Shown one piece after another: positions 1 to 35,043 of a stretch of 35,043 bases of DNA. Positions within the stretch are counted from its first letter, which is position 1. The number at the start of each line of letters is the position of its first letter. Below the pieces are notes generated by a model, which worked only from the letters and a program-made list of their open reading frames with translations, made no database searches and was not told the origin of the DNA. The position numbers were made by a program, and so were the translations under genes. This stretch comes from Candidatus Woesearchaeota archaeon (GTDB taxonomy: Archaea; Nanobdellota; Nanobdellia; Woesearchaeales; GW2011-AR9). The DNA lies in the NCBI GenBank assembly GCA_013204355.1, contig JABMOA010000017.1:1-35043 (forward strand). Reading direction: 5' to 3'.

Positions 1-37
1 AAAATTTAATTAAAAAAAAGAAAAAGAAAAAAAGTAT

Positions 38-490
38 CTAATCAAGATACATCTTAAGACGTTTGAAGTCTAAATTCCATTTAGCCTCTATTTTACCAGA
101 TCTCTTATAGTACTTAACCAATCTTCGGATCTTTGAGGTTGTTAAAAGGTCACCACGTTTTGCAGTCATATCATGATTATTTTTTTCACGGTGCGCATGA
201 ATTGCAACTAACCTCTCAATTAAATTTAATAAATCTTCAGGTAATTTTTTACTAATACCATTTTCTTCTAAGATTTGTGTAATCTTTTTTTCAGTTAATG
301 CTTTGACACTATGGATTCCATAAGAATCTCGTAAAACAATCCCAATTTCACTTGAAGTTTTTCCTGCTTTGGAATACTTCATAATTAATTTTTCTACTTC
401 TTTACCTTTAAAAGGAGCCCATGCTGGTACATGTTTTATTGGTGTTGTACTTCCACTAACGCCCTTCTTTCTACTATGCATTCTTGCCAT
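38..490 (-). CDS. rps15: 30S ribosomal protein S15 (uS15, archaeal S15P / eukaryotic S13e type)
   Basis: 150-aa ORF. N-terminus MARMHSRKKGVSGS and the C-terminal helical region (LIERLVAIHAHREKNNHDMTAKRGDL) match the archaeal S15P pattern. Confidence 0.92.
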   Translation of the reverse strand: MARMHSRKKGVSGSTTPIKHVPAWAPFKGKEVEKLIMKYSKAGKTSSEIGIVLRDSYGIHSVKALTEKKITQILEENGISKKLPEDLLNLIERLVAIHAHREKNNHDMTAKRGDLLTTSKIRRLVKYYKRSGKIEAKWNLDFKRLKMYLD

Positions 491-706
491 AATTTCACCT
501 TATGTTATTTTAATTCAATGTGAGAATGAGATTTACCCATCTCCAGTATGTACAAGCTTTTGACCGATACATCTCTTGAATAAATATAATTTGACTCACT
601 CCTTTAAAAACCTTTTGGGAAAAACAAAAATTTTTTTCTAAAGAACATACTTTTTGGTCATGCTAAAAGACATAAATTAATAAAAGACGTTTACTTTCCA
701 AAACAC

Positions 707-1096
707 ATGACAGATGTCCCAATCTCATTACGGCGATGGTTTTTTGTACATTTTCTTATTGATTTTGCATTTGGAATTCCTTTATTCTTTAAACCTTCAT
801 GGATCCTCGCATTCTTTGGTATAACAACATTTGATCCCATGTTAACAAGATTAATAGCAGCCGCATTATTTGCAATTGGTGGTTCCTCATTATTAGCATA
901 TCATAAGACTCATGAAACATATCATGTCATGATCAACCTCAAATTAATATGGTCAATAACTTCTATAGCTGGGTTAATCTGGAGTATTCAAGAAGGTGGA
1001 CCACCACAATTATGGAGTCTAGTAGTAGTATTTACCATCTTTACAATAGTGTGGATTTATTACAAAGTCAAGTTAGACAAACGAAAAGTTTATTAA
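707..1096 (+). CDS. hypothetical small integral membrane protein (about 4 TM segments)
   Basis: ATG-initiated 129-aa ORF with four hydrophobic stretches. No family recognised. Confidence 0.5.
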   Translation: MTDVPISLRRWFFVHFLIDFAFGIPLFFKPSWILAFFGITTFDPMLTRLIAAALFAIGGSSLLAYHKTHETYHVMINLKLIWSITSIAGLIWSIQEGGPPQLWSLVVVFTIFTIVWIYYKVKLDKRKVY

Positions 1097-1142
1097 CGAT
1101 TTTACTCTCATTCCATTATCAAAAAAAAGAAGGTGACAAATT

Positions 1143-1997
1143 ATGATATCTCCAAAACCACATCAACCACAATACCACGTGCGATTTTATGTTGTAATGA
1201 CAACAGTAGTTATAGGTGGAATATTTATCCTCTTACTTATGAATAATGGGGCGGGGGGCTTCACGAGTGCATTTATTTCTGATTCTAATGGGGCCTCATT
1301 ACTCCAAGGATTTGGTGCAGATAATGGAAATGATGTCCTTATGGACACAATTTCAAATAATGAATTAAACGCCCTTAAAGCAACAGGTGTTGATTATGCA
1401 GAAAAAGATCCGTTCTTAGAAGATTCAAACATTGTTAAGACTCAAAATGATTTGCAAGAAGCAACACACACAGTAGATTTAACTTTAACATTTGATCAAA
1501 TTCCAAAAGTAAACCGTCAAGCAAAAGTAAAAAACATGGTGATTGTATTTGATAATACAGCACCAAAAATAAGCATCAATGACGATTTATTAGAATTAAA
1601 TAACCAAAACGAAGTAACCTTAACAATGGAAGATTATCTTGGCGATTTCATTTTTGATGAAGATGGTCTTTCTTTAAATGGAAAAGCAAAAAGTCTTTCA
1701 GTCAATGATATCAAATTATCTGCACGAAAAGAGATCAAACTTTCTTTTACGAATCTAGAATACAACAGTATAAATGTTGGAAGTATTGAATTGCAAGATA
1801 TTGAAATTCCAAAAGGAACAGGAACATTATCCCTTGGAAATAGATTAACATATGCACTAGCAGAAGAAAAGTTAACTATTTTCTATTTTAATGGAAAGTT
1901 AGATGTTAATCACGGAGAAGGAACATTACTAACAATGGCAGGCATCGCACGTGGTATAAGTGCAAGCGGTGAAGAACTTCTTTTAAGTATTCGTTAA
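1143..1997 (+). CDS. hypothetical protein with N-terminal membrane anchor, probably extracellular
   Basis: 284-aa ORF with one hydrophobic helix (FYVVMTTVVIGGIFILLLM) followed by a polar, Asn/Asp/Leu-rich domain. No family recognised. Confidence 0.5.
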   Translation: MISPKPHQPQYHVRFYVVMTTVVIGGIFILLLMNNGAGGFTSAFISDSNGASLLQGFGADNGNDVLMDTISNNELNALKATGVDYAEKDPFLEDSNIVKTQNDLQEATHTVDLTLTFDQIPKVNRQAKVKNMVIVFDNTAPKISINDDLLELNNQNEVTLTMEDYLGDFIFDEDGLSLNGKAKSLSVNDIKLSARKEIKLSFTNLEYNSINVGSIELQDIEIPKGTGTLSLGNRLTYALAEEKLTIFYFNGKLDVNHGEGTLLTMAGIARGISASGEELLLSIR

Positions 1998-2167
1998 AGT
2001 AAATTTTTCTTTTTTAATTCTTCTTTTTTTGTTTGCCTTCTATAATCAGCATACTTGTCATCTAAAGAAAATTTTGGTGGCTTTGGTTGCTGGGTTTCTT
2101 CCCCACATTTAGAACAAATTTTCGCTAAAGAATAAACACCACATCCACATTTAAAGAGGTGCTTCAT
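1994..2167 (-). CDS. nop10: H/ACA ribonucleoprotein subunit Nop10
   Basis: MKHLFKCGCGVYSLAKICSKCGEETQQPKPPKFSLDDKYADYRR is the Nop10 zinc-ribbon plus PPKFS/YRR motif. Start trimmed to the ATG at 2167, 1 nt after the aIF2-alpha stop. Sits in the conserved L44e-S27e-aIF2alpha-Nop10 archaeal gene order. Confidence 0.85.
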   Translation of the reverse strand: MKHLFKCGCGVYSLAKICSKCGEETQQPKPPKFSLDDKYADYRRQTKKEELKKKNLL

Positions 2168-2168
2168 C

Positions 2169-2951
2169 CTAATCGCTTTTCTCCCGATCAAACACGGCAG
2201 TTGATTGTTTATCCACAAATTTATCAAGATGTTTTTGAACTTCCTTCAATGTTTTTTCTGCAGGTTTATAATCAAAATCTTCAATCACTAATTTATATTT
2301 TCCTGCACCCAAATAAAATAAAGTAAGAGTATCTGAAACTTTCTCAATTGCCATAAGGGTCTTTTTAATTTTATCAACACCTTCTGAATGGTAAGTGGTA
2401 ATTTTTATTTCACCTTGAATAATGAATGTTTTTGGTTTGAATTTATCTAAAACTGCTGCCTTCACTTCTTTTGCAATTTTTGCATCAATACCAAGACTTG
2501 TTAAATCAAATTTTTCATCCATTACAAGTTCTTTAAAACAAAGATGTAAATGAGAATAATCTTCAAGAATTTTATCTGCTAATATTTTATATAACGCTTC
2601 TGGTGTTGTTTTTAATTTTTTAGAAACTGCTTTAATTAAACTTTCTGCTTTTAATTCCTGTTTGATTTCATCTAACTTTTCCCTGCGTTGGTTTGAATTC
2701 ACTCTACGTAATGAAAGATCAATATGTCCCCGATCTTTGTGAATTCTGAGAACTTTACAGACAATCTGTCTTCCTTCAGAAACAAAGTCACGTAAATTTC
2801 TAATTCTTCCTGGAGATACTTCAGAAATATGAATCATACCAGAATCGTTGTATTCTAAAAGGTCTACGAAAACAGAACTGGGATAAATTTTTGTAACTTT
2901 ACATAGTACAATTTCATCCTCTTCAGGAAGCCCTTTAAGTTTATACATCAT
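2169..2951 (-). CDS. eif2a: translation initiation factor aIF2 alpha subunit
   Basis: 260 aa. N-terminal S1 domain (GLPEEDEIVLCKVTKI..GMIHISEVSPGRIRNLRDFV..GRQIVCKVLRI..GHIDLSLRRV) typical of aIF2-alpha, in the conserved neighbourhood. Confidence 0.92.
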   Translation of the reverse strand: MMYKLKGLPEEDEIVLCKVTKIYPSSVFVDLLEYNDSGMIHISEVSPGRIRNLRDFVSEGRQIVCKVLRIHKDRGHIDLSLRRVNSNQRREKLDEIKQELKAESLIKAVSKKLKTTPEALYKILADKILEDYSHLHLCFKELVMDEKFDLTSLGIDAKIAKEVKAAVLDKFKPKTFIIQGEIKITTYHSEGVDKIKKTLMAIEKVSDTLTLFYLGAGKYKLVIEDFDYKPAEKTLKEVQKHLDKFVDKQSTAVFDREKSD

Positions 2952-3072
2952 TTTATTATATTATAAGAGGAGTTCTTTAAAAATGCTTCTAAAATTTGTG
3001 AATAGAAATTAAAGTAAAGACCATAAATCATTTCAATTCAAAATTAAAAAATAATTATGAATTTCCTAAAAT

Positions 3073-3252
3073 TTAATTTAAAACTTCAAGAATTCTTCCA
3101 GCAAGTTTTGTCTTTCCGCCTGTAGGAGAAGCTAATTCTTTCTTACAAACTAAACAGGTTACTGGAGTACTTACATTACTGAATATAATCTGTTCATTCT
3201 TACATTCTGCACAACGTACTTTAATAAATTTTGATTTGGTTTCTTGTATCAT
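3073..3252 (-). CDS. rps27e: 30S ribosomal protein S27e (59 aa, below the ORF-track cutoff)
   Basis: Hand translation of the minus strand gives MIQETKSKFIKVRCAECKNEQIIFSNVSTPVTCLVCKKELASPTGGKTKLAGRILEVLN*. It has the C-x2-C...C-x2-C zinc ribbon and the PTGGK motif of S27e. Its ATG overlaps the L44e TGA stop (ATGA). Confidence 0.85.
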   Translation of the reverse strand: MIQETKSKFIKVRCAECKNEQIIFSNVSTPVTCLVCKKELASPTGGKTKLAGRILEVLN

Positions 3253-3557
3253 ACGAATTCAACTCTCTTTGCACGCATTCCTGATGGCTGGACGCTTGAC
3301 TTTTTACATACTGAACATGTATATCGTAAATCGGTTTTTTTAGTTGCTTTTGCACCAGTACGTTTAAACTTTGTTACAGCTGGACGGGAATATTTACCAT
3401 GTCCACCTATTCCACGTGCTAAACCCCGTTTCCTTGAACGATATTTAGACCCTACCGTTAAAGGACTAGGAGATCGCTTTTTATTCTGTGCTACTTTCTG
3501 CTCTGTATGTGTTTTACAGATTTTACATAATCTCTTCTTTAACTTTGGAATTTTCAT
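3249..3557 (-). CDS. rpl44e: 50S ribosomal protein L44e (eL42)
   Basis: 102 aa, very basic, two CxxC pairs (CKICKTHT ... CSVCKK), with the conserved GGHGKYSRP / KKTDLRYTC region of L44e. Confidence 0.92.
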   Translation of the reverse strand: MKIPKLKKRLCKICKTHTEQKVAQNKKRSPSPLTVGSKYRSRKRGLARGIGGHGKYSRPAVTKFKRTGAKATKKTDLRYTCSVCKKSSVQPSGMRAKRVEFV

Positions 3558-3660
3558 TTTGGTTTATTCAAATAAATTCTTAAGAATGCTTAAACATCCT
3601 TATTGTCTTCATGATTTATGTGTTAGAACGAGGGTTATTTAAAAAGGTTTCTGAAAAACC

Positions 3661-3678
3661 GGCTAATATGAAACCCTC
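3661..3678. repeat. solo copy of the terminal arm of palindromic element B
   Basis: GGCTAATATGAAACCCTC is 18/18 identical to 24959-24976. A 6-nt spacer then TTTGT follows in both places, after which similarity is lost. Confidence 0.7.
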
Positions 3679-3711
3679 AAAAAATTTGTTTTTTTGATAG
3701 CTTAAGGTTAT

Positions 3712-4056
3712 TTAAAGTAACTTCAGCTCAGAAACCAAGGCATCTATCTTTTCTTCTTCATTTGGCCCAATTCCAACACACGTCCTTGTACCTGGTGCAA
3801 TCACGGTTCTTCCCGCATCTGTGATTAAAGAAACGTTCAAACCTTCATCTTTTGCCATCTGAAAGTATTTAATCAATTCCTTCTCATCAGCCACTTTAAG
3901 GACGATTTTAGGCATGCCACTAGATTCCCATGCCTTAACAATCTTAGAATCAGAACGTAGCACTGAAACAACGGATGCATGCGCTACTTGTGCACATGCT
4001 TTTCCTTTCGGAAGCTTTAAATCGGTCCTCATCAATATAACTTGTTTGTATGACAT
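3712..4056 (-). CDS. pth2: peptidyl-tRNA hydrolase, archaeal PTH2 type
   Basis: 114 aa. KQVILMRTDLKLPKGKACAQVAHAS ... ITDAGRTVIAPGTRTCVGIGP matches the PTH2 family signature. Confidence 0.92.
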   Translation of the reverse strand: MSYKQVILMRTDLKLPKGKACAQVAHASVVSVLRSDSKIVKAWESSGMPKIVLKVADEKELIKYFQMAKDEGLNVSLITDAGRTVIAPGTRTCVGIGPNEEEKIDALVSELKLL

Positions 4057-4088
4057 AATAATAAAGAAAAGAATTGAGTTAATAAAGA

Positions 4089-4496
4089 TTACTCCTTTTT
4101 GAGATTTGTAGAAAGAGCATTTAAAAAATCATTTATCTCACCATCATTTAGAGATTCAAGATAATAAAAATCTTTTAATACTGGGAGAACTGAAACAGGA
4201 GCTTGGAAAGAAAGAGATGCAACCGTAACAGCAACACCATTAGATCTATGAGCTTCAACAAGGTGAGCATAATAGAAAGCCAATTCTTCTAGAACATTAG
4301 ATATCTTTGACATAATTTGTATCCCTTCTAAATATGGTTCATTAGAAGGGGGCATTGTTACCCCATGAGTCGCACATGCTTCATAAACATTTTGAGAGGT
4401 AATAGTTCTGCTAATGCGTTCTTCTAATAATAAAAAATTGTCTTCTCTAGTTCCCAGTTTAGTAGCGTTAACTAGATAATATTTTGCATTTACCAT
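4089..4496 (-). CDS. hypothetical protein
   Basis: 135-aa ORF co-directional with and tightly packed against its neighbours. No family recognised. Confidence 0.45.
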   Translation of the reverse strand: MVNAKYYLVNATKLGTREDNFLLLEERISRTITSQNVYEACATHGVTMPPSNEPYLEGIQIMSKISNVLEELAFYYAHLVEAHRSNGVAVTVASLSFQAPVSVLPVLKDFYYLESLNDGEINDFLNALSTNLKKE

Positions 4497-4525
4497 TTAA
4501 TTTTCTGCTTATTAATTTCGTATTT

Positions 4526-5311
4526 TTACTTTTTCCACTCGTTTTCAAACAAACCAGCAAAATAGTTTACGAAATGAGGTGCTTCTACCCATACTGCACA
4601 ATCATAACTTTTATGAACTTTATTGTCGTCTGTTAAGAACAATAGAATTTCGCTATTATCAACTAAACAGAATCGTGCATTAATATTTTTATGAGTTTGA
4701 ACTTTTCCAACTTCGGAAAAACCTTCTACAATATCTTTATGTGTACCAATAGGAACTGCAACTTTAACATTTACACCACGTTTTACTGCTTTTCGTAAGT
4801 GACTTGCAAGTAAATTGTATTTCCGTTCTGCACCTTGTTTTGAAAGTAATAAGGTAATACTTGATTTTGCATTTTTAACCATAGATACTATATGTTCATG
4901 TGTTTTATCTCGTCCACGAAATGCACCAGATCTATCGGTTGGATCAACTAATTTCACACCTTCAACGTGTAAGGTGTTTAATTCTGATAGAATATCTGAA
5001 TCTTTTAATTCTGATAATACTTTAGTTTGTAATTCTGCTTCTACAAGAACTTTTTTCTGTACTCTTTCCACAACTTCTGCGGGTGGAACTGCTAAATATT
5101 TGATAGGTTTTCCAACTTTTACGATAATGAAACCTTTCTTTTCAAGTGATTCTAAAACATCATATGCTCGTGATCTTGGCACGTTAGAAATATCTGATAA
5201 TTCTCCTGCTGTTGAGACGCCTCTACTTAATAGAGCTACCCATAGTTTGCTTTCATAGGAATTTAAGCCAAAGTCTTTAAGTTTGTTTAGGAAATCTTTT
5301 TGAACGATCAT
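4526..5311 (-). CDS. TrmB-family transcriptional regulator
   Basis: N-terminal winged helix (LKDFGLNSYESKLWVALLSRGVSTAGELSDISNVPRSRAYDVLESLEKKGFI) typical of TrmB, followed by a coiled coil and a C-terminal domain. GGAGG lies 11 nt upstream of the ATG. Confidence 0.85.
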   Translation of the reverse strand: MIVQKDFLNKLKDFGLNSYESKLWVALLSRGVSTAGELSDISNVPRSRAYDVLESLEKKGFIIVKVGKPIKYLAVPPAEVVERVQKKVLVEAELQTKVLSELKDSDILSELNTLHVEGVKLVDPTDRSGAFRGRDKTHEHIVSMVKNAKSSITLLLSKQGAERKYNLLASHLRKAVKRGVNVKVAVPIGTHKDIVEGFSEVGKVQTHKNINARFCLVDNSEILLFLTDDNKVHKSYDCAVWVEAPHFVNYFAGLFENEWKK

Positions 5312-5428
5312 TTTAATTGTGCCTCCACAACATCCCCAGAACCTCTCGTCTCTAATGAATATGTTATAATAAGCCTATTTCTTTATAAATCTTTCGGAAC
5401 CGTAATCTCTCTAGAGTGACAACACCAA

Positions 5429-5713
5429 TTAATCCACTGTGAACAATCTACTATCTGTCACCTTAAATAATCCAATCCTCGCGCCTGCATCTAACCATCC
5501 ATGTGCGTAATTAAGCGCTGCAAAAGCTAGAACCATATCTTGTTTGTCATTTAGAAAGAACTTCGCATCTTCGTGATATCTAGACGCCATATCAAAGAAA
5601 TCTTCTGCTTGTTCTAATCTCTCTTCATCAAACTTATCTCGTGCTGCATCTAATGCTTCTTTAGAAATCTTGAAATACGCATCCAGTTTCTCTTGTGTGA
5701 TTGTGTTGTTCAT
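5429..5713 (-). CDS. DUF357-family protein
   Basis: 94 aa. AKFFLNDKQDMVLAFAALNYAHGWLDAGARIGLF matches the characteristic YAHGWLDAG(V/A)R(L/I)GL motif of DUF357. Confidence 0.7.
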   Translation of the reverse strand: MNNTITQEKLDAYFKISKEALDAARDKFDEERLEQAEDFFDMASRYHEDAKFFLNDKQDMVLAFAALNYAHGWLDAGARIGLFKVTDSRLFTVD

Positions 5714-5719
5714 TTTATA

Positions 5720-6088
5720 TCATTCAAAAGGTGTATCAGGATCAAAAATTTCAAAAATGTATTGATCTTGTGAAAAATATTTTTCCAAAGTTTTCAACAA
5801 CAAACCTTTATCAAATTTCCCGAAATCAGTACTTTCTCCGTCAAAAGATAAAAGAGGTTTGGGTCTTCCATTTAAAAAAGATGAATAATTCCCACCACCT
5901 TTTTGTCTAGGAACTGGATTTATTTTATAATTTTTTACTTCTTTATCAAACCGTGTCACAATTTCATGATGATACCCTTGATCATTTTCTCTTTGAATAC
6001 GAACATAACCTTCGCCATCTGATCCTTCAAATAGCATAAACTTTATTGTTCTTCCTTCACGAAATATGGGTAAATTATTTAATGTCAT
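5720..6088 (-). CDS. hypothetical protein
   Basis: 122-aa ORF, co-directional, 6 nt from the downstream gene. No family recognised. Confidence 0.45.
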   Translation of the reverse strand: MTLNNLPIFREGRTIKFMLFEGSDGEGYVRIQRENDQGYHHEIVTRFDKEVKNYKINPVPRQKGGGNYSSFLNGRPKPLLSFDGESTDFGKFDKGLLLKTLEKYFSQDQYIFEIFDPDTPFE

Positions 6089-6153
6089 ATTTTAATTAAA
6101 TTAAGGTTTCTTTAAAAGAATTATGGTTAAAAATAAATTAAAAAAATAAAAAA

Positions 6154-6360
6154 TTAAACCCTCACGGGCCTTTTTACAGTAATTGGAAGAACACCTTCAT
6201 CAAATTCTAAGATTGCAATCTCAATTGGGTCAAAGTTAATTTTAGCTAACTCAGCTTGATCTAACTTTACTAAAAACGGTGCACCCATACTAATTTGTAA
6301 TGCGCGAGAACCGATCATACGTGCTTTTTCATACTTTGTATATTTAGCTACATCACTCAT
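6154..6360 (-). CDS. rpoK: DNA-directed RNA polymerase subunit K (Rpo6)
   Basis: 68 aa. [22 protein letters not shown] ... [21 protein letters not shown] is the Rpb6/RpoK signature. Its start overlaps the Rrp42 stop by 4 nt. Confidence 0.88.
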
Positions 6361-7148
6361 TGTAGTTTCCCCCGAAGGAAGTTTGCTTTATCCAAAGCAA
6401 GATCTACTGCCTTCATCACTTCATCAATTGTCATCGTTCCTTCTCCGCCTTTTTGCATTGCAGAAATTACGCCTGTTGCGTCTGAAGAGACTGTTAAACG
6501 TGTGTCACATGCATCTTCTTCTTCTACAGTTGGATCAACAAGTAAATTTCCACCAACCCTGAATATGGTGATGGATAATGTATCTTTTGCAATTGGAAGA
6601 GATTCATCAGTATGTTCTTTGTAATTAACATTTCCTTCTTCATCAACAACTGGAAACTTGGTATCTTTCAAAGCTGCCATTACTGCAAGACCTGCTGCGT
6701 CAAATAAGTTTCCTGCGTCATTAACTGAAACAATATCAACCATAACAAACCACGCTTTCTCACCTTTTGTAATACAAAGTTTCTTTGTATCAATTACATG
6801 AGATTCTCTAATTCCACGATCAGTAACACGTGCAAGTTCAATTGCAGGCATCTGAGGTGGACCTGGTTCATAACGTGAAGAAGATAACGGTGTTAATTCT
6901 GCGTTAATCATCAATCCACCTTGATTAGGTGTGTCAGGATAAGGTTTTTCTAAACTTAACTTTACACCTGCAATCACAACAGTATCACCAATCCGAACTT
7001 TCACAGAACCTTCAGCAGATTTTGAGATGCTTGATTCAATTTCAATTGGGCCTCGGTATTCGTCTAACTTACGGCCATCAAATCTTTTACCTTCTTTAGC
7101 TAATGCAAGAACTGTGTTTTTATTAAATGTAATCATTGCGGTATTCAT
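6357..7148 (-). CDS. rrp42: exosome complex component Rrp42 (inactive RNase PH-like subunit)
   Basis: 263 aa with an RNase PH-like fold sequence ([31 protein letters not shown]), immediately after Rrp41 with an ATGA overlap. Canonical rrp4-rrp41-rrp42 order. Confidence 0.88.
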
Positions 7149-7852
7149 TGTGGTACCTCCGCGAATTTAGCAACAAGTGCTTTTTTCTGTACGTCAAAGA
7201 TTTTACTCATAACATCTCGTGCCATTTCAAGAGCTATTTTTAACTCTTCCTTCTTAACATGGCCATCCATTTGTAGTAAAGTAATTTCTTTATTACGTGC
7301 AGTCATTGCAACTGGAATGTCTGATACATGTCCATCAAATGCTTCTTCGTTGTATGTTAAATCTGCAACAACTGTACCATCAACGGTTCCAACTGAAACT
7401 GAACAAACCATATCTCTCATTGGAATTCCTGCATCTGCAAGTGCCATTGCTGCTGCGGTAATCGCTGCACATCGGGTTCCTGCATCTGTTTGTGGTAATT
7501 CTACAAAAATATCAACAACTGAGTTTGGAAATGCTGTTAAATCTACAACAGGTTCTAATGCTTTATCCATAACCATTGCAATTTCCTGTGCTCTTCGTGA
7601 TCTTCCTGGTCTGATTCTTTCTCCTGTTCCGGAAAAAGGCATCATTGTATATTGACATCTGATAAATCCCTTCTTTGGATTTGCCATAAATCGTGGAAGT
7701 ACTTCTCGTGGTCCATAAACTGCAGCAATCGCCCAGGTTTTTCCTGTTCTAAATTCTGCAGACCCATCAGCGTTTGGAATTACCCCTACTTTACCTGACA
7801 TTTCTCTAAGACCATTTGCTTTACGTCCGTCTAATCGTTCTGTGTAAGCCAT
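7145..7852 (-). CDS. rrp41: exosome complex exonuclease Rrp41 (RNase PH-like catalytic subunit)
   Basis: 235 aa. RLDGRKANGLREM..GSAEFRTGKT.AIAAVYGPRE and the GRSRRAQEI / QTDAGTR motifs are typical of archaeal Rrp41. Confidence 0.92.
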   Translation of the reverse strand: MAYTERLDGRKANGLREMSGKVGVIPNADGSAEFRTGKTWAIAAVYGPREVLPRFMANPKKGFIRCQYTMMPFSGTGERIRPGRSRRAQEIAMVMDKALEPVVDLTAFPNSVVDIFVELPQTDAGTRCAAITAAAMALADAGIPMRDMVCSVSVGTVDGTVVADLTYNEEAFDGHVSDIPVAMTARNKEITLLQMDGHVKKEELKIALEMARDVMSKIFDVQKKALVAKFAEVPQ

Positions 7853-8589
7853 TATTGCTCACCTCCTTCTACAACTGGTTCTGGTACTGTATCAGGTGCT
7901 ATTTCTCTTTTAGGAACTCCTAAGAATTTTGATAATTTATCTGTTAAACCACTTTCATGTGCTCGTTGTTCAATCATACGTACCACTTCTTGTGCTTTTA
8001 ATTCTCCTTCTGCAGAACCACGAAGCCACACTAAGCCATTTTGACCAACTGTAATCTCAACACCAGTTGCATCTTTGATTAATTGAATCATACTTGCTTT
8101 CTTTCCAATGACACGTGGAACTTTGTTACAATTGATTCTCATGATTCTTCCACCTTCAACTTTCTTTAAGCCAGGTTCTTTCATGGTAACATCAATTAAG
8201 TTCTGTGATGTAACATTAGAAATTTTACATACAAGGAAATCACCAATATCTAATATACCCGTTAAATCTTCACCTTTTCGTACGAATCGTGTGGTTGCAT
8301 CTCTTACATTTAACACCGCAGTATATGCTGTGTTTGTATCAACTCTCCATCCGCTCATAAGAACATCAGTTACTTTAGCAATTATTTTATCGCCAATCTT
8401 TGGTAAATATGGACCTGATAACGCTGTTACTTTCAAAACACGTCCTGATACAGAAACCATACCTAATACTTTTGAAAAAATTTTTTCATCTTCTCTGAAT
8501 GTGAAGTCACCTGGAATATAATCCATTCCCTCAGCAAGAAGATCTCCTGGGATTACAATATCCCTGTTTTCTACTACTATATTACTCAT
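7852..8589 (-). CDS. rrp4: exosome complex RNA-binding subunit Rrp4 (S1 + KH domains)
   Basis: 245 aa. VIPGDLLAEG N-terminal domain, an S1 domain (PKIGDKIIAKVTDV..GWRVD) and a KH domain (VPRVIGKKASMIQLIKDATGVEITVGQNGLVWL). Confidence 0.9.
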   Translation of the reverse strand: MSNIVVENRDIVIPGDLLAEGMDYIPGDFTFREDEKIFSKVLGMVSVSGRVLKVTALSGPYLPKIGDKIIAKVTDVLMSGWRVDTNTAYTAVLNVRDATTRFVRKGEDLTGILDIGDFLVCKISNVTSQNLIDVTMKEPGLKKVEGGRIMRINCNKVPRVIGKKASMIQLIKDATGVEITVGQNGLVWLRGSAEGELKAQEVVRMIEQRAHESGLTDKLSKFLGVPKREIAPDTVPEPVVEGGEQ

Positions 8590-8789
8590 TTTTTATTTGT
8601 GTCGGTACTCTTTTATACATTTTTTAAGAATAAGAATACCGCCTCCTATTCATTTTTCTTTATAGGAGCTATTTAGGTTCATTGTTTATAAAGGTTTGGG
8701 TAGGAATATGTGAAAAGTTATTTTTGATAGTTTTGGTAAGAATCTCCTATTTAAATTTTTAATATTTTATAAATAACTAATAAGAATCC

Positions 8790-9149
8790 CTAACCAAATT
8801 TTTTTTCATTGATTTTATCTTTTTCTTCCCATCTCTGTGACCAATCTCCTTCAAGAAATCTTTGAACATTCTTATCACTCTTATCCATAAATGATTGGAA
8901 AAATTCTTCAGCCGTAATATTTTTTAATAAACAGATATTTACAATAAATTTCATCACATCAACCAATTCTTCTTTAAGATTCTCCCTATTATCAAATTCT
9001 GCACGAACCTCTTCAACTTCTTCACGTAATTTATTAATCAGAATATTAAATTCAGAATGATCAGTTTTTTCTGGACGAATTTTTTCTACATGCGAATTTA
9101 TCAAATTGCAAAATTCTTGCTGTTTTTCAAAAAGTTGAGATAATTCCAT
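8790..9149 (-). CDS. MazG-like all-alpha nucleoside-triphosphate pyrophosphohydrolase (tentative)
   Basis: About 119 aa, helical. Acidic metal-binding pattern LREEVEEVRAEF ... EELVDVMKF resembles the EExxE...ExxD motif of MazG / dimeric dUTPase-like enzymes. An alternative GTG start at 9170 would overlap the SBDS stop (GTGA). Confidence 0.5.
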   Translation of the reverse strand: MELSQLFEKQQEFCNLINSHVEKIRPEKTDHSEFNILINKLREEVEEVRAEFDNRENLKEELVDVMKFIVNICLLKNITAEEFFQSFMDKSDKNVQRFLEGDWSQRWEEKDKINEKKFG

Positions 9150-9166
9150 TTTATAAATATTATTTA

Positions 9167-9865
9167 TCACTCAACGCTAACTTGCCCTTGCGTCATGCCA
9201 TTCAGGGCATCTATAAAATCTTGAACCATGCCCGCAGGTAATTCCACAGTTGCTTTCCAAGATCCATCGCCAAGCCAGTCATCTTTTAAAATGGTAGAAT
9301 TCTGTTTAACATAGCCATATGCCTTTCCAGTAAATTGACCTGGGACTGTCATAATTAATTTTTTCTTTTCTATAGAAATAGGAATGATTGGACGTAATTT
9401 AGAAATAATTTCATCAAATTGTTCTTCAACAGTTTTATTATAATCTAAATTAATTTTTCCTTGTTCTAATGCTAATTCAATTCTTGTGACAGGATGAGGG
9501 AATCCAGTTTTTGGATCACAGGCATTTTGATTAATCATATGTACTAATTTTTTAAACTTCTGATCTCTTTCTGCGGATCTATGTCCTGATGTTAATTGAA
9601 TCTCTCCTTTCATCAGAATTTCATGTGCAACCTTTTCAAATACAGAAGTCCCAAATACCTCCTCCAACTCAGAAGAAGATGCAATCTGGCCTTTATGTGC
9701 ATCTGCAAAAATTTCATCTGCCATTAAAACATCATGTAATTCAACTTCACCTTTTTTATACTGAAGTGCTTTATCTGGGTCTACAGAAATTTCAAAAGTT
9801 TTACCAAACTTTTTAATTCTCGCTAAATTTAACTTTAGTTTATCATGTGAAGATTCGCCTGCCAT
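9167..9865 (-). CDS. sdo1: SBDS-family ribosome maturation protein (Sdo1)
   Basis: LARIKKFGKTFEISVDPDKALQYKKG ... DVLMADEIFADAHKGQ is the SBDS N-terminal FYSH domain. Start set to the first ATG (9865); the track ORF begins at an upstream TTG. Confidence 0.88.
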   Translation of the reverse strand: MAGESSHDKLKLNLARIKKFGKTFEISVDPDKALQYKKGEVELHDVLMADEIFADAHKGQIASSSELEEVFGTSVFEKVAHEILMKGEIQLTSGHRSAERDQKFKKLVHMINQNACDPKTGFPHPVTRIELALEQGKINLDYNKTVEEQFDEIISKLRPIIPISIEKKKLIMTVPGQFTGKAYGYVKQNSTILKDDWLGDGSWKATVELPAGMVQDFIDALNGMTQGQVSVE

Positions 9866-9921
9866 AATAAATGGAGAAAGAATGTGATATATAAATGTTG
9901 AGGATAAAAACAAAAAAAAAA

Positions 9922-10647
9922 TTATTTCACTAATTTTTGTAATTCATCATCTGATAACTTAACGAACCGTTTTTTCTCTGCGTTAATATAAGATGCATCT
10001 ACACGTTCAAAGTTGAAGTCACTACCTAAGAATTCTTTCAAAGCTGATAATCCTAATTTAATTCCTTCTTCAATACTTATATTAGCTTTCCATTTCTTCT
10101 GTAAGATTGGATCAACGATTGCTTCTCCTTCTCCAATGACAGCTGCCCTATGTTGGAAGTATAATCCATATGGTTCTGTGACGAATAATTTAATTGTACC
10201 GTCTTCTTCTACACCACCAACTAATAAAGATACACCAAACGGTCGTAATCCTGCTGATTGTGTGCAGATTTGTTTCAAGTCACAAATATCTTTTACAATT
10301 GATAAAATATCAATCTTAGAATCGTAGGTTACTGCATGTTGCTGTGCTTTTACTTGTGCTCTATCAACTAAAACACGTGCATCTGAAATAATTCCTGCTG
10401 CAGTTGCTGCAATGTGATCATCAATTCTAAAAGTTTTTTCAATTGCTTCTGGCACAACTAATTTTGATCTAATTGGTTTATCAGAAACAAAAACAACACC
10501 ATCTTTACATGTAATTGCAATAGCCGTTGAGCCTTGCCTTACTGTTTTCTTTGCGTATTCTACCTGTAATAATCTTCCATCAGGAGAAAACATTGTAATG
10601 GACCTATCATAGCCCATCTTATCAATCATTTGTTTACTAGGATTCAT
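9922..10647 (-). CDS. psmA: proteasome subunit alpha
   Basis: 241 aa. GYDRSITMFSPDGRLLQVEYAKKTVRQGSTAIAI is the canonical alpha-subunit N-terminal signature. Confidence 0.94.
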   Translation of the reverse strand: MNPSKQMIDKMGYDRSITMFSPDGRLLQVEYAKKTVRQGSTAIAITCKDGVVFVSDKPIRSKLVVPEAIEKTFRIDDHIAATAAGIISDARVLVDRAQVKAQQHAVTYDSKIDILSIVKDICDLKQICTQSAGLRPFGVSLLVGGVEEDGTIKLFVTEPYGLYFQHRAAVIGEGEAIVDPILQKKWKANISIEEGIKLGLSALKEFLGSDFNFERVDASYINAEKKRFVKLSDDELQKLVK

Positions 10648-10663
10648 TATTCACACCTCTTAA

Positions 10664-10978
10664 TTATAATTTTAGACTCGCTTTTTTCAACGTGCCAGAG
10701 ACTATAACTGATTTTAAAATCACTGCCTCGTTTTTAATCTTTTTGATTAAGATAATCCCTGTTATGGTCTCATCAACGTATTGATGATTTACTTTTAATA
10801 TAAATCTTTTGCCCTCAGCCTTTACAAATAAGGGAGATGCTTTAGACATTCCCAATTGACCAAAGTATTTTTCTAATGCTGTTTCTACAGCAAATTTCAA
10901 ATCTAATAAAGAATATTCCTTACTGACATCAAAGACAATGTACCGTTTCTTTTGTTTCAATGATTTCAGGAGTTTCAT
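10664..10978 (-). CDS. rnp2: RNase P protein component 2 (Pop5 / Rpp14 family)
   Basis: 104 aa. The N-terminal LKQKKRYIVFDV motif (KRRYIAFE-like) and the size fit Pop5, and it sits next to psmA as in the archaeal exosome/proteasome superoperon. Confidence 0.72.
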   Translation of the reverse strand: MKLLKSLKQKKRYIVFDVSKEYSLLDLKFAVETALEKYFGQLGMSKASPLFVKAEGKRFILKVNHQYVDETITGIILIKKIKNEAVILKSVIVSGTLKKASLKL

Positions 10979-10983
10979 AGATT

Positions 10984-11403
10984 TTATTCAACCATCTCTT
11001 CCATATCTAAAGGATCTTCATCTTCAGAGTCTTCCTCTAAACCCTCTAATGGCCGACCTGCTAACATTTCTGGAGAGTTTGTTAACATTTCACCAGGTTG
11101 TTGACCGCCCAGAGTTGATGCTAGAACTTCAATTTCTCCAAATTTTCCTGAAGAAACTTGTTTTTCATCTCTATACTCTGAACACCACCCATTTTTAATA
11201 TGGATACGAGCGCCTTGTTTAACTTTATCAACATCTTCATTCCATAATGTTAATGTTACAGTGCCAGTTGCATCTTTAACAATAGCATTACATACTTTTC
11301 CTGATTTTCCAAACTTTTCAAAAGTTCTTGCTTCTTTCAATTCCACAACCTCTACAACGAGATCCACTTTTCCTTGATTTGCCTGTAAGTCTTTAATTTC
11401 CAT
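10984..11403 (-). CDS. ssb: single OB-fold ssDNA-binding protein with acidic C-terminal tail (short SSB type)
   Basis: 139 aa. The OB-fold core (VCNAIVKDATGTVTLTLWNEDVDKVKQGARIHIKNGW) resembles the Sulfolobus-type SSB, followed by a flexible linker and a DE-rich tail (EGLEEDSEDEDPLDMEEMVE). GGTGG lies upstream of the ATG. Confidence 0.65.
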   Translation of the reverse strand: MEIKDLQANQGKVDLVVEVVELKEARTFEKFGKSGKVCNAIVKDATGTVTLTLWNEDVDKVKQGARIHIKNGWCSEYRDEKQVSSGKFGEIEVLASTLGGQQPGEMLTNSPEMLAGRPLEGLEEDSEDEDPLDMEEMVE

Positions 11404-11592
11404 ATTTCCACCTTTATATTAGATTAGATTAAGATTAAAGTAGTATTTAAGTTTTCTGATTTTGAGTTTGTGGTAATTGTCAATTTAGGATTTTTTTAAA
11501 GAAATTGTTTGTTGTAAAAAAATGGAGAATGTTTTATAAAAAATTGGATCTTTTTAATGTCAAAGGGATGGTTCTAAGTAAGTATAATAAAA

Positions 11593-12084
11593 ATGTCATT
11601 AGAAGAAATTACAAATCAAGGCACTAAAAAGGCAGCACTTGTTGATATCGGTAGTAATATCACTTATACTACAATCATAGGGGCTGGAATTGATGCTTGG
11701 ACTGGTTTAAATTTAACTGGAATCGTTGCTGCAAGAACAGCTTCTTTGGGAACGGTCAGCTTGACCTCTGCTCCTTACGGATGGTGGACCGAAAAGGTGT
11801 ATCAATTTACAAGAACAAGAGAAAATGCTAATTTCTTTAGAAAAAGAGCGGTGGATTTGCTTTCATTCAACACTTTTCAAATACCTGTTTATATGACCGT
11901 AGTAGCTGTTGGCTCATTTGTTTCAGAAGGAGAAATAAACACAGAAAAAGTAAAAAATGCAGCTGAAAATTTAGCAATTCTCTCCCCATTTATTGGTCCA
12001 ACACTTGGAGTCTATATGAATATTTGCAGAAAATTGTTTGGTATTAAAACAACTGCAGAAGGAGCATATAACAAATCACCTTAA
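11593..12084 (+). CDS. AlaE-like small membrane exporter (L-alanine exporter family, tentative)
   Basis: 163 aa. Collinear matches, from my memory of E. coli AlaE: PYG after TM2, TFQ.PVY (here NTFQIPVYM) and C-terminal G.Y...CR(R/K)LF (here GVYMNICRKLF). Confidence 0.55.
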   Translation: MSLEEITNQGTKKAALVDIGSNITYTTIIGAGIDAWTGLNLTGIVAARTASLGTVSLTSAPYGWWTEKVYQFTRTRENANFFRKRAVDLLSFNTFQIPVYMTVVAVGSFVSEGEINTEKVKNAAENLAILSPFIGPTLGVYMNICRKLFGIKTTAEGAYNKSP

Positions 12085-12611
12085 ACTCTTCCTTTCCCAA
12101 CTTGATCTTTCAATTGTATCATATGTTGCGCATACTTTTTCTGATGTTCAGCAGGTAATCTTTTGTAATGTTTCTCTAACTCTGTTGTTTTTTCTTGAAT
12201 TTCTTTTACAGTTCCAGAAACTGAATCCGTTAATTTTGTTTCAAATTCTTTGCCTTTTTGAATAAGTTCTTCAATTTTTTTCCGTAATTGCATTAATTTT
12301 AGATAATGATCTTTCTTTTTATCTAATGGCATTTTCAAATAATGTCCATATAATATTTTGTATTCTTTCTTTAAGAATTCTAAAGGGATATCATGTGCTT
12401 TTGCAAGAAGATGTTCAATCTTTTCTTCTAATTTCCTTGCAGAAGTCCATACAGAATGATGAAATACAACAATGCCAAAAATTAAAGTAAGGACTGCAAT
12501 TACACCTAATAATAATTGTAGCCCAGGAGATTCAAGGAAAAGTAATAAAGCCGACGCACTAATAAATACAATAATTAAAACTGTTAACAACCCACCTCGT
12601 TTTGTAATCAT
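12081..12611 (-). CDS. hypothetical membrane protein with cytoplasmic coiled-coil region
   Basis: 176 aa with two N-terminal hydrophobic helices, then a Lys/Glu-rich helical region. Its ATG overlaps the glyS TGA (ATGA). Confidence 0.5.
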   Translation of the reverse strand: MITKRGGLLTVLIIVFISASALLLFLESPGLQLLLGVIAVLTLIFGIVVFHHSVWTSARKLEEKIEHLLAKAHDIPLEFLKKEYKILYGHYLKMPLDKKKDHYLKLMQLRKKIEELIQKGKEFETKLTDSVSGTVKEIQEKTTELEKHYKRLPAEHQKKYAQHMIQLKDQVGKGRV

Positions 12612-14086
12612 TTATTTTCACGTAAGTAATGTAGTAATTCTTTAATTTTTATCCGTTTCTGTTCCGTAGTATCTCTATCCCTCACAGTCACAGATTCATC
12701 TTCTAATGTTTCAAAGTCAATTGTGATACAATATTTTGTTCCATTTTCATCTGCACGCGCATATCGTCTCCCAACAGATGCTGTTTGATCATAAAAACAT
12801 GAGAATTCTTTTCGTACTAAATCATAAACTTCATGTGCTTTTCCAACCACATTGTCTTTATTTTTTACTAATGGAAATACAGCACAATAGAATGGTGTGA
12901 ACTCTGAAGGTAATGCTAACACATCATTTCCTCGCTGTTCGTCTTTATGGTAATTGAGATCTAATAAAGCATAAACATTCCGATCAACACCAAATGATAA
13001 TTCCAACACATGAGGAATAAATTTTTCACCAGTTGTTTCATCTACTACTTCCATTTTTTCTTTAGAAACTTCTTGATGTCCTTTTAAATCATGATCCGTT
13101 CTGTAATGTAATCCACCCATTTCTGTGAACCCTTGTGAATTCAAATCTATTTCAATGTCAAAATGATTTTTGTTGTAGAATGCTTTCTCTTTATCATCTA
13201 ATTCATAGAATCTAAACTTCTCTTTTGGGATTTTAAGAACTTCAAGATAAAATTTTTGAATAACTGCAAGGTGATAGACATAGAATTTAGGTAATCCACG
13301 TTCAACAAGTTCTGTAACACTTCGTTCCACAACCATATTTGATTCACGATCCTCTTGCAACATGACCTGTAAAGGATAATTCTTCACTTTTTCAAAATCT
13401 GGATGTTCATTAACTTTACTAGGATTGAAAAATATTTGTAATTCTGCTTGTGTAAATGCTCTTTGTCGTAACGTCAAACTTCGCGGTGAAATTTCATTTC
13501 GATACGCACGTCCAACCATTGCAAGACCCATTGGAATTTTTTTACGTAATAATTCAAATTGTAATTTGAAATTTACAAAAGGGGATTGTGCTGTTTCTGG
13601 TCGTAAGTATGCTCTTTGAGAACCATCAACGCCTAATTGCACAGGGAACATCATGTTCATGACTTCTACTGGCATCAAATCTGATTTACAATGTGGACAC
13701 TTGATTTTATGTTCTTCAATAAGATTAGATAATTGTTCAGGAGATAATCCTTCAACTCGCTTCTTGATTGCACCTTCAATAAGATGATCAGCTCTGTAAT
13801 TCACTTGACATTCGCTGCATTTCGTAATTGGATCAACAAAATTCTCTAAATGCCCAGATGCTTTGAAAACATTTTCATGCATAATTTCAGATCCTTCAAT
13901 TTCATGAAAATTATCGTGAAGACTTAGAAAGTATCCTCTCCACGCATTTTGAAAATTATGTTTTAGAGAAGTTCCTAAGTGACCATAATCATAGAATCCC
14001 GCTAATCCACCATATATCTCAGAACTCCGATAGATGAAACCCTTCTGTTTACAAAATGTTGCCAATTCTTGTGATGTGTGTGTCAT
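12608..14086 (-). CDS. glyS: glycine--tRNA ligase (archaeal/eukaryotic alpha2 type)
   Basis: 492 aa. FCKQKGFIYRSSEIYGGLAGFYDYGHLG, RPETAQ, class II motifs and a C-terminal anticodon-binding domain typical of GlyRS. Confidence 0.95.
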   Translation of the reverse strand: MTHTSQELATFCKQKGFIYRSSEIYGGLAGFYDYGHLGTSLKHNFQNAWRGYFLSLHDNFHEIEGSEIMHENVFKASGHLENFVDPITKCSECQVNYRADHLIEGAIKKRVEGLSPEQLSNLIEEHKIKCPHCKSDLMPVEVMNMMFPVQLGVDGSQRAYLRPETAQSPFVNFKLQFELLRKKIPMGLAMVGRAYRNEISPRSLTLRQRAFTQAELQIFFNPSKVNEHPDFEKVKNYPLQVMLQEDRESNMVVERSVTELVERGLPKFYVYHLAVIQKFYLEVLKIPKEKFRFYELDDKEKAFYNKNHFDIEIDLNSQGFTEMGGLHYRTDHDLKGHQEVSKEKMEVVDETTGEKFIPHVLELSFGVDRNVYALLDLNYHKDEQRGNDVLALPSEFTPFYCAVFPLVKNKDNVVGKAHEVYDLVRKEFSCFYDQTASVGRRYARADENGTKYCITIDFETLEDESVTVRDRDTTEQKRIKIKELLHYLRENK

Positions 14087-14118
14087 TTGGTTTAGAAGTT
14101 GTTGGGTGTTTATTAAAT

Positions 14119-15153
14119 TTATCCTAGTTTTTGGTCATACTTAATACGGCTATACATAATCATAGAACCATACTCTAAAATATGATCCGAAAATAAATCC
14201 TGAAATTCTTGTACAACATCATGAAACTCATAATTATTCTGGGTAAATATACTTATTTTATAATTCCACATACCAATATAACTTGCTATGAATGCAATAT
14301 TAGGGTGGTTTTTACAAAATGTAAATAATTTTTCTTGATCTACATTTTTTAATTTTAATAACAAAGAATGCCATTGATACCCCATTAGATTAAAATTTAA
14401 TACTACTAAAAATTGCTTAATTACTTTAGATTTAATCAAAGTACGTAAACGATTAATAACTGTGTTTGGCGCAAGTTTTGTTTTTTTCGCAACACCTAAA
14501 ATGGGCATTCTTGAATTTAAGGATAATGCTTTTAATATTTTTTTGTCCACCAAATCCACTTCCTTTTTTGACTGTTTCAGATTGAATTCTTTCATAAAAG
14601 AACTCCCCTTAGCATCTTTAATATTATCTAATTGTGCTTGTAATTCTTTATTCCCAACAATTGCGCCTCTACCCGTGTATTGAGTCGTTACTTGTAATAA
14701 TATATCATAAGAGACTACCAAATTGTCAAATTTTGAAATAAACTCACTAAAAAAAGAATCAAAATGTTCTATTTCTATAGTTGCAACCTCAAACTGAAGA
14801 TTATAATATCCCCCACAATTTTGTACTAAGACAACATTAGAAGAATGATCTAAGTAGGTAATTATTTCCTTTTCCCTTTCAAGATTTTTAAGTCTTAAAA
14901 ATACAGTAAAAATGGTGTAACCTAAACTCCTCAGATTTATATAGGTAATAAATCCAGAAATTACTTTTTGTTCACTTAATTTTTTTATTCTATAACTTAC
15001 AATGTCGCGTGAGATTTTTATTTTTTTAGCAATAGCATTAGTTGAAATCCGTGCATTTTGACCAAGAAGGTATAAAATCTTACGATCTATGAGGTCTAGT
15101 TTAACTGTAGGATTAATATTTTCTATTTGTCCTTTAAAATATTTTTTACTCAT
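14119..15153 (-). CDS. tandem (double) Lrp/AsnC-family transcriptional regulator
   Basis: 344 aa with two HTH_AsnC-like modules (KLDLIDRKILYLLGQNARISTNAIAKKIKISRDIVSYRIKKL and VDLVDKKILKALSLNSRMPILGVAKKTKLAPNTVINRLRTL), each followed by a RAM-like domain. Paralogous to 19843..20916. Confidence 0.8.
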   Translation of the reverse strand: MSKKYFKGQIENINPTVKLDLIDRKILYLLGQNARISTNAIAKKIKISRDIVSYRIKKLSEQKVISGFITYINLRSLGYTIFTVFLRLKNLEREKEIITYLDHSSNVVLVQNCGGYYNLQFEVATIEIEHFDSFFSEFISKFDNLVVSYDILLQVTTQYTGRGAIVGNKELQAQLDNIKDAKGSSFMKEFNLKQSKKEVDLVDKKILKALSLNSRMPILGVAKKTKLAPNTVINRLRTLIKSKVIKQFLVVLNFNLMGYQWHSLLLKLKNVDQEKLFTFCKNHPNIAFIASYIGMWNYKISIFTQNNYEFHDVVQEFQDLFSDHILEYGSMIMYSRIKYDQKLG

Positions 15154-15249
15154 TTTGAAGACAGAAGATTCAGTTTAATATAAAGATTTTGCAAAAAAGA
15201 GGGTTTTTTAAGACAATATCTAATATATTACTAAAAATATAGTAATTAA

Positions 15250-16035
15250 ATGAAAAAAACACTATCTGCAATTATCGGAGGAGTTGTCCTAACAAGCACC
15301 ATCGCATTAGGACAATATGGCATACCACATTTTTTTCCAAAACAAAGGTATAAACAAACAGGTATTGAAACAAAAGTTGCTAATGGACATACATTTGCAA
15401 TACCACTTATTGTAGATTCATGGCAAATACCCTATCAGAATTTATTAAACCAAACACAAAACATCATGAGTGAAGCTGACGGAAAAACAATGAGTTATGG
15501 TTGTGATCAAGGGGTAACAGTACTAAAATTTGGTATTGGGTGTTATGAGAAAGAGTGTTCAAGAACAGAGTATGTTGAAGAATGTACTACATTTAAAGGA
15601 TGTGACCCAAGTGCAGGTTATTGCCCCTCAAACGCGAGAATGGATAGAGAAGTATGCAAAGATGTAAAGAGATGTGTGGAATACGGTTCAAAACAAAAAT
15701 TTTACATTCCTTACGACAGCATGAGTAGTATTTCAAAAGGAAATTCTTTTTTCTCTGATGATGACTTAATTATTAGTACAGATAATGGAGAGGAGTTTAG
15801 TTTTGATTTAAATAGTTCAAGTTCAGCGAGAACTGCGGTGTCTTTGTTAAATATACTAAAATCTGCAAGTTACCATATGGAACAACATACAGAACAAATT
15901 GAAATACAAAGAGATTCAATCTTAGCAAGTTATAATGTTGCTTTAAGACAAGAGAATTTAAATAAAATAAAGGCTGAAGAAAAGTTTAAAAAACTTCCTT
16001 ATGCTGCGAAACAAAAAAATTTGAATGGTGAATAA
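15250..16035 (+). CDS. secreted Cys-rich hypothetical protein
   Basis: 261 aa with a signal-peptide-like N-terminus (MKKTLSAIIGGVVLTSTIALG). A central segment holds 10 Cys within about 70 residues, followed by a C-terminal helical region. Divergent from the tandem-Lrp gene. Confidence 0.6.
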   Translation: MKKTLSAIIGGVVLTSTIALGQYGIPHFFPKQRYKQTGIETKVANGHTFAIPLIVDSWQIPYQNLLNQTQNIMSEADGKTMSYGCDQGVTVLKFGIGCYEKECSRTEYVEECTTFKGCDPSAGYCPSNARMDREVCKDVKRCVEYGSKQKFYIPYDSMSSISKGNSFFSDDDLIISTDNGEEFSFDLNSSSSARTAVSLLNILKSASYHMEQHTEQIEIQRDSILASYNVALRQENLNKIKAEEKFKKLPYAAKQKNLNGE

Positions 16036-16037
16036 AA

Positions 16038-16742
16038 ATGAGACAAAACAAAAGCACAATTGAACAACATTTTAATAATTTAGCTTTTCAAGAACCTACA
16101 AGACCTAACGAATTTTTAAATGATAGGTATAGAGAATGTGCAAAAGCAACAATTGCATCTTTAGGTGTAGGGCTTGCAGGCGCAATCGGCACTTATTTTT
16201 TTGAAAATGACGTTCTTGAAATTTTAGCAGGATTTAGTACAATTACAGGATTAGTAATGGGAGGAACTTTAAGTAGTGAGCTTATCAAAATCAAAAAATT
16301 AAAACCTCAGTTAGAAGAAAAATTAAAAGAAGAACATGACCAGACTAGTTTTTATGAATTAGATGGAAAATTTACAACAAACCCAACCATTGCTGAAAAA
16401 ACTTATGGGCAACCAGTTTATTTGATTGATCAAAATTCAAAAATACCATCCCTTAGCACGCCCCATCTTTTATTTATAGGTCCTCATGAAGAAGGTTCTT
16501 ATCAAAGAAGATTAAGTCAAAAAGTTACTTTTGAAAATATTATTGGACCAGATTATTCTGATAAAATTGAACATACAACTATTTATGAGAACATCTTCTG
16601 TAGATTCCCAGATGAATCAGAAATTAATTTGGTATGTGAACCATCTAATGTTCCTATGATTAAGGAAAAATTTAATGGTGCAATGATTTTATCTGTAAAT
16701 AATGGAACAAAAGCATTTAAGAGATATTTTATCTCTTCTTAA
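16038..16742 (+). CDS. hypothetical membrane protein (two TM helices + C-terminal soluble domain)
   Basis: 234 aa, starting 2 nt after the preceding stop. Hydrophobic helices lie around ATIASLGVGLAGAIGTYFF and LAGFSTITGLVMGGTL. Confidence 0.55.
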   Translation: MRQNKSTIEQHFNNLAFQEPTRPNEFLNDRYRECAKATIASLGVGLAGAIGTYFFENDVLEILAGFSTITGLVMGGTLSSELIKIKKLKPQLEEKLKEEHDQTSFYELDGKFTTNPTIAEKTYGQPVYLIDQNSKIPSLSTPHLLFIGPHEEGSYQRRLSQKVTFENIIGPDYSDKIEHTTIYENIFCRFPDESEINLVCEPSNVPMIKEKFNGAMILSVNNGTKAFKRYFISS

Positions 16743-16748
16743 TTAAAT

Positions 16749-16805
16749 TTATTTTTTCAACCACCCAACTTCTTCACTAGTTAACTCCAATTCCTCCAGA
16801 ATGTA
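16749..16805 (-). pseudogene. relic 3' end of a replication factor C large-subunit gene
   Basis: The minus strand reads ..YILEELELTSEEVGWLKK*, versus the true rfcL C-terminus ..EIAHELELTGEEVGWLRK*. 35/45 nt are identical, including a perfect 16-mer TCAACCACCCAACTTC (16757-16772 = 17533-17548). Confidence 0.65.
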
Positions 16806-16891
16806 GAAGTTGATGGAGATCTATTAAGGTTTTTGCGTAATTTATAAAAATGAAGCAAAAGTTTTTTAAAAGGATTCAATAAATAATTTTT

Positions 16892-17509
16892 ATGGGAGTA
16901 ATGGAAACAGTTGGAGATTCAAATTCAAAGTATTTAGACGCACTTCATAGGCATACAGAAGAAAGTCAGTCTTCTCGATGGAACAATTATCGTGAAATAC
17001 CTCTTTTAAACCTAAGAAATGATAATTCTTTGACAACAAGAATTACAGTTAGTCTAATTAATAGATGCGTTAATTCAGATTACATTAAAAATGCTCGATA
17101 TCTCATGATAGGTTATGCTCGGCGTGGATTTCATGATGCTGAAAATGTCTTAGTGTTCAACCCTTCTGATTTTGAAACTGTACGTATTCCATTTGCACAA
17201 CCCATTCCAGATTTAGATGTATATGCACCTACGTTTCAAGCAGTACAAGAAATGGGAGAAGAACGCCCCCTTGTTACACCACGAGGAGAACATTATATTG
17301 ATATTCCTGTTTTAAAAAGATGGTTCTGGGGAGCATATTCCACTAATATTGGAGATTTTTGGGAACAATTTAATGACTCATCTCCAAAGAATCATGCAGA
17401 AGACAATCATATTTCATTCTATACCAGACGTTCTGATGGACGTGTTGCCTGGATGCACTTTCCCGTTTCTTCAGAATCTTCAATTGAAGAGAAAGTAGGT
17501 AGAATTTAA
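16892..17509 (+). CDS. hypothetical protein (orphan cargo between the two rfcL 3'-end copies)
   Basis: ATG-initiated 205-aa ORF. No family recognised and no TM segments. Confidence 0.5.
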   Translation: MGVMETVGDSNSKYLDALHRHTEESQSSRWNNYREIPLLNLRNDNSLTTRITVSLINRCVNSDYIKNARYLMIGYARRGFHDAENVLVFNPSDFETVRIPFAQPIPDLDVYAPTFQAVQEMGEERPLVTPRGEHYIDIPVLKRWFWGAYSTNIGDFWEQFNDSSPKNHAEDNHISFYTRRSDGRVAWMHFPVSSESSIEEKVGRI

Positions 17510-17524
17510 AAAATCTTCATCCAT

Positions 17525-18709
17525 TCATTTCCTCAACCACCCAACTTCCTCCCCAGTCAATTCTAACTCATGTGCAATCTCTTTCCCACTTCCATTACGA
17601 AAAATCTCACGTAAATAAGGAAGTTGTTGTGCTGCTACTTTTGTGGATGTGTGAGTTGCAACTGCTAACTTTGCAACGATTTCTTTCTTCTTGGCATTTG
17701 ACATATTTGATTGCCAAATTCTTAAGAGTCGCATGGTTGGTTTGTAGTGGACGAATTCTGGATTACGTTCTTCTTTTGCTGAACTAATCCCTGCCGTTAA
17801 TAGATTGTACATATATGCCAAAAATCGCCAATGTTGACGTCTTCTTATTCTTCCCTGGAATACATCTGCACGTGCAAGATGTTCATATGCTTTTGCTAAA
17901 GATTTCGGATCCTTGTATTCTTTAGGAAGATTATGGTCCATCCACAAAAAGACCTCGTTTGGTTGTAAGTCTACTTGATCTAATGCTGGAAGCGCGTTAT
18001 CTACAGAAGATGATTTGAAAATAATTTGTAAAGCACTCACAATTGATTGCGTTCGTTTTCTATCAGACAAACCTACAACTTTCTCAAATGTTAATTCTTT
18101 ACCGCAAGTTTGAAGGTCAATTAATGCACCACGTAAATCTCCATCAACTTGTCTTGCTAATGAATTGATTGCTTTTTCATCATGTTTAATATTTTCTTGC
18201 TGACAAATCCATGTTAATGCATGTGCAATTGTTCTATATTGTAATTTGTGGAATTCAATTTCTTGTGATACTTTTTTCAATGGTTTTAATTTTGCATCAA
18301 AAGGATCGTTTGCGGTTAGAATTATGGGAAACGAGGATTTCTCAATTGCCTTCACAATTGCAGGCACACATCCTCTATCTTTAACACCAGAAACATTATC
18401 AATCTCATCTATCAAGATGATCTTTGGTTTGAAGAATAAGGATTGTTGACCTAATGCGGAATCTAAGAATGATTTGATGTTATCTGCTTTTCTTAAATCT
18501 GAAGAATTGATTTCAAGCACATCAAAATCCAACTCATTTGCTAATGCATACACGGAACTTGTTTTTCCATTTCCAATTGGACCATATAATAATGCTGCTT
18601 TCAGTTTATGCGATTTATAATTCACAATGAAATCTTTCAGTTGTGACACTGCTAATTGCTGTCCAAATACTTGTGCAGATGTTTTAGGCGCATATTTATA
18701 GGTATACAT
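17525..18709 (-). CDS. rfcL: replication factor C large subunit
   Basis: 394 aa. YKYAPKTSAQVFGQQ, Walker A (LLYGPIGNGKTS), LIDEID Walker B and the RFC-large C-terminal helical domain. Confidence 0.9.
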   Translation of the reverse strand: MYTYKYAPKTSAQVFGQQLAVSQLKDFIVNYKSHKLKAALLYGPIGNGKTSSVYALANELDFDVLEINSSDLRKADNIKSFLDSALGQQSLFFKPKIILIDEIDNVSGVKDRGCVPAIVKAIEKSSFPIILTANDPFDAKLKPLKKVSQEIEFHKLQYRTIAHALTWICQQENIKHDEKAINSLARQVDGDLRGALIDLQTCGKELTFEKVVGLSDRKRTQSIVSALQIIFKSSSVDNALPALDQVDLQPNEVFLWMDHNLPKEYKDPKSLAKAYEHLARADVFQGRIRRRQHWRFLAYMYNLLTAGISSAKEERNPEFVHYKPTMRLLRIWQSNMSNAKKKEIVAKLAVATHTSTKVAAQQLPYLREIFRNGSGKEIAHELELTGEEVGWLRK

Positions 18710-18730
18710 ATGATATTTTTACAAAAGGAA

Positions 18731-18739
18731 GTTTAAATG
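18731..18739 (-). promoter_or_regulatory. putative TATA box of rfcL (leaderless-type spacing)
   Basis: The minus strand reads CATTTAAAC, centred about 26 nt upstream of the rfcL ATG. The same spacing is seen at guaB, valS and the 19202 gene. Confidence 0.4.
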
Positions 18740-18753
18740 GTTTGCGGTAATAC

Positions 18754-18875
18754 GGCTCTGTCCCAAAAGGAATAAAAATGTATACTAGGGCACGGCACCT
18801 TAGATTTGTTCACACGTGAACAAATATGCCTCCATTGGCGCTAGTATACAAATTAGCTCCTTTTGGGACAGCACT
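18754..18875 (-). mobile_element. palindromic MITE-like element, copy A (strand = orientation homologous to B+ and C+)
   Basis: Nested inverted repeats: CTGTCCCAAAAGGA/TCCTTTTGGGACAG, TGTATACTAG/CTAGTATACA and ATTTGTTCAC/GTGAACAAAT. Flanked by the direct repeat GGTAATAC (18746-18753 and 18876-18883). Its core is homologous to copies B and C. Confidence 0.6.
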
Positions 18876-18884
18876 GGTAATACA

Positions 18885-19088
18885 TTAAAGATTCTTAAGA
18901 TTCCAAAGAACCAAAAATATACTAATAATAGAAAAAAACATGATTATCTTATTTTCTAATTTATTTCCAAGACCAATGTCAATAAAATTAAAATTAGGGT
19001 TAATTAACGCGACAATAAACGTCAAGGAGAAAATAAATAATAATGAAGCCAAAAGAATGAACACTTTTTTACGGTATAGATGAGACAT
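18885..19088 (-). CDS. possible small membrane protein (67 aa, two hydrophobic helices)
   Basis: ORF trimmed to the internal ATG (MSHLYRKKVFILLASLLFIFSL...). Extremely AT-rich and hydrophobic, so it could be spurious. Confidence 0.3.
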   Translation of the reverse strand: MSHLYRKKVFILLASLLFIFSLTFIVALINPNFNFIDIGLGNKLENKIIMFFSIISIFLVLWNLKNL

Positions 19089-19171
19089 AATGATAGGATT
19101 TTGGTAATATATCTTAAATGTATGCGTTATAAAAAGCACATGTTCGAATATCGTACATTTTGAGAATAAGG

Positions 19172-19181
19172 TTTATAAAAA
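19172..19181 (+). promoter_or_regulatory. putative TATA box for the 19202 gene
   Basis: TTTATAAAAA centred about 25 nt upstream of the ATG at 19202. Confidence 0.4.
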
Positions 19182-19201
19182 AGAACATAAAATTTATCTC
19201 C

Positions 19202-19777
19202 ATGTTACAGAAGCTAGATGATCTCATCTTAACAATGCATGAAAAAGTGGTGGACCTTGCAATCAAAACTGTTGGCGCAGATAAATATTCATGTGCGACA
19301 CAAGCCAATATTGCGGGAACTCTTGGACTTTTAAGTTTTGGTGGAACCCTATTAGAAAGCGGCATTAGAAACTCCTCTCCTTTTTTAATTAGCATGGCAT
19401 GCGTTATAGGACCTATATCTATTATTTCTTATAAAAAAGGTTTAAGGGATATCAAACCACAAAAAAAAATTGATGAAAATAACGCATTAAAAGGAACACG
19501 CCAAATCCCTCAATATAACACAACCCGCCCATTTTTTTGGAGTTTAGGAACTTATGCCATACTCTCTAGTCCATTTTCAGAAACTATTCCAACATTATTA
19601 ATAGCTGGTTCCCTTGGGTTATACTTATCTGGCAATGAAAGTAGGAAATATTTTTTAAATGTTGAAACACCTTCCGGAACGACAGATTCTTTATTAGATA
19701 AATTAAAAGCAGGAATCTCAAATATTGGATCAGAACCAGTTAGGGTTTCTGCTTTGAAATATGAAACCAAAGAATAG
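19202..19777 (+). CDS. hypothetical integral membrane protein
   Basis: The track ORF starts at a TTG (19160); the first ATG (MLQKLDDL) has a TATA box at the right spacing. About 4 hydrophobic segments. No family recognised. Confidence 0.5.
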   Translation: MLQKLDDLILTMHEKVVDLAIKTVGADKYSCATQANIAGTLGLLSFGGTLLESGIRNSSPFLISMACVIGPISIISYKKGLRDIKPQKKIDENNALKGTRQIPQYNTTRPFFWSLGTYAILSSPFSETIPTLLIAGSLGLYLSGNESRKYFLNVETPSGTTDSLLDKLKAGISNIGSEPVRVSALKYETKE

Positions 19778-19842
19778 GAAAAATCATTTATTTATTCAGA
19801 AATATAATTGGTTCAAACTATGTTCGAATTCAAAAATACGAC

Positions 19843-20916
19843 TCATTTCACTTTTTGATAATATTTTAATTGATTAAACATTATAAAAGTGTCATAATAC
19901 ATAATATGATCTGCAAATTCCTTTCTGATTTGTTGTAGGATTGCATGAAATTCAGCATTTGTCCTAGCATAAACGTTACATTGATAATCCCATTTTCCTA
20001 AAAATCGCATGTACCAACTCATATTAGGATGATTTTTAATAAATTCAGTGAATCTTTCATGATCTAAATTTTTCATTTTGAATAGAATATGCCACCATTG
20101 ATAACCTAATTGCGTTGGTGAATATTGGATAAAAAAACGTTTTATAACACCAGCCAAAATCATGTCCTTAATTCTATGTTCAATACTAATTGGTGCTAAT
20201 GATATTTTGTGAGAAATGTGTTTAATATTTGAGGTGGAGTCTAATTTTAAAATATCTAAGATAGAGAGATCCTTATCATCTAAATTTATTTTTTCATTCA
20301 TGTTATTATTTATTTTGTGATTTAAATTTTTCTTTTTAAGAAATTCTTTTTGGAAGGTAGAACCTTTATGTTCCCCCACAATTTTTACCTTTTTTACATC
20401 ATCTTCATGAAGAATCATCCATAACACAAAAATATCCTCTTCTACAACATCCAATACTTCAAATTTTTCAAGAATAGAAGAATACTTTTCAACTATTTTT
20501 CCAAATTTATCTATAAACTCCATTTGGTTCCTAACACTCAAAACAAATTGAAGATCATAACTTCCAGAACAAGTAACTATGGTTGTAACCTCAGTAAAAT
20601 TAAATAAAAAAGCAATGATATCTTGATCATTATCCAAATTTTTAAATTTAAAATAAACACGATATTGATGGAATCCCAATTTTTTAGGATCAAGCATAGC
20701 AGCATATCCATGTACAAAATCTATTTCTTCCATTCTTTTAATCCTATATGAAACCTTTTCACGTGATATTAAAAGAAGTCTACCGATTGTAGTTGGTGAG
20801 AATCGCACATTATTTTCAAGAATATAAAGAATTTTACGATCTATTAAATCTAATTTAATTAGTTTTTTCTCAAAAGAATATTCCTTGATCTGTCCAATAA
20901 AATCTAATTTTGCCAT
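19843..20916 (-). CDS. tandem (double) Lrp/AsnC-family transcriptional regulator, paralog of 14119..15153
   Basis: KLDLIDRKILYILENNVRFSPTTIGRLLLISREKVSYRIKRM plus a second HTH module (DDKDLSILDILKLDSTSNIKHISHKISLAPISIEHRIKDM). The C-terminus FIKNHPNMSWY..W.Y......N.EFH parallels the other copy. An alternative GTG start lies at 20934. Confidence 0.8.
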   Translation of the reverse strand: MAKLDFIGQIKEYSFEKKLIKLDLIDRKILYILENNVRFSPTTIGRLLLISREKVSYRIKRMEEIDFVHGYAAMLDPKKLGFHQYRVYFKFKNLDNDQDIIAFLFNFTEVTTIVTCSGSYDLQFVLSVRNQMEFIDKFGKIVEKYSSILEKFEVLDVVEEDIFVLWMILHEDDVKKVKIVGEHKGSTFQKEFLKKKNLNHKINNNMNEKINLDDKDLSILDILKLDSTSNIKHISHKISLAPISIEHRIKDMILAGVIKRFFIQYSPTQLGYQWWHILFKMKNLDHERFTEFIKNHPNMSWYMRFLGKWDYQCNVYARTNAEFHAILQQIRKEFADHIMYYDTFIMFNQLKYYQKVK

Positions 20917-21041
20917 ATTTTTTACTAAAAACACATATCCCTTAACTATTTATCGTTATTCGTGGTTTTTTTGGGTTCTTATTTCTTATATTTGTTTGGA
21001 GTTTACCATTCTAGAAAATCAATTACTTTTGGAGGAAACAA

Positions 21042-21401
21042 ATGAAAAAAACAATTGAAACAATGATCCTAGCAATGTCTGTTACCCTGGCTTTAGGATG
21101 TGACTCTCAAGGAGAAAAAGAATCATGTTCTATTATAGATCAAAGTAAAGATAATTGTTATAAAAATGATGGAACAAATAAAGACGGGTCATTAAGTTAT
21201 ATCAATGCATGCTTTGGAGATCAAAAATGTAAATCTACAAAACCAATCGGCACATCTGATGACTATTGTTTTAGTGAATGTTACACACCAACTTGTTGTA
21301 GTGAGAGAAACTGCGATACAGATCAATACTGTACTACAAATCCCTATGATTCTAACCAATGTATTTGCGAATATAAACCAATCCGTGATAAAGGAAATTA
21401 A
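21042..21401 (+). CDS. secreted or lipid-anchored Cys-rich small protein
   Basis: 119 aa. GGAGG lies upstream of the ATG. Signal peptide ends in a lipobox-like LALGC; the mature part has about 16 further Cys (CCSERNC, CICEY). Confidence 0.6.
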   Translation: MKKTIETMILAMSVTLALGCDSQGEKESCSIIDQSKDNCYKNDGTNKDGSLSYINACFGDQKCKSTKPIGTSDDYCFSECYTPTCCSERNCDTDQYCTTNPYDSNQCICEYKPIRDKGN

Positions 21402-21422
21402 AAATAAGGGAAATTGAAAAAA

Positions 21423-21779
21423 ATGTCATATGAAGATAAATTAGAACCTCTAGAAAAAATTGGAGCCGGCACTGTAGCAATTTTATATGGTACATTACTA
21501 AGTGTGGTACTTTATTTGAGTATTCACACTAAGGAAATCAAAAACCCTACTATAACTAACGTGGGAACATATCACTTAGTATTCTATGGTGAAACTATAT
21601 ATCTCAATGAACTACAAAAAACAATTAATGTAGATTTCCACGATAAATGTTTAAGACCTGCAGACAAATATTTCAAAGAAAAAGATAAGGATATAATTGG
21701 TCAAAAAATAAAATCTATTACGTATAGATATGGTTTTTCTGGGCCTTGTGATTACATTGAAGATTTAGTGCTAGAATAA
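21423..21779 (+). CDS. small membrane-anchored two-Cys protein, paralog 1
   Basis: One TM helix (GAGTVAILYGTLLSVVLYL) followed by an approximately 80-aa domain with INVDFHDKCL ... ITY ... CDYIEDL. The track ORF starts at a TTG (21414). Confidence 0.5.
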   Translation: MSYEDKLEPLEKIGAGTVAILYGTLLSVVLYLSIHTKEIKNPTITNVGTYHLVFYGETIYLNELQKTINVDFHDKCLRPADKYFKEKDKDIIGQKIKSITYRYGFSGPCDYIEDLVLE

Positions 21780-21854
21780 ATAATTTAATATTAAAAACAG
21801 AAAAAGAAACAAATCAAAAAGAAACAAACAAAAAATATAAAACCAATAATAAAT

Positions 21855-22193
21855 ATGAAACATACACAAAGATTATCAAAACTTGGAAAAGATATTTTGA
21901 TTCTTGGCACTTTAGGATTAATAGGATATGGAATTTATGAGGTAGGATTTGCGTCAAAAAACATACAAAATTCTGTTGTTGAAGAGATAGGAGATTATAG
22001 AGCATATATTGATCTTGAAAATCCAAGCCTTGATGAAACACATCATTACATAAAAATAGATAATCATTCTAGATGTTTAGATCTTGGAGATTATAATTCT
22101 CAACACATTGTAAAAAAAGATCAATTTAGTGTGATCACATATACTCCTAAAATATTTCAAAGATGTGATGAGATTATATACCTTCAAAAATAA
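21855..22193 (+). CDS. small membrane-anchored two-Cys protein, paralog 2
   Basis: One TM helix (ILILGTLGLIGYGIY) followed by IKIDNHSRCL ... ITY ... CDEIIYL. Same architecture as 21423 and 23498. Confidence 0.5.
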   Translation: MKHTQRLSKLGKDILILGTLGLIGYGIYEVGFASKNIQNSVVEEIGDYRAYIDLENPSLDETHHYIKIDNHSRCLDLGDYNSQHIVKKDQFSVITYTPKIFQRCDEIIYLQK

Positions 22194-22264
22194 AATGAAA
22201 ATCTTAAAACACAATTACCAAACAAAGCAAGATCCGAGATATTAAACTAATTTAGGAATAAAAA

Positions 22265-23335
22265 ATGATAACCTCAATTAATAATTATGAAAGAATTCCT
22301 GGACAATGGTTAACTATTGAAACTTTACATGCACCACAACTATTACCACAATTACAAAAACCAACGATTATTAAATATGCTTCACAGAATCCACAAAAAG
22401 GGTCACGATGGATTGTAACACTACAACATGCTAATGAATCTAGTGGATTATATGCTTGTGTGGACACATGGAAATATTTAAATGAAAAAGATATCAGTTT
22501 AGATTATGATTTATATTTTCTTATAATGAATGGATATGGAGCCATTGGAAAAGAAAATAGCGCAATTTTTAGTCAAAGGTTTACATCAGATCAAATAGAC
22601 TTCAACAGAATTTGGTATGATTACAAGGATAATATCCAAAAAAAGATTCCCGCAATACAAAAAACACAAATTGAACAATTAACACAAATAATTAATAATT
22701 CTAACCCGGAATATATTATAGATGTTCACAATACAACTGGTAATAATCAACCATTAGGGTTTATTTCAGAAGGAAAAGATGAACAATTAATCTGTTTTCT
22801 AGTTGACCACATTGTACATTCAAATAATATCCCTGGATCACTACAAGATAGATTTGCACATATTTGTGAATCAATAACAATTGAATGCGGAAAAACAGGA
22901 ACTTTAGCATCATTACATGTAGCCACAAAAATATTTCACCAATTTATCCATTACAAAGGACAAAAAAAAGAAGATGAAAAAAGATATTACAGGTATAATG
23001 ATATAGGAAGGATTGTGATCAAAGATAATATAGAATTTAATTTTTATAACGGCCAGAAACAAAAAAAAGAAGATAACACATTTTGGATTAGAGAGGACAT
23101 TGAGGATTTCAATCAGTCTCAAATAGAACCTTTTTCCCTATTAGGACATTATAATGGACCAGGATTACCTGTGATTTTTTTAAAAAATGATCAAGATCTA
23201 ACGTCATCCTATATTTTAAAAGATGGAAACAAAGTTATAATTAAAGAAATGCGTTATGGGTTATTATTTTCAAAAAATAAAACAAATGTCCAAAATTCAG
23301 AATTAGGTTATTTAGCTCAAGGAAAATTTAGCTAA
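22265..23335 (+). CDS. AstE/AspA-family zinc hydrolase (succinylglutamate desuccinylase / aspartoacylase-like)
   Basis: 356 aa. Collinear matches to aspartoacylase motifs, from memory: LQHANESSG (GTHGNELTG), DFNRIW (DLNRIF), IIDVHNTTGN (FDLHNTTSN) and ITIECGKTG (GIEVGPQ). Confidence 0.7.
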   Translation: MITSINNYERIPGQWLTIETLHAPQLLPQLQKPTIIKYASQNPQKGSRWIVTLQHANESSGLYACVDTWKYLNEKDISLDYDLYFLIMNGYGAIGKENSAIFSQRFTSDQIDFNRIWYDYKDNIQKKIPAIQKTQIEQLTQIINNSNPEYIIDVHNTTGNNQPLGFISEGKDEQLICFLVDHIVHSNNIPGSLQDRFAHICESITIECGKTGTLASLHVATKIFHQFIHYKGQKKEDEKRYYRYNDIGRIVIKDNIEFNFYNGQKQKKEDNTFWIREDIEDFNQSQIEPFSLLGHYNGPGLPVIFLKNDQDLTSSYILKDGNKVIIKEMRYGLLFSKNKTNVQNSELGYLAQGKFS

Positions 23336-23497
23336 AAATCGGCCATATAGAAATGCTGAAGTTATTAATGCAATAATTAATTAACACTGTCTAAAAAAAT
23401 AACATTTAAATAATTATTTAAGAAACATCAATAAGAAGAAAAAGAAGAAGAAGTTAAAATTGACGAAGAAATTGTAAAAAAGAAAAAATGATTCAAA

Positions 23498-23875
23498 ATG
23501 ATTCAAAACAATAAATTTGTAACAACGGTACTAGCATTAACTCTTGGTTTAACCTATTGTATTTATGATTTTAAGGATAACAGGAGAATACAAGAAGATA
23601 CAGTTACCAATTATTACTCTACCAATGTTCCTGGAAAAAACTTAGAACCTTATAAAATTATAAAAATATTTCTTGAAAATCATGATCGTTGTTTATTTAC
23701 TACAAACTATCTATTTGAACAGATATCCCACCAAGAAATAAATAAGGGGGATTCACTCACAGAGATCATCTATCACCACAATCACTTTTTGAGCCCTATT
23801 GGATCTTTAGATAAAGTTGCATTCCAAAATGACTGCGACCGCTTAATAAATTTTGAATTGAAAAAGGTAAAATGA
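23498..23875 (+). CDS. small membrane-anchored two-Cys protein, paralog 3
   Basis: One TM helix (FVTTVLALTLGLTYCIY) followed by IKIFLENHDRCL ... IIY ... CDRLINF. Confidence 0.5.
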   Translation: MIQNNKFVTTVLALTLGLTYCIYDFKDNRRIQEDTVTNYYSTNVPGKNLEPYKIIKIFLENHDRCLFTTNYLFEQISHQEINKGDSLTEIIYHHNHFLSPIGSLDKVAFQNDCDRLINFELKKVK

Positions 23876-23921
23876 TCTCAAAAAATAACACCTAAGAAAT
23901 TAAAACCTAAATTTTAAAATC

Positions 23922-24902
23922 CTATCTCCCTGTTCTCATGTCAATCCGATGATCGTATTCATCTACGATTTCCCCTACGATTTCTTCAAGAACATCTTCC
24001 AATGTAACAATGCCTGTAAATTTACTTACCTTACCATGAACAATAAATAGATGCATTTTTTTCTTCTTAAACAAATTCAGAACTGTGCCCAATTTATGTA
24101 TTTCACTAATTGTATGAACTTCGTGCCTCATTATTTCTCCTGCTGTCGCATTAGAATTTATTTTGACAGAAATTAAGTCTTTAACATAAAGTATACCAAC
24201 GACTTTATTTTTAGTGTTACCATACACAGGAATTCTTGAATGCCCCATTTTATAAATTTCCTTACGTAATTCTTTATTTAAAATTGCAGATTTAGGTAAA
24301 CTAAAGACATTAATTTTGGGTGTCATGACTGATTTTACCTTCATTGAAGAAAATTCCAATCCTCCTTCAAGAATTTCAAACTCATGTTTATGAACATCCG
24401 TTTCTAATTTTCTTTGTTCTTTTAAAATTAATTTAAATTCTTTCCGGGAAAAAATTGTAGGTAATTCTCCACCTAATGCCCTATCTAAAATAAGAGCTAT
24501 AGGTTTAGAAATAGGATATAGTAAAATCAAAAAAAACCACACAATCCATGTGATCTTTGCCCCAAACTTTAAAGCGTGTCTTGAAAAGACTGCTTGAGGA
24601 ATAATTTCTCCAAAAATTACAATTAAACCTGTTGCCATAAATCCCGCAACAACACCTGTAACGATTGAACCTAAAAATAATGCTAATGCTGAGTTTACAG
24701 CAACATTCCCTAAAAGTAATGTAATTAAAAGAAGATTTCCTTTTTTTCTTAAAGGATAAACACGCATTGCCGCTTTATTACCAAGTTTAACTCGTCTTCT
24801 CAAACTAAATAAATCTAAACTCATTAGTCCTAAACTTAAACCAGAAAAAAGCCCAGATAAGATTAATATACAAACAACAATAATGTATGTTACAAAGGTC
24901 AT
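23922..24902 (-). CDS. DUF21 + CBS-pair membrane protein (CNNM/CorC-type putative Mg2+/Co2+ transporter, hemolysin-family)
   Basis: 326 aa. DUF21 N-terminus (ILSGLFSGLSLGLMSLD), 4 TM segments, IFGEIIPQ, then two CBS motifs. No C-terminal CorC_HlyC domain is visible. Confidence 0.85.
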   Translation of the reverse strand: MTFVTYIIVVCILILSGLFSGLSLGLMSLDLFSLRRRVKLGNKAAMRVYPLRKKGNLLLITLLLGNVAVNSALALFLGSIVTGVVAGFMATGLIVIFGEIIPQAVFSRHALKFGAKITWIVWFFLILLYPISKPIALILDRALGGELPTIFSRKEFKLILKEQRKLETDVHKHEFEILEGGLEFSSMKVKSVMTPKINVFSLPKSAILNKELRKEIYKMGHSRIPVYGNTKNKVVGILYVKDLISVKINSNATAGEIMRHEVHTISEIHKLGTVLNLFKKKKMHLFIVHGKVSKFTGIVTLEDVLEEIVGEIVDEYDHRIDMRTGR

Positions 24903-24958
24903 GTTTTTAATTAATAAAAATTAAGAAGTATATAATGGTTACTATTAACTCCACACCA

Positions 24959-25089
24959 GGCTAATATGAAACCCTCTTTTTCTTTTGTATTAGCGCCCTG
25001 GCGTAGCCGAGGCATATGGGATAGCAAAGCTATCCCCATAATAAATGCCGTGCCCTAATACAAAGATTGTTGAGGGCTTTATATTAGCC
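24959..25089 (+). mobile_element. palindromic MITE-like element, copy B
   Basis: Arms GGCTAATATGAAACCCTC / GAGGGCTTTATATTAGCC, TTTTGTATTAG / CTAATACAAAG and GGGATAGC / GCTATCCC. Flanked by a perfect 9-bp direct repeat TCCACACCA (24950-24958 and 25090-25098). Confidence 0.65.
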
Positions 25090-25101
25090 TCCACACCAAT
25101 A

Positions 25102-25112
25102 ATATATATAAA
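25102..25112 (+). promoter_or_regulatory. putative TATA box of guaB
   Basis: ATATATATAAA centred about 28 nt upstream of the ATG at 25135. Confidence 0.45.
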
Positions 25113-25134
25113 CCAAAACACTTCAATTTCTGAC

Positions 25135-26553
25135 ATGGAAACTGGCTTGACGTTTGCTGACGTATTACTTGTTCCAAAGAGAACACCATTAAATTCTAGA
25201 AGTGAGGCTGATACAAAAACAAGATTCACAAGAAATATTCCATTACACATTCCCTTAGTATCTTCTAATATGGCAACGGTCACTGAATATCGTATGGCCA
25301 TTGCAATGGCAAGAGAAGGCGGCCTTGGAATCATCCATCAATTTAATACAATAGAAGAACAAGTTGCAGAAGTGAAGAAAGTTAAACGTTCTACCAGTTA
25401 TGTGATTGAAGATCCAATTACCGTACCTCCACACATTACAATTAAAGAAGCAATTGAAACCATGAATAAAACGGGTGTTACGAGTCTTCTTGTTTCTGAA
25501 AACAAACAGTTAAAAGGTATATTTACACACCGTGATTATTTATTTGAACAAGATGATTTAAAATTAATTTCTGCTGTGATGACACCATTTGAAAAAATGA
25601 TTACAGCAAATCCACATATAGAAATGACTGAAGCAAAACGCATTCTTCATGAACACAGAATTGAAAAGTTACCATTGATTGAAAACGGGGAAGTAAGAGG
25701 ATTAATCACAACAAAAGATATCCAGAAACTTGAACATTGGCCACATTGTACACGTGATGAGAAAGGAAGATTAAGAGTCGGCGCAGCAATAGGCGTAAAA
25801 GATTCTTTAGAACGTGCACATGCATTAATTAAAAGCGGCGTTGATGTTCTTGTTCTGGATGTTGCACACGCACATTCAGATTTAGTCATTGAAACATTAA
25901 AAGCATTAAAAGCAAATTTTCAAATTGATATTATGGTTGGAAATATTGCAACAGCTAATGCAGCAAGAGATTTGATTGAAGCAGGTGCAGATGGTTTGAA
26001 AATTGGGATTGGACCTTCCCCTGTATGTACAACAAGAATTATTTCAGGATCTGGCGTTCCACAAATTTCTGCAATCATAGATGTTGTCAAAATTGCAAAC
26101 CAATATAATATTCCCATAACTGCAGATGGTGGCATGAAATATCCAGGTGATGTTGCAAAAGCAATTGCAGCAGGAGCTTCTACAATTTATTCAGGAAATT
26201 TCTTTGCAGGTACAGATGAAGCGCCTGGAGTTATTATGATGAAAGATGGAAAACGCTACAAGAGATATATGGGTTCAGCTTCATATGATAGTGGTCATGA
26301 AAGAAATGAACATGCAAATAAGAAAAAAGTACGAGAGCGTTTAGATATTTTTGTAGAAGGAGTTTCAACATTAGTTGATTATAAAGGGCCTGTTGAAGAT
26401 GTTATTAAGAGTATTATTAAAGGATTGCAAAGTGGTATAAGTTATTGTGGTGCAAGAACCATTAAAGAAATGCAAGCGAATGCAGAATTTATAAAAATTA
26501 CAGCAGCTGGGTGGAAAGAATCACAATCCAGAGGGGAGAAGTTAAGTGAATGA
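25135..26553 (+). CDS. guaB: IMP dehydrogenase
   Basis: METGLTFADVLLVPKRT N-terminus, an internal CBS pair, the catalytic loop GIGPSPVCTTR, and GGMKYPGDVAKAIAAGA. Start moved from 25045 to 25135 because the extension runs through element B and IMPDHs begin at ..GLTFDDVLL. Confidence 0.93.
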   Translation: METGLTFADVLLVPKRTPLNSRSEADTKTRFTRNIPLHIPLVSSNMATVTEYRMAIAMAREGGLGIIHQFNTIEEQVAEVKKVKRSTSYVIEDPITVPPHITIKEAIETMNKTGVTSLLVSENKQLKGIFTHRDYLFEQDDLKLISAVMTPFEKMITANPHIEMTEAKRILHEHRIEKLPLIENGEVRGLITTKDIQKLEHWPHCTRDEKGRLRVGAAIGVKDSLERAHALIKSGVDVLVLDVAHAHSDLVIETLKALKANFQIDIMVGNIATANAARDLIEAGADGLKIGIGPSPVCTTRIISGSGVPQISAIIDVVKIANQYNIPITADGGMKYPGDVAKAIAAGASTIYSGNFFAGTDEAPGVIMMKDGKRYKRYMGSASYDSGHERNEHANKKKVRERLDIFVEGVSTLVDYKGPVEDVIKSIIKGLQSGISYCGARTIKEMQANAEFIKITAAGWKESQSRGEKLSE

Positions 26554-26554
26554 T

Positions 26555-26899
26555 TTATTTTTTCCAATAATTTACTAATCGTGTGTATAAAGCTGAAAGT
26601 GGAGCGATTTCTTTATAATGGAAATTATTTCCATCTGATGAAATTCTCTTATAACTTCCTGAAATACTTCTAATAGGTATAGGATTTCCTTTAACTGAAA
26701 GTTTAAGTTCTAAAGAATCAAAATCGCCTTTATCAAAATCAAACATAAAAATCCCTCTTTGTGTAGTAAATTTTCCATGACCTCCAGGTTGCCACGTTTC
26801 TGGCAGTAATGAAGGAGCACCCATATAAATACCATTCACATTCAATGGTTTAGATTCTATTTTTATTTCTGGCTGAAGATTATAAGGGTCTTGTTTCAT
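26555..26899 (-). CDS. hypothetical protein
   Basis: 114-aa ATG ORF filling the gap between guaB and valS. No family recognised. Confidence 0.45.
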   Translation of the reverse strand: MKQDPYNLQPEIKIESKPLNVNGIYMGAPSLLPETWQPGGHGKFTTQRGIFMFDFDKGDFDSLELKLSVKGNPIPIRSISGSYKRISSDGNNFHYKEIAPLSALYTRLVNYWKK

Positions 26900-26977
26900 A
26901 GAAATTATTTAAGTAGAAGCTTTATAAAACTTGTGTGAAGTGTATAGTGCAAAAAATCACATTCTCAACCTAAATTA

Positions 26978-26985
26978 TTTAAATA
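26978..26985 (+). promoter_or_regulatory. putative TATA box of valS
   Basis: TTTAAATA centred about 25 nt upstream of the ATG at 27006. Confidence 0.45.
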
Positions 26986-27005
26986 GAAACATTCTCCAAA
27001 CCAAA

Positions 27006-29456
27006 ATGGAACTCCCTCAACGATATAACCCTAAAGAAGCTGAAGCAAAATGGCAAAAATTTTGGTCAGATAATGATATTTTTACATATCACAAAGATGA
27101 TAATAAAGAAACTTACAGTGTAGATACACCACCACCAACTGTTTCTGGTACAATGCATCTTGGACATGCGTTTTCTTATACCCAACAAGATATTGTGGTA
27201 CGATATCAACGTATGAAAGGAAAAAATGTATTTTTTCCATTTGGAACTGATGATAATGGCTTACCTACAGAAAAATTTGTGGAAAAAGAAAAAAAATTAC
27301 TTTCACGAAATATGGATCGTCAAGAATTTATCCAGATTGCAAATGATGTAATTGAAATTAAAAAACCAGAATTTATCAAAAGTTGGCAAGAAATTGGAAT
27401 GTCTGCAGATTTCAAACGATCCTATTCCACAATTAATAAACATTGTCAAATCACATCTCAAGCATCCTTCATAGATTTATTCAATAAAGGAAGAATTGAA
27501 AAAAAGGAATCACCTGTTGCATGGTGCGTATCATGTCAAACTGCAATCGCACAAGCGGAATTTGAATCTGTTGAGAAAGGTTCTCATTTTAATGATATTA
27601 AATTTAAATCAGGGAATCAAGATTTAATTATTTCTACAACCCGTCCAGAATTAGTGCCAGCATGTGTTGCGTTATTCTACCATCCAAAAGATGAACGATA
27701 TAAACATCTTGGAGGAAAGAAAGCAACTGTCCCTGTATTTAATTATGAAGTTCCAATCATTGCAGATGAATCTGTAGAAAAGGATAAAGGAACTGGATTA
27801 ATGATGGTATGTACGTTTGGAGATAAAGAAGATGTTGAAAAATGGCACAAACATCATTTAGATTTACGTGTAGTTTTTGAAAAGTGGGGAAAGATGAATG
27901 ACCTCGCAGGAGAATTCAAGGGTTTAAGTATCAAAGATGGACGTAAAGCAATCTTAGCAAAACTTGAAGAAAACGGATTTCTTGTCAATCAAAAGGAAAT
28001 TACACATGCAACAAATGTGCATGAACGATGTAAAACACCCATTGAATTTATGAAAACCAAACAATGGTATATTAAAATTCTAGATAAAAAAAATGAATTA
28101 TTAGAAGCAGGAAGCAAAATAACATGGTATCCTCAACACATGAAAGTGCGATACGATCATTGGGTTGAAAATTTAAATTGGGATTGGTGTATTTCTAGAC
28201 AAAGACATTTTGGCATCCCAATCCCCGTGTGGCAATGTGAAAGTTGTCAAGCATTCGTTATACCAAAATTAGATGAACTTCCAATTGATCCTACAACCAG
28301 TACAACAAAAAATAAATGTACATGCGGGTCTTCAAAATTAATTGGAGAAACAGATGTCCTTGACACATGGGCAACGTCTTCAATGACACCTGAGATTGCA
28401 CGTAACTGGGCACATAAAGGAGAATATGATATTGAATATATTAATGCGCCAATGGATTTACGTCCGCAAGCACATGACATAATTAGAACCTGGTTATTTT
28501 ATACATTAGCAAAATCTTATTTCCATTTTGGCAGAATTCCTTGGAAAAATGTTGCAATTTCCGGACATGCACAGGATTCTGCAGGAAGAAAAATGTCAAA
28601 ATCCATGGGGAACGGTATTGATCCCATAGAAATGATTGAAAAATATTCTGCTGACGCACTTAGATTCTGGGCAGCAACTTCTAAACTTGGCGATGATTTA
28701 CCCTTCCAAGAGAAAGATTTGTTAACTGGTCAAAAAACAGCAACTAAAATATTTAATGCAAGTAAATTTAGTTTAATGCATCTGAAGGACTTTAGTCCAA
28801 AGACATCCCAAAAATCAGAAGTTACGGAAATCTTTGACCAATGGTTGTTAAGTAAATTACAAAAAATCATTAAATCAGCGACTGAAAGTTTTGACAAATA
28901 CGAATATTCAAAAGTTAAATCAGAAGTTGACATCTATTTTTGGCAAATATTCTGTGACCAATACCTTGAAATTGTGAAAGATCGTTTGTATAAACCCGAA
29001 CTAAGAGGAGATCTACAACGAAAAAGTGGACAACAAGCATTGTACACAACATTACTTAGCATCCTTAAGATGTTAGCACCAATCGTGCCCCATATTACGG
29101 AAGAAGTCTATCAATTATATTTCAAAAATTGGGAAAACAAAGAAAGTATCCATATTTCGTCATGGCCAGTATTTAATGAATCTCTTGTGAATGAAAATGC
29201 AGAAATTACAGGAGATTTAGGTGTGGATGTTATTAATTCTATACGAAAATATAAATCTGAAAACCATGTATCTATGAAAGAAGAACTTCAAAGTATCGTT
29301 TTAATTAGTGAAGAAACAAATTTTAAAGAGATGATTCTTTCCATTCAAGATGATTTGAAATCTGTGTTACATGTGAAAGAAATTGTTTTTGAGGGTGAAA
29401 CCTCAACTGTGTCTGAAAGATTTGGTATTAAGATTGGTGTTGTAAATCAAGCTTAA
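27006..29456 (+). CDS. valS: valine--tRNA ligase
   Basis: PPPTVSGTMHLGHAF (HIGH), KMSKSMGN (KMSKS), a CP1 editing domain (TTRPE, GTG..MVCTFGD) and WCISRQRHFG. Start at MELPQRYNPKEAE; the track ORF begins at an upstream TTG. Confidence 0.95.
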   Translation: MELPQRYNPKEAEAKWQKFWSDNDIFTYHKDDNKETYSVDTPPPTVSGTMHLGHAFSYTQQDIVVRYQRMKGKNVFFPFGTDDNGLPTEKFVEKEKKLLSRNMDRQEFIQIANDVIEIKKPEFIKSWQEIGMSADFKRSYSTINKHCQITSQASFIDLFNKGRIEKKESPVAWCVSCQTAIAQAEFESVEKGSHFNDIKFKSGNQDLIISTTRPELVPACVALFYHPKDERYKHLGGKKATVPVFNYEVPIIADESVEKDKGTGLMMVCTFGDKEDVEKWHKHHLDLRVVFEKWGKMNDLAGEFKGLSIKDGRKAILAKLEENGFLVNQKEITHATNVHERCKTPIEFMKTKQWYIKILDKKNELLEAGSKITWYPQHMKVRYDHWVENLNWDWCISRQRHFGIPIPVWQCESCQAFVIPKLDELPIDPTTSTTKNKCTCGSSKLIGETDVLDTWATSSMTPEIARNWAHKGEYDIEYINAPMDLRPQAHDIIRTWLFYTLAKSYFHFGRIPWKNVAISGHAQDSAGRKMSKSMGNGIDPIEMIEKYSADALRFWAATSKLGDDLPFQEKDLLTGQKTATKIFNASKFSLMHLKDFSPKTSQKSEVTEIFDQWLLSKLQKIIKSATESFDKYEYSKVKSEVDIYFWQIFCDQYLEIVKDRLYKPELRGDLQRKSGQQALYTTLLSILKMLAPIVPHITEEVYQLYFKNWENKESIHISSWPVFNESLVNENAEITGDLGVDVINSIRKYKSENHVSMKEELQSIVLISEETNFKEMILSIQDDLKSVLHVKEIVFEGETSTVSERFGIKIGVVNQA

Positions 29457-29665
29457 ATAGGCTCAATTTTACGAAAGATATTTAAGCGAGCGTATGCATA
29501 TAAACACAAATAAACGTAAAATCATAAAAATTATTGATAATGAATTTTTAGAATGCAAATCAAGCTTTGTTTGATTGCACAAAAAATCTTTAATTTTTTG
29601 TGCCAAAAATTTCACCATAAATTTTAATGTATTACGTTAATTTTCAATTAGTGAGGTGTGATAAA

Positions 29666-29833
29666 ATGGAAGCATATTGTGTTAAATGTAAAGCAAAAAG
29701 AGAGATGGTAGACGGTAAAGAAACTACAATGAATGGTAAAGGTGGTAAGCAAAGACCAATCATGAAAGGTAAATGTCCAACATGTTCTACAACAATGGTT
29801 AGAATTCTACCAAGTAAAAAACCAGCAGAATAA
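29666..29833 (+). CDS. small zinc-ribbon protein (DUF5679-like)
   Basis: MEAYCVKCKAKREM...GKCPTCSTTMVRIL, i.e. CxxC ... CxxC in 55 aa. GAGGTG lies 8 nt upstream of this ATG. Confidence 0.6.
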   Translation: MEAYCVKCKAKREMVDGKETTMNGKGGKQRPIMKGKCPTCSTTMVRILPSKKPAE

Positions 29834-29839
29834 GTTCTG

Positions 29840-29858
29840 TTTTTATTTTTTTTCTTTT
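29840..29858 (+). terminator. oligo-T tract downstream of the zinc-ribbon gene (archaeal-type terminator candidate)
   Basis: TTTTTATTTTTTTTCTTTT begins 7 nt after the stop codon. Confidence 0.35.
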
Positions 29859-29866
29859 ATTGATTA

Positions 29867-30051
29867 GGCTTTGTAGAATTGCTTTATTAATAACACCTTT
29901 AAATAAATTATTTGTATGTGGGTTAATAGTACCACAGGAGGCGCATTTGTAAGTTTACGAACAAATCTACCGCGCCGTGTACTATTAACATGGAACATAG
30001 AAATGATTTACCCTCAAGTGTTATGTCTTTAAATAGCATTTCTACAGAGCC
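29867..30051 (+). mobile_element. palindromic MITE-like element, copy C
   Basis: Arms GGCTTTGTAGAATTGC / GCATTTCTACAGAGCC, TTAATAGTAC / GTACTATTAA and ATTTGT / ACAAAT. Core homologous to A and B. Flanked by ATTGATT (29859-29865 and 30053-30059), each 1 nt from the terminus. Confidence 0.55.
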
Positions 30052-30096
30052 CATTGATTGCAAACATTTAAAAGTTCTTAAAAAAACATTTCTTGT

Positions 30097-30783
30097 ATGA
30101 AAGAAATGTTTATCCCCATATTTTTAGCAGTGATGGTCGGAGTTGTAGAATATTTTAGTAAACGTATTAATATTACAGGTAAACAGTACAGTAGTAAGAT
30201 TCTTTCCTTTTCTGCAGGTGTTTCTATTACTTATTTACTTTTAGAGTTATTACCAGAATTTACAGAAGCAGCATTAGGAATCAATAAATATCTTTTTATA
30301 GCATTACCTTTAGGATTTATTAGCCATCATTTAATTGAAAAACAAATTTATAAACATAATTATAAACACGATCTTGTGAAAATGTTAACTTTAGAGGAAC
30401 ATTTATTCTACTTCTTTTATCACATAATTTTAGGAACAGTAATTGTAACCTTTAGTTTAGAAAGTATAACCAAAGTATTATTGTTGTTCTTTACAATTTT
30501 ATCATTTACAGCGGTAAGCAATTTGCCTTCCATCAAACATAAATCTATGGAACGTGCATTGTTTCTTTCAACATCAACATTAATTGGTGTTTTACTGGCA
30601 TTATCCATCTGGAGATTTATCCCCCAATGGGTTCATTTTTCTTTAGTTGGTTTCGCAGCAGGAGTCTTGTTATTCACAATTACGCGACATCATATTCCAT
30701 TCGGACGTCGAGGAAAAATTGGATACTTCTCTGTAGGCTTTATTTTATATTCCTTAATTATTATGGTTAGTTGGAGTTTTTGA
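30097..30783 (+). CDS. hypothetical polytopic membrane protein (possible metal/ion transporter)
   Basis: 228 aa, about 6-7 hydrophobic helices, with His-containing motifs (ISHHLIEK, TRHHIPFGRRG). Family not recognised. Confidence 0.5.
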   Translation: MKEMFIPIFLAVMVGVVEYFSKRINITGKQYSSKILSFSAGVSITYLLLELLPEFTEAALGINKYLFIALPLGFISHHLIEKQIYKHNYKHDLVKMLTLEEHLFYFFYHIILGTVIVTFSLESITKVLLLFFTILSFTAVSNLPSIKHKSMERALFLSTSTLIGVLLALSIWRFIPQWVHFSLVGFAAGVLLFTITRHHIPFGRRGKIGYFSVGFILYSLIIMVSWSF

Positions 30784-30835
30784 ATGGCCTATTTGCGAGA
30801 TTATTATATGTTATAATTTGGAGAAGAAAAGTTAT

Positions 30836-31804
30836 CTAAACCTTAACCAAAGAAGGACTCTTAAATCTCTTAAACAATACACCAAGAATATTCTTTGCTG
30901 CAATCTCTGACATTGCTTGACGTGCTTCAATTGTTGCAGATGCTGTATGGGGTGTTAATACGACATTGTCTAATTTATTCAAACCAGGGGATAATTTTGG
31001 TTCATTTTCATAGACATCTAAAGCTGCTCCTTGAATTTGCTTATTCTTTAATGCTGTGACTAGAGCTTTTTCATCTATGATTGGTCCTCTAGAAGTATTA
31101 ACAAGATATGCAGTTTTCTTCATTAACGCAAGTTCTTTTTTTCCAATTAAATGATGTGTTGAAGGTATTAATGGAACGTGAATTGTAACCACATCTGATT
31201 TTTTTAGTAATGTTGAGAGAGAAACTTTCTTTGCATTATACTTCTTTTCAAACTTAGGTTTCTTGTGGATATTGTGATACAACACATTCATCTCCATACC
31301 CATAACCGCCTTTTCAGCAACTTCTGCTCCAATTCTTCCTAATCCTACAACACCAAGTGTTTTTCCTTTAAGTTCTGTTCCTAACAATAACATAGGCGCC
31401 CAGCCTTTATATTTTCCTTTCTTGGTAAATTGGTCTGATTCCGTAATACGTTTTGTAATCGCAAGCATTAATGCAAATGTATGTTCTGCAACTGCATCTG
31501 TTAACACACCAGGTGTATTTCCAACAGGAATTTTTTTGGAAGCTGCATGTTTCACATCAATGTTATTGTAGCCTACAGCATAATTTGAAATAATTTTAAG
31601 ATTAGGATTAGCATTGATAATAGATTTGTCAATTTTATCTGTAAGTAAGCAAAGAAGAGCATCACACCATTTCACACCTGCAAGAAGTTCTTTTTTAGAA
31701 ATAACATGATCATGTGGATGTATTTTTACTTCACAATGTTTCTTTAAAAGATTGAGACCTTTATCTGGAATTTTACGTGTGACAAATACTTTTGGTTTTT
31801 GCAT
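30836..31804 (-). CDS. D-isomer-specific 2-hydroxyacid dehydrogenase (glyoxylate/hydroxypyruvate reductase-like)
   Basis: 322 aa. NAD-binding GKTLGVVGLGRIGAEVA, a catalytic region (LVNTSRGPIIDE, TPHTASAT) and the N-terminal MQKPKVFVTRKIP typical of GyaR-type enzymes. Confidence 0.88.
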   Translation of the reverse strand: MQKPKVFVTRKIPDKGLNLLKKHCEVKIHPHDHVISKKELLAGVKWCDALLCLLTDKIDKSIINANPNLKIISNYAVGYNNIDVKHAASKKIPVGNTPGVLTDAVAEHTFALMLAITKRITESDQFTKKGKYKGWAPMLLLGTELKGKTLGVVGLGRIGAEVAEKAVMGMEMNVLYHNIHKKPKFEKKYNAKKVSLSTLLKKSDVVTIHVPLIPSTHHLIGKKELALMKKTAYLVNTSRGPIIDEKALVTALKNKQIQGAALDVYENEPKLSPGLNKLDNVVLTPHTASATIEARQAMSEIAAKNILGVLFKRFKSPSLVKV

Positions 31805-31897
31805 ATGCTTGGAAATATTTTTCTATATATAAATATTCGTAACTATGAATTAGTTGAAACCAAAGACTTATTAACAAAAAAAATATTCTTACCCTTG

Positions 31898-33259
31898 ATG
31901 GATGTATATGATTTACTCGTAATTGGATCTGGTGCTGGGTTAAATGTAGCAGTTGAAGCTGCAGAAGCTGGGCTAAGTGTGTGTATCATAGAGAAAGGTC
32001 CTCTTGGTGGGACCTGTTTAAACAGGGGATGTATCCCTTCTAAAATTGTCATCCATTCTGCTGAGGTTGCAGAAGGTATCCATAGATCAAAAGAATTTGG
32101 TATTACCTCTTCAATTTCTAAAATCAATTTCAAATATGTAACAGATCGTGCCAATAAAACTGTTGATGCAGATGCACGAAGTATTCAAAAATCTTTATTG
32201 AAAGGAAAAAATCCTACATTGATTCAAGGTGAAGCAAAATTCATTGCACCTTACGTTGTTCAAGTAGGTAAAAAACAAATCAAAGGAAAGAAAGTATTAA
32301 TTGCATCCGGAGCATGTTCTTTTATCCCACCGATTGAAGGTTTGGATAAAGTTCCTTACATGACATCAACTGAAGCATTACGTCTCACAAAGCTTCCGAA
32401 ATCAATGATTGTGATTGGGGGCGGATATATTGGGTGTGAATTAGGAAATTTCTATGGCGCATTAGGATGCAAGGTAACAATCCTTCAACGTGGAGATTTA
32501 TTATTACCTAGAGAAGATGTTGATGTAGCGAAAACATTTACAAACCTGTGGAAAAAGAAATTTAATATTATTCTAAACGCATCAGCAATAAAAGTATCTA
32601 AGAAAGGGAATTTAATTACAGTTACTGCAAAGGTTGGAAATAAGACAAAAACATTTACCGCAGAAAAAATCCTTGTTGCAACTGGAGTGAAACCTAATTC
32701 AGATTTGTTGGCTGTAGAAAAAACAGGTGTGAAAACAAACAAGTACGGATTTATTCAGGTAAATAAATTCATGGAAACTTCTCAAAAAAAAATATGGGCA
32801 TTGGGTGATGTTTCTGGTGTGTACATGTTTAGACATTCTGCAAATTTGGAAGCAGATTTTGCTACGATTAATATTCTCAATAAGAAAAAGCAAGCAGTTG
32901 ATTATTTCCCCATGCCACATGCAGTCTTCACTTCTCCAGAAATTGCAGGTGTTGGTTTAACGGAACAAGAAGCAAAAGAACAAAAGAAAAATTATGTTGT
33001 GGGACGAACATTCTACAAAAACACAGGCAAAGGAGAAGCATTAAATGAAAAAGATGGATTTTGTAAATTTATTGTTGAGAAAAAAACAAAAAAAATTTTA
33101 GGTTGCCACATTATGGGACCAAATGCTTCTATTTTGATCCATGAAGTCTTGATTGCGATGAAAGCTAAAAATTCATTGAACCTTCTGAGAAATGTTGTTC
33201 ACATCCATCCTGCTTTGAGTGAAGTTGTGCAACGAGCAGCAGGCAATGTTCCTTTGTAA
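31898..33259 (+). CDS. class I pyridine nucleotide-disulfide oxidoreductase, dihydrolipoyl dehydrogenase-like
   Basis: YDLLVIGSGAGL (FAD), the redox-active GGTCLNRGCIPSK, a second GGGYIGCELG (NAD) and the C-terminal dimerisation motif HIHPALSEVV. Start at the first ATG; the track ORF starts at an upstream TTG. Confidence 0.85.
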   Translation: MDVYDLLVIGSGAGLNVAVEAAEAGLSVCIIEKGPLGGTCLNRGCIPSKIVIHSAEVAEGIHRSKEFGITSSISKINFKYVTDRANKTVDADARSIQKSLLKGKNPTLIQGEAKFIAPYVVQVGKKQIKGKKVLIASGACSFIPPIEGLDKVPYMTSTEALRLTKLPKSMIVIGGGYIGCELGNFYGALGCKVTILQRGDLLLPREDVDVAKTFTNLWKKKFNIILNASAIKVSKKGNLITVTAKVGNKTKTFTAEKILVATGVKPNSDLLAVEKTGVKTNKYGFIQVNKFMETSQKKIWALGDVSGVYMFRHSANLEADFATINILNKKKQAVDYFPMPHAVFTSPEIAGVGLTEQEAKEQKKNYVVGRTFYKNTGKGEALNEKDGFCKFIVEKKTKKILGCHIMGPNASILIHEVLIAMKAKNSLNLLRNVVHIHPALSEVVQRAAGNVPL

Positions 33260-33312
33260 TTTGAAAAAAAATAAAAAACATGTGTTAGAGTTTATTCTTA
33301 TCCCATTATCAT

Positions 33313-33399
33313 TTATTCACATTCGCAACAGTTTTTACAAGCTCCTTCGTCACTACAAACTTTGCTTGCTTCATCTCCACAATATTCACATTCAGGCAT
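33313..33399 (-). CDS. candidate 28-aa Cys-rich peptide (not in the ORF track)
   Basis: The minus strand reads MPECEYCGDEASKVCSDEGACKNCCECE* (7 Cys in 28 aa). It is preceded by GGGGGGTGA 4 nt from the ATG and by a TATA-like CTTTTATAAA about 50 nt upstream. Confidence 0.3.
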   Translation of the reverse strand: MPECEYCGDEASKVCSDEGACKNCCECE

Positions 33400-33443
33400 A
33401 TTTTCACCCCCCATAGTAGATTTAGCGGTAATTGAAAAACGAG

Positions 33444-33452
33444 TTTATAAAA
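33444..33452 (-). promoter_or_regulatory. TATA-like element upstream of the 28-aa Cys-rich ORF
   Basis: The minus strand reads TTTTATAAA, located between the tkt C-subunit stop and the small ORF. Confidence 0.3.
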
Positions 33453-33458
33453 GTTTCC

Positions 33459-34424
33459 CTAATTACAGATTTTCAAAGCAGCTCTTAGGATATGTTCTGC
33501 ACTAAAACCAAATTTCTTTAACAATTCAACTGGTTCCCCTGATTCTCCAAACCGATCCTTCATGCCTATTCTTTTAATAGGGATGGGATATACTTCAGAT
33601 AAGAATTCTGTCACTGCACCACCTAAACCACCTGTGATTTGACCCTCTTCAACCGTAATGATTTTCTTACATTTCTTTGCAGCCATTAAAATAGTTGCTT
33701 TGTCTAAAGGTTTAATTGTATGTGAATTAATAACCATGGCATTAATTCCTTTCTTTTCTAAATCTTGCGCTGCTTGCATACATTCGGCTACCACAGGACC
33801 TGCAGCAATTAAAACAATATCTTTCCCTTCCTTTAAAATTTGAGCTTTTCCAATTGTAAATGGTGTTTTAGAGGTGGTCATTTGTTGTGATGCAGAACGT
33901 GCAAATCTCATGTAACAAGGGCCTTTATATTTTGCAATTGCTATGGTTGCTTTCTTGGTTTGTTCATAGTCAGCAGGAACAATGACAACCATATTTGGAA
34001 GTGCGCGCATAATTGCAATATCTTCAAGCATTTGATGCGTTGCACCATCTGGTCCAACGGAAACACCTGCATGGGCCCCAATAATTTTAACGTTTTGATT
34101 GTTGTAACAAATCGTTGTTCTAATTTGTTCCCAACATCTTCCAGGACAAAAAGCTGCATATGAAGATGCAAACGGAATCTTTCCAACTGCTGCTAATCCT
34201 GATGCAACTGTCACAAGATTTTGTTCAGCAACACCCATCTCCACATACTGTTGAGGATATTTTTTAGCAAATTTATCCACCTTTGTAGACTCTTTTAAAT
34301 CTGCACAAAGAACCATAATTTTTTTACTTCTTCCTAATTCAACTAATGCATCACCATAACCAGATCTCGTAGGTACTAATTGTCGGTCAAAGTTCAGATG
34401 TAAATTTTTATTGATGCCTTTCAT
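33459..34424 (-). CDS. tkt: transketolase, C-terminal subunit (pyrimidine-binding + C-terminal domains)
   Basis: 321 aa. RSGYGDALVELG, EMGVAEQNLV, GPDGATHQMLEDIAIMR and the C-terminal VTVEEGQITGGLG are typical of split transketolase subunit B. Its ATG overlaps the upstream stop by 1 nt (TAATG). Confidence 0.92.
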   Translation of the reverse strand: MKGINKNLHLNFDRQLVPTRSGYGDALVELGRSKKIMVLCADLKESTKVDKFAKKYPQQYVEMGVAEQNLVTVASGLAAVGKIPFASSYAAFCPGRCWEQIRTTICYNNQNVKIIGAHAGVSVGPDGATHQMLEDIAIMRALPNMVVIVPADYEQTKKATIAIAKYKGPCYMRFARSASQQMTTSKTPFTIGKAQILKEGKDIVLIAAGPVVAECMQAAQDLEKKGINAMVINSHTIKPLDKATILMAAKKCKKIITVEEGQITGGLGGAVTEFLSEVYPIPIKRIGMKDRFGESGEPVELLKKFGFSAEHILRAALKICN

Positions 34425-34666
34425 TATTTATGTATTGGTTTAAATTTATTATGTGCCGTAATCCAATCTCCTCGTTCTTGTACTTCGTGTGCATGTATTT
34501 CTTCAATTGCTAATTGAGCTTCATCCTCCTTTGGAGGTTTTCCATGCCACTCATATTTATTCTCCATGAAATCAACGCCTTTCCCGGGGATAGTATTTGC
34601 AATAATCATTAAAGGTTTCCCTTTATTATTTCGTGCAGCTTTTAACACGGCAACAATTTGTTTCAT
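34424..34666 (-). CDS. tkt: transketolase N-terminal subunit, distal fragment downstream of an in-frame TGA
   Basis: MKQIVAVLKAARNNKGKPLMIIANTIPGKGVDFMENKYEWHGKPP is the end of the TPP-binding subunit. It is in the same frame as 34694..35043, separated only by TGA plus 9 sense codons. Confidence 0.8.
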   Translation of the reverse strand: MKQIVAVLKAARNNKGKPLMIIANTIPGKGVDFMENKYEWHGKPPKEDEAQLAIEEIHAHEVQERGDWITAHNKFKPIHK

Positions 34667-34693
34667 ATCATGCCCATCAATTACTTTAACATG

Positions 34694-35043
34694 TCAATTG
34701 AATGCTTTATACTTTTCATCTAATGGATCTAAAGGCATTATATCTTCTGTATTTCCATCTATTTGGATATAATTCCGATCTGTAACTGCAATTAAATTAT
34801 CTAACTTATTTTTCGCTGCAAACATGACAGCTTCCCAATGATTCCCTTCATTTTGTTCACCATCACTACACATAACAAAAACTTTATTTGATTTTTTGTC
34901 AAGCTTTAATCCAAGTGCCATGCCCGCAGATTGTGATAATCCAGATCCTAAAGGACCAGATGTTGTTTCTAATCCAGGCAAAGAAGATCTATGAGGATGT
35001 CCTTGTAATCTTGTACCCCATTTACGTAATGTAAGTAATTCTT
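34694..35043 (-). CDS. tkt: transketolase N-terminal subunit, 5'-partial (runs off the window), ending at an in-frame TGA at 34694-34696
   Basis: The frame is open to the window edge: ..LRKWGTRLQGHPHRSSLPGLETTSGPLGSGLSQSAGMALG ... VMCSDGEQNEGNHWEA ... DRNYIQIDG are TPP-binding motifs. It stops at ..EKYKAFN-TGA-HVKVIDGHD. Confidence 0.85.
   Translation of the reverse strand, partial: ELLTLRKWGTRLQGHPHRSSLPGLETTSGPLGSGLSQSAGMALGLKLDKKSNKVFVMCSDGEQNEGNHWEAVMFAAKNKLDNLIAVTDRNYIQIDGNTEDIMPLDPLDEKYKAFN

Follow-up and report, generated by a model that had tools for sequence, protein, structure and literature searches.

Organisation of the region between rfcL and GlyRS

The window, that is, the whole stretch of 35,043 nucleotides analysed, shows on its minus strand an intact rfcL gene (17525-18709), encoding the large subunit of replication factor C (394 aa), and its conserved downstream neighbour, the gene encoding the glycine--tRNA ligase GlyRS (12608-14086, minus strand). 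The rfcL product matches NCBIfam NF003229 with 352 bits (cut-off 280), contains the Pfam AAA and RFC lid domains and is 89-91% identical to its Woesearchaeota/Nanoarchaeota orthologues, and GlyRS matches NCBIfam NF003211 with 507 bits. Read in the rfcL direction, the region between these genes contains two consecutive units, each of which opens with a separate rfcL end and closes with a separate GlyRS promoter. The first unit shows the functional rfcL end (F), ORF205 in the opposite orientation and a relic rfcL-GlyRS spacer (S'); the second shows a relic rfcL end (E'), the genes g234 and g261 in the opposite orientation, a gene encoding an Lrp regulator in the rfcL orientation, and the working GlyRS promoter (S''), which leads into GlyRS.

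The two rfcL ends form a 47-nt direct repeat (16747-16793 and 17523-17569) with a spacing of 776 nt. The copies are identical at 37 of 47 positions, compared with a best value of 29 of 47 in 300 shuffles of the window, and both contain the perfect 16-mer TCAACCACCCAACTTC (16757-16772 and 17533-17548). The original prediction described the 16-mer and the direct orientation correctly, but it gave the duplicated part as the last 15 codons plus stop, and this length does not hold: the repeat comprises 14 codons plus stop (45 nt), or 15-16 codons with an extra E. F (17523-17569, minus strand) contains the last 14 rfcL codons and the stop and is translated as HELELTGEEVGWLRK, whereas the minus-strand translation of the relic is (E)ELELTSEEVGWLKK, each followed by a stop. 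The relic E' (16749-16796, minus strand; EELELTSEEVGWLKK plus stop) lies within no long ORF, stops crowd the reading frame upstream of it, and it is probably non-coding. Its stop is only 6 nt from the g234 stop (16742), a tight convergent arrangement that seems to be native and agrees with the earlier suggestion that this was an original gene end; in the related locus L001 the rfcL stop and the stop of a convergent gene are comparably close, within 1 nt. On the opposite strand, the KK-stop codons of the relic would give an oligo-T run after g234.

ORF205 (16892-17509, plus strand) is the only real ORF in the 776-nt period and encodes a 205-residue protein of a rare archaeal family, predicted to be cytoplasmic and alpha/beta. 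The region upstream of it (16837-16891, plus strand) shows the TATA-like sequences TTTATAAAAA and TTTTTAAAA, read as a putative promoter, and together with S' it is arranged like the GlyRS promoter of L001 and the divergent gene beside it. A full HMMER search found five homologues with 28-36% identity, which share the motifs RGFH, DF and SFY.KRSDGR.GW.YFP, while a word-index homology search retrieved only the protein itself and no match was found in Pfam, PHROG, PADLOC or NCBIfam. The AF2 model (pLDDT 66, pTM 0.68) gave nothing better than E = 0.1, with a TM of about 0.1, in a Foldseek comparison with the PDB, and a profile search of PDB sequences gave no match. The loci of the five homologues show unrelated contexts, no bracketing repeats and low-complexity matches only; one of the homologues, P0002, extends into the 3' end of an aCPSF1-type gene in convergent orientation. 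ORF205 is absent from the rfcL loci of all relatives examined, so that it shows no conserved synteny with rfcL, and relatives of it were found neither in IMG/VR viral contigs nor in species genomes. Its GC content is 0.36 (window, 0.32; rfcL, 0.35), and since a GC rise in the 3' half of rfcL is common to all relatives, composition is uninformative here.

S' (16804-16836, minus strand) is a 33-nt segment located directly 5' of the relic rfcL end, on the same strand, which the original prediction overlooked. It contains the GlyRS BRE/TATA promoter AAAAACCTTAATA (16834-16822) and, downstream of it, a stretch ending in ATCAACTTCTA. This promoter 13-mer is single-copy in the window and is found in four relatives, once per locus and always just upstream of GlyRS (L001, position 11650; L004, 7196; L005, 7194; L017, 3814). 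The working spacer S'' (14087-14118, minus strand; ATTTAATAAACACCCAACAACTTCTAAACCAA), in which the Lrp stop overlaps the BRE part, shares CAACTTCTA with S' but is 34% diverged from it over about 35 nt. Both flanks of the region are thus duplicated and the copies meet in reversed order, with AAAAACCTTAATA and the stretch ending in CAACTTCTA directly 5' of the rfcL-end relic. The only novel joint in the structure is CATTCTG, of ambiguous origin, between S' and E' (about 16797-16803, minus strand). The similarity of S' stops at CTTCTA, about 6-9 nt ahead of the expected position of the GlyRS ATG, and past the joint the rfcL similarity begins at GAG, the codon for the E at residue -16. S' appears to be an intact promoter now aimed into the relic, antisense to g234.

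The second unit contains g234 (16038-16742, plus strand), encoding a membrane protein; g261 (15250-16035, plus strand), encoding a Cys-rich protein with an N-terminal hydrophobic segment; and a gene encoding a double Lrp/AsnC regulator, Lrp344 (14119-15153, minus strand). None of the three products shows similarity to ORF205, and no relatives of g234 were found in an index of 5.8 billion proteins or in IMG/VR viral contigs.

The structure is spanned by an independent assembly: a Logan contig of 7350 nt (L016/L051; SRR28106091) matches window positions 11671-19020 with 100% identity and contains both junctions. Since the source is a metagenome, the structure could be a chimera of two co-occurring strains with different contents between rfcL and GlyRS, and in a further run, SRR28106031, two contigs 100% identical to the window end at 17225 and 15826, so that the S'|E' joint lies outside them. 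These breaks fall within ORF205 and g261 and not at the rfcL-end and spacer positions, where such strains would diverge. A false S'|E' join would moreover need a k-mer common to the GlyRS start and rfcL 3' regions, which are unrelated, and with the identical contig from another run this makes an assembly chimera exceedingly unlikely.

The rfcL-GlyRS junction in related genomes

In 11 of 18 related loci (L002, L004, L005, L008, L017, L019, L021, L022, L024, L026 and L029), rfcL and GlyRS are adjacent on the same strand, with 26-62 nt separating the rfcL stop from the GlyRS start, and this adjacency is shown to be ancestral. Most of these spacers carry the GlyRS promoter type described above. 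Where additional genes are present, they occupy a slot of 3-5 nt that follows the rfcL stop codon and precedes the GlyRS BRE/TATA box. L001 shows six genes in 4.5 kb; L007, L009 and L012 contain genes encoding proteins of 129, 208 and 164 residues, respectively; L010 contains a gene encoding a 150-residue Lrp-like protein; and L053 contains genes encoding an AAA_28 protein and a GFO_IDH_MocA oxidoreductase. Detectable relationship among these cargos is limited to g234 with a 302-residue protein and to the Lrp proteins, both in the L001 island, which is related to that of the window but highly diverged: the 302-residue protein is 30% identical to g234 and a 353-residue Lrp protein is 35% identical to the window Lrp. 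Judged by the gene content of these loci, the rfcL-GlyRS junction is a recurrent hot spot in this clade.

The unrooted quartet groups the window with L002 and L001 with L017. An island of the second type occurs in the window and in L001 but not in L002 or L017, so its presence or absence does not track the phylogeny. The rfcL gene of the window is itself a mosaic. Over nucleotides 1-300, its derived sites are shared with L001/L017 by 8 to 1, and over nucleotides 301-1185 with L002 by 21 to 6 (8:1 versus 6:21, Fisher p = 0.0007). In the last 100 nt, five derived sites are common to the window and L002 and none supports the alternative grouping. Pairwise identities along rfcL show that the partner switch belongs to the window and not to L002. 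The breakpoint, near nucleotide 290, is not attributable specifically to the event that left the second rfcL end; GlyRS ancestry is patchy too, and recombination is therefore general in this group.

Divergence of the two ends and origin of the tandem units

The original prediction likened the geometry to attL/attR-like integration, into the 3' end of rfcL, of an element with a replacement 3' end. In full, such a model would require an ORF205 mobile element with an rfcL-like attP and an integrase acting in trans or since lost, with the 16-mer as the crossover core. As in integrative elements found in the 3' ends of tRNA or protein genes, diverged direct repeats of the gene end, here with a perfect 16-nt stretch, flank a single-gene insert and the target gene is intact, and the functional rfcL end does form one 776-nt unit with ORF205. 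The distal 33 nt of this unit, however, are S', a chromosomal spacer with the GlyRS promoter, and are thus not element DNA; with S' at this end, the unit is a complete allele consisting of rfcL end, cargo and GlyRS promoter. The 16-mer coincides with the conserved EEVGWL codons, of which 15 of 16 nucleotides are found in L001 and 13-14 of 16 in orthologues of 70% identity, so that codon conservation could account for it without a recombination core. The insert contains, as predicted, only the 205-residue ORF and no integrase, and neither an integrase nor a transposase gene, nor a tRNA gene or Rfam family, was found in the window, the rest of which contains housekeeping genes. No second rfcL end was found elsewhere among about 30 related loci, so that rfcL does not recur as a target of duplication, and the degenerate 45-nt relic-end pattern ELELT[S/T]EEVGWLKK* had no matches in 185,579 GTDB species genomes. 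Together with the unrelated, repeat-free contexts of the ORF205 homologues and the lack of viral-contig relatives and PHROG matches for ORF205, these results make integration of a mobile element very unlikely and disfavour the att-site reading. For annotation, the locus illustrates that a diverged duplicate gene end alone is no evidence of an integrated element.

F and the relic differ at 10 of 45 nt, with one, two and seven differences at codon positions 1, 2 and 3, respectively, that is, at 47% of third positions (7/15) and 10% of positions 1 and 2 (Fisher p = 0.009). Over the whole rfcL gene, the window and L002 differ at 0.11, 0.05 and 0.38 of the three codon positions. The pattern between the two ends resembles that of rfcL orthologues, which indicates that they diverged as coding sequence and bears out the proposal of separate coding histories, possibly in different genomes. 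At residue -16 the relic shows the ancestral Glu, also present in P0012, P0013, L004 and L012, whereas F shares a derived His with L002, and L001/L017 have Ser; the two ends thus come from different lineages. Identity to L002 is 39/48 for the relic and 37/48 for F, a stretch of 45-48 nt being too short to tell which end is the resident one. Outgroup polarisation shows that the changes assigned to the relic itself are mostly synonymous. The relics are hardly decayed: the stop of E' is intact, and the promoter 13-mer of S' is the same as in L001, L004, L005 and L017. Divergence at the level of orthologues with so little decay argues for an old divergence and a recent juxtaposition.

These observations bear on an origin in situ, by an old tandem duplication of the stretch that starts at the rfcL end and includes the GlyRS promoter, after which genes were lost or gained differentially in the two copies. 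The S'|E' order is exactly what a tandem duplication would leave at its new joint, and the L001 island shows a g234-like gene beside rfcL and a divergent gene beside the GlyRS promoter, so an ancestor could have held both cargos. The two cargos, however, share no similarity, the repeat is 21% and the spacer 34% diverged, and at least three events are needed. A non-coding relic should decay evenly over the codon positions, whereas the differences are of third-position type and at orthologue level; the synonymous character of the changes of the relic, its ancestral Glu against the derived His of F and L002, and the perfect promoter 13-mer in S' despite the divergence from S'' also count against a copy made in place. 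An initial null, in which all 10 differences were random, gave P = 5.5e-5, a value that overstates the case against duplication in situ, because synonymous changes accrue in a functional copy in any case. Fairer tests are the outgroup polarisation and the comparison by codon position, and both still favour two coding histories. We regard a duplication in situ as quite unlikely.

The locus is probably one hot spot that contains two alternative fillings, placed in tandem by homology-facilitated illegitimate recombination (HFIR). Incoming DNA from a related Woesearchaeon with a different slot filling would have entered the resident locus by homologous exchange on one side and by illegitimate joining on the other. 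The new filling would thus have been added to the old one rather than replacing it, leaving at the joint a spare promoter and a gene end cut short. In the slightly favoured polarity, an L002-like donor would have provided rfcL from about nucleotide 300 to its end, ORF205 and S'; the homologous crossover would lie within rfcL and the illegitimate join in the recipient rfcL, 16-17 codons short of its stop; the old end of that gene, E', would have been displaced together with its island. In the mirror polarity, the island and E' would have been imported, anchored in GlyRS, with an identical product. The event would have left rfcL intact. The parental alleles, with only ORF205 or only the g234 to Lrp genes between rfcL and GlyRS, were found in none of the collections searched, so we infer the two-parent history from one recombinant. 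Homologous recombination at 15-20% divergence is expected to be inefficient, which counts against the proposal.

The same topology would result from a Campbell-type addition, which differs from HFIR only in its intermediate: a small circularised locus fragment of a relative and a single homologous crossover in the rfcL end or the spacer, whereas HFIR starts from a linear fragment whose two ends are joined differently, one by homology and one illegitimately. The circle would correspond to the 776-nt unit (rfcL end, ORF205 and S') or to a 2.7-kb unit (E', g234, g261, Lrp and S''). The direct repeats of rfcL end and spacer flank either unit as a single crossover would leave them, and the circle would have been closed at the S'|E' joint. 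The crossover would have only a very short homology to use, however: about 45 nt with 78% identity in the rfcL end or about 35 nt with 66% identity in the spacer. There is no indication of how such a small circle forms, and neither viral contigs nor species genomes yielded a free form. This addition is unlikely, and HFIR is preferred.

Archaeal RFC-L proteins show a PCNA-binding motif in their C-terminal tail. We see little chance that the scar is active, with S' firing into the relic to give either a short antisense RNA against g234 or a leaderless mini-transcript with a TTG-initiated ORF of 13 codons (MELTSEEVGWLKK) that would copy this conserved tail, or that the slot, from the rfcL stop to the GlyRS TATA box, is the site-specific target of a recombinase encoded elsewhere. 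If true, such a target would account for the many lineages with cargo located exactly there.

Relation to known systems

DPANN archaea are uncultivated, and gene exchange among them is known almost only by inference. By keeping both parental flanks, gene end and promoter, at one joint, the scar would be a rare readable record, in a Woesearchaeon, of recombination that joined a foreign version of a locus to the resident version with no mobile-element machinery, between partners about 20% diverged.

For the T6SS and Rhs arrays of Vibrio cholerae, a downstream shift of old 3' gene ends through HFIR (de Vries and Wackernagel, 2002; Prudhomme et al., 2002; both as cited in PMC5361080) has been proposed (Kirchberger et al., 2017, PMC5361080). 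As expected of such a scar, the window shows an intact rfcL with a replacement 3' end and a truncated old end kept downstream of the new cargo. Under the proposed HFIR history, the orphan ends of T6SS effector-immunity, Rhs and CDI arrays share with the window a conserved 5' gene body acting as homologous anchor, a module that brings a new 3' end with one or more downstream genes, the old end and its genes shifted back and kept, and the lack of an integrase. Unlike in those systems, the anchor here is a housekeeping replication gene with a conserved 3' end and no toxin/immunity logic in the displaced tip, the scar also holds the displaced promoter of a downstream core gene, and the host, an uncultivated DPANN archaeon, shows a single displacement and no array.

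In prokaryotic pangenomes, flexible genomic islands and insertion hot spots are found in the intervals separating conserved core genes. The rfcL-GlyRS junction resembles them in that two normally adjacent core genes flank lineage-specific, unrelated cargo incongruent with the phylogeny, and it may be useful for strain-level comparison and for finding fast-turnover accessory genes. It differs from them in that the slot measures only 3-5 nt and, in the window, two fillings are stacked in it with the relics of both flanks visible.

The duplicated rfcL end and the GlyRS promoter relic

The rfcL gene (17525-18709, minus strand) encodes a 394-aa protein that matches the RFC large subunit model NF003229 with 352 bits (cut-off 280). 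Direct reading and the ORF listing show a second copy of its last 14 codons and stop at 16749-16793, on the same strand and 776 nt downstream. The repeat finder gives a 47-nt direct repeat (16747-16793 and 17523-17569) with 37/47 identity, while the best 47-mer match in shuffles of the window reaches 29/47. The relic translates as (E)ELELTSEEVGWLKK*, with in-frame stop codons just upstream, and retains the stop and 12 of the 14 residues. A Logan contig of run SRR28106091 is 100% identical to window 11671-19020, and two contigs of SRR28106031 are 100% identical as far as their ends, at 17225 and 15826; an assembly artefact is an unlikely source of the second end. Repeat identity, shuffle maximum and identical Logan contig thus bear out the duplicated end named in the original prediction.

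The two ends differ at 10 positions in 45 nt, distributed 1, 2 and 7 over codon positions 1, 2 and 3 (Fisher p = 0.009), which is 22% overall and 47% at third positions. Whole-gene rfcL orthologues of the clade show a matching profile (0.11, 0.05 and 0.38 between the window and the related locus L002). In the outgroup comparison, the relic shows at position -16 the ancestral Glu, as in the related proteins P0012 and P0013 and the loci L004 and L012; the functional end and L002 share a derived His, and L001 and L017 a derived Ser. The relic's own inferred changes are largely synonymous. Codon-position profile and residue -16 agree with the earlier claim that the ends had diverged while in different genomes.

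A side-by-side print of the flanks shows that CAAAAACCTTAATAGATCTCCATCAACTTCTAC, which adjoins the 5' side of the relic on the rfcL strand, is a GlyRS promoter/spacer (16804-16836, minus strand), a feature which the original prediction had overlooked. Its 13-mer AAAAACCTTAATA occurs once in the 35-kb window (16834..16822, minus strand) and, in four relatives (L001, L004, L005 and L017), a single time in each locus, in every case close upstream of GlyRS, the glycine--tRNA ligase gene. In the alignment the similarity continues to ..CAACTTCTA, common to the region upstream of the window's working GlyRS (14087-14118), and stops 6-9 nt short of the expected GlyRS ATG; rfcL similarity starts immediately after it, from the Glu codon at -16. 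The two spacers diverge by about 34%, and the promoter 13-mer is perfect in the relic copy.

Read in the rfcL direction, the locus contains the functional rfcL end, the opposed 205-aa gene ORF205 (16892-17509), the spacer relic, the rfcL relic, the opposed genes g234 and g261 followed by a double Lrp/AsnC regulator in the rfcL direction (island, 14119-16742), the working spacer and GlyRS (12608-14086, minus strand). Either cargo lies between an rfcL end of its own on the left and a GlyRS promoter of its own on the right, and the sole junction without precedent lies between spacer relic and rfcL relic, at about 16797-16803. Since its cargo is bracketed in this way, the 776-nt insert reads as a complete filled allele (gene end, cargo and promoter), in keeping with the predicted replacement rfcL end. 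Two alleles in tandem, with one illegitimate joint, is probably the structure of the locus. The insert does not read as an element with an attachment site; its distal part is the GlyRS promoter/spacer.

The attL/attR-like mobile element proposed originally is not supported: the window encodes neither an integrase nor a transposase, the perfect 16-mer 'core' falls on the codons of the conserved EEVGWL stretch (15/16 identical in L001, 13-14/16 in orthologues of 70% identity), and none of the other roughly 30 related loci shows a second rfcL end. Neither a tRNA nor an Rfam RNA was found in the window.

The final codons of g234 contain an 8-bp stem (AAGAGATA/TATCTCTT, window 16718-16740), and the oligo-T run past its stop is formed by the KK-stop codons of the relic read on the opposite strand (16749-16758). 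The relic may therefore supply the g234 terminator, which would be a partial reason for its retention.

The rfcL-GlyRS slot in relatives and ORF205

The source organism is a Woesearchaeota/Nanoarchaeota (DPANN) archaeon, and its closest rfcL relatives are L017 (91% at the amino acid level), L001 (90%) and L002 and L018 (89%), with a DNA identity of about 82% for each of them. GlyRS directly follows rfcL on the same strand, with a gap of 26-62 nt, in 11 of the 18 related loci, and most of these spacers conserve a promoter of the form AAAAAC(C)TTAATAA. In the window the distance is 3.4 kb, occupied by ORF205, the relic, g234, g261 and the Lrp/AsnC regulator. L001 fills the slot with six genes, two of which encode a 302-aa protein with 30% identity to g234 and a 353-aa Lrp-like protein; a single gene occupies it in each of L007, L009, L010 and L012, and L053 shows an AAA_28 protein and an oxidoreductase. 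The unrooted quartet pairs the window with L002 and L001 with L017, yet it is the window and L001 that carry islands, and L002 and L017 that lack them; because this distribution crosses the quartet, slot content turns over independently of phylogeny. The slot is a recurrent hot spot of gene content.

ORF205 is a genuine gene. Across 1.84 billion representative proteins, a full HMMER scan gave five homologues with 28-36% identity and conserved motifs, each in a different archaeal context and with no neighbour in common. No family assignment was obtained. The AF2 model (pLDDT 66, pTM 0.68) shows N-terminal helices followed by a mainly beta-strand region, and had no fold or sequence match in the PDB. 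No link of ORF205 to mobility was found, nor any viral-contig relative of ORF205 or g234. The closest homologue, P0002 (36% identity, 265 aa, L039/L040 8001-8798), has a C-terminal extension that shares 14 nt with the 3' end of a convergent ribonuclease gene (KH/beta-CASP, aCPSF1-type; 8785-10674); no duplicated gene end was found at that locus.

Origin of the tandem units

The two rfcL ends, and likewise the two spacers, are as diverged as species of this group are from one another, and decay of both relics is slight. An old in-situ tandem duplication would also yield two units, but fits poorly with relics that have hardly decayed despite species-level divergence, with mainly synonymous relic changes and with Glu against a derived His at -16. 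From this divergence, slight decay and differing -16 residues, we infer that the units have separate histories as working loci of different lineages and were joined recently. The feature reads best as a recombination scar inside the rfcL-GlyRS hot spot. Events of this kind are known already, and the present case adds one that is unusually legible, since each flank has left a relic.

Among known processes, homology-facilitated illegitimate recombination fits best. One end of an incoming fragment would recombine by homology within a conserved flanking gene and the other would join illegitimately, adding new cargo and displacing the old gene end downstream. The same logic has been proposed for the orphan 3' ends of V. 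cholerae T6SS and Rhs arrays (PMC5361080). Some evidence favours rfcL as the homologous anchor: derived sites place the window with L001/L017 in nt 1-300 of the gene (8 to 1) and with L002 in nt 301-1185 (21 to 6; Fisher p = 0.0007, two segments compared), with a breakpoint at gene position about 290 (about window 18420), and pairwise identities show that the window changes partner, not L002. This pattern would fit an L002-like donor contributing the part of rfcL beyond about nt 300, ORF205 and the spacer relic to an L001-like, island-bearing recipient. GlyRS shows patchy affiliations as well, so the rfcL breakpoint may come from another event, and this specific route is proposed tentatively. 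Two other routes would give an identical product: the mirror polarity, with island and rfcL relic imported and the anchor in GlyRS, and Campbell-type addition of a circularised fragment. Among Woesearchaeota with about 15-20% divergence, homologous recombination at this locus seems to be common.

Other features around rfcL

A very stable 114-nt hairpin (window 18755-18875) lies 50 nt upstream of the rfcL start, with 34-nt arms (18758-18791 and 18838-18871), a folding energy of -56.3 kcal/mol and z = -8.1 against shuffles. It is within about 385 nt missing from L002 at that position, was seen in this organism's contigs only, and its Rfam matches were all generic miRNA-precursor hairpins that scored well under threshold; a MITE-like palindromic element and a structured RNA are the candidate identities. 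Two paralogous double Lrp/AsnC regulators, 33% identical, flank rfcL (14119-15153, 344 aa; 19843-20934, 363 aa), each adjoining small membrane or orphan genes. The Lrp of the L001 island (9281-10342) is 47% identical to the window's upstream paralogue and 35% to the island one, and the L010 slot (7215-7667) contains a single-domain Lrp; modules of Lrp and small membrane proteins look like recurrent accessory cargo in the clade. In the 83%-identical relative L053 (region 3697-6000), IMP dehydrogenase is about 900 nt upstream of rfcL, and in the window (25045-26553) it is about 6.3 kb away. The DNA between the two genes (18710-24950) encodes g205b, Lrp2, three small ORFs, an AstE/AspA-like protein and a CNNM/CBS protein, and resembles a second variable segment, here on the upstream side of rfcL.

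Follow-up and report, generated by a model that had tools for sequence, protein, structure and literature searches.

MITEs are defined as elements of less than 500 bp that carry terminal repeats, are flanked by direct repeats in young copies, occupy AT-rich intergenic targets and form stable stem-loops (PMC10969869). Prokaryotic MITEs of the stem-loop kind have been described as Correia (Neisseria), ERIC/IRU and QMITE2 (Coxiella) (PMC10969869, PMC3184786). The described archaeal MITEs (Sulfolobus SM1-SM4, Halobacterium, Haloquadratum) are non-autonomous, have the ends of known insertion sequences, and receive their transposase in trans from these. A census of 18,091 archaeal MITEs placed one Woesearchaeal genome among those with the highest densities, at 105 MITEs per Mb (PMC11602168). 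On the whole, the MITEs of archaea have been poorly characterised, and those of DPANN lineages scarcely at all; DPANN genomes are small (~1 Mb) and tightly packed.

The repeated hairpins analysed here resemble Correia, ERIC/IRU and QMITE2 in being ~100-200 bp long, non-coding and intergenic, in having AT-rich targets, terminal inverted repeats and target direct repeats (7-9 bp in QMITE2), and in being multi-copy, polymorphic for insertion between close strains and predicted to form one long hairpin. Size variants of ERIC arise by insertions at fixed internal points, and those of the present elements likewise differ by extra sequence at fixed internal points. Unlike these bacterial elements, they reside in a DPANN archaeon, have a duplication of 8-9 bp that is not TA, and show no sequence similarity to them; the conserved part is a GC-rich asymmetric centre, combined with three terminal repeats. 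RNase III/E processing, an IHF site and promoter activity are features of the comparison MITEs. They are likewise non-autonomous as the archaeal MITEs are, but no parent was found for the Woesearchaeal family. The covariance model described below and a contig scan gave four copies on the 55-kb source contig, a density of the same order as 105 MITEs per Mb (PMC11602168). We consider it likely that the elements are copies of a small non-coding mobile foldback MITE family, the core of which is not a host RNA gene. The observations behind this reading are insertion polymorphism, target-site duplications, conservation of the terminal repeat across genomes, multiple copies and compensatory conservation of the hairpin.

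The window (the whole stretch of 35,043 nt that was analysed) is part of the JGI metagenome contig Ga0335110_1832552 (55,208 bp). It is AT-rich (G+C ~31%) and archaeal in gene content, with genes for RFC, GlyRS, ValRS, IMPDH, and exosome and proteasome subunits; the homologues of RFC and MutS are named in the sources as Woesearchaeota or Nanoarchaeota. Three foldback elements (A, B and C), all intergenic, and a truncated relative were located at the following positions:

18754-18875, minus strand: element A, a 122-nt foldback and full A-type MITE; terminal arms CTGTCCCAAAAGGA, complementary at 14/14 positions (inverted-repeat search)
18777-18851, minus strand: core of A; covariance model 70.1 bits, E = 9e-17 (plus strand 20.6 bits)
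18849-18838, minus strand: stem of A, GTATACTAG.GC; return stem at 18791-18780
18837-18831, minus strand: 5' loop of A, CAATGGA
18830-18826 and 18798-18794, minus strand: 5-bp helix of A, GGCAT / GTGCC
18825-18804, minus strand: apical hairpin of A
18803-18799, minus strand: bulge of A, CTAAG; the GT is at 18793-18792
18746-18753: left target-site duplication of A, GGTAATAC on the plus strand, identical to 18876-18883
18876-18883: right target-site duplication of A, identical to the left copy
24959-25089, plus strand: element B, a 131-nt foldback and B-type MITE; terminal inverted repeat GGCTAATATGAAACCCTC / GAGGGCTTTATATTAGCC
24983-25065, plus strand: core of B; covariance model 84.8 bits, E = 6e-21
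24984-24997 and 25052-25065, plus strand: stem of B
5' loop of B, plus strand: contains the small hairpin GGC-GTA-GCC
25011-25015 and 25045-25049, plus strand: 5-bp helix of B, GGCAT / ATGCC
25040-25044, plus strand: bulge of B, AATAA; the GT is at 25050-25051
24950-24958: left target-site duplication of B, TCCACACCA, matching 25090-25098 at 9/9 positions
25090-25098: right target-site duplication of B, 9/9 against the left copy
~29904-30010, plus strand: element C, a ~107-nt foldback with outer arms of its own, TAAATTATTTGTATGT / ACATAGAAATGATTTA (13/15 alike), and without clear duplication
29919-29992, plus strand: core of C; covariance model 66.9 bits, E = 7e-16
29922-29932 and 29979-29989, plus strand: stem of C, GTTAATAGTAC
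29933-29939, plus strand: loop of C, CACAGGA
29940-29944 and 29972-29976, plus strand: 5-bp helix of C, GGCGC / GCGCC
29967-29971, plus strand: bulge of C, CTACC; the GT is at 29977-29978
3661-3705, plus strand: truncated relative, in which the left terminal repeat of the B type, GGCTAATATGAAACCCTC, is exact and precedes an A6/T7 mini-hairpin; neither core nor right arm

The preliminary description had reported a layout shared by the three elements, and every detail of it (loops, 5-bp helix, 5-nt bulge and GT) could be located in A, B and C. Beyond that description, we found the outward extension of the elements as terminal inverted repeats, the target-site duplications, a further copy (D) and the fragment at 3661-3705. 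Each of the two helix patterns has a single occurrence in the window, where 0.02 and 0.00 would be expected. The predicted RNA fold of A has an energy of -59 kcal/mol (z = -8.3), and the z-scores of A, B and C against shuffled sequences range from -5 to -8. The longest open reading frame of IMPDH starts at an ATG at 25045, inside B; this spurious upstream start is the sole overlap between an open reading frame and the elements, and the 472-aa IMPDH of relatives fits a start at 25136. Automatic gene calls may wrongly extend IMPDH into B at 25045-25135.

Four copies were added to those of the window: D shares their contig, and E, F and G belong to other Woesearchaeota assemblies. D (L005 5838-6023; found by a regular-expression scan of the contig flanks) is of B type and lies upstream of the window, ~9.5 kb from its start. 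Scans of public collections with sequence patterns revealed E and F on JGI metagenome contigs (Ga0233441/Ga0233436 and Ga0233431) and G at a contig end in the Woesearchaeota MAG SI054_bin25, adjoining a cysteine desulfurase gene. Element sizes range from 107 to 193 bp. The four layers of each copy are its terminal inverted repeats, an internal loop rich in T, a second stem and a GC-rich asymmetric centre. In the centre, a 5' loop with GA as its last bases is followed by the 5-bp helix, a tip hairpin that varies, a bulge of 5 nt and the GT. B, D, E, F and G make up the B type and have the terminal inverted repeat GGCTAATATGAAA in common across loci and assemblies, their ends being GGCTAATATGAAA...TTTCATATTAGCC. 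This repeat forms 18 pairs, with 98.9% paired in the five copies, which also have a T-rich 6x6 internal loop, the stem TTTGTATTAGCGCC / GCCCTAATACAAA and the core. The A type has the stem and core in common with the B type, but its ends differ (CTGTCCCAAAAGGA). C has only the core and part of the tip hairpin of A in common with the others, and carries a third kind of outer arm. One core is thus found in three terminal frames. The preliminary description had argued that a plain transposon end needs no such interior, and indeed the core is kept inside three different terminal frames.

Among the other sequences encountered in these searches, a ~150-nt locally GC-rich segment beside D (L005 6040-6200), between the 3' end of a helicase gene and the GARS promoter, showed no Rfam match and fold z-scores of 0.2 and -1.5 against shuffles. 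The first metagenome pattern scan gave no real copy. A Clostridia match (L003) was GC-rich coding DNA, and 18 viral matches all fell within one phage gene. Plasmid and phage collections contained no match. Four matches to the terminal repeat in viral contigs were coding and at chance level, and its occurrences in the full-text literature were primers only.

The solo B-type left repeat at 3661-3678 is exact over 18 nt and joined directly to the mini-hairpin CCCTCAAAAAATTTGTTTTTTTGATAGC. The A6/T7 mini-hairpin of this fragment (3661-3705) recurs within the 5' loop of D, and its tail TGATAGCTT matches the extra bases at the right end of F. These sequence matches suggest a shuffling of modules between elements. 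The fragment folds no better than its shuffles.

Target-site duplications of 8-9 bp flank A (8/8, GTATTACC), B (9/9, TCCACACCA), D (8/9, ATTTTATTC / ATTTCATTC) and E (9/9, GTTAAAACG). The exceptions are F, which has none, C, which has none that is clear, and G, which is cut by the contig end. Close relatives have empty sites exactly at the insertion points of A, B and F. For A, the relative L033 (RFC 90% identical) has a single TTATTACC (minus-strand reading), directly in front of the conserved promoter region of RFC, where the window has GTATTACC on both sides of A. For B, the spacer upstream of IMPDH in L033 has a single TGGGGTGGA (reverse strand), where the window has TGGTGTGGA on both sides of B. 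Compared with L051, F represents an insertion of 200 nt, the flanks being 99% identical. The family is active, as strains with 98% identical MutS differ by this insertion. The copy of F is followed by 9-10 bases, TGATAGCTTG (L013 4881-4889), which the empty site lacks and which do not copy the target; they have a duplication-like length and the wrong sequence. A is clearly young, with perfect arms and a perfect duplication.

In the orthologous spacers of relatives with 83-91% identical RFC or 88-98% identical MutS, the elements were absent and no conserved synteny was found. A scan with the covariance model gave no copy in ~260 kb from relatives (148 + 76 + 36 kb), of which 148 kb came from RFC relatives (83-91% identical, with the same gene neighbourhood) and 112 kb from MutS relatives. 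The spacer orthologous to that of C is ~100 nt long in L043 and contains no element. In L033 (4790-4850) and L034, this spacer holds a different small palindrome, ATATAGACTAGTCCGTAA...TTACGGACTAGTATAT, together with a duplicated AAGCGAAC motif; small palindromic insertions seem to have landed in it repeatedly.

The preliminary description had set up a transposon as the alternative that would refute its reading, and on this point it has to be reversed: the 8-9 bp duplications, the empty sites of A, B and F, and the 260 kb without a copy indicate that the elements are transposons. They are non-coding and shorter than ~500 bp, have terminal inverted repeats and target-site duplications, and occur as dispersed copies with presence/absence polymorphism, as MITEs do. 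In the loci examined, no transposase or other coding capacity was found in or beside the copies, and no autonomous insertion sequence with matching ends was seen. A nested origin, with a core-only element inserted into older palindromes, was considered and rejected, as no convincing inner duplications were found.

The seven copies were aligned for an analysis of structure conservation; because MAFFT misplaced the long 5' loops, those of D, E and F were trimmed to 8 nt. In this alignment, 98% of cells are paired and 11 of the 21 pairs show changes on both sides. None of 500 shuffles attained any of the main observed measures, and pairing fell to 28-51% in slid-register controls. Over their full length, the five B-type copies form 41 pairs with 99% of cells paired. 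The preliminary description had noticed compensatory changes in the 5-bp helix of three elements and had proposed a covariation check on more copies; the changes are real and extend to the four further copies (GGCAC/GTGCC in D, E and F; GGCAT/GTGCC in A; GGCAT/ATGCC in B and G; GGCGC/GCGCC in C), and the check supported the pairing. A covariance model built from the seven copies (R1) recovers all of them with E = 1e-9 to 1e-21. In the window it detects exactly A, B and C (E = 1e-16 to 1e-21), and with filters off it gave nothing beyond these three.

In 7/7 copies, from at least three genomes, the helix is preceded by GA and followed by GT, and the bulge always measures 5 nt. The variable sites are the tip hairpin and the 5' loop. 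The latter is without an extra hairpin in A and C. In B and G it contains one hairpin of 3 bp, and in D, E and F between one and three longer ones; the insertion in the loop of D is 65 nt long and has two or three small hairpins. Bulge sequences follow the subfamilies, with CTAAG/CTACC in A and C and AATAA/AATAG/AATGG in B, D, E and F. This grouping looks like shared descent rather than free variation, and would fit an explanation in which the asymmetry has no function, the elements descending recently from one master and their arms being kept complementary solely by template-switching correction. Sequence turnover and the insertion of small hairpins are seen at the tips and in the 5' loop, where an extruded hairpin is single-stranded, and would also fit. 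However, the tips and outer arms have almost fully diverged between types while the helix, GA, GT and bulge length are unchanged, and unselected palindromes normally decay. We therefore regard a functionless asymmetry as improbable.

Compensatory changes in a repeated hairpin are insufficient alone to identify an RNA gene, and covariation cannot decide between RNA and DNA because a DNA quasi-palindrome shows covariation too. The preliminary description had proposed the elements as a candidate structured RNA or as hairpins possibly bound as single-stranded DNA, and had noted wobble pairs specific to one strand (A minus, B plus, C plus). In the RNA version, the core would be a functional structured RNA riding on MITEs, either a small RNA or an element acting in cis at the 3' end or on stability. 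It would be transcribed from this strand, with selection at the RNA level keeping the fold. The strong covariation, the fixed junction elements (GA, GT and the 5-nt bulge) beside peripheral hairpins of varying length, and the path of helix changes on this strand from C-G through U·G to U-A speak for such an RNA. Bacterial MITE transcripts with regulatory hairpins are also known, namely Correia with RNase III and ERIC with RNase E (PMC10969869). The strand signals themselves are divided. In curated helices of the B type, G·U cells on this strand number 11 and A·C cells 2, corresponding to ~8-9 against 2 independent events, and the minimum-energy folds of the two strands have 24 against 11 G·U pairs in its favour. 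A strict count, restricted to single non-Watson-Crick positions flanked by Watson-Crick pairs, gave 7 against 4 (p = 0.55). As RNA, this strand folds better by 5-7 kcal/mol in 4/7 copies, but the opposite strand is equal or slightly better in 3/7, and with DNA energy parameters the two strands fold equally well. The claimed strand specificity is thus present in the curated helices and is lost in the strict count and in the DNA folds; the G·T versus A·C strand bias is only suggestive.

Genomic position was read for promoters and terminators by eye. TATA-like boxes lie ~25-38 nt before the start codons in the flanks of A, B and C, which places these elements upstream of the neighbouring promoters. 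No promoter-like or TATA-like box common to the A, B and C types was found by this inspection. Most of the copies are upstream of promoter-like boxes of adjoining genes. B, E and F are each situated between two divergent genes and outside the TATA-like boxes in these flanks; C follows a T5/T8/T4 run resembling an archaeal terminator, and D is antisense to both neighbours. A alone has the position of a 3'-end element: it lies 10 nt downstream of a co-oriented stop codon, and T5/T4 runs follow the core. Taken together, the positions of the elements argue against co-transcription.

A search of the window revealed no tRNA or tmRNA and no Rfam match at gathering score, and permissive Rfam scans of A, D and F returned only weak matches to plant-miRNA or sRNA hairpins. 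The preliminary description had not recognised the motif as tRNA, C/D, H/ACA, SRP or RNase P RNA, in agreement with the lack of a matching Rfam family. Both strands of A (18750-18880) gave a weak match to Rfam MIR1862 (25.7 bits, gathering score 84, E = 0.007), a rice miRNA derived from a Stowaway MITE; the match takes in GUCCCAAAA...UUUUGGGAC. We rejected this identity, as the GTCCCAAAA similarity is a chance one and the duplication of A is 8 bp, not TA; the match is probably a generic long-hairpin match.

Known RNA motifs were also compared with the core and rejected. In a K-turn (L7Ae-binding), the essential G·A pair at position 1 would be missing, as the strand opposite GA is GU in 7/7 copies. 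A bulge-helix-bulge differs in the helix, which is 5 bp here and not 4, and in the bulges, which are 5 nt and 5 to >70 nt and not 3. Regarding archaeal H/ACA RNA, the ACA after the stem is base-paired in the outer arms of A-F and replaced by GTA with a compensating change in G, the 3' side of the loop consists of GU alone, and there is no K-turn. The 11-nt tetraloop receptor, the hammerhead three-way junction and group II domain V each fail on a defining base or spacing. A and C are without the second hairpin, and the bulge sequence is not conserved.

The interpretation of the preliminary description survives in the conserved, covarying structure and in a possible strand bias, but no Rfam match, conserved synteny or shared promoter was found. 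A functional RNA riding on the MITEs is unlikely in our assessment, given the lack of an Rfam family even at permissive thresholds, the absence of the elements from close relatives, the contexts of B, C, D, E and F, and the strict wobble count and strand folds given above. There is no evidence for an RNA gene, and the elements are not demonstrated as one.

The same asymmetry could be read at the level of single-stranded DNA, the hairpin being recognised by a strand-specific enzyme such as an HUH/Y1 transposase (IS200/IS605, REP-RAYT) or an integron-like recombinase. REP/BIME-RAYT and the end hairpins of IS200/IS605 are imperfect intergenic palindromes with strand-specific irregularities, as are the present elements, and are thought to act as folded single strands. 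They are, however, 20-40 nt long, with a conserved tetranucleotide, no target duplication and a co-occurring Y1 transposase gene, whereas the elements here are 107-193 nt long, have duplications of 8-9 bp and have no such gene nearby. Integron attC sites (57-141 bp, recognised on one strand) are also imperfect palindromes with a fixed asymmetry and a variable terminal structure; the present elements differ in lacking R''/R' sites, same-direction cassette arrays and an integrase, and in having target duplications. The fixed extrahelical bases and variable tip thus resemble attC and IS200/IS605 end hairpins, the wobble bias is modest but present, and F was inserted without a duplication. On the other side, single-strand HUH transposition and site-specific recombination do not produce target duplications, and four copies have 8-9 bp duplications of unrelated sequence, those of A and B having been checked against empty sites. 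No conserved target tetranucleotide was found, and genes for RAYT, TnpA and integrase are absent from the 55-kb contig. A derivative of REP/RAYT or IS200/IS605 was rejected on the duplications and on the lack of a Y1 gene in the 55 kb, and an attC site on the lack of R''/R' core sites (RYYYAAC / GTTRRRY, which GTTAATA in C fails) and of a cassette array, A being inverted relative to B and C among housekeeping genes. Recognition as single-stranded DNA by such an enzyme is, in consequence, very improbable.

The mobile GC clusters of yeast mitochondrial DNA (PMC4478555) offer an analogy only. They have no coding capacity and, as GC-rich mini-elements that form hairpins, have spread in the intergenic AT-rich DNA of a small genome, as have the present elements. 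They are 30-60 bp long with short fixed flanking repeats and belong to an unrelated host, with unrelated sequence.

Returning to the MITE reading, this appears to be a new foldback-type family with a conserved GC-rich asymmetric core. We infer that a hypothetical DDE-type transposase encoded elsewhere would bind the terminal repeats and make a cut with an 8-9 bp stagger in AT-rich spacers just upstream of gene promoters, into which the element would be pasted, leaving the flanking duplications. Repeats of the 8-9 bp type occur in the IS1, IS4, IS256 and IS1595 groups, and the IS1 and IS1595 groups have GG...-type ends together with 8-9 bp repeats. Snap-back of the quasi-palindrome might bring the two ends together, which could be the reason that the foldback is kept. 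The GC-rich centre may serve as a nucleation clamp within an element that is AT-rich elsewhere, and the loop and bulge would break its perfect symmetry. Arm-to-arm template switching, combined with selection among copies for mobility, would keep the arms complementary.

Several observations stand against the MITE reading. No autonomous parent was seen in the loci examined and the transposase is hypothetical; F carries 9-10 extra bases instead of a duplication. The centre is shared and the ends differ, which is the reverse of the usual conserved ends and free interior, and the GA, the GT and the bulge length do not vary among the seven copies. The wobble preference for one strand is not predicted by a purely double-stranded mechanism. 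The core may have a single-strand role, as RNA or single-stranded DNA, because it occurs in three terminal frames and A is young. In a broader form of this idea, the core would be a portable module acting single-stranded (RNA or one DNA strand) that was captured or retained by at least three terminal frames, and we give it a small but appreciable probability. If it were true, MITEs would be disseminating, among DPANN genomes, a structured ligand of an archaeal protein. The unusual feature of the family is the conserved structured centre within interchangeable ends, which provides a reasonable test case for selection on foldback structure in mobile DNA.

Copies of the family land 45-90 nt from start codons, next to promoters, and could alter gene expression. 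They could also break assemblies; two Logan assemblies of the same organism have breaks inside B (at 24987) and ~12 nt past the end of C.

Close relatives lack the 6.1 kb between A and B (18884-24949) and have IMPDH and RFC side by side. The genes of this segment code for a double-HTH Lrp/AsnC-like protein, a CNNM/CBS protein and several small proteins predicted to be secreted or located in the membrane. A remnant of ~30 codons from the 5' end of CNNM persists in L033, from which we infer that the relatives deleted the segment. A composite transposon formed by A and B around the 6.1 kb was rejected on the same remnant, which indicates loss in the relatives, and because each element has its own matched duplication. 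The regions 14119-17509 and 19843-23875 encode two paralogous proteins of ~350 aa with two AsnC-type HTH domains each, and each paralogue is followed by a cluster of small proteins without a Pfam match; the first of these clusters, too, is absent between GlyRS and RFC in relatives. A direct repeat of these paralogues (D2) is 72% identical between 14297-14382 and 20021-20106.
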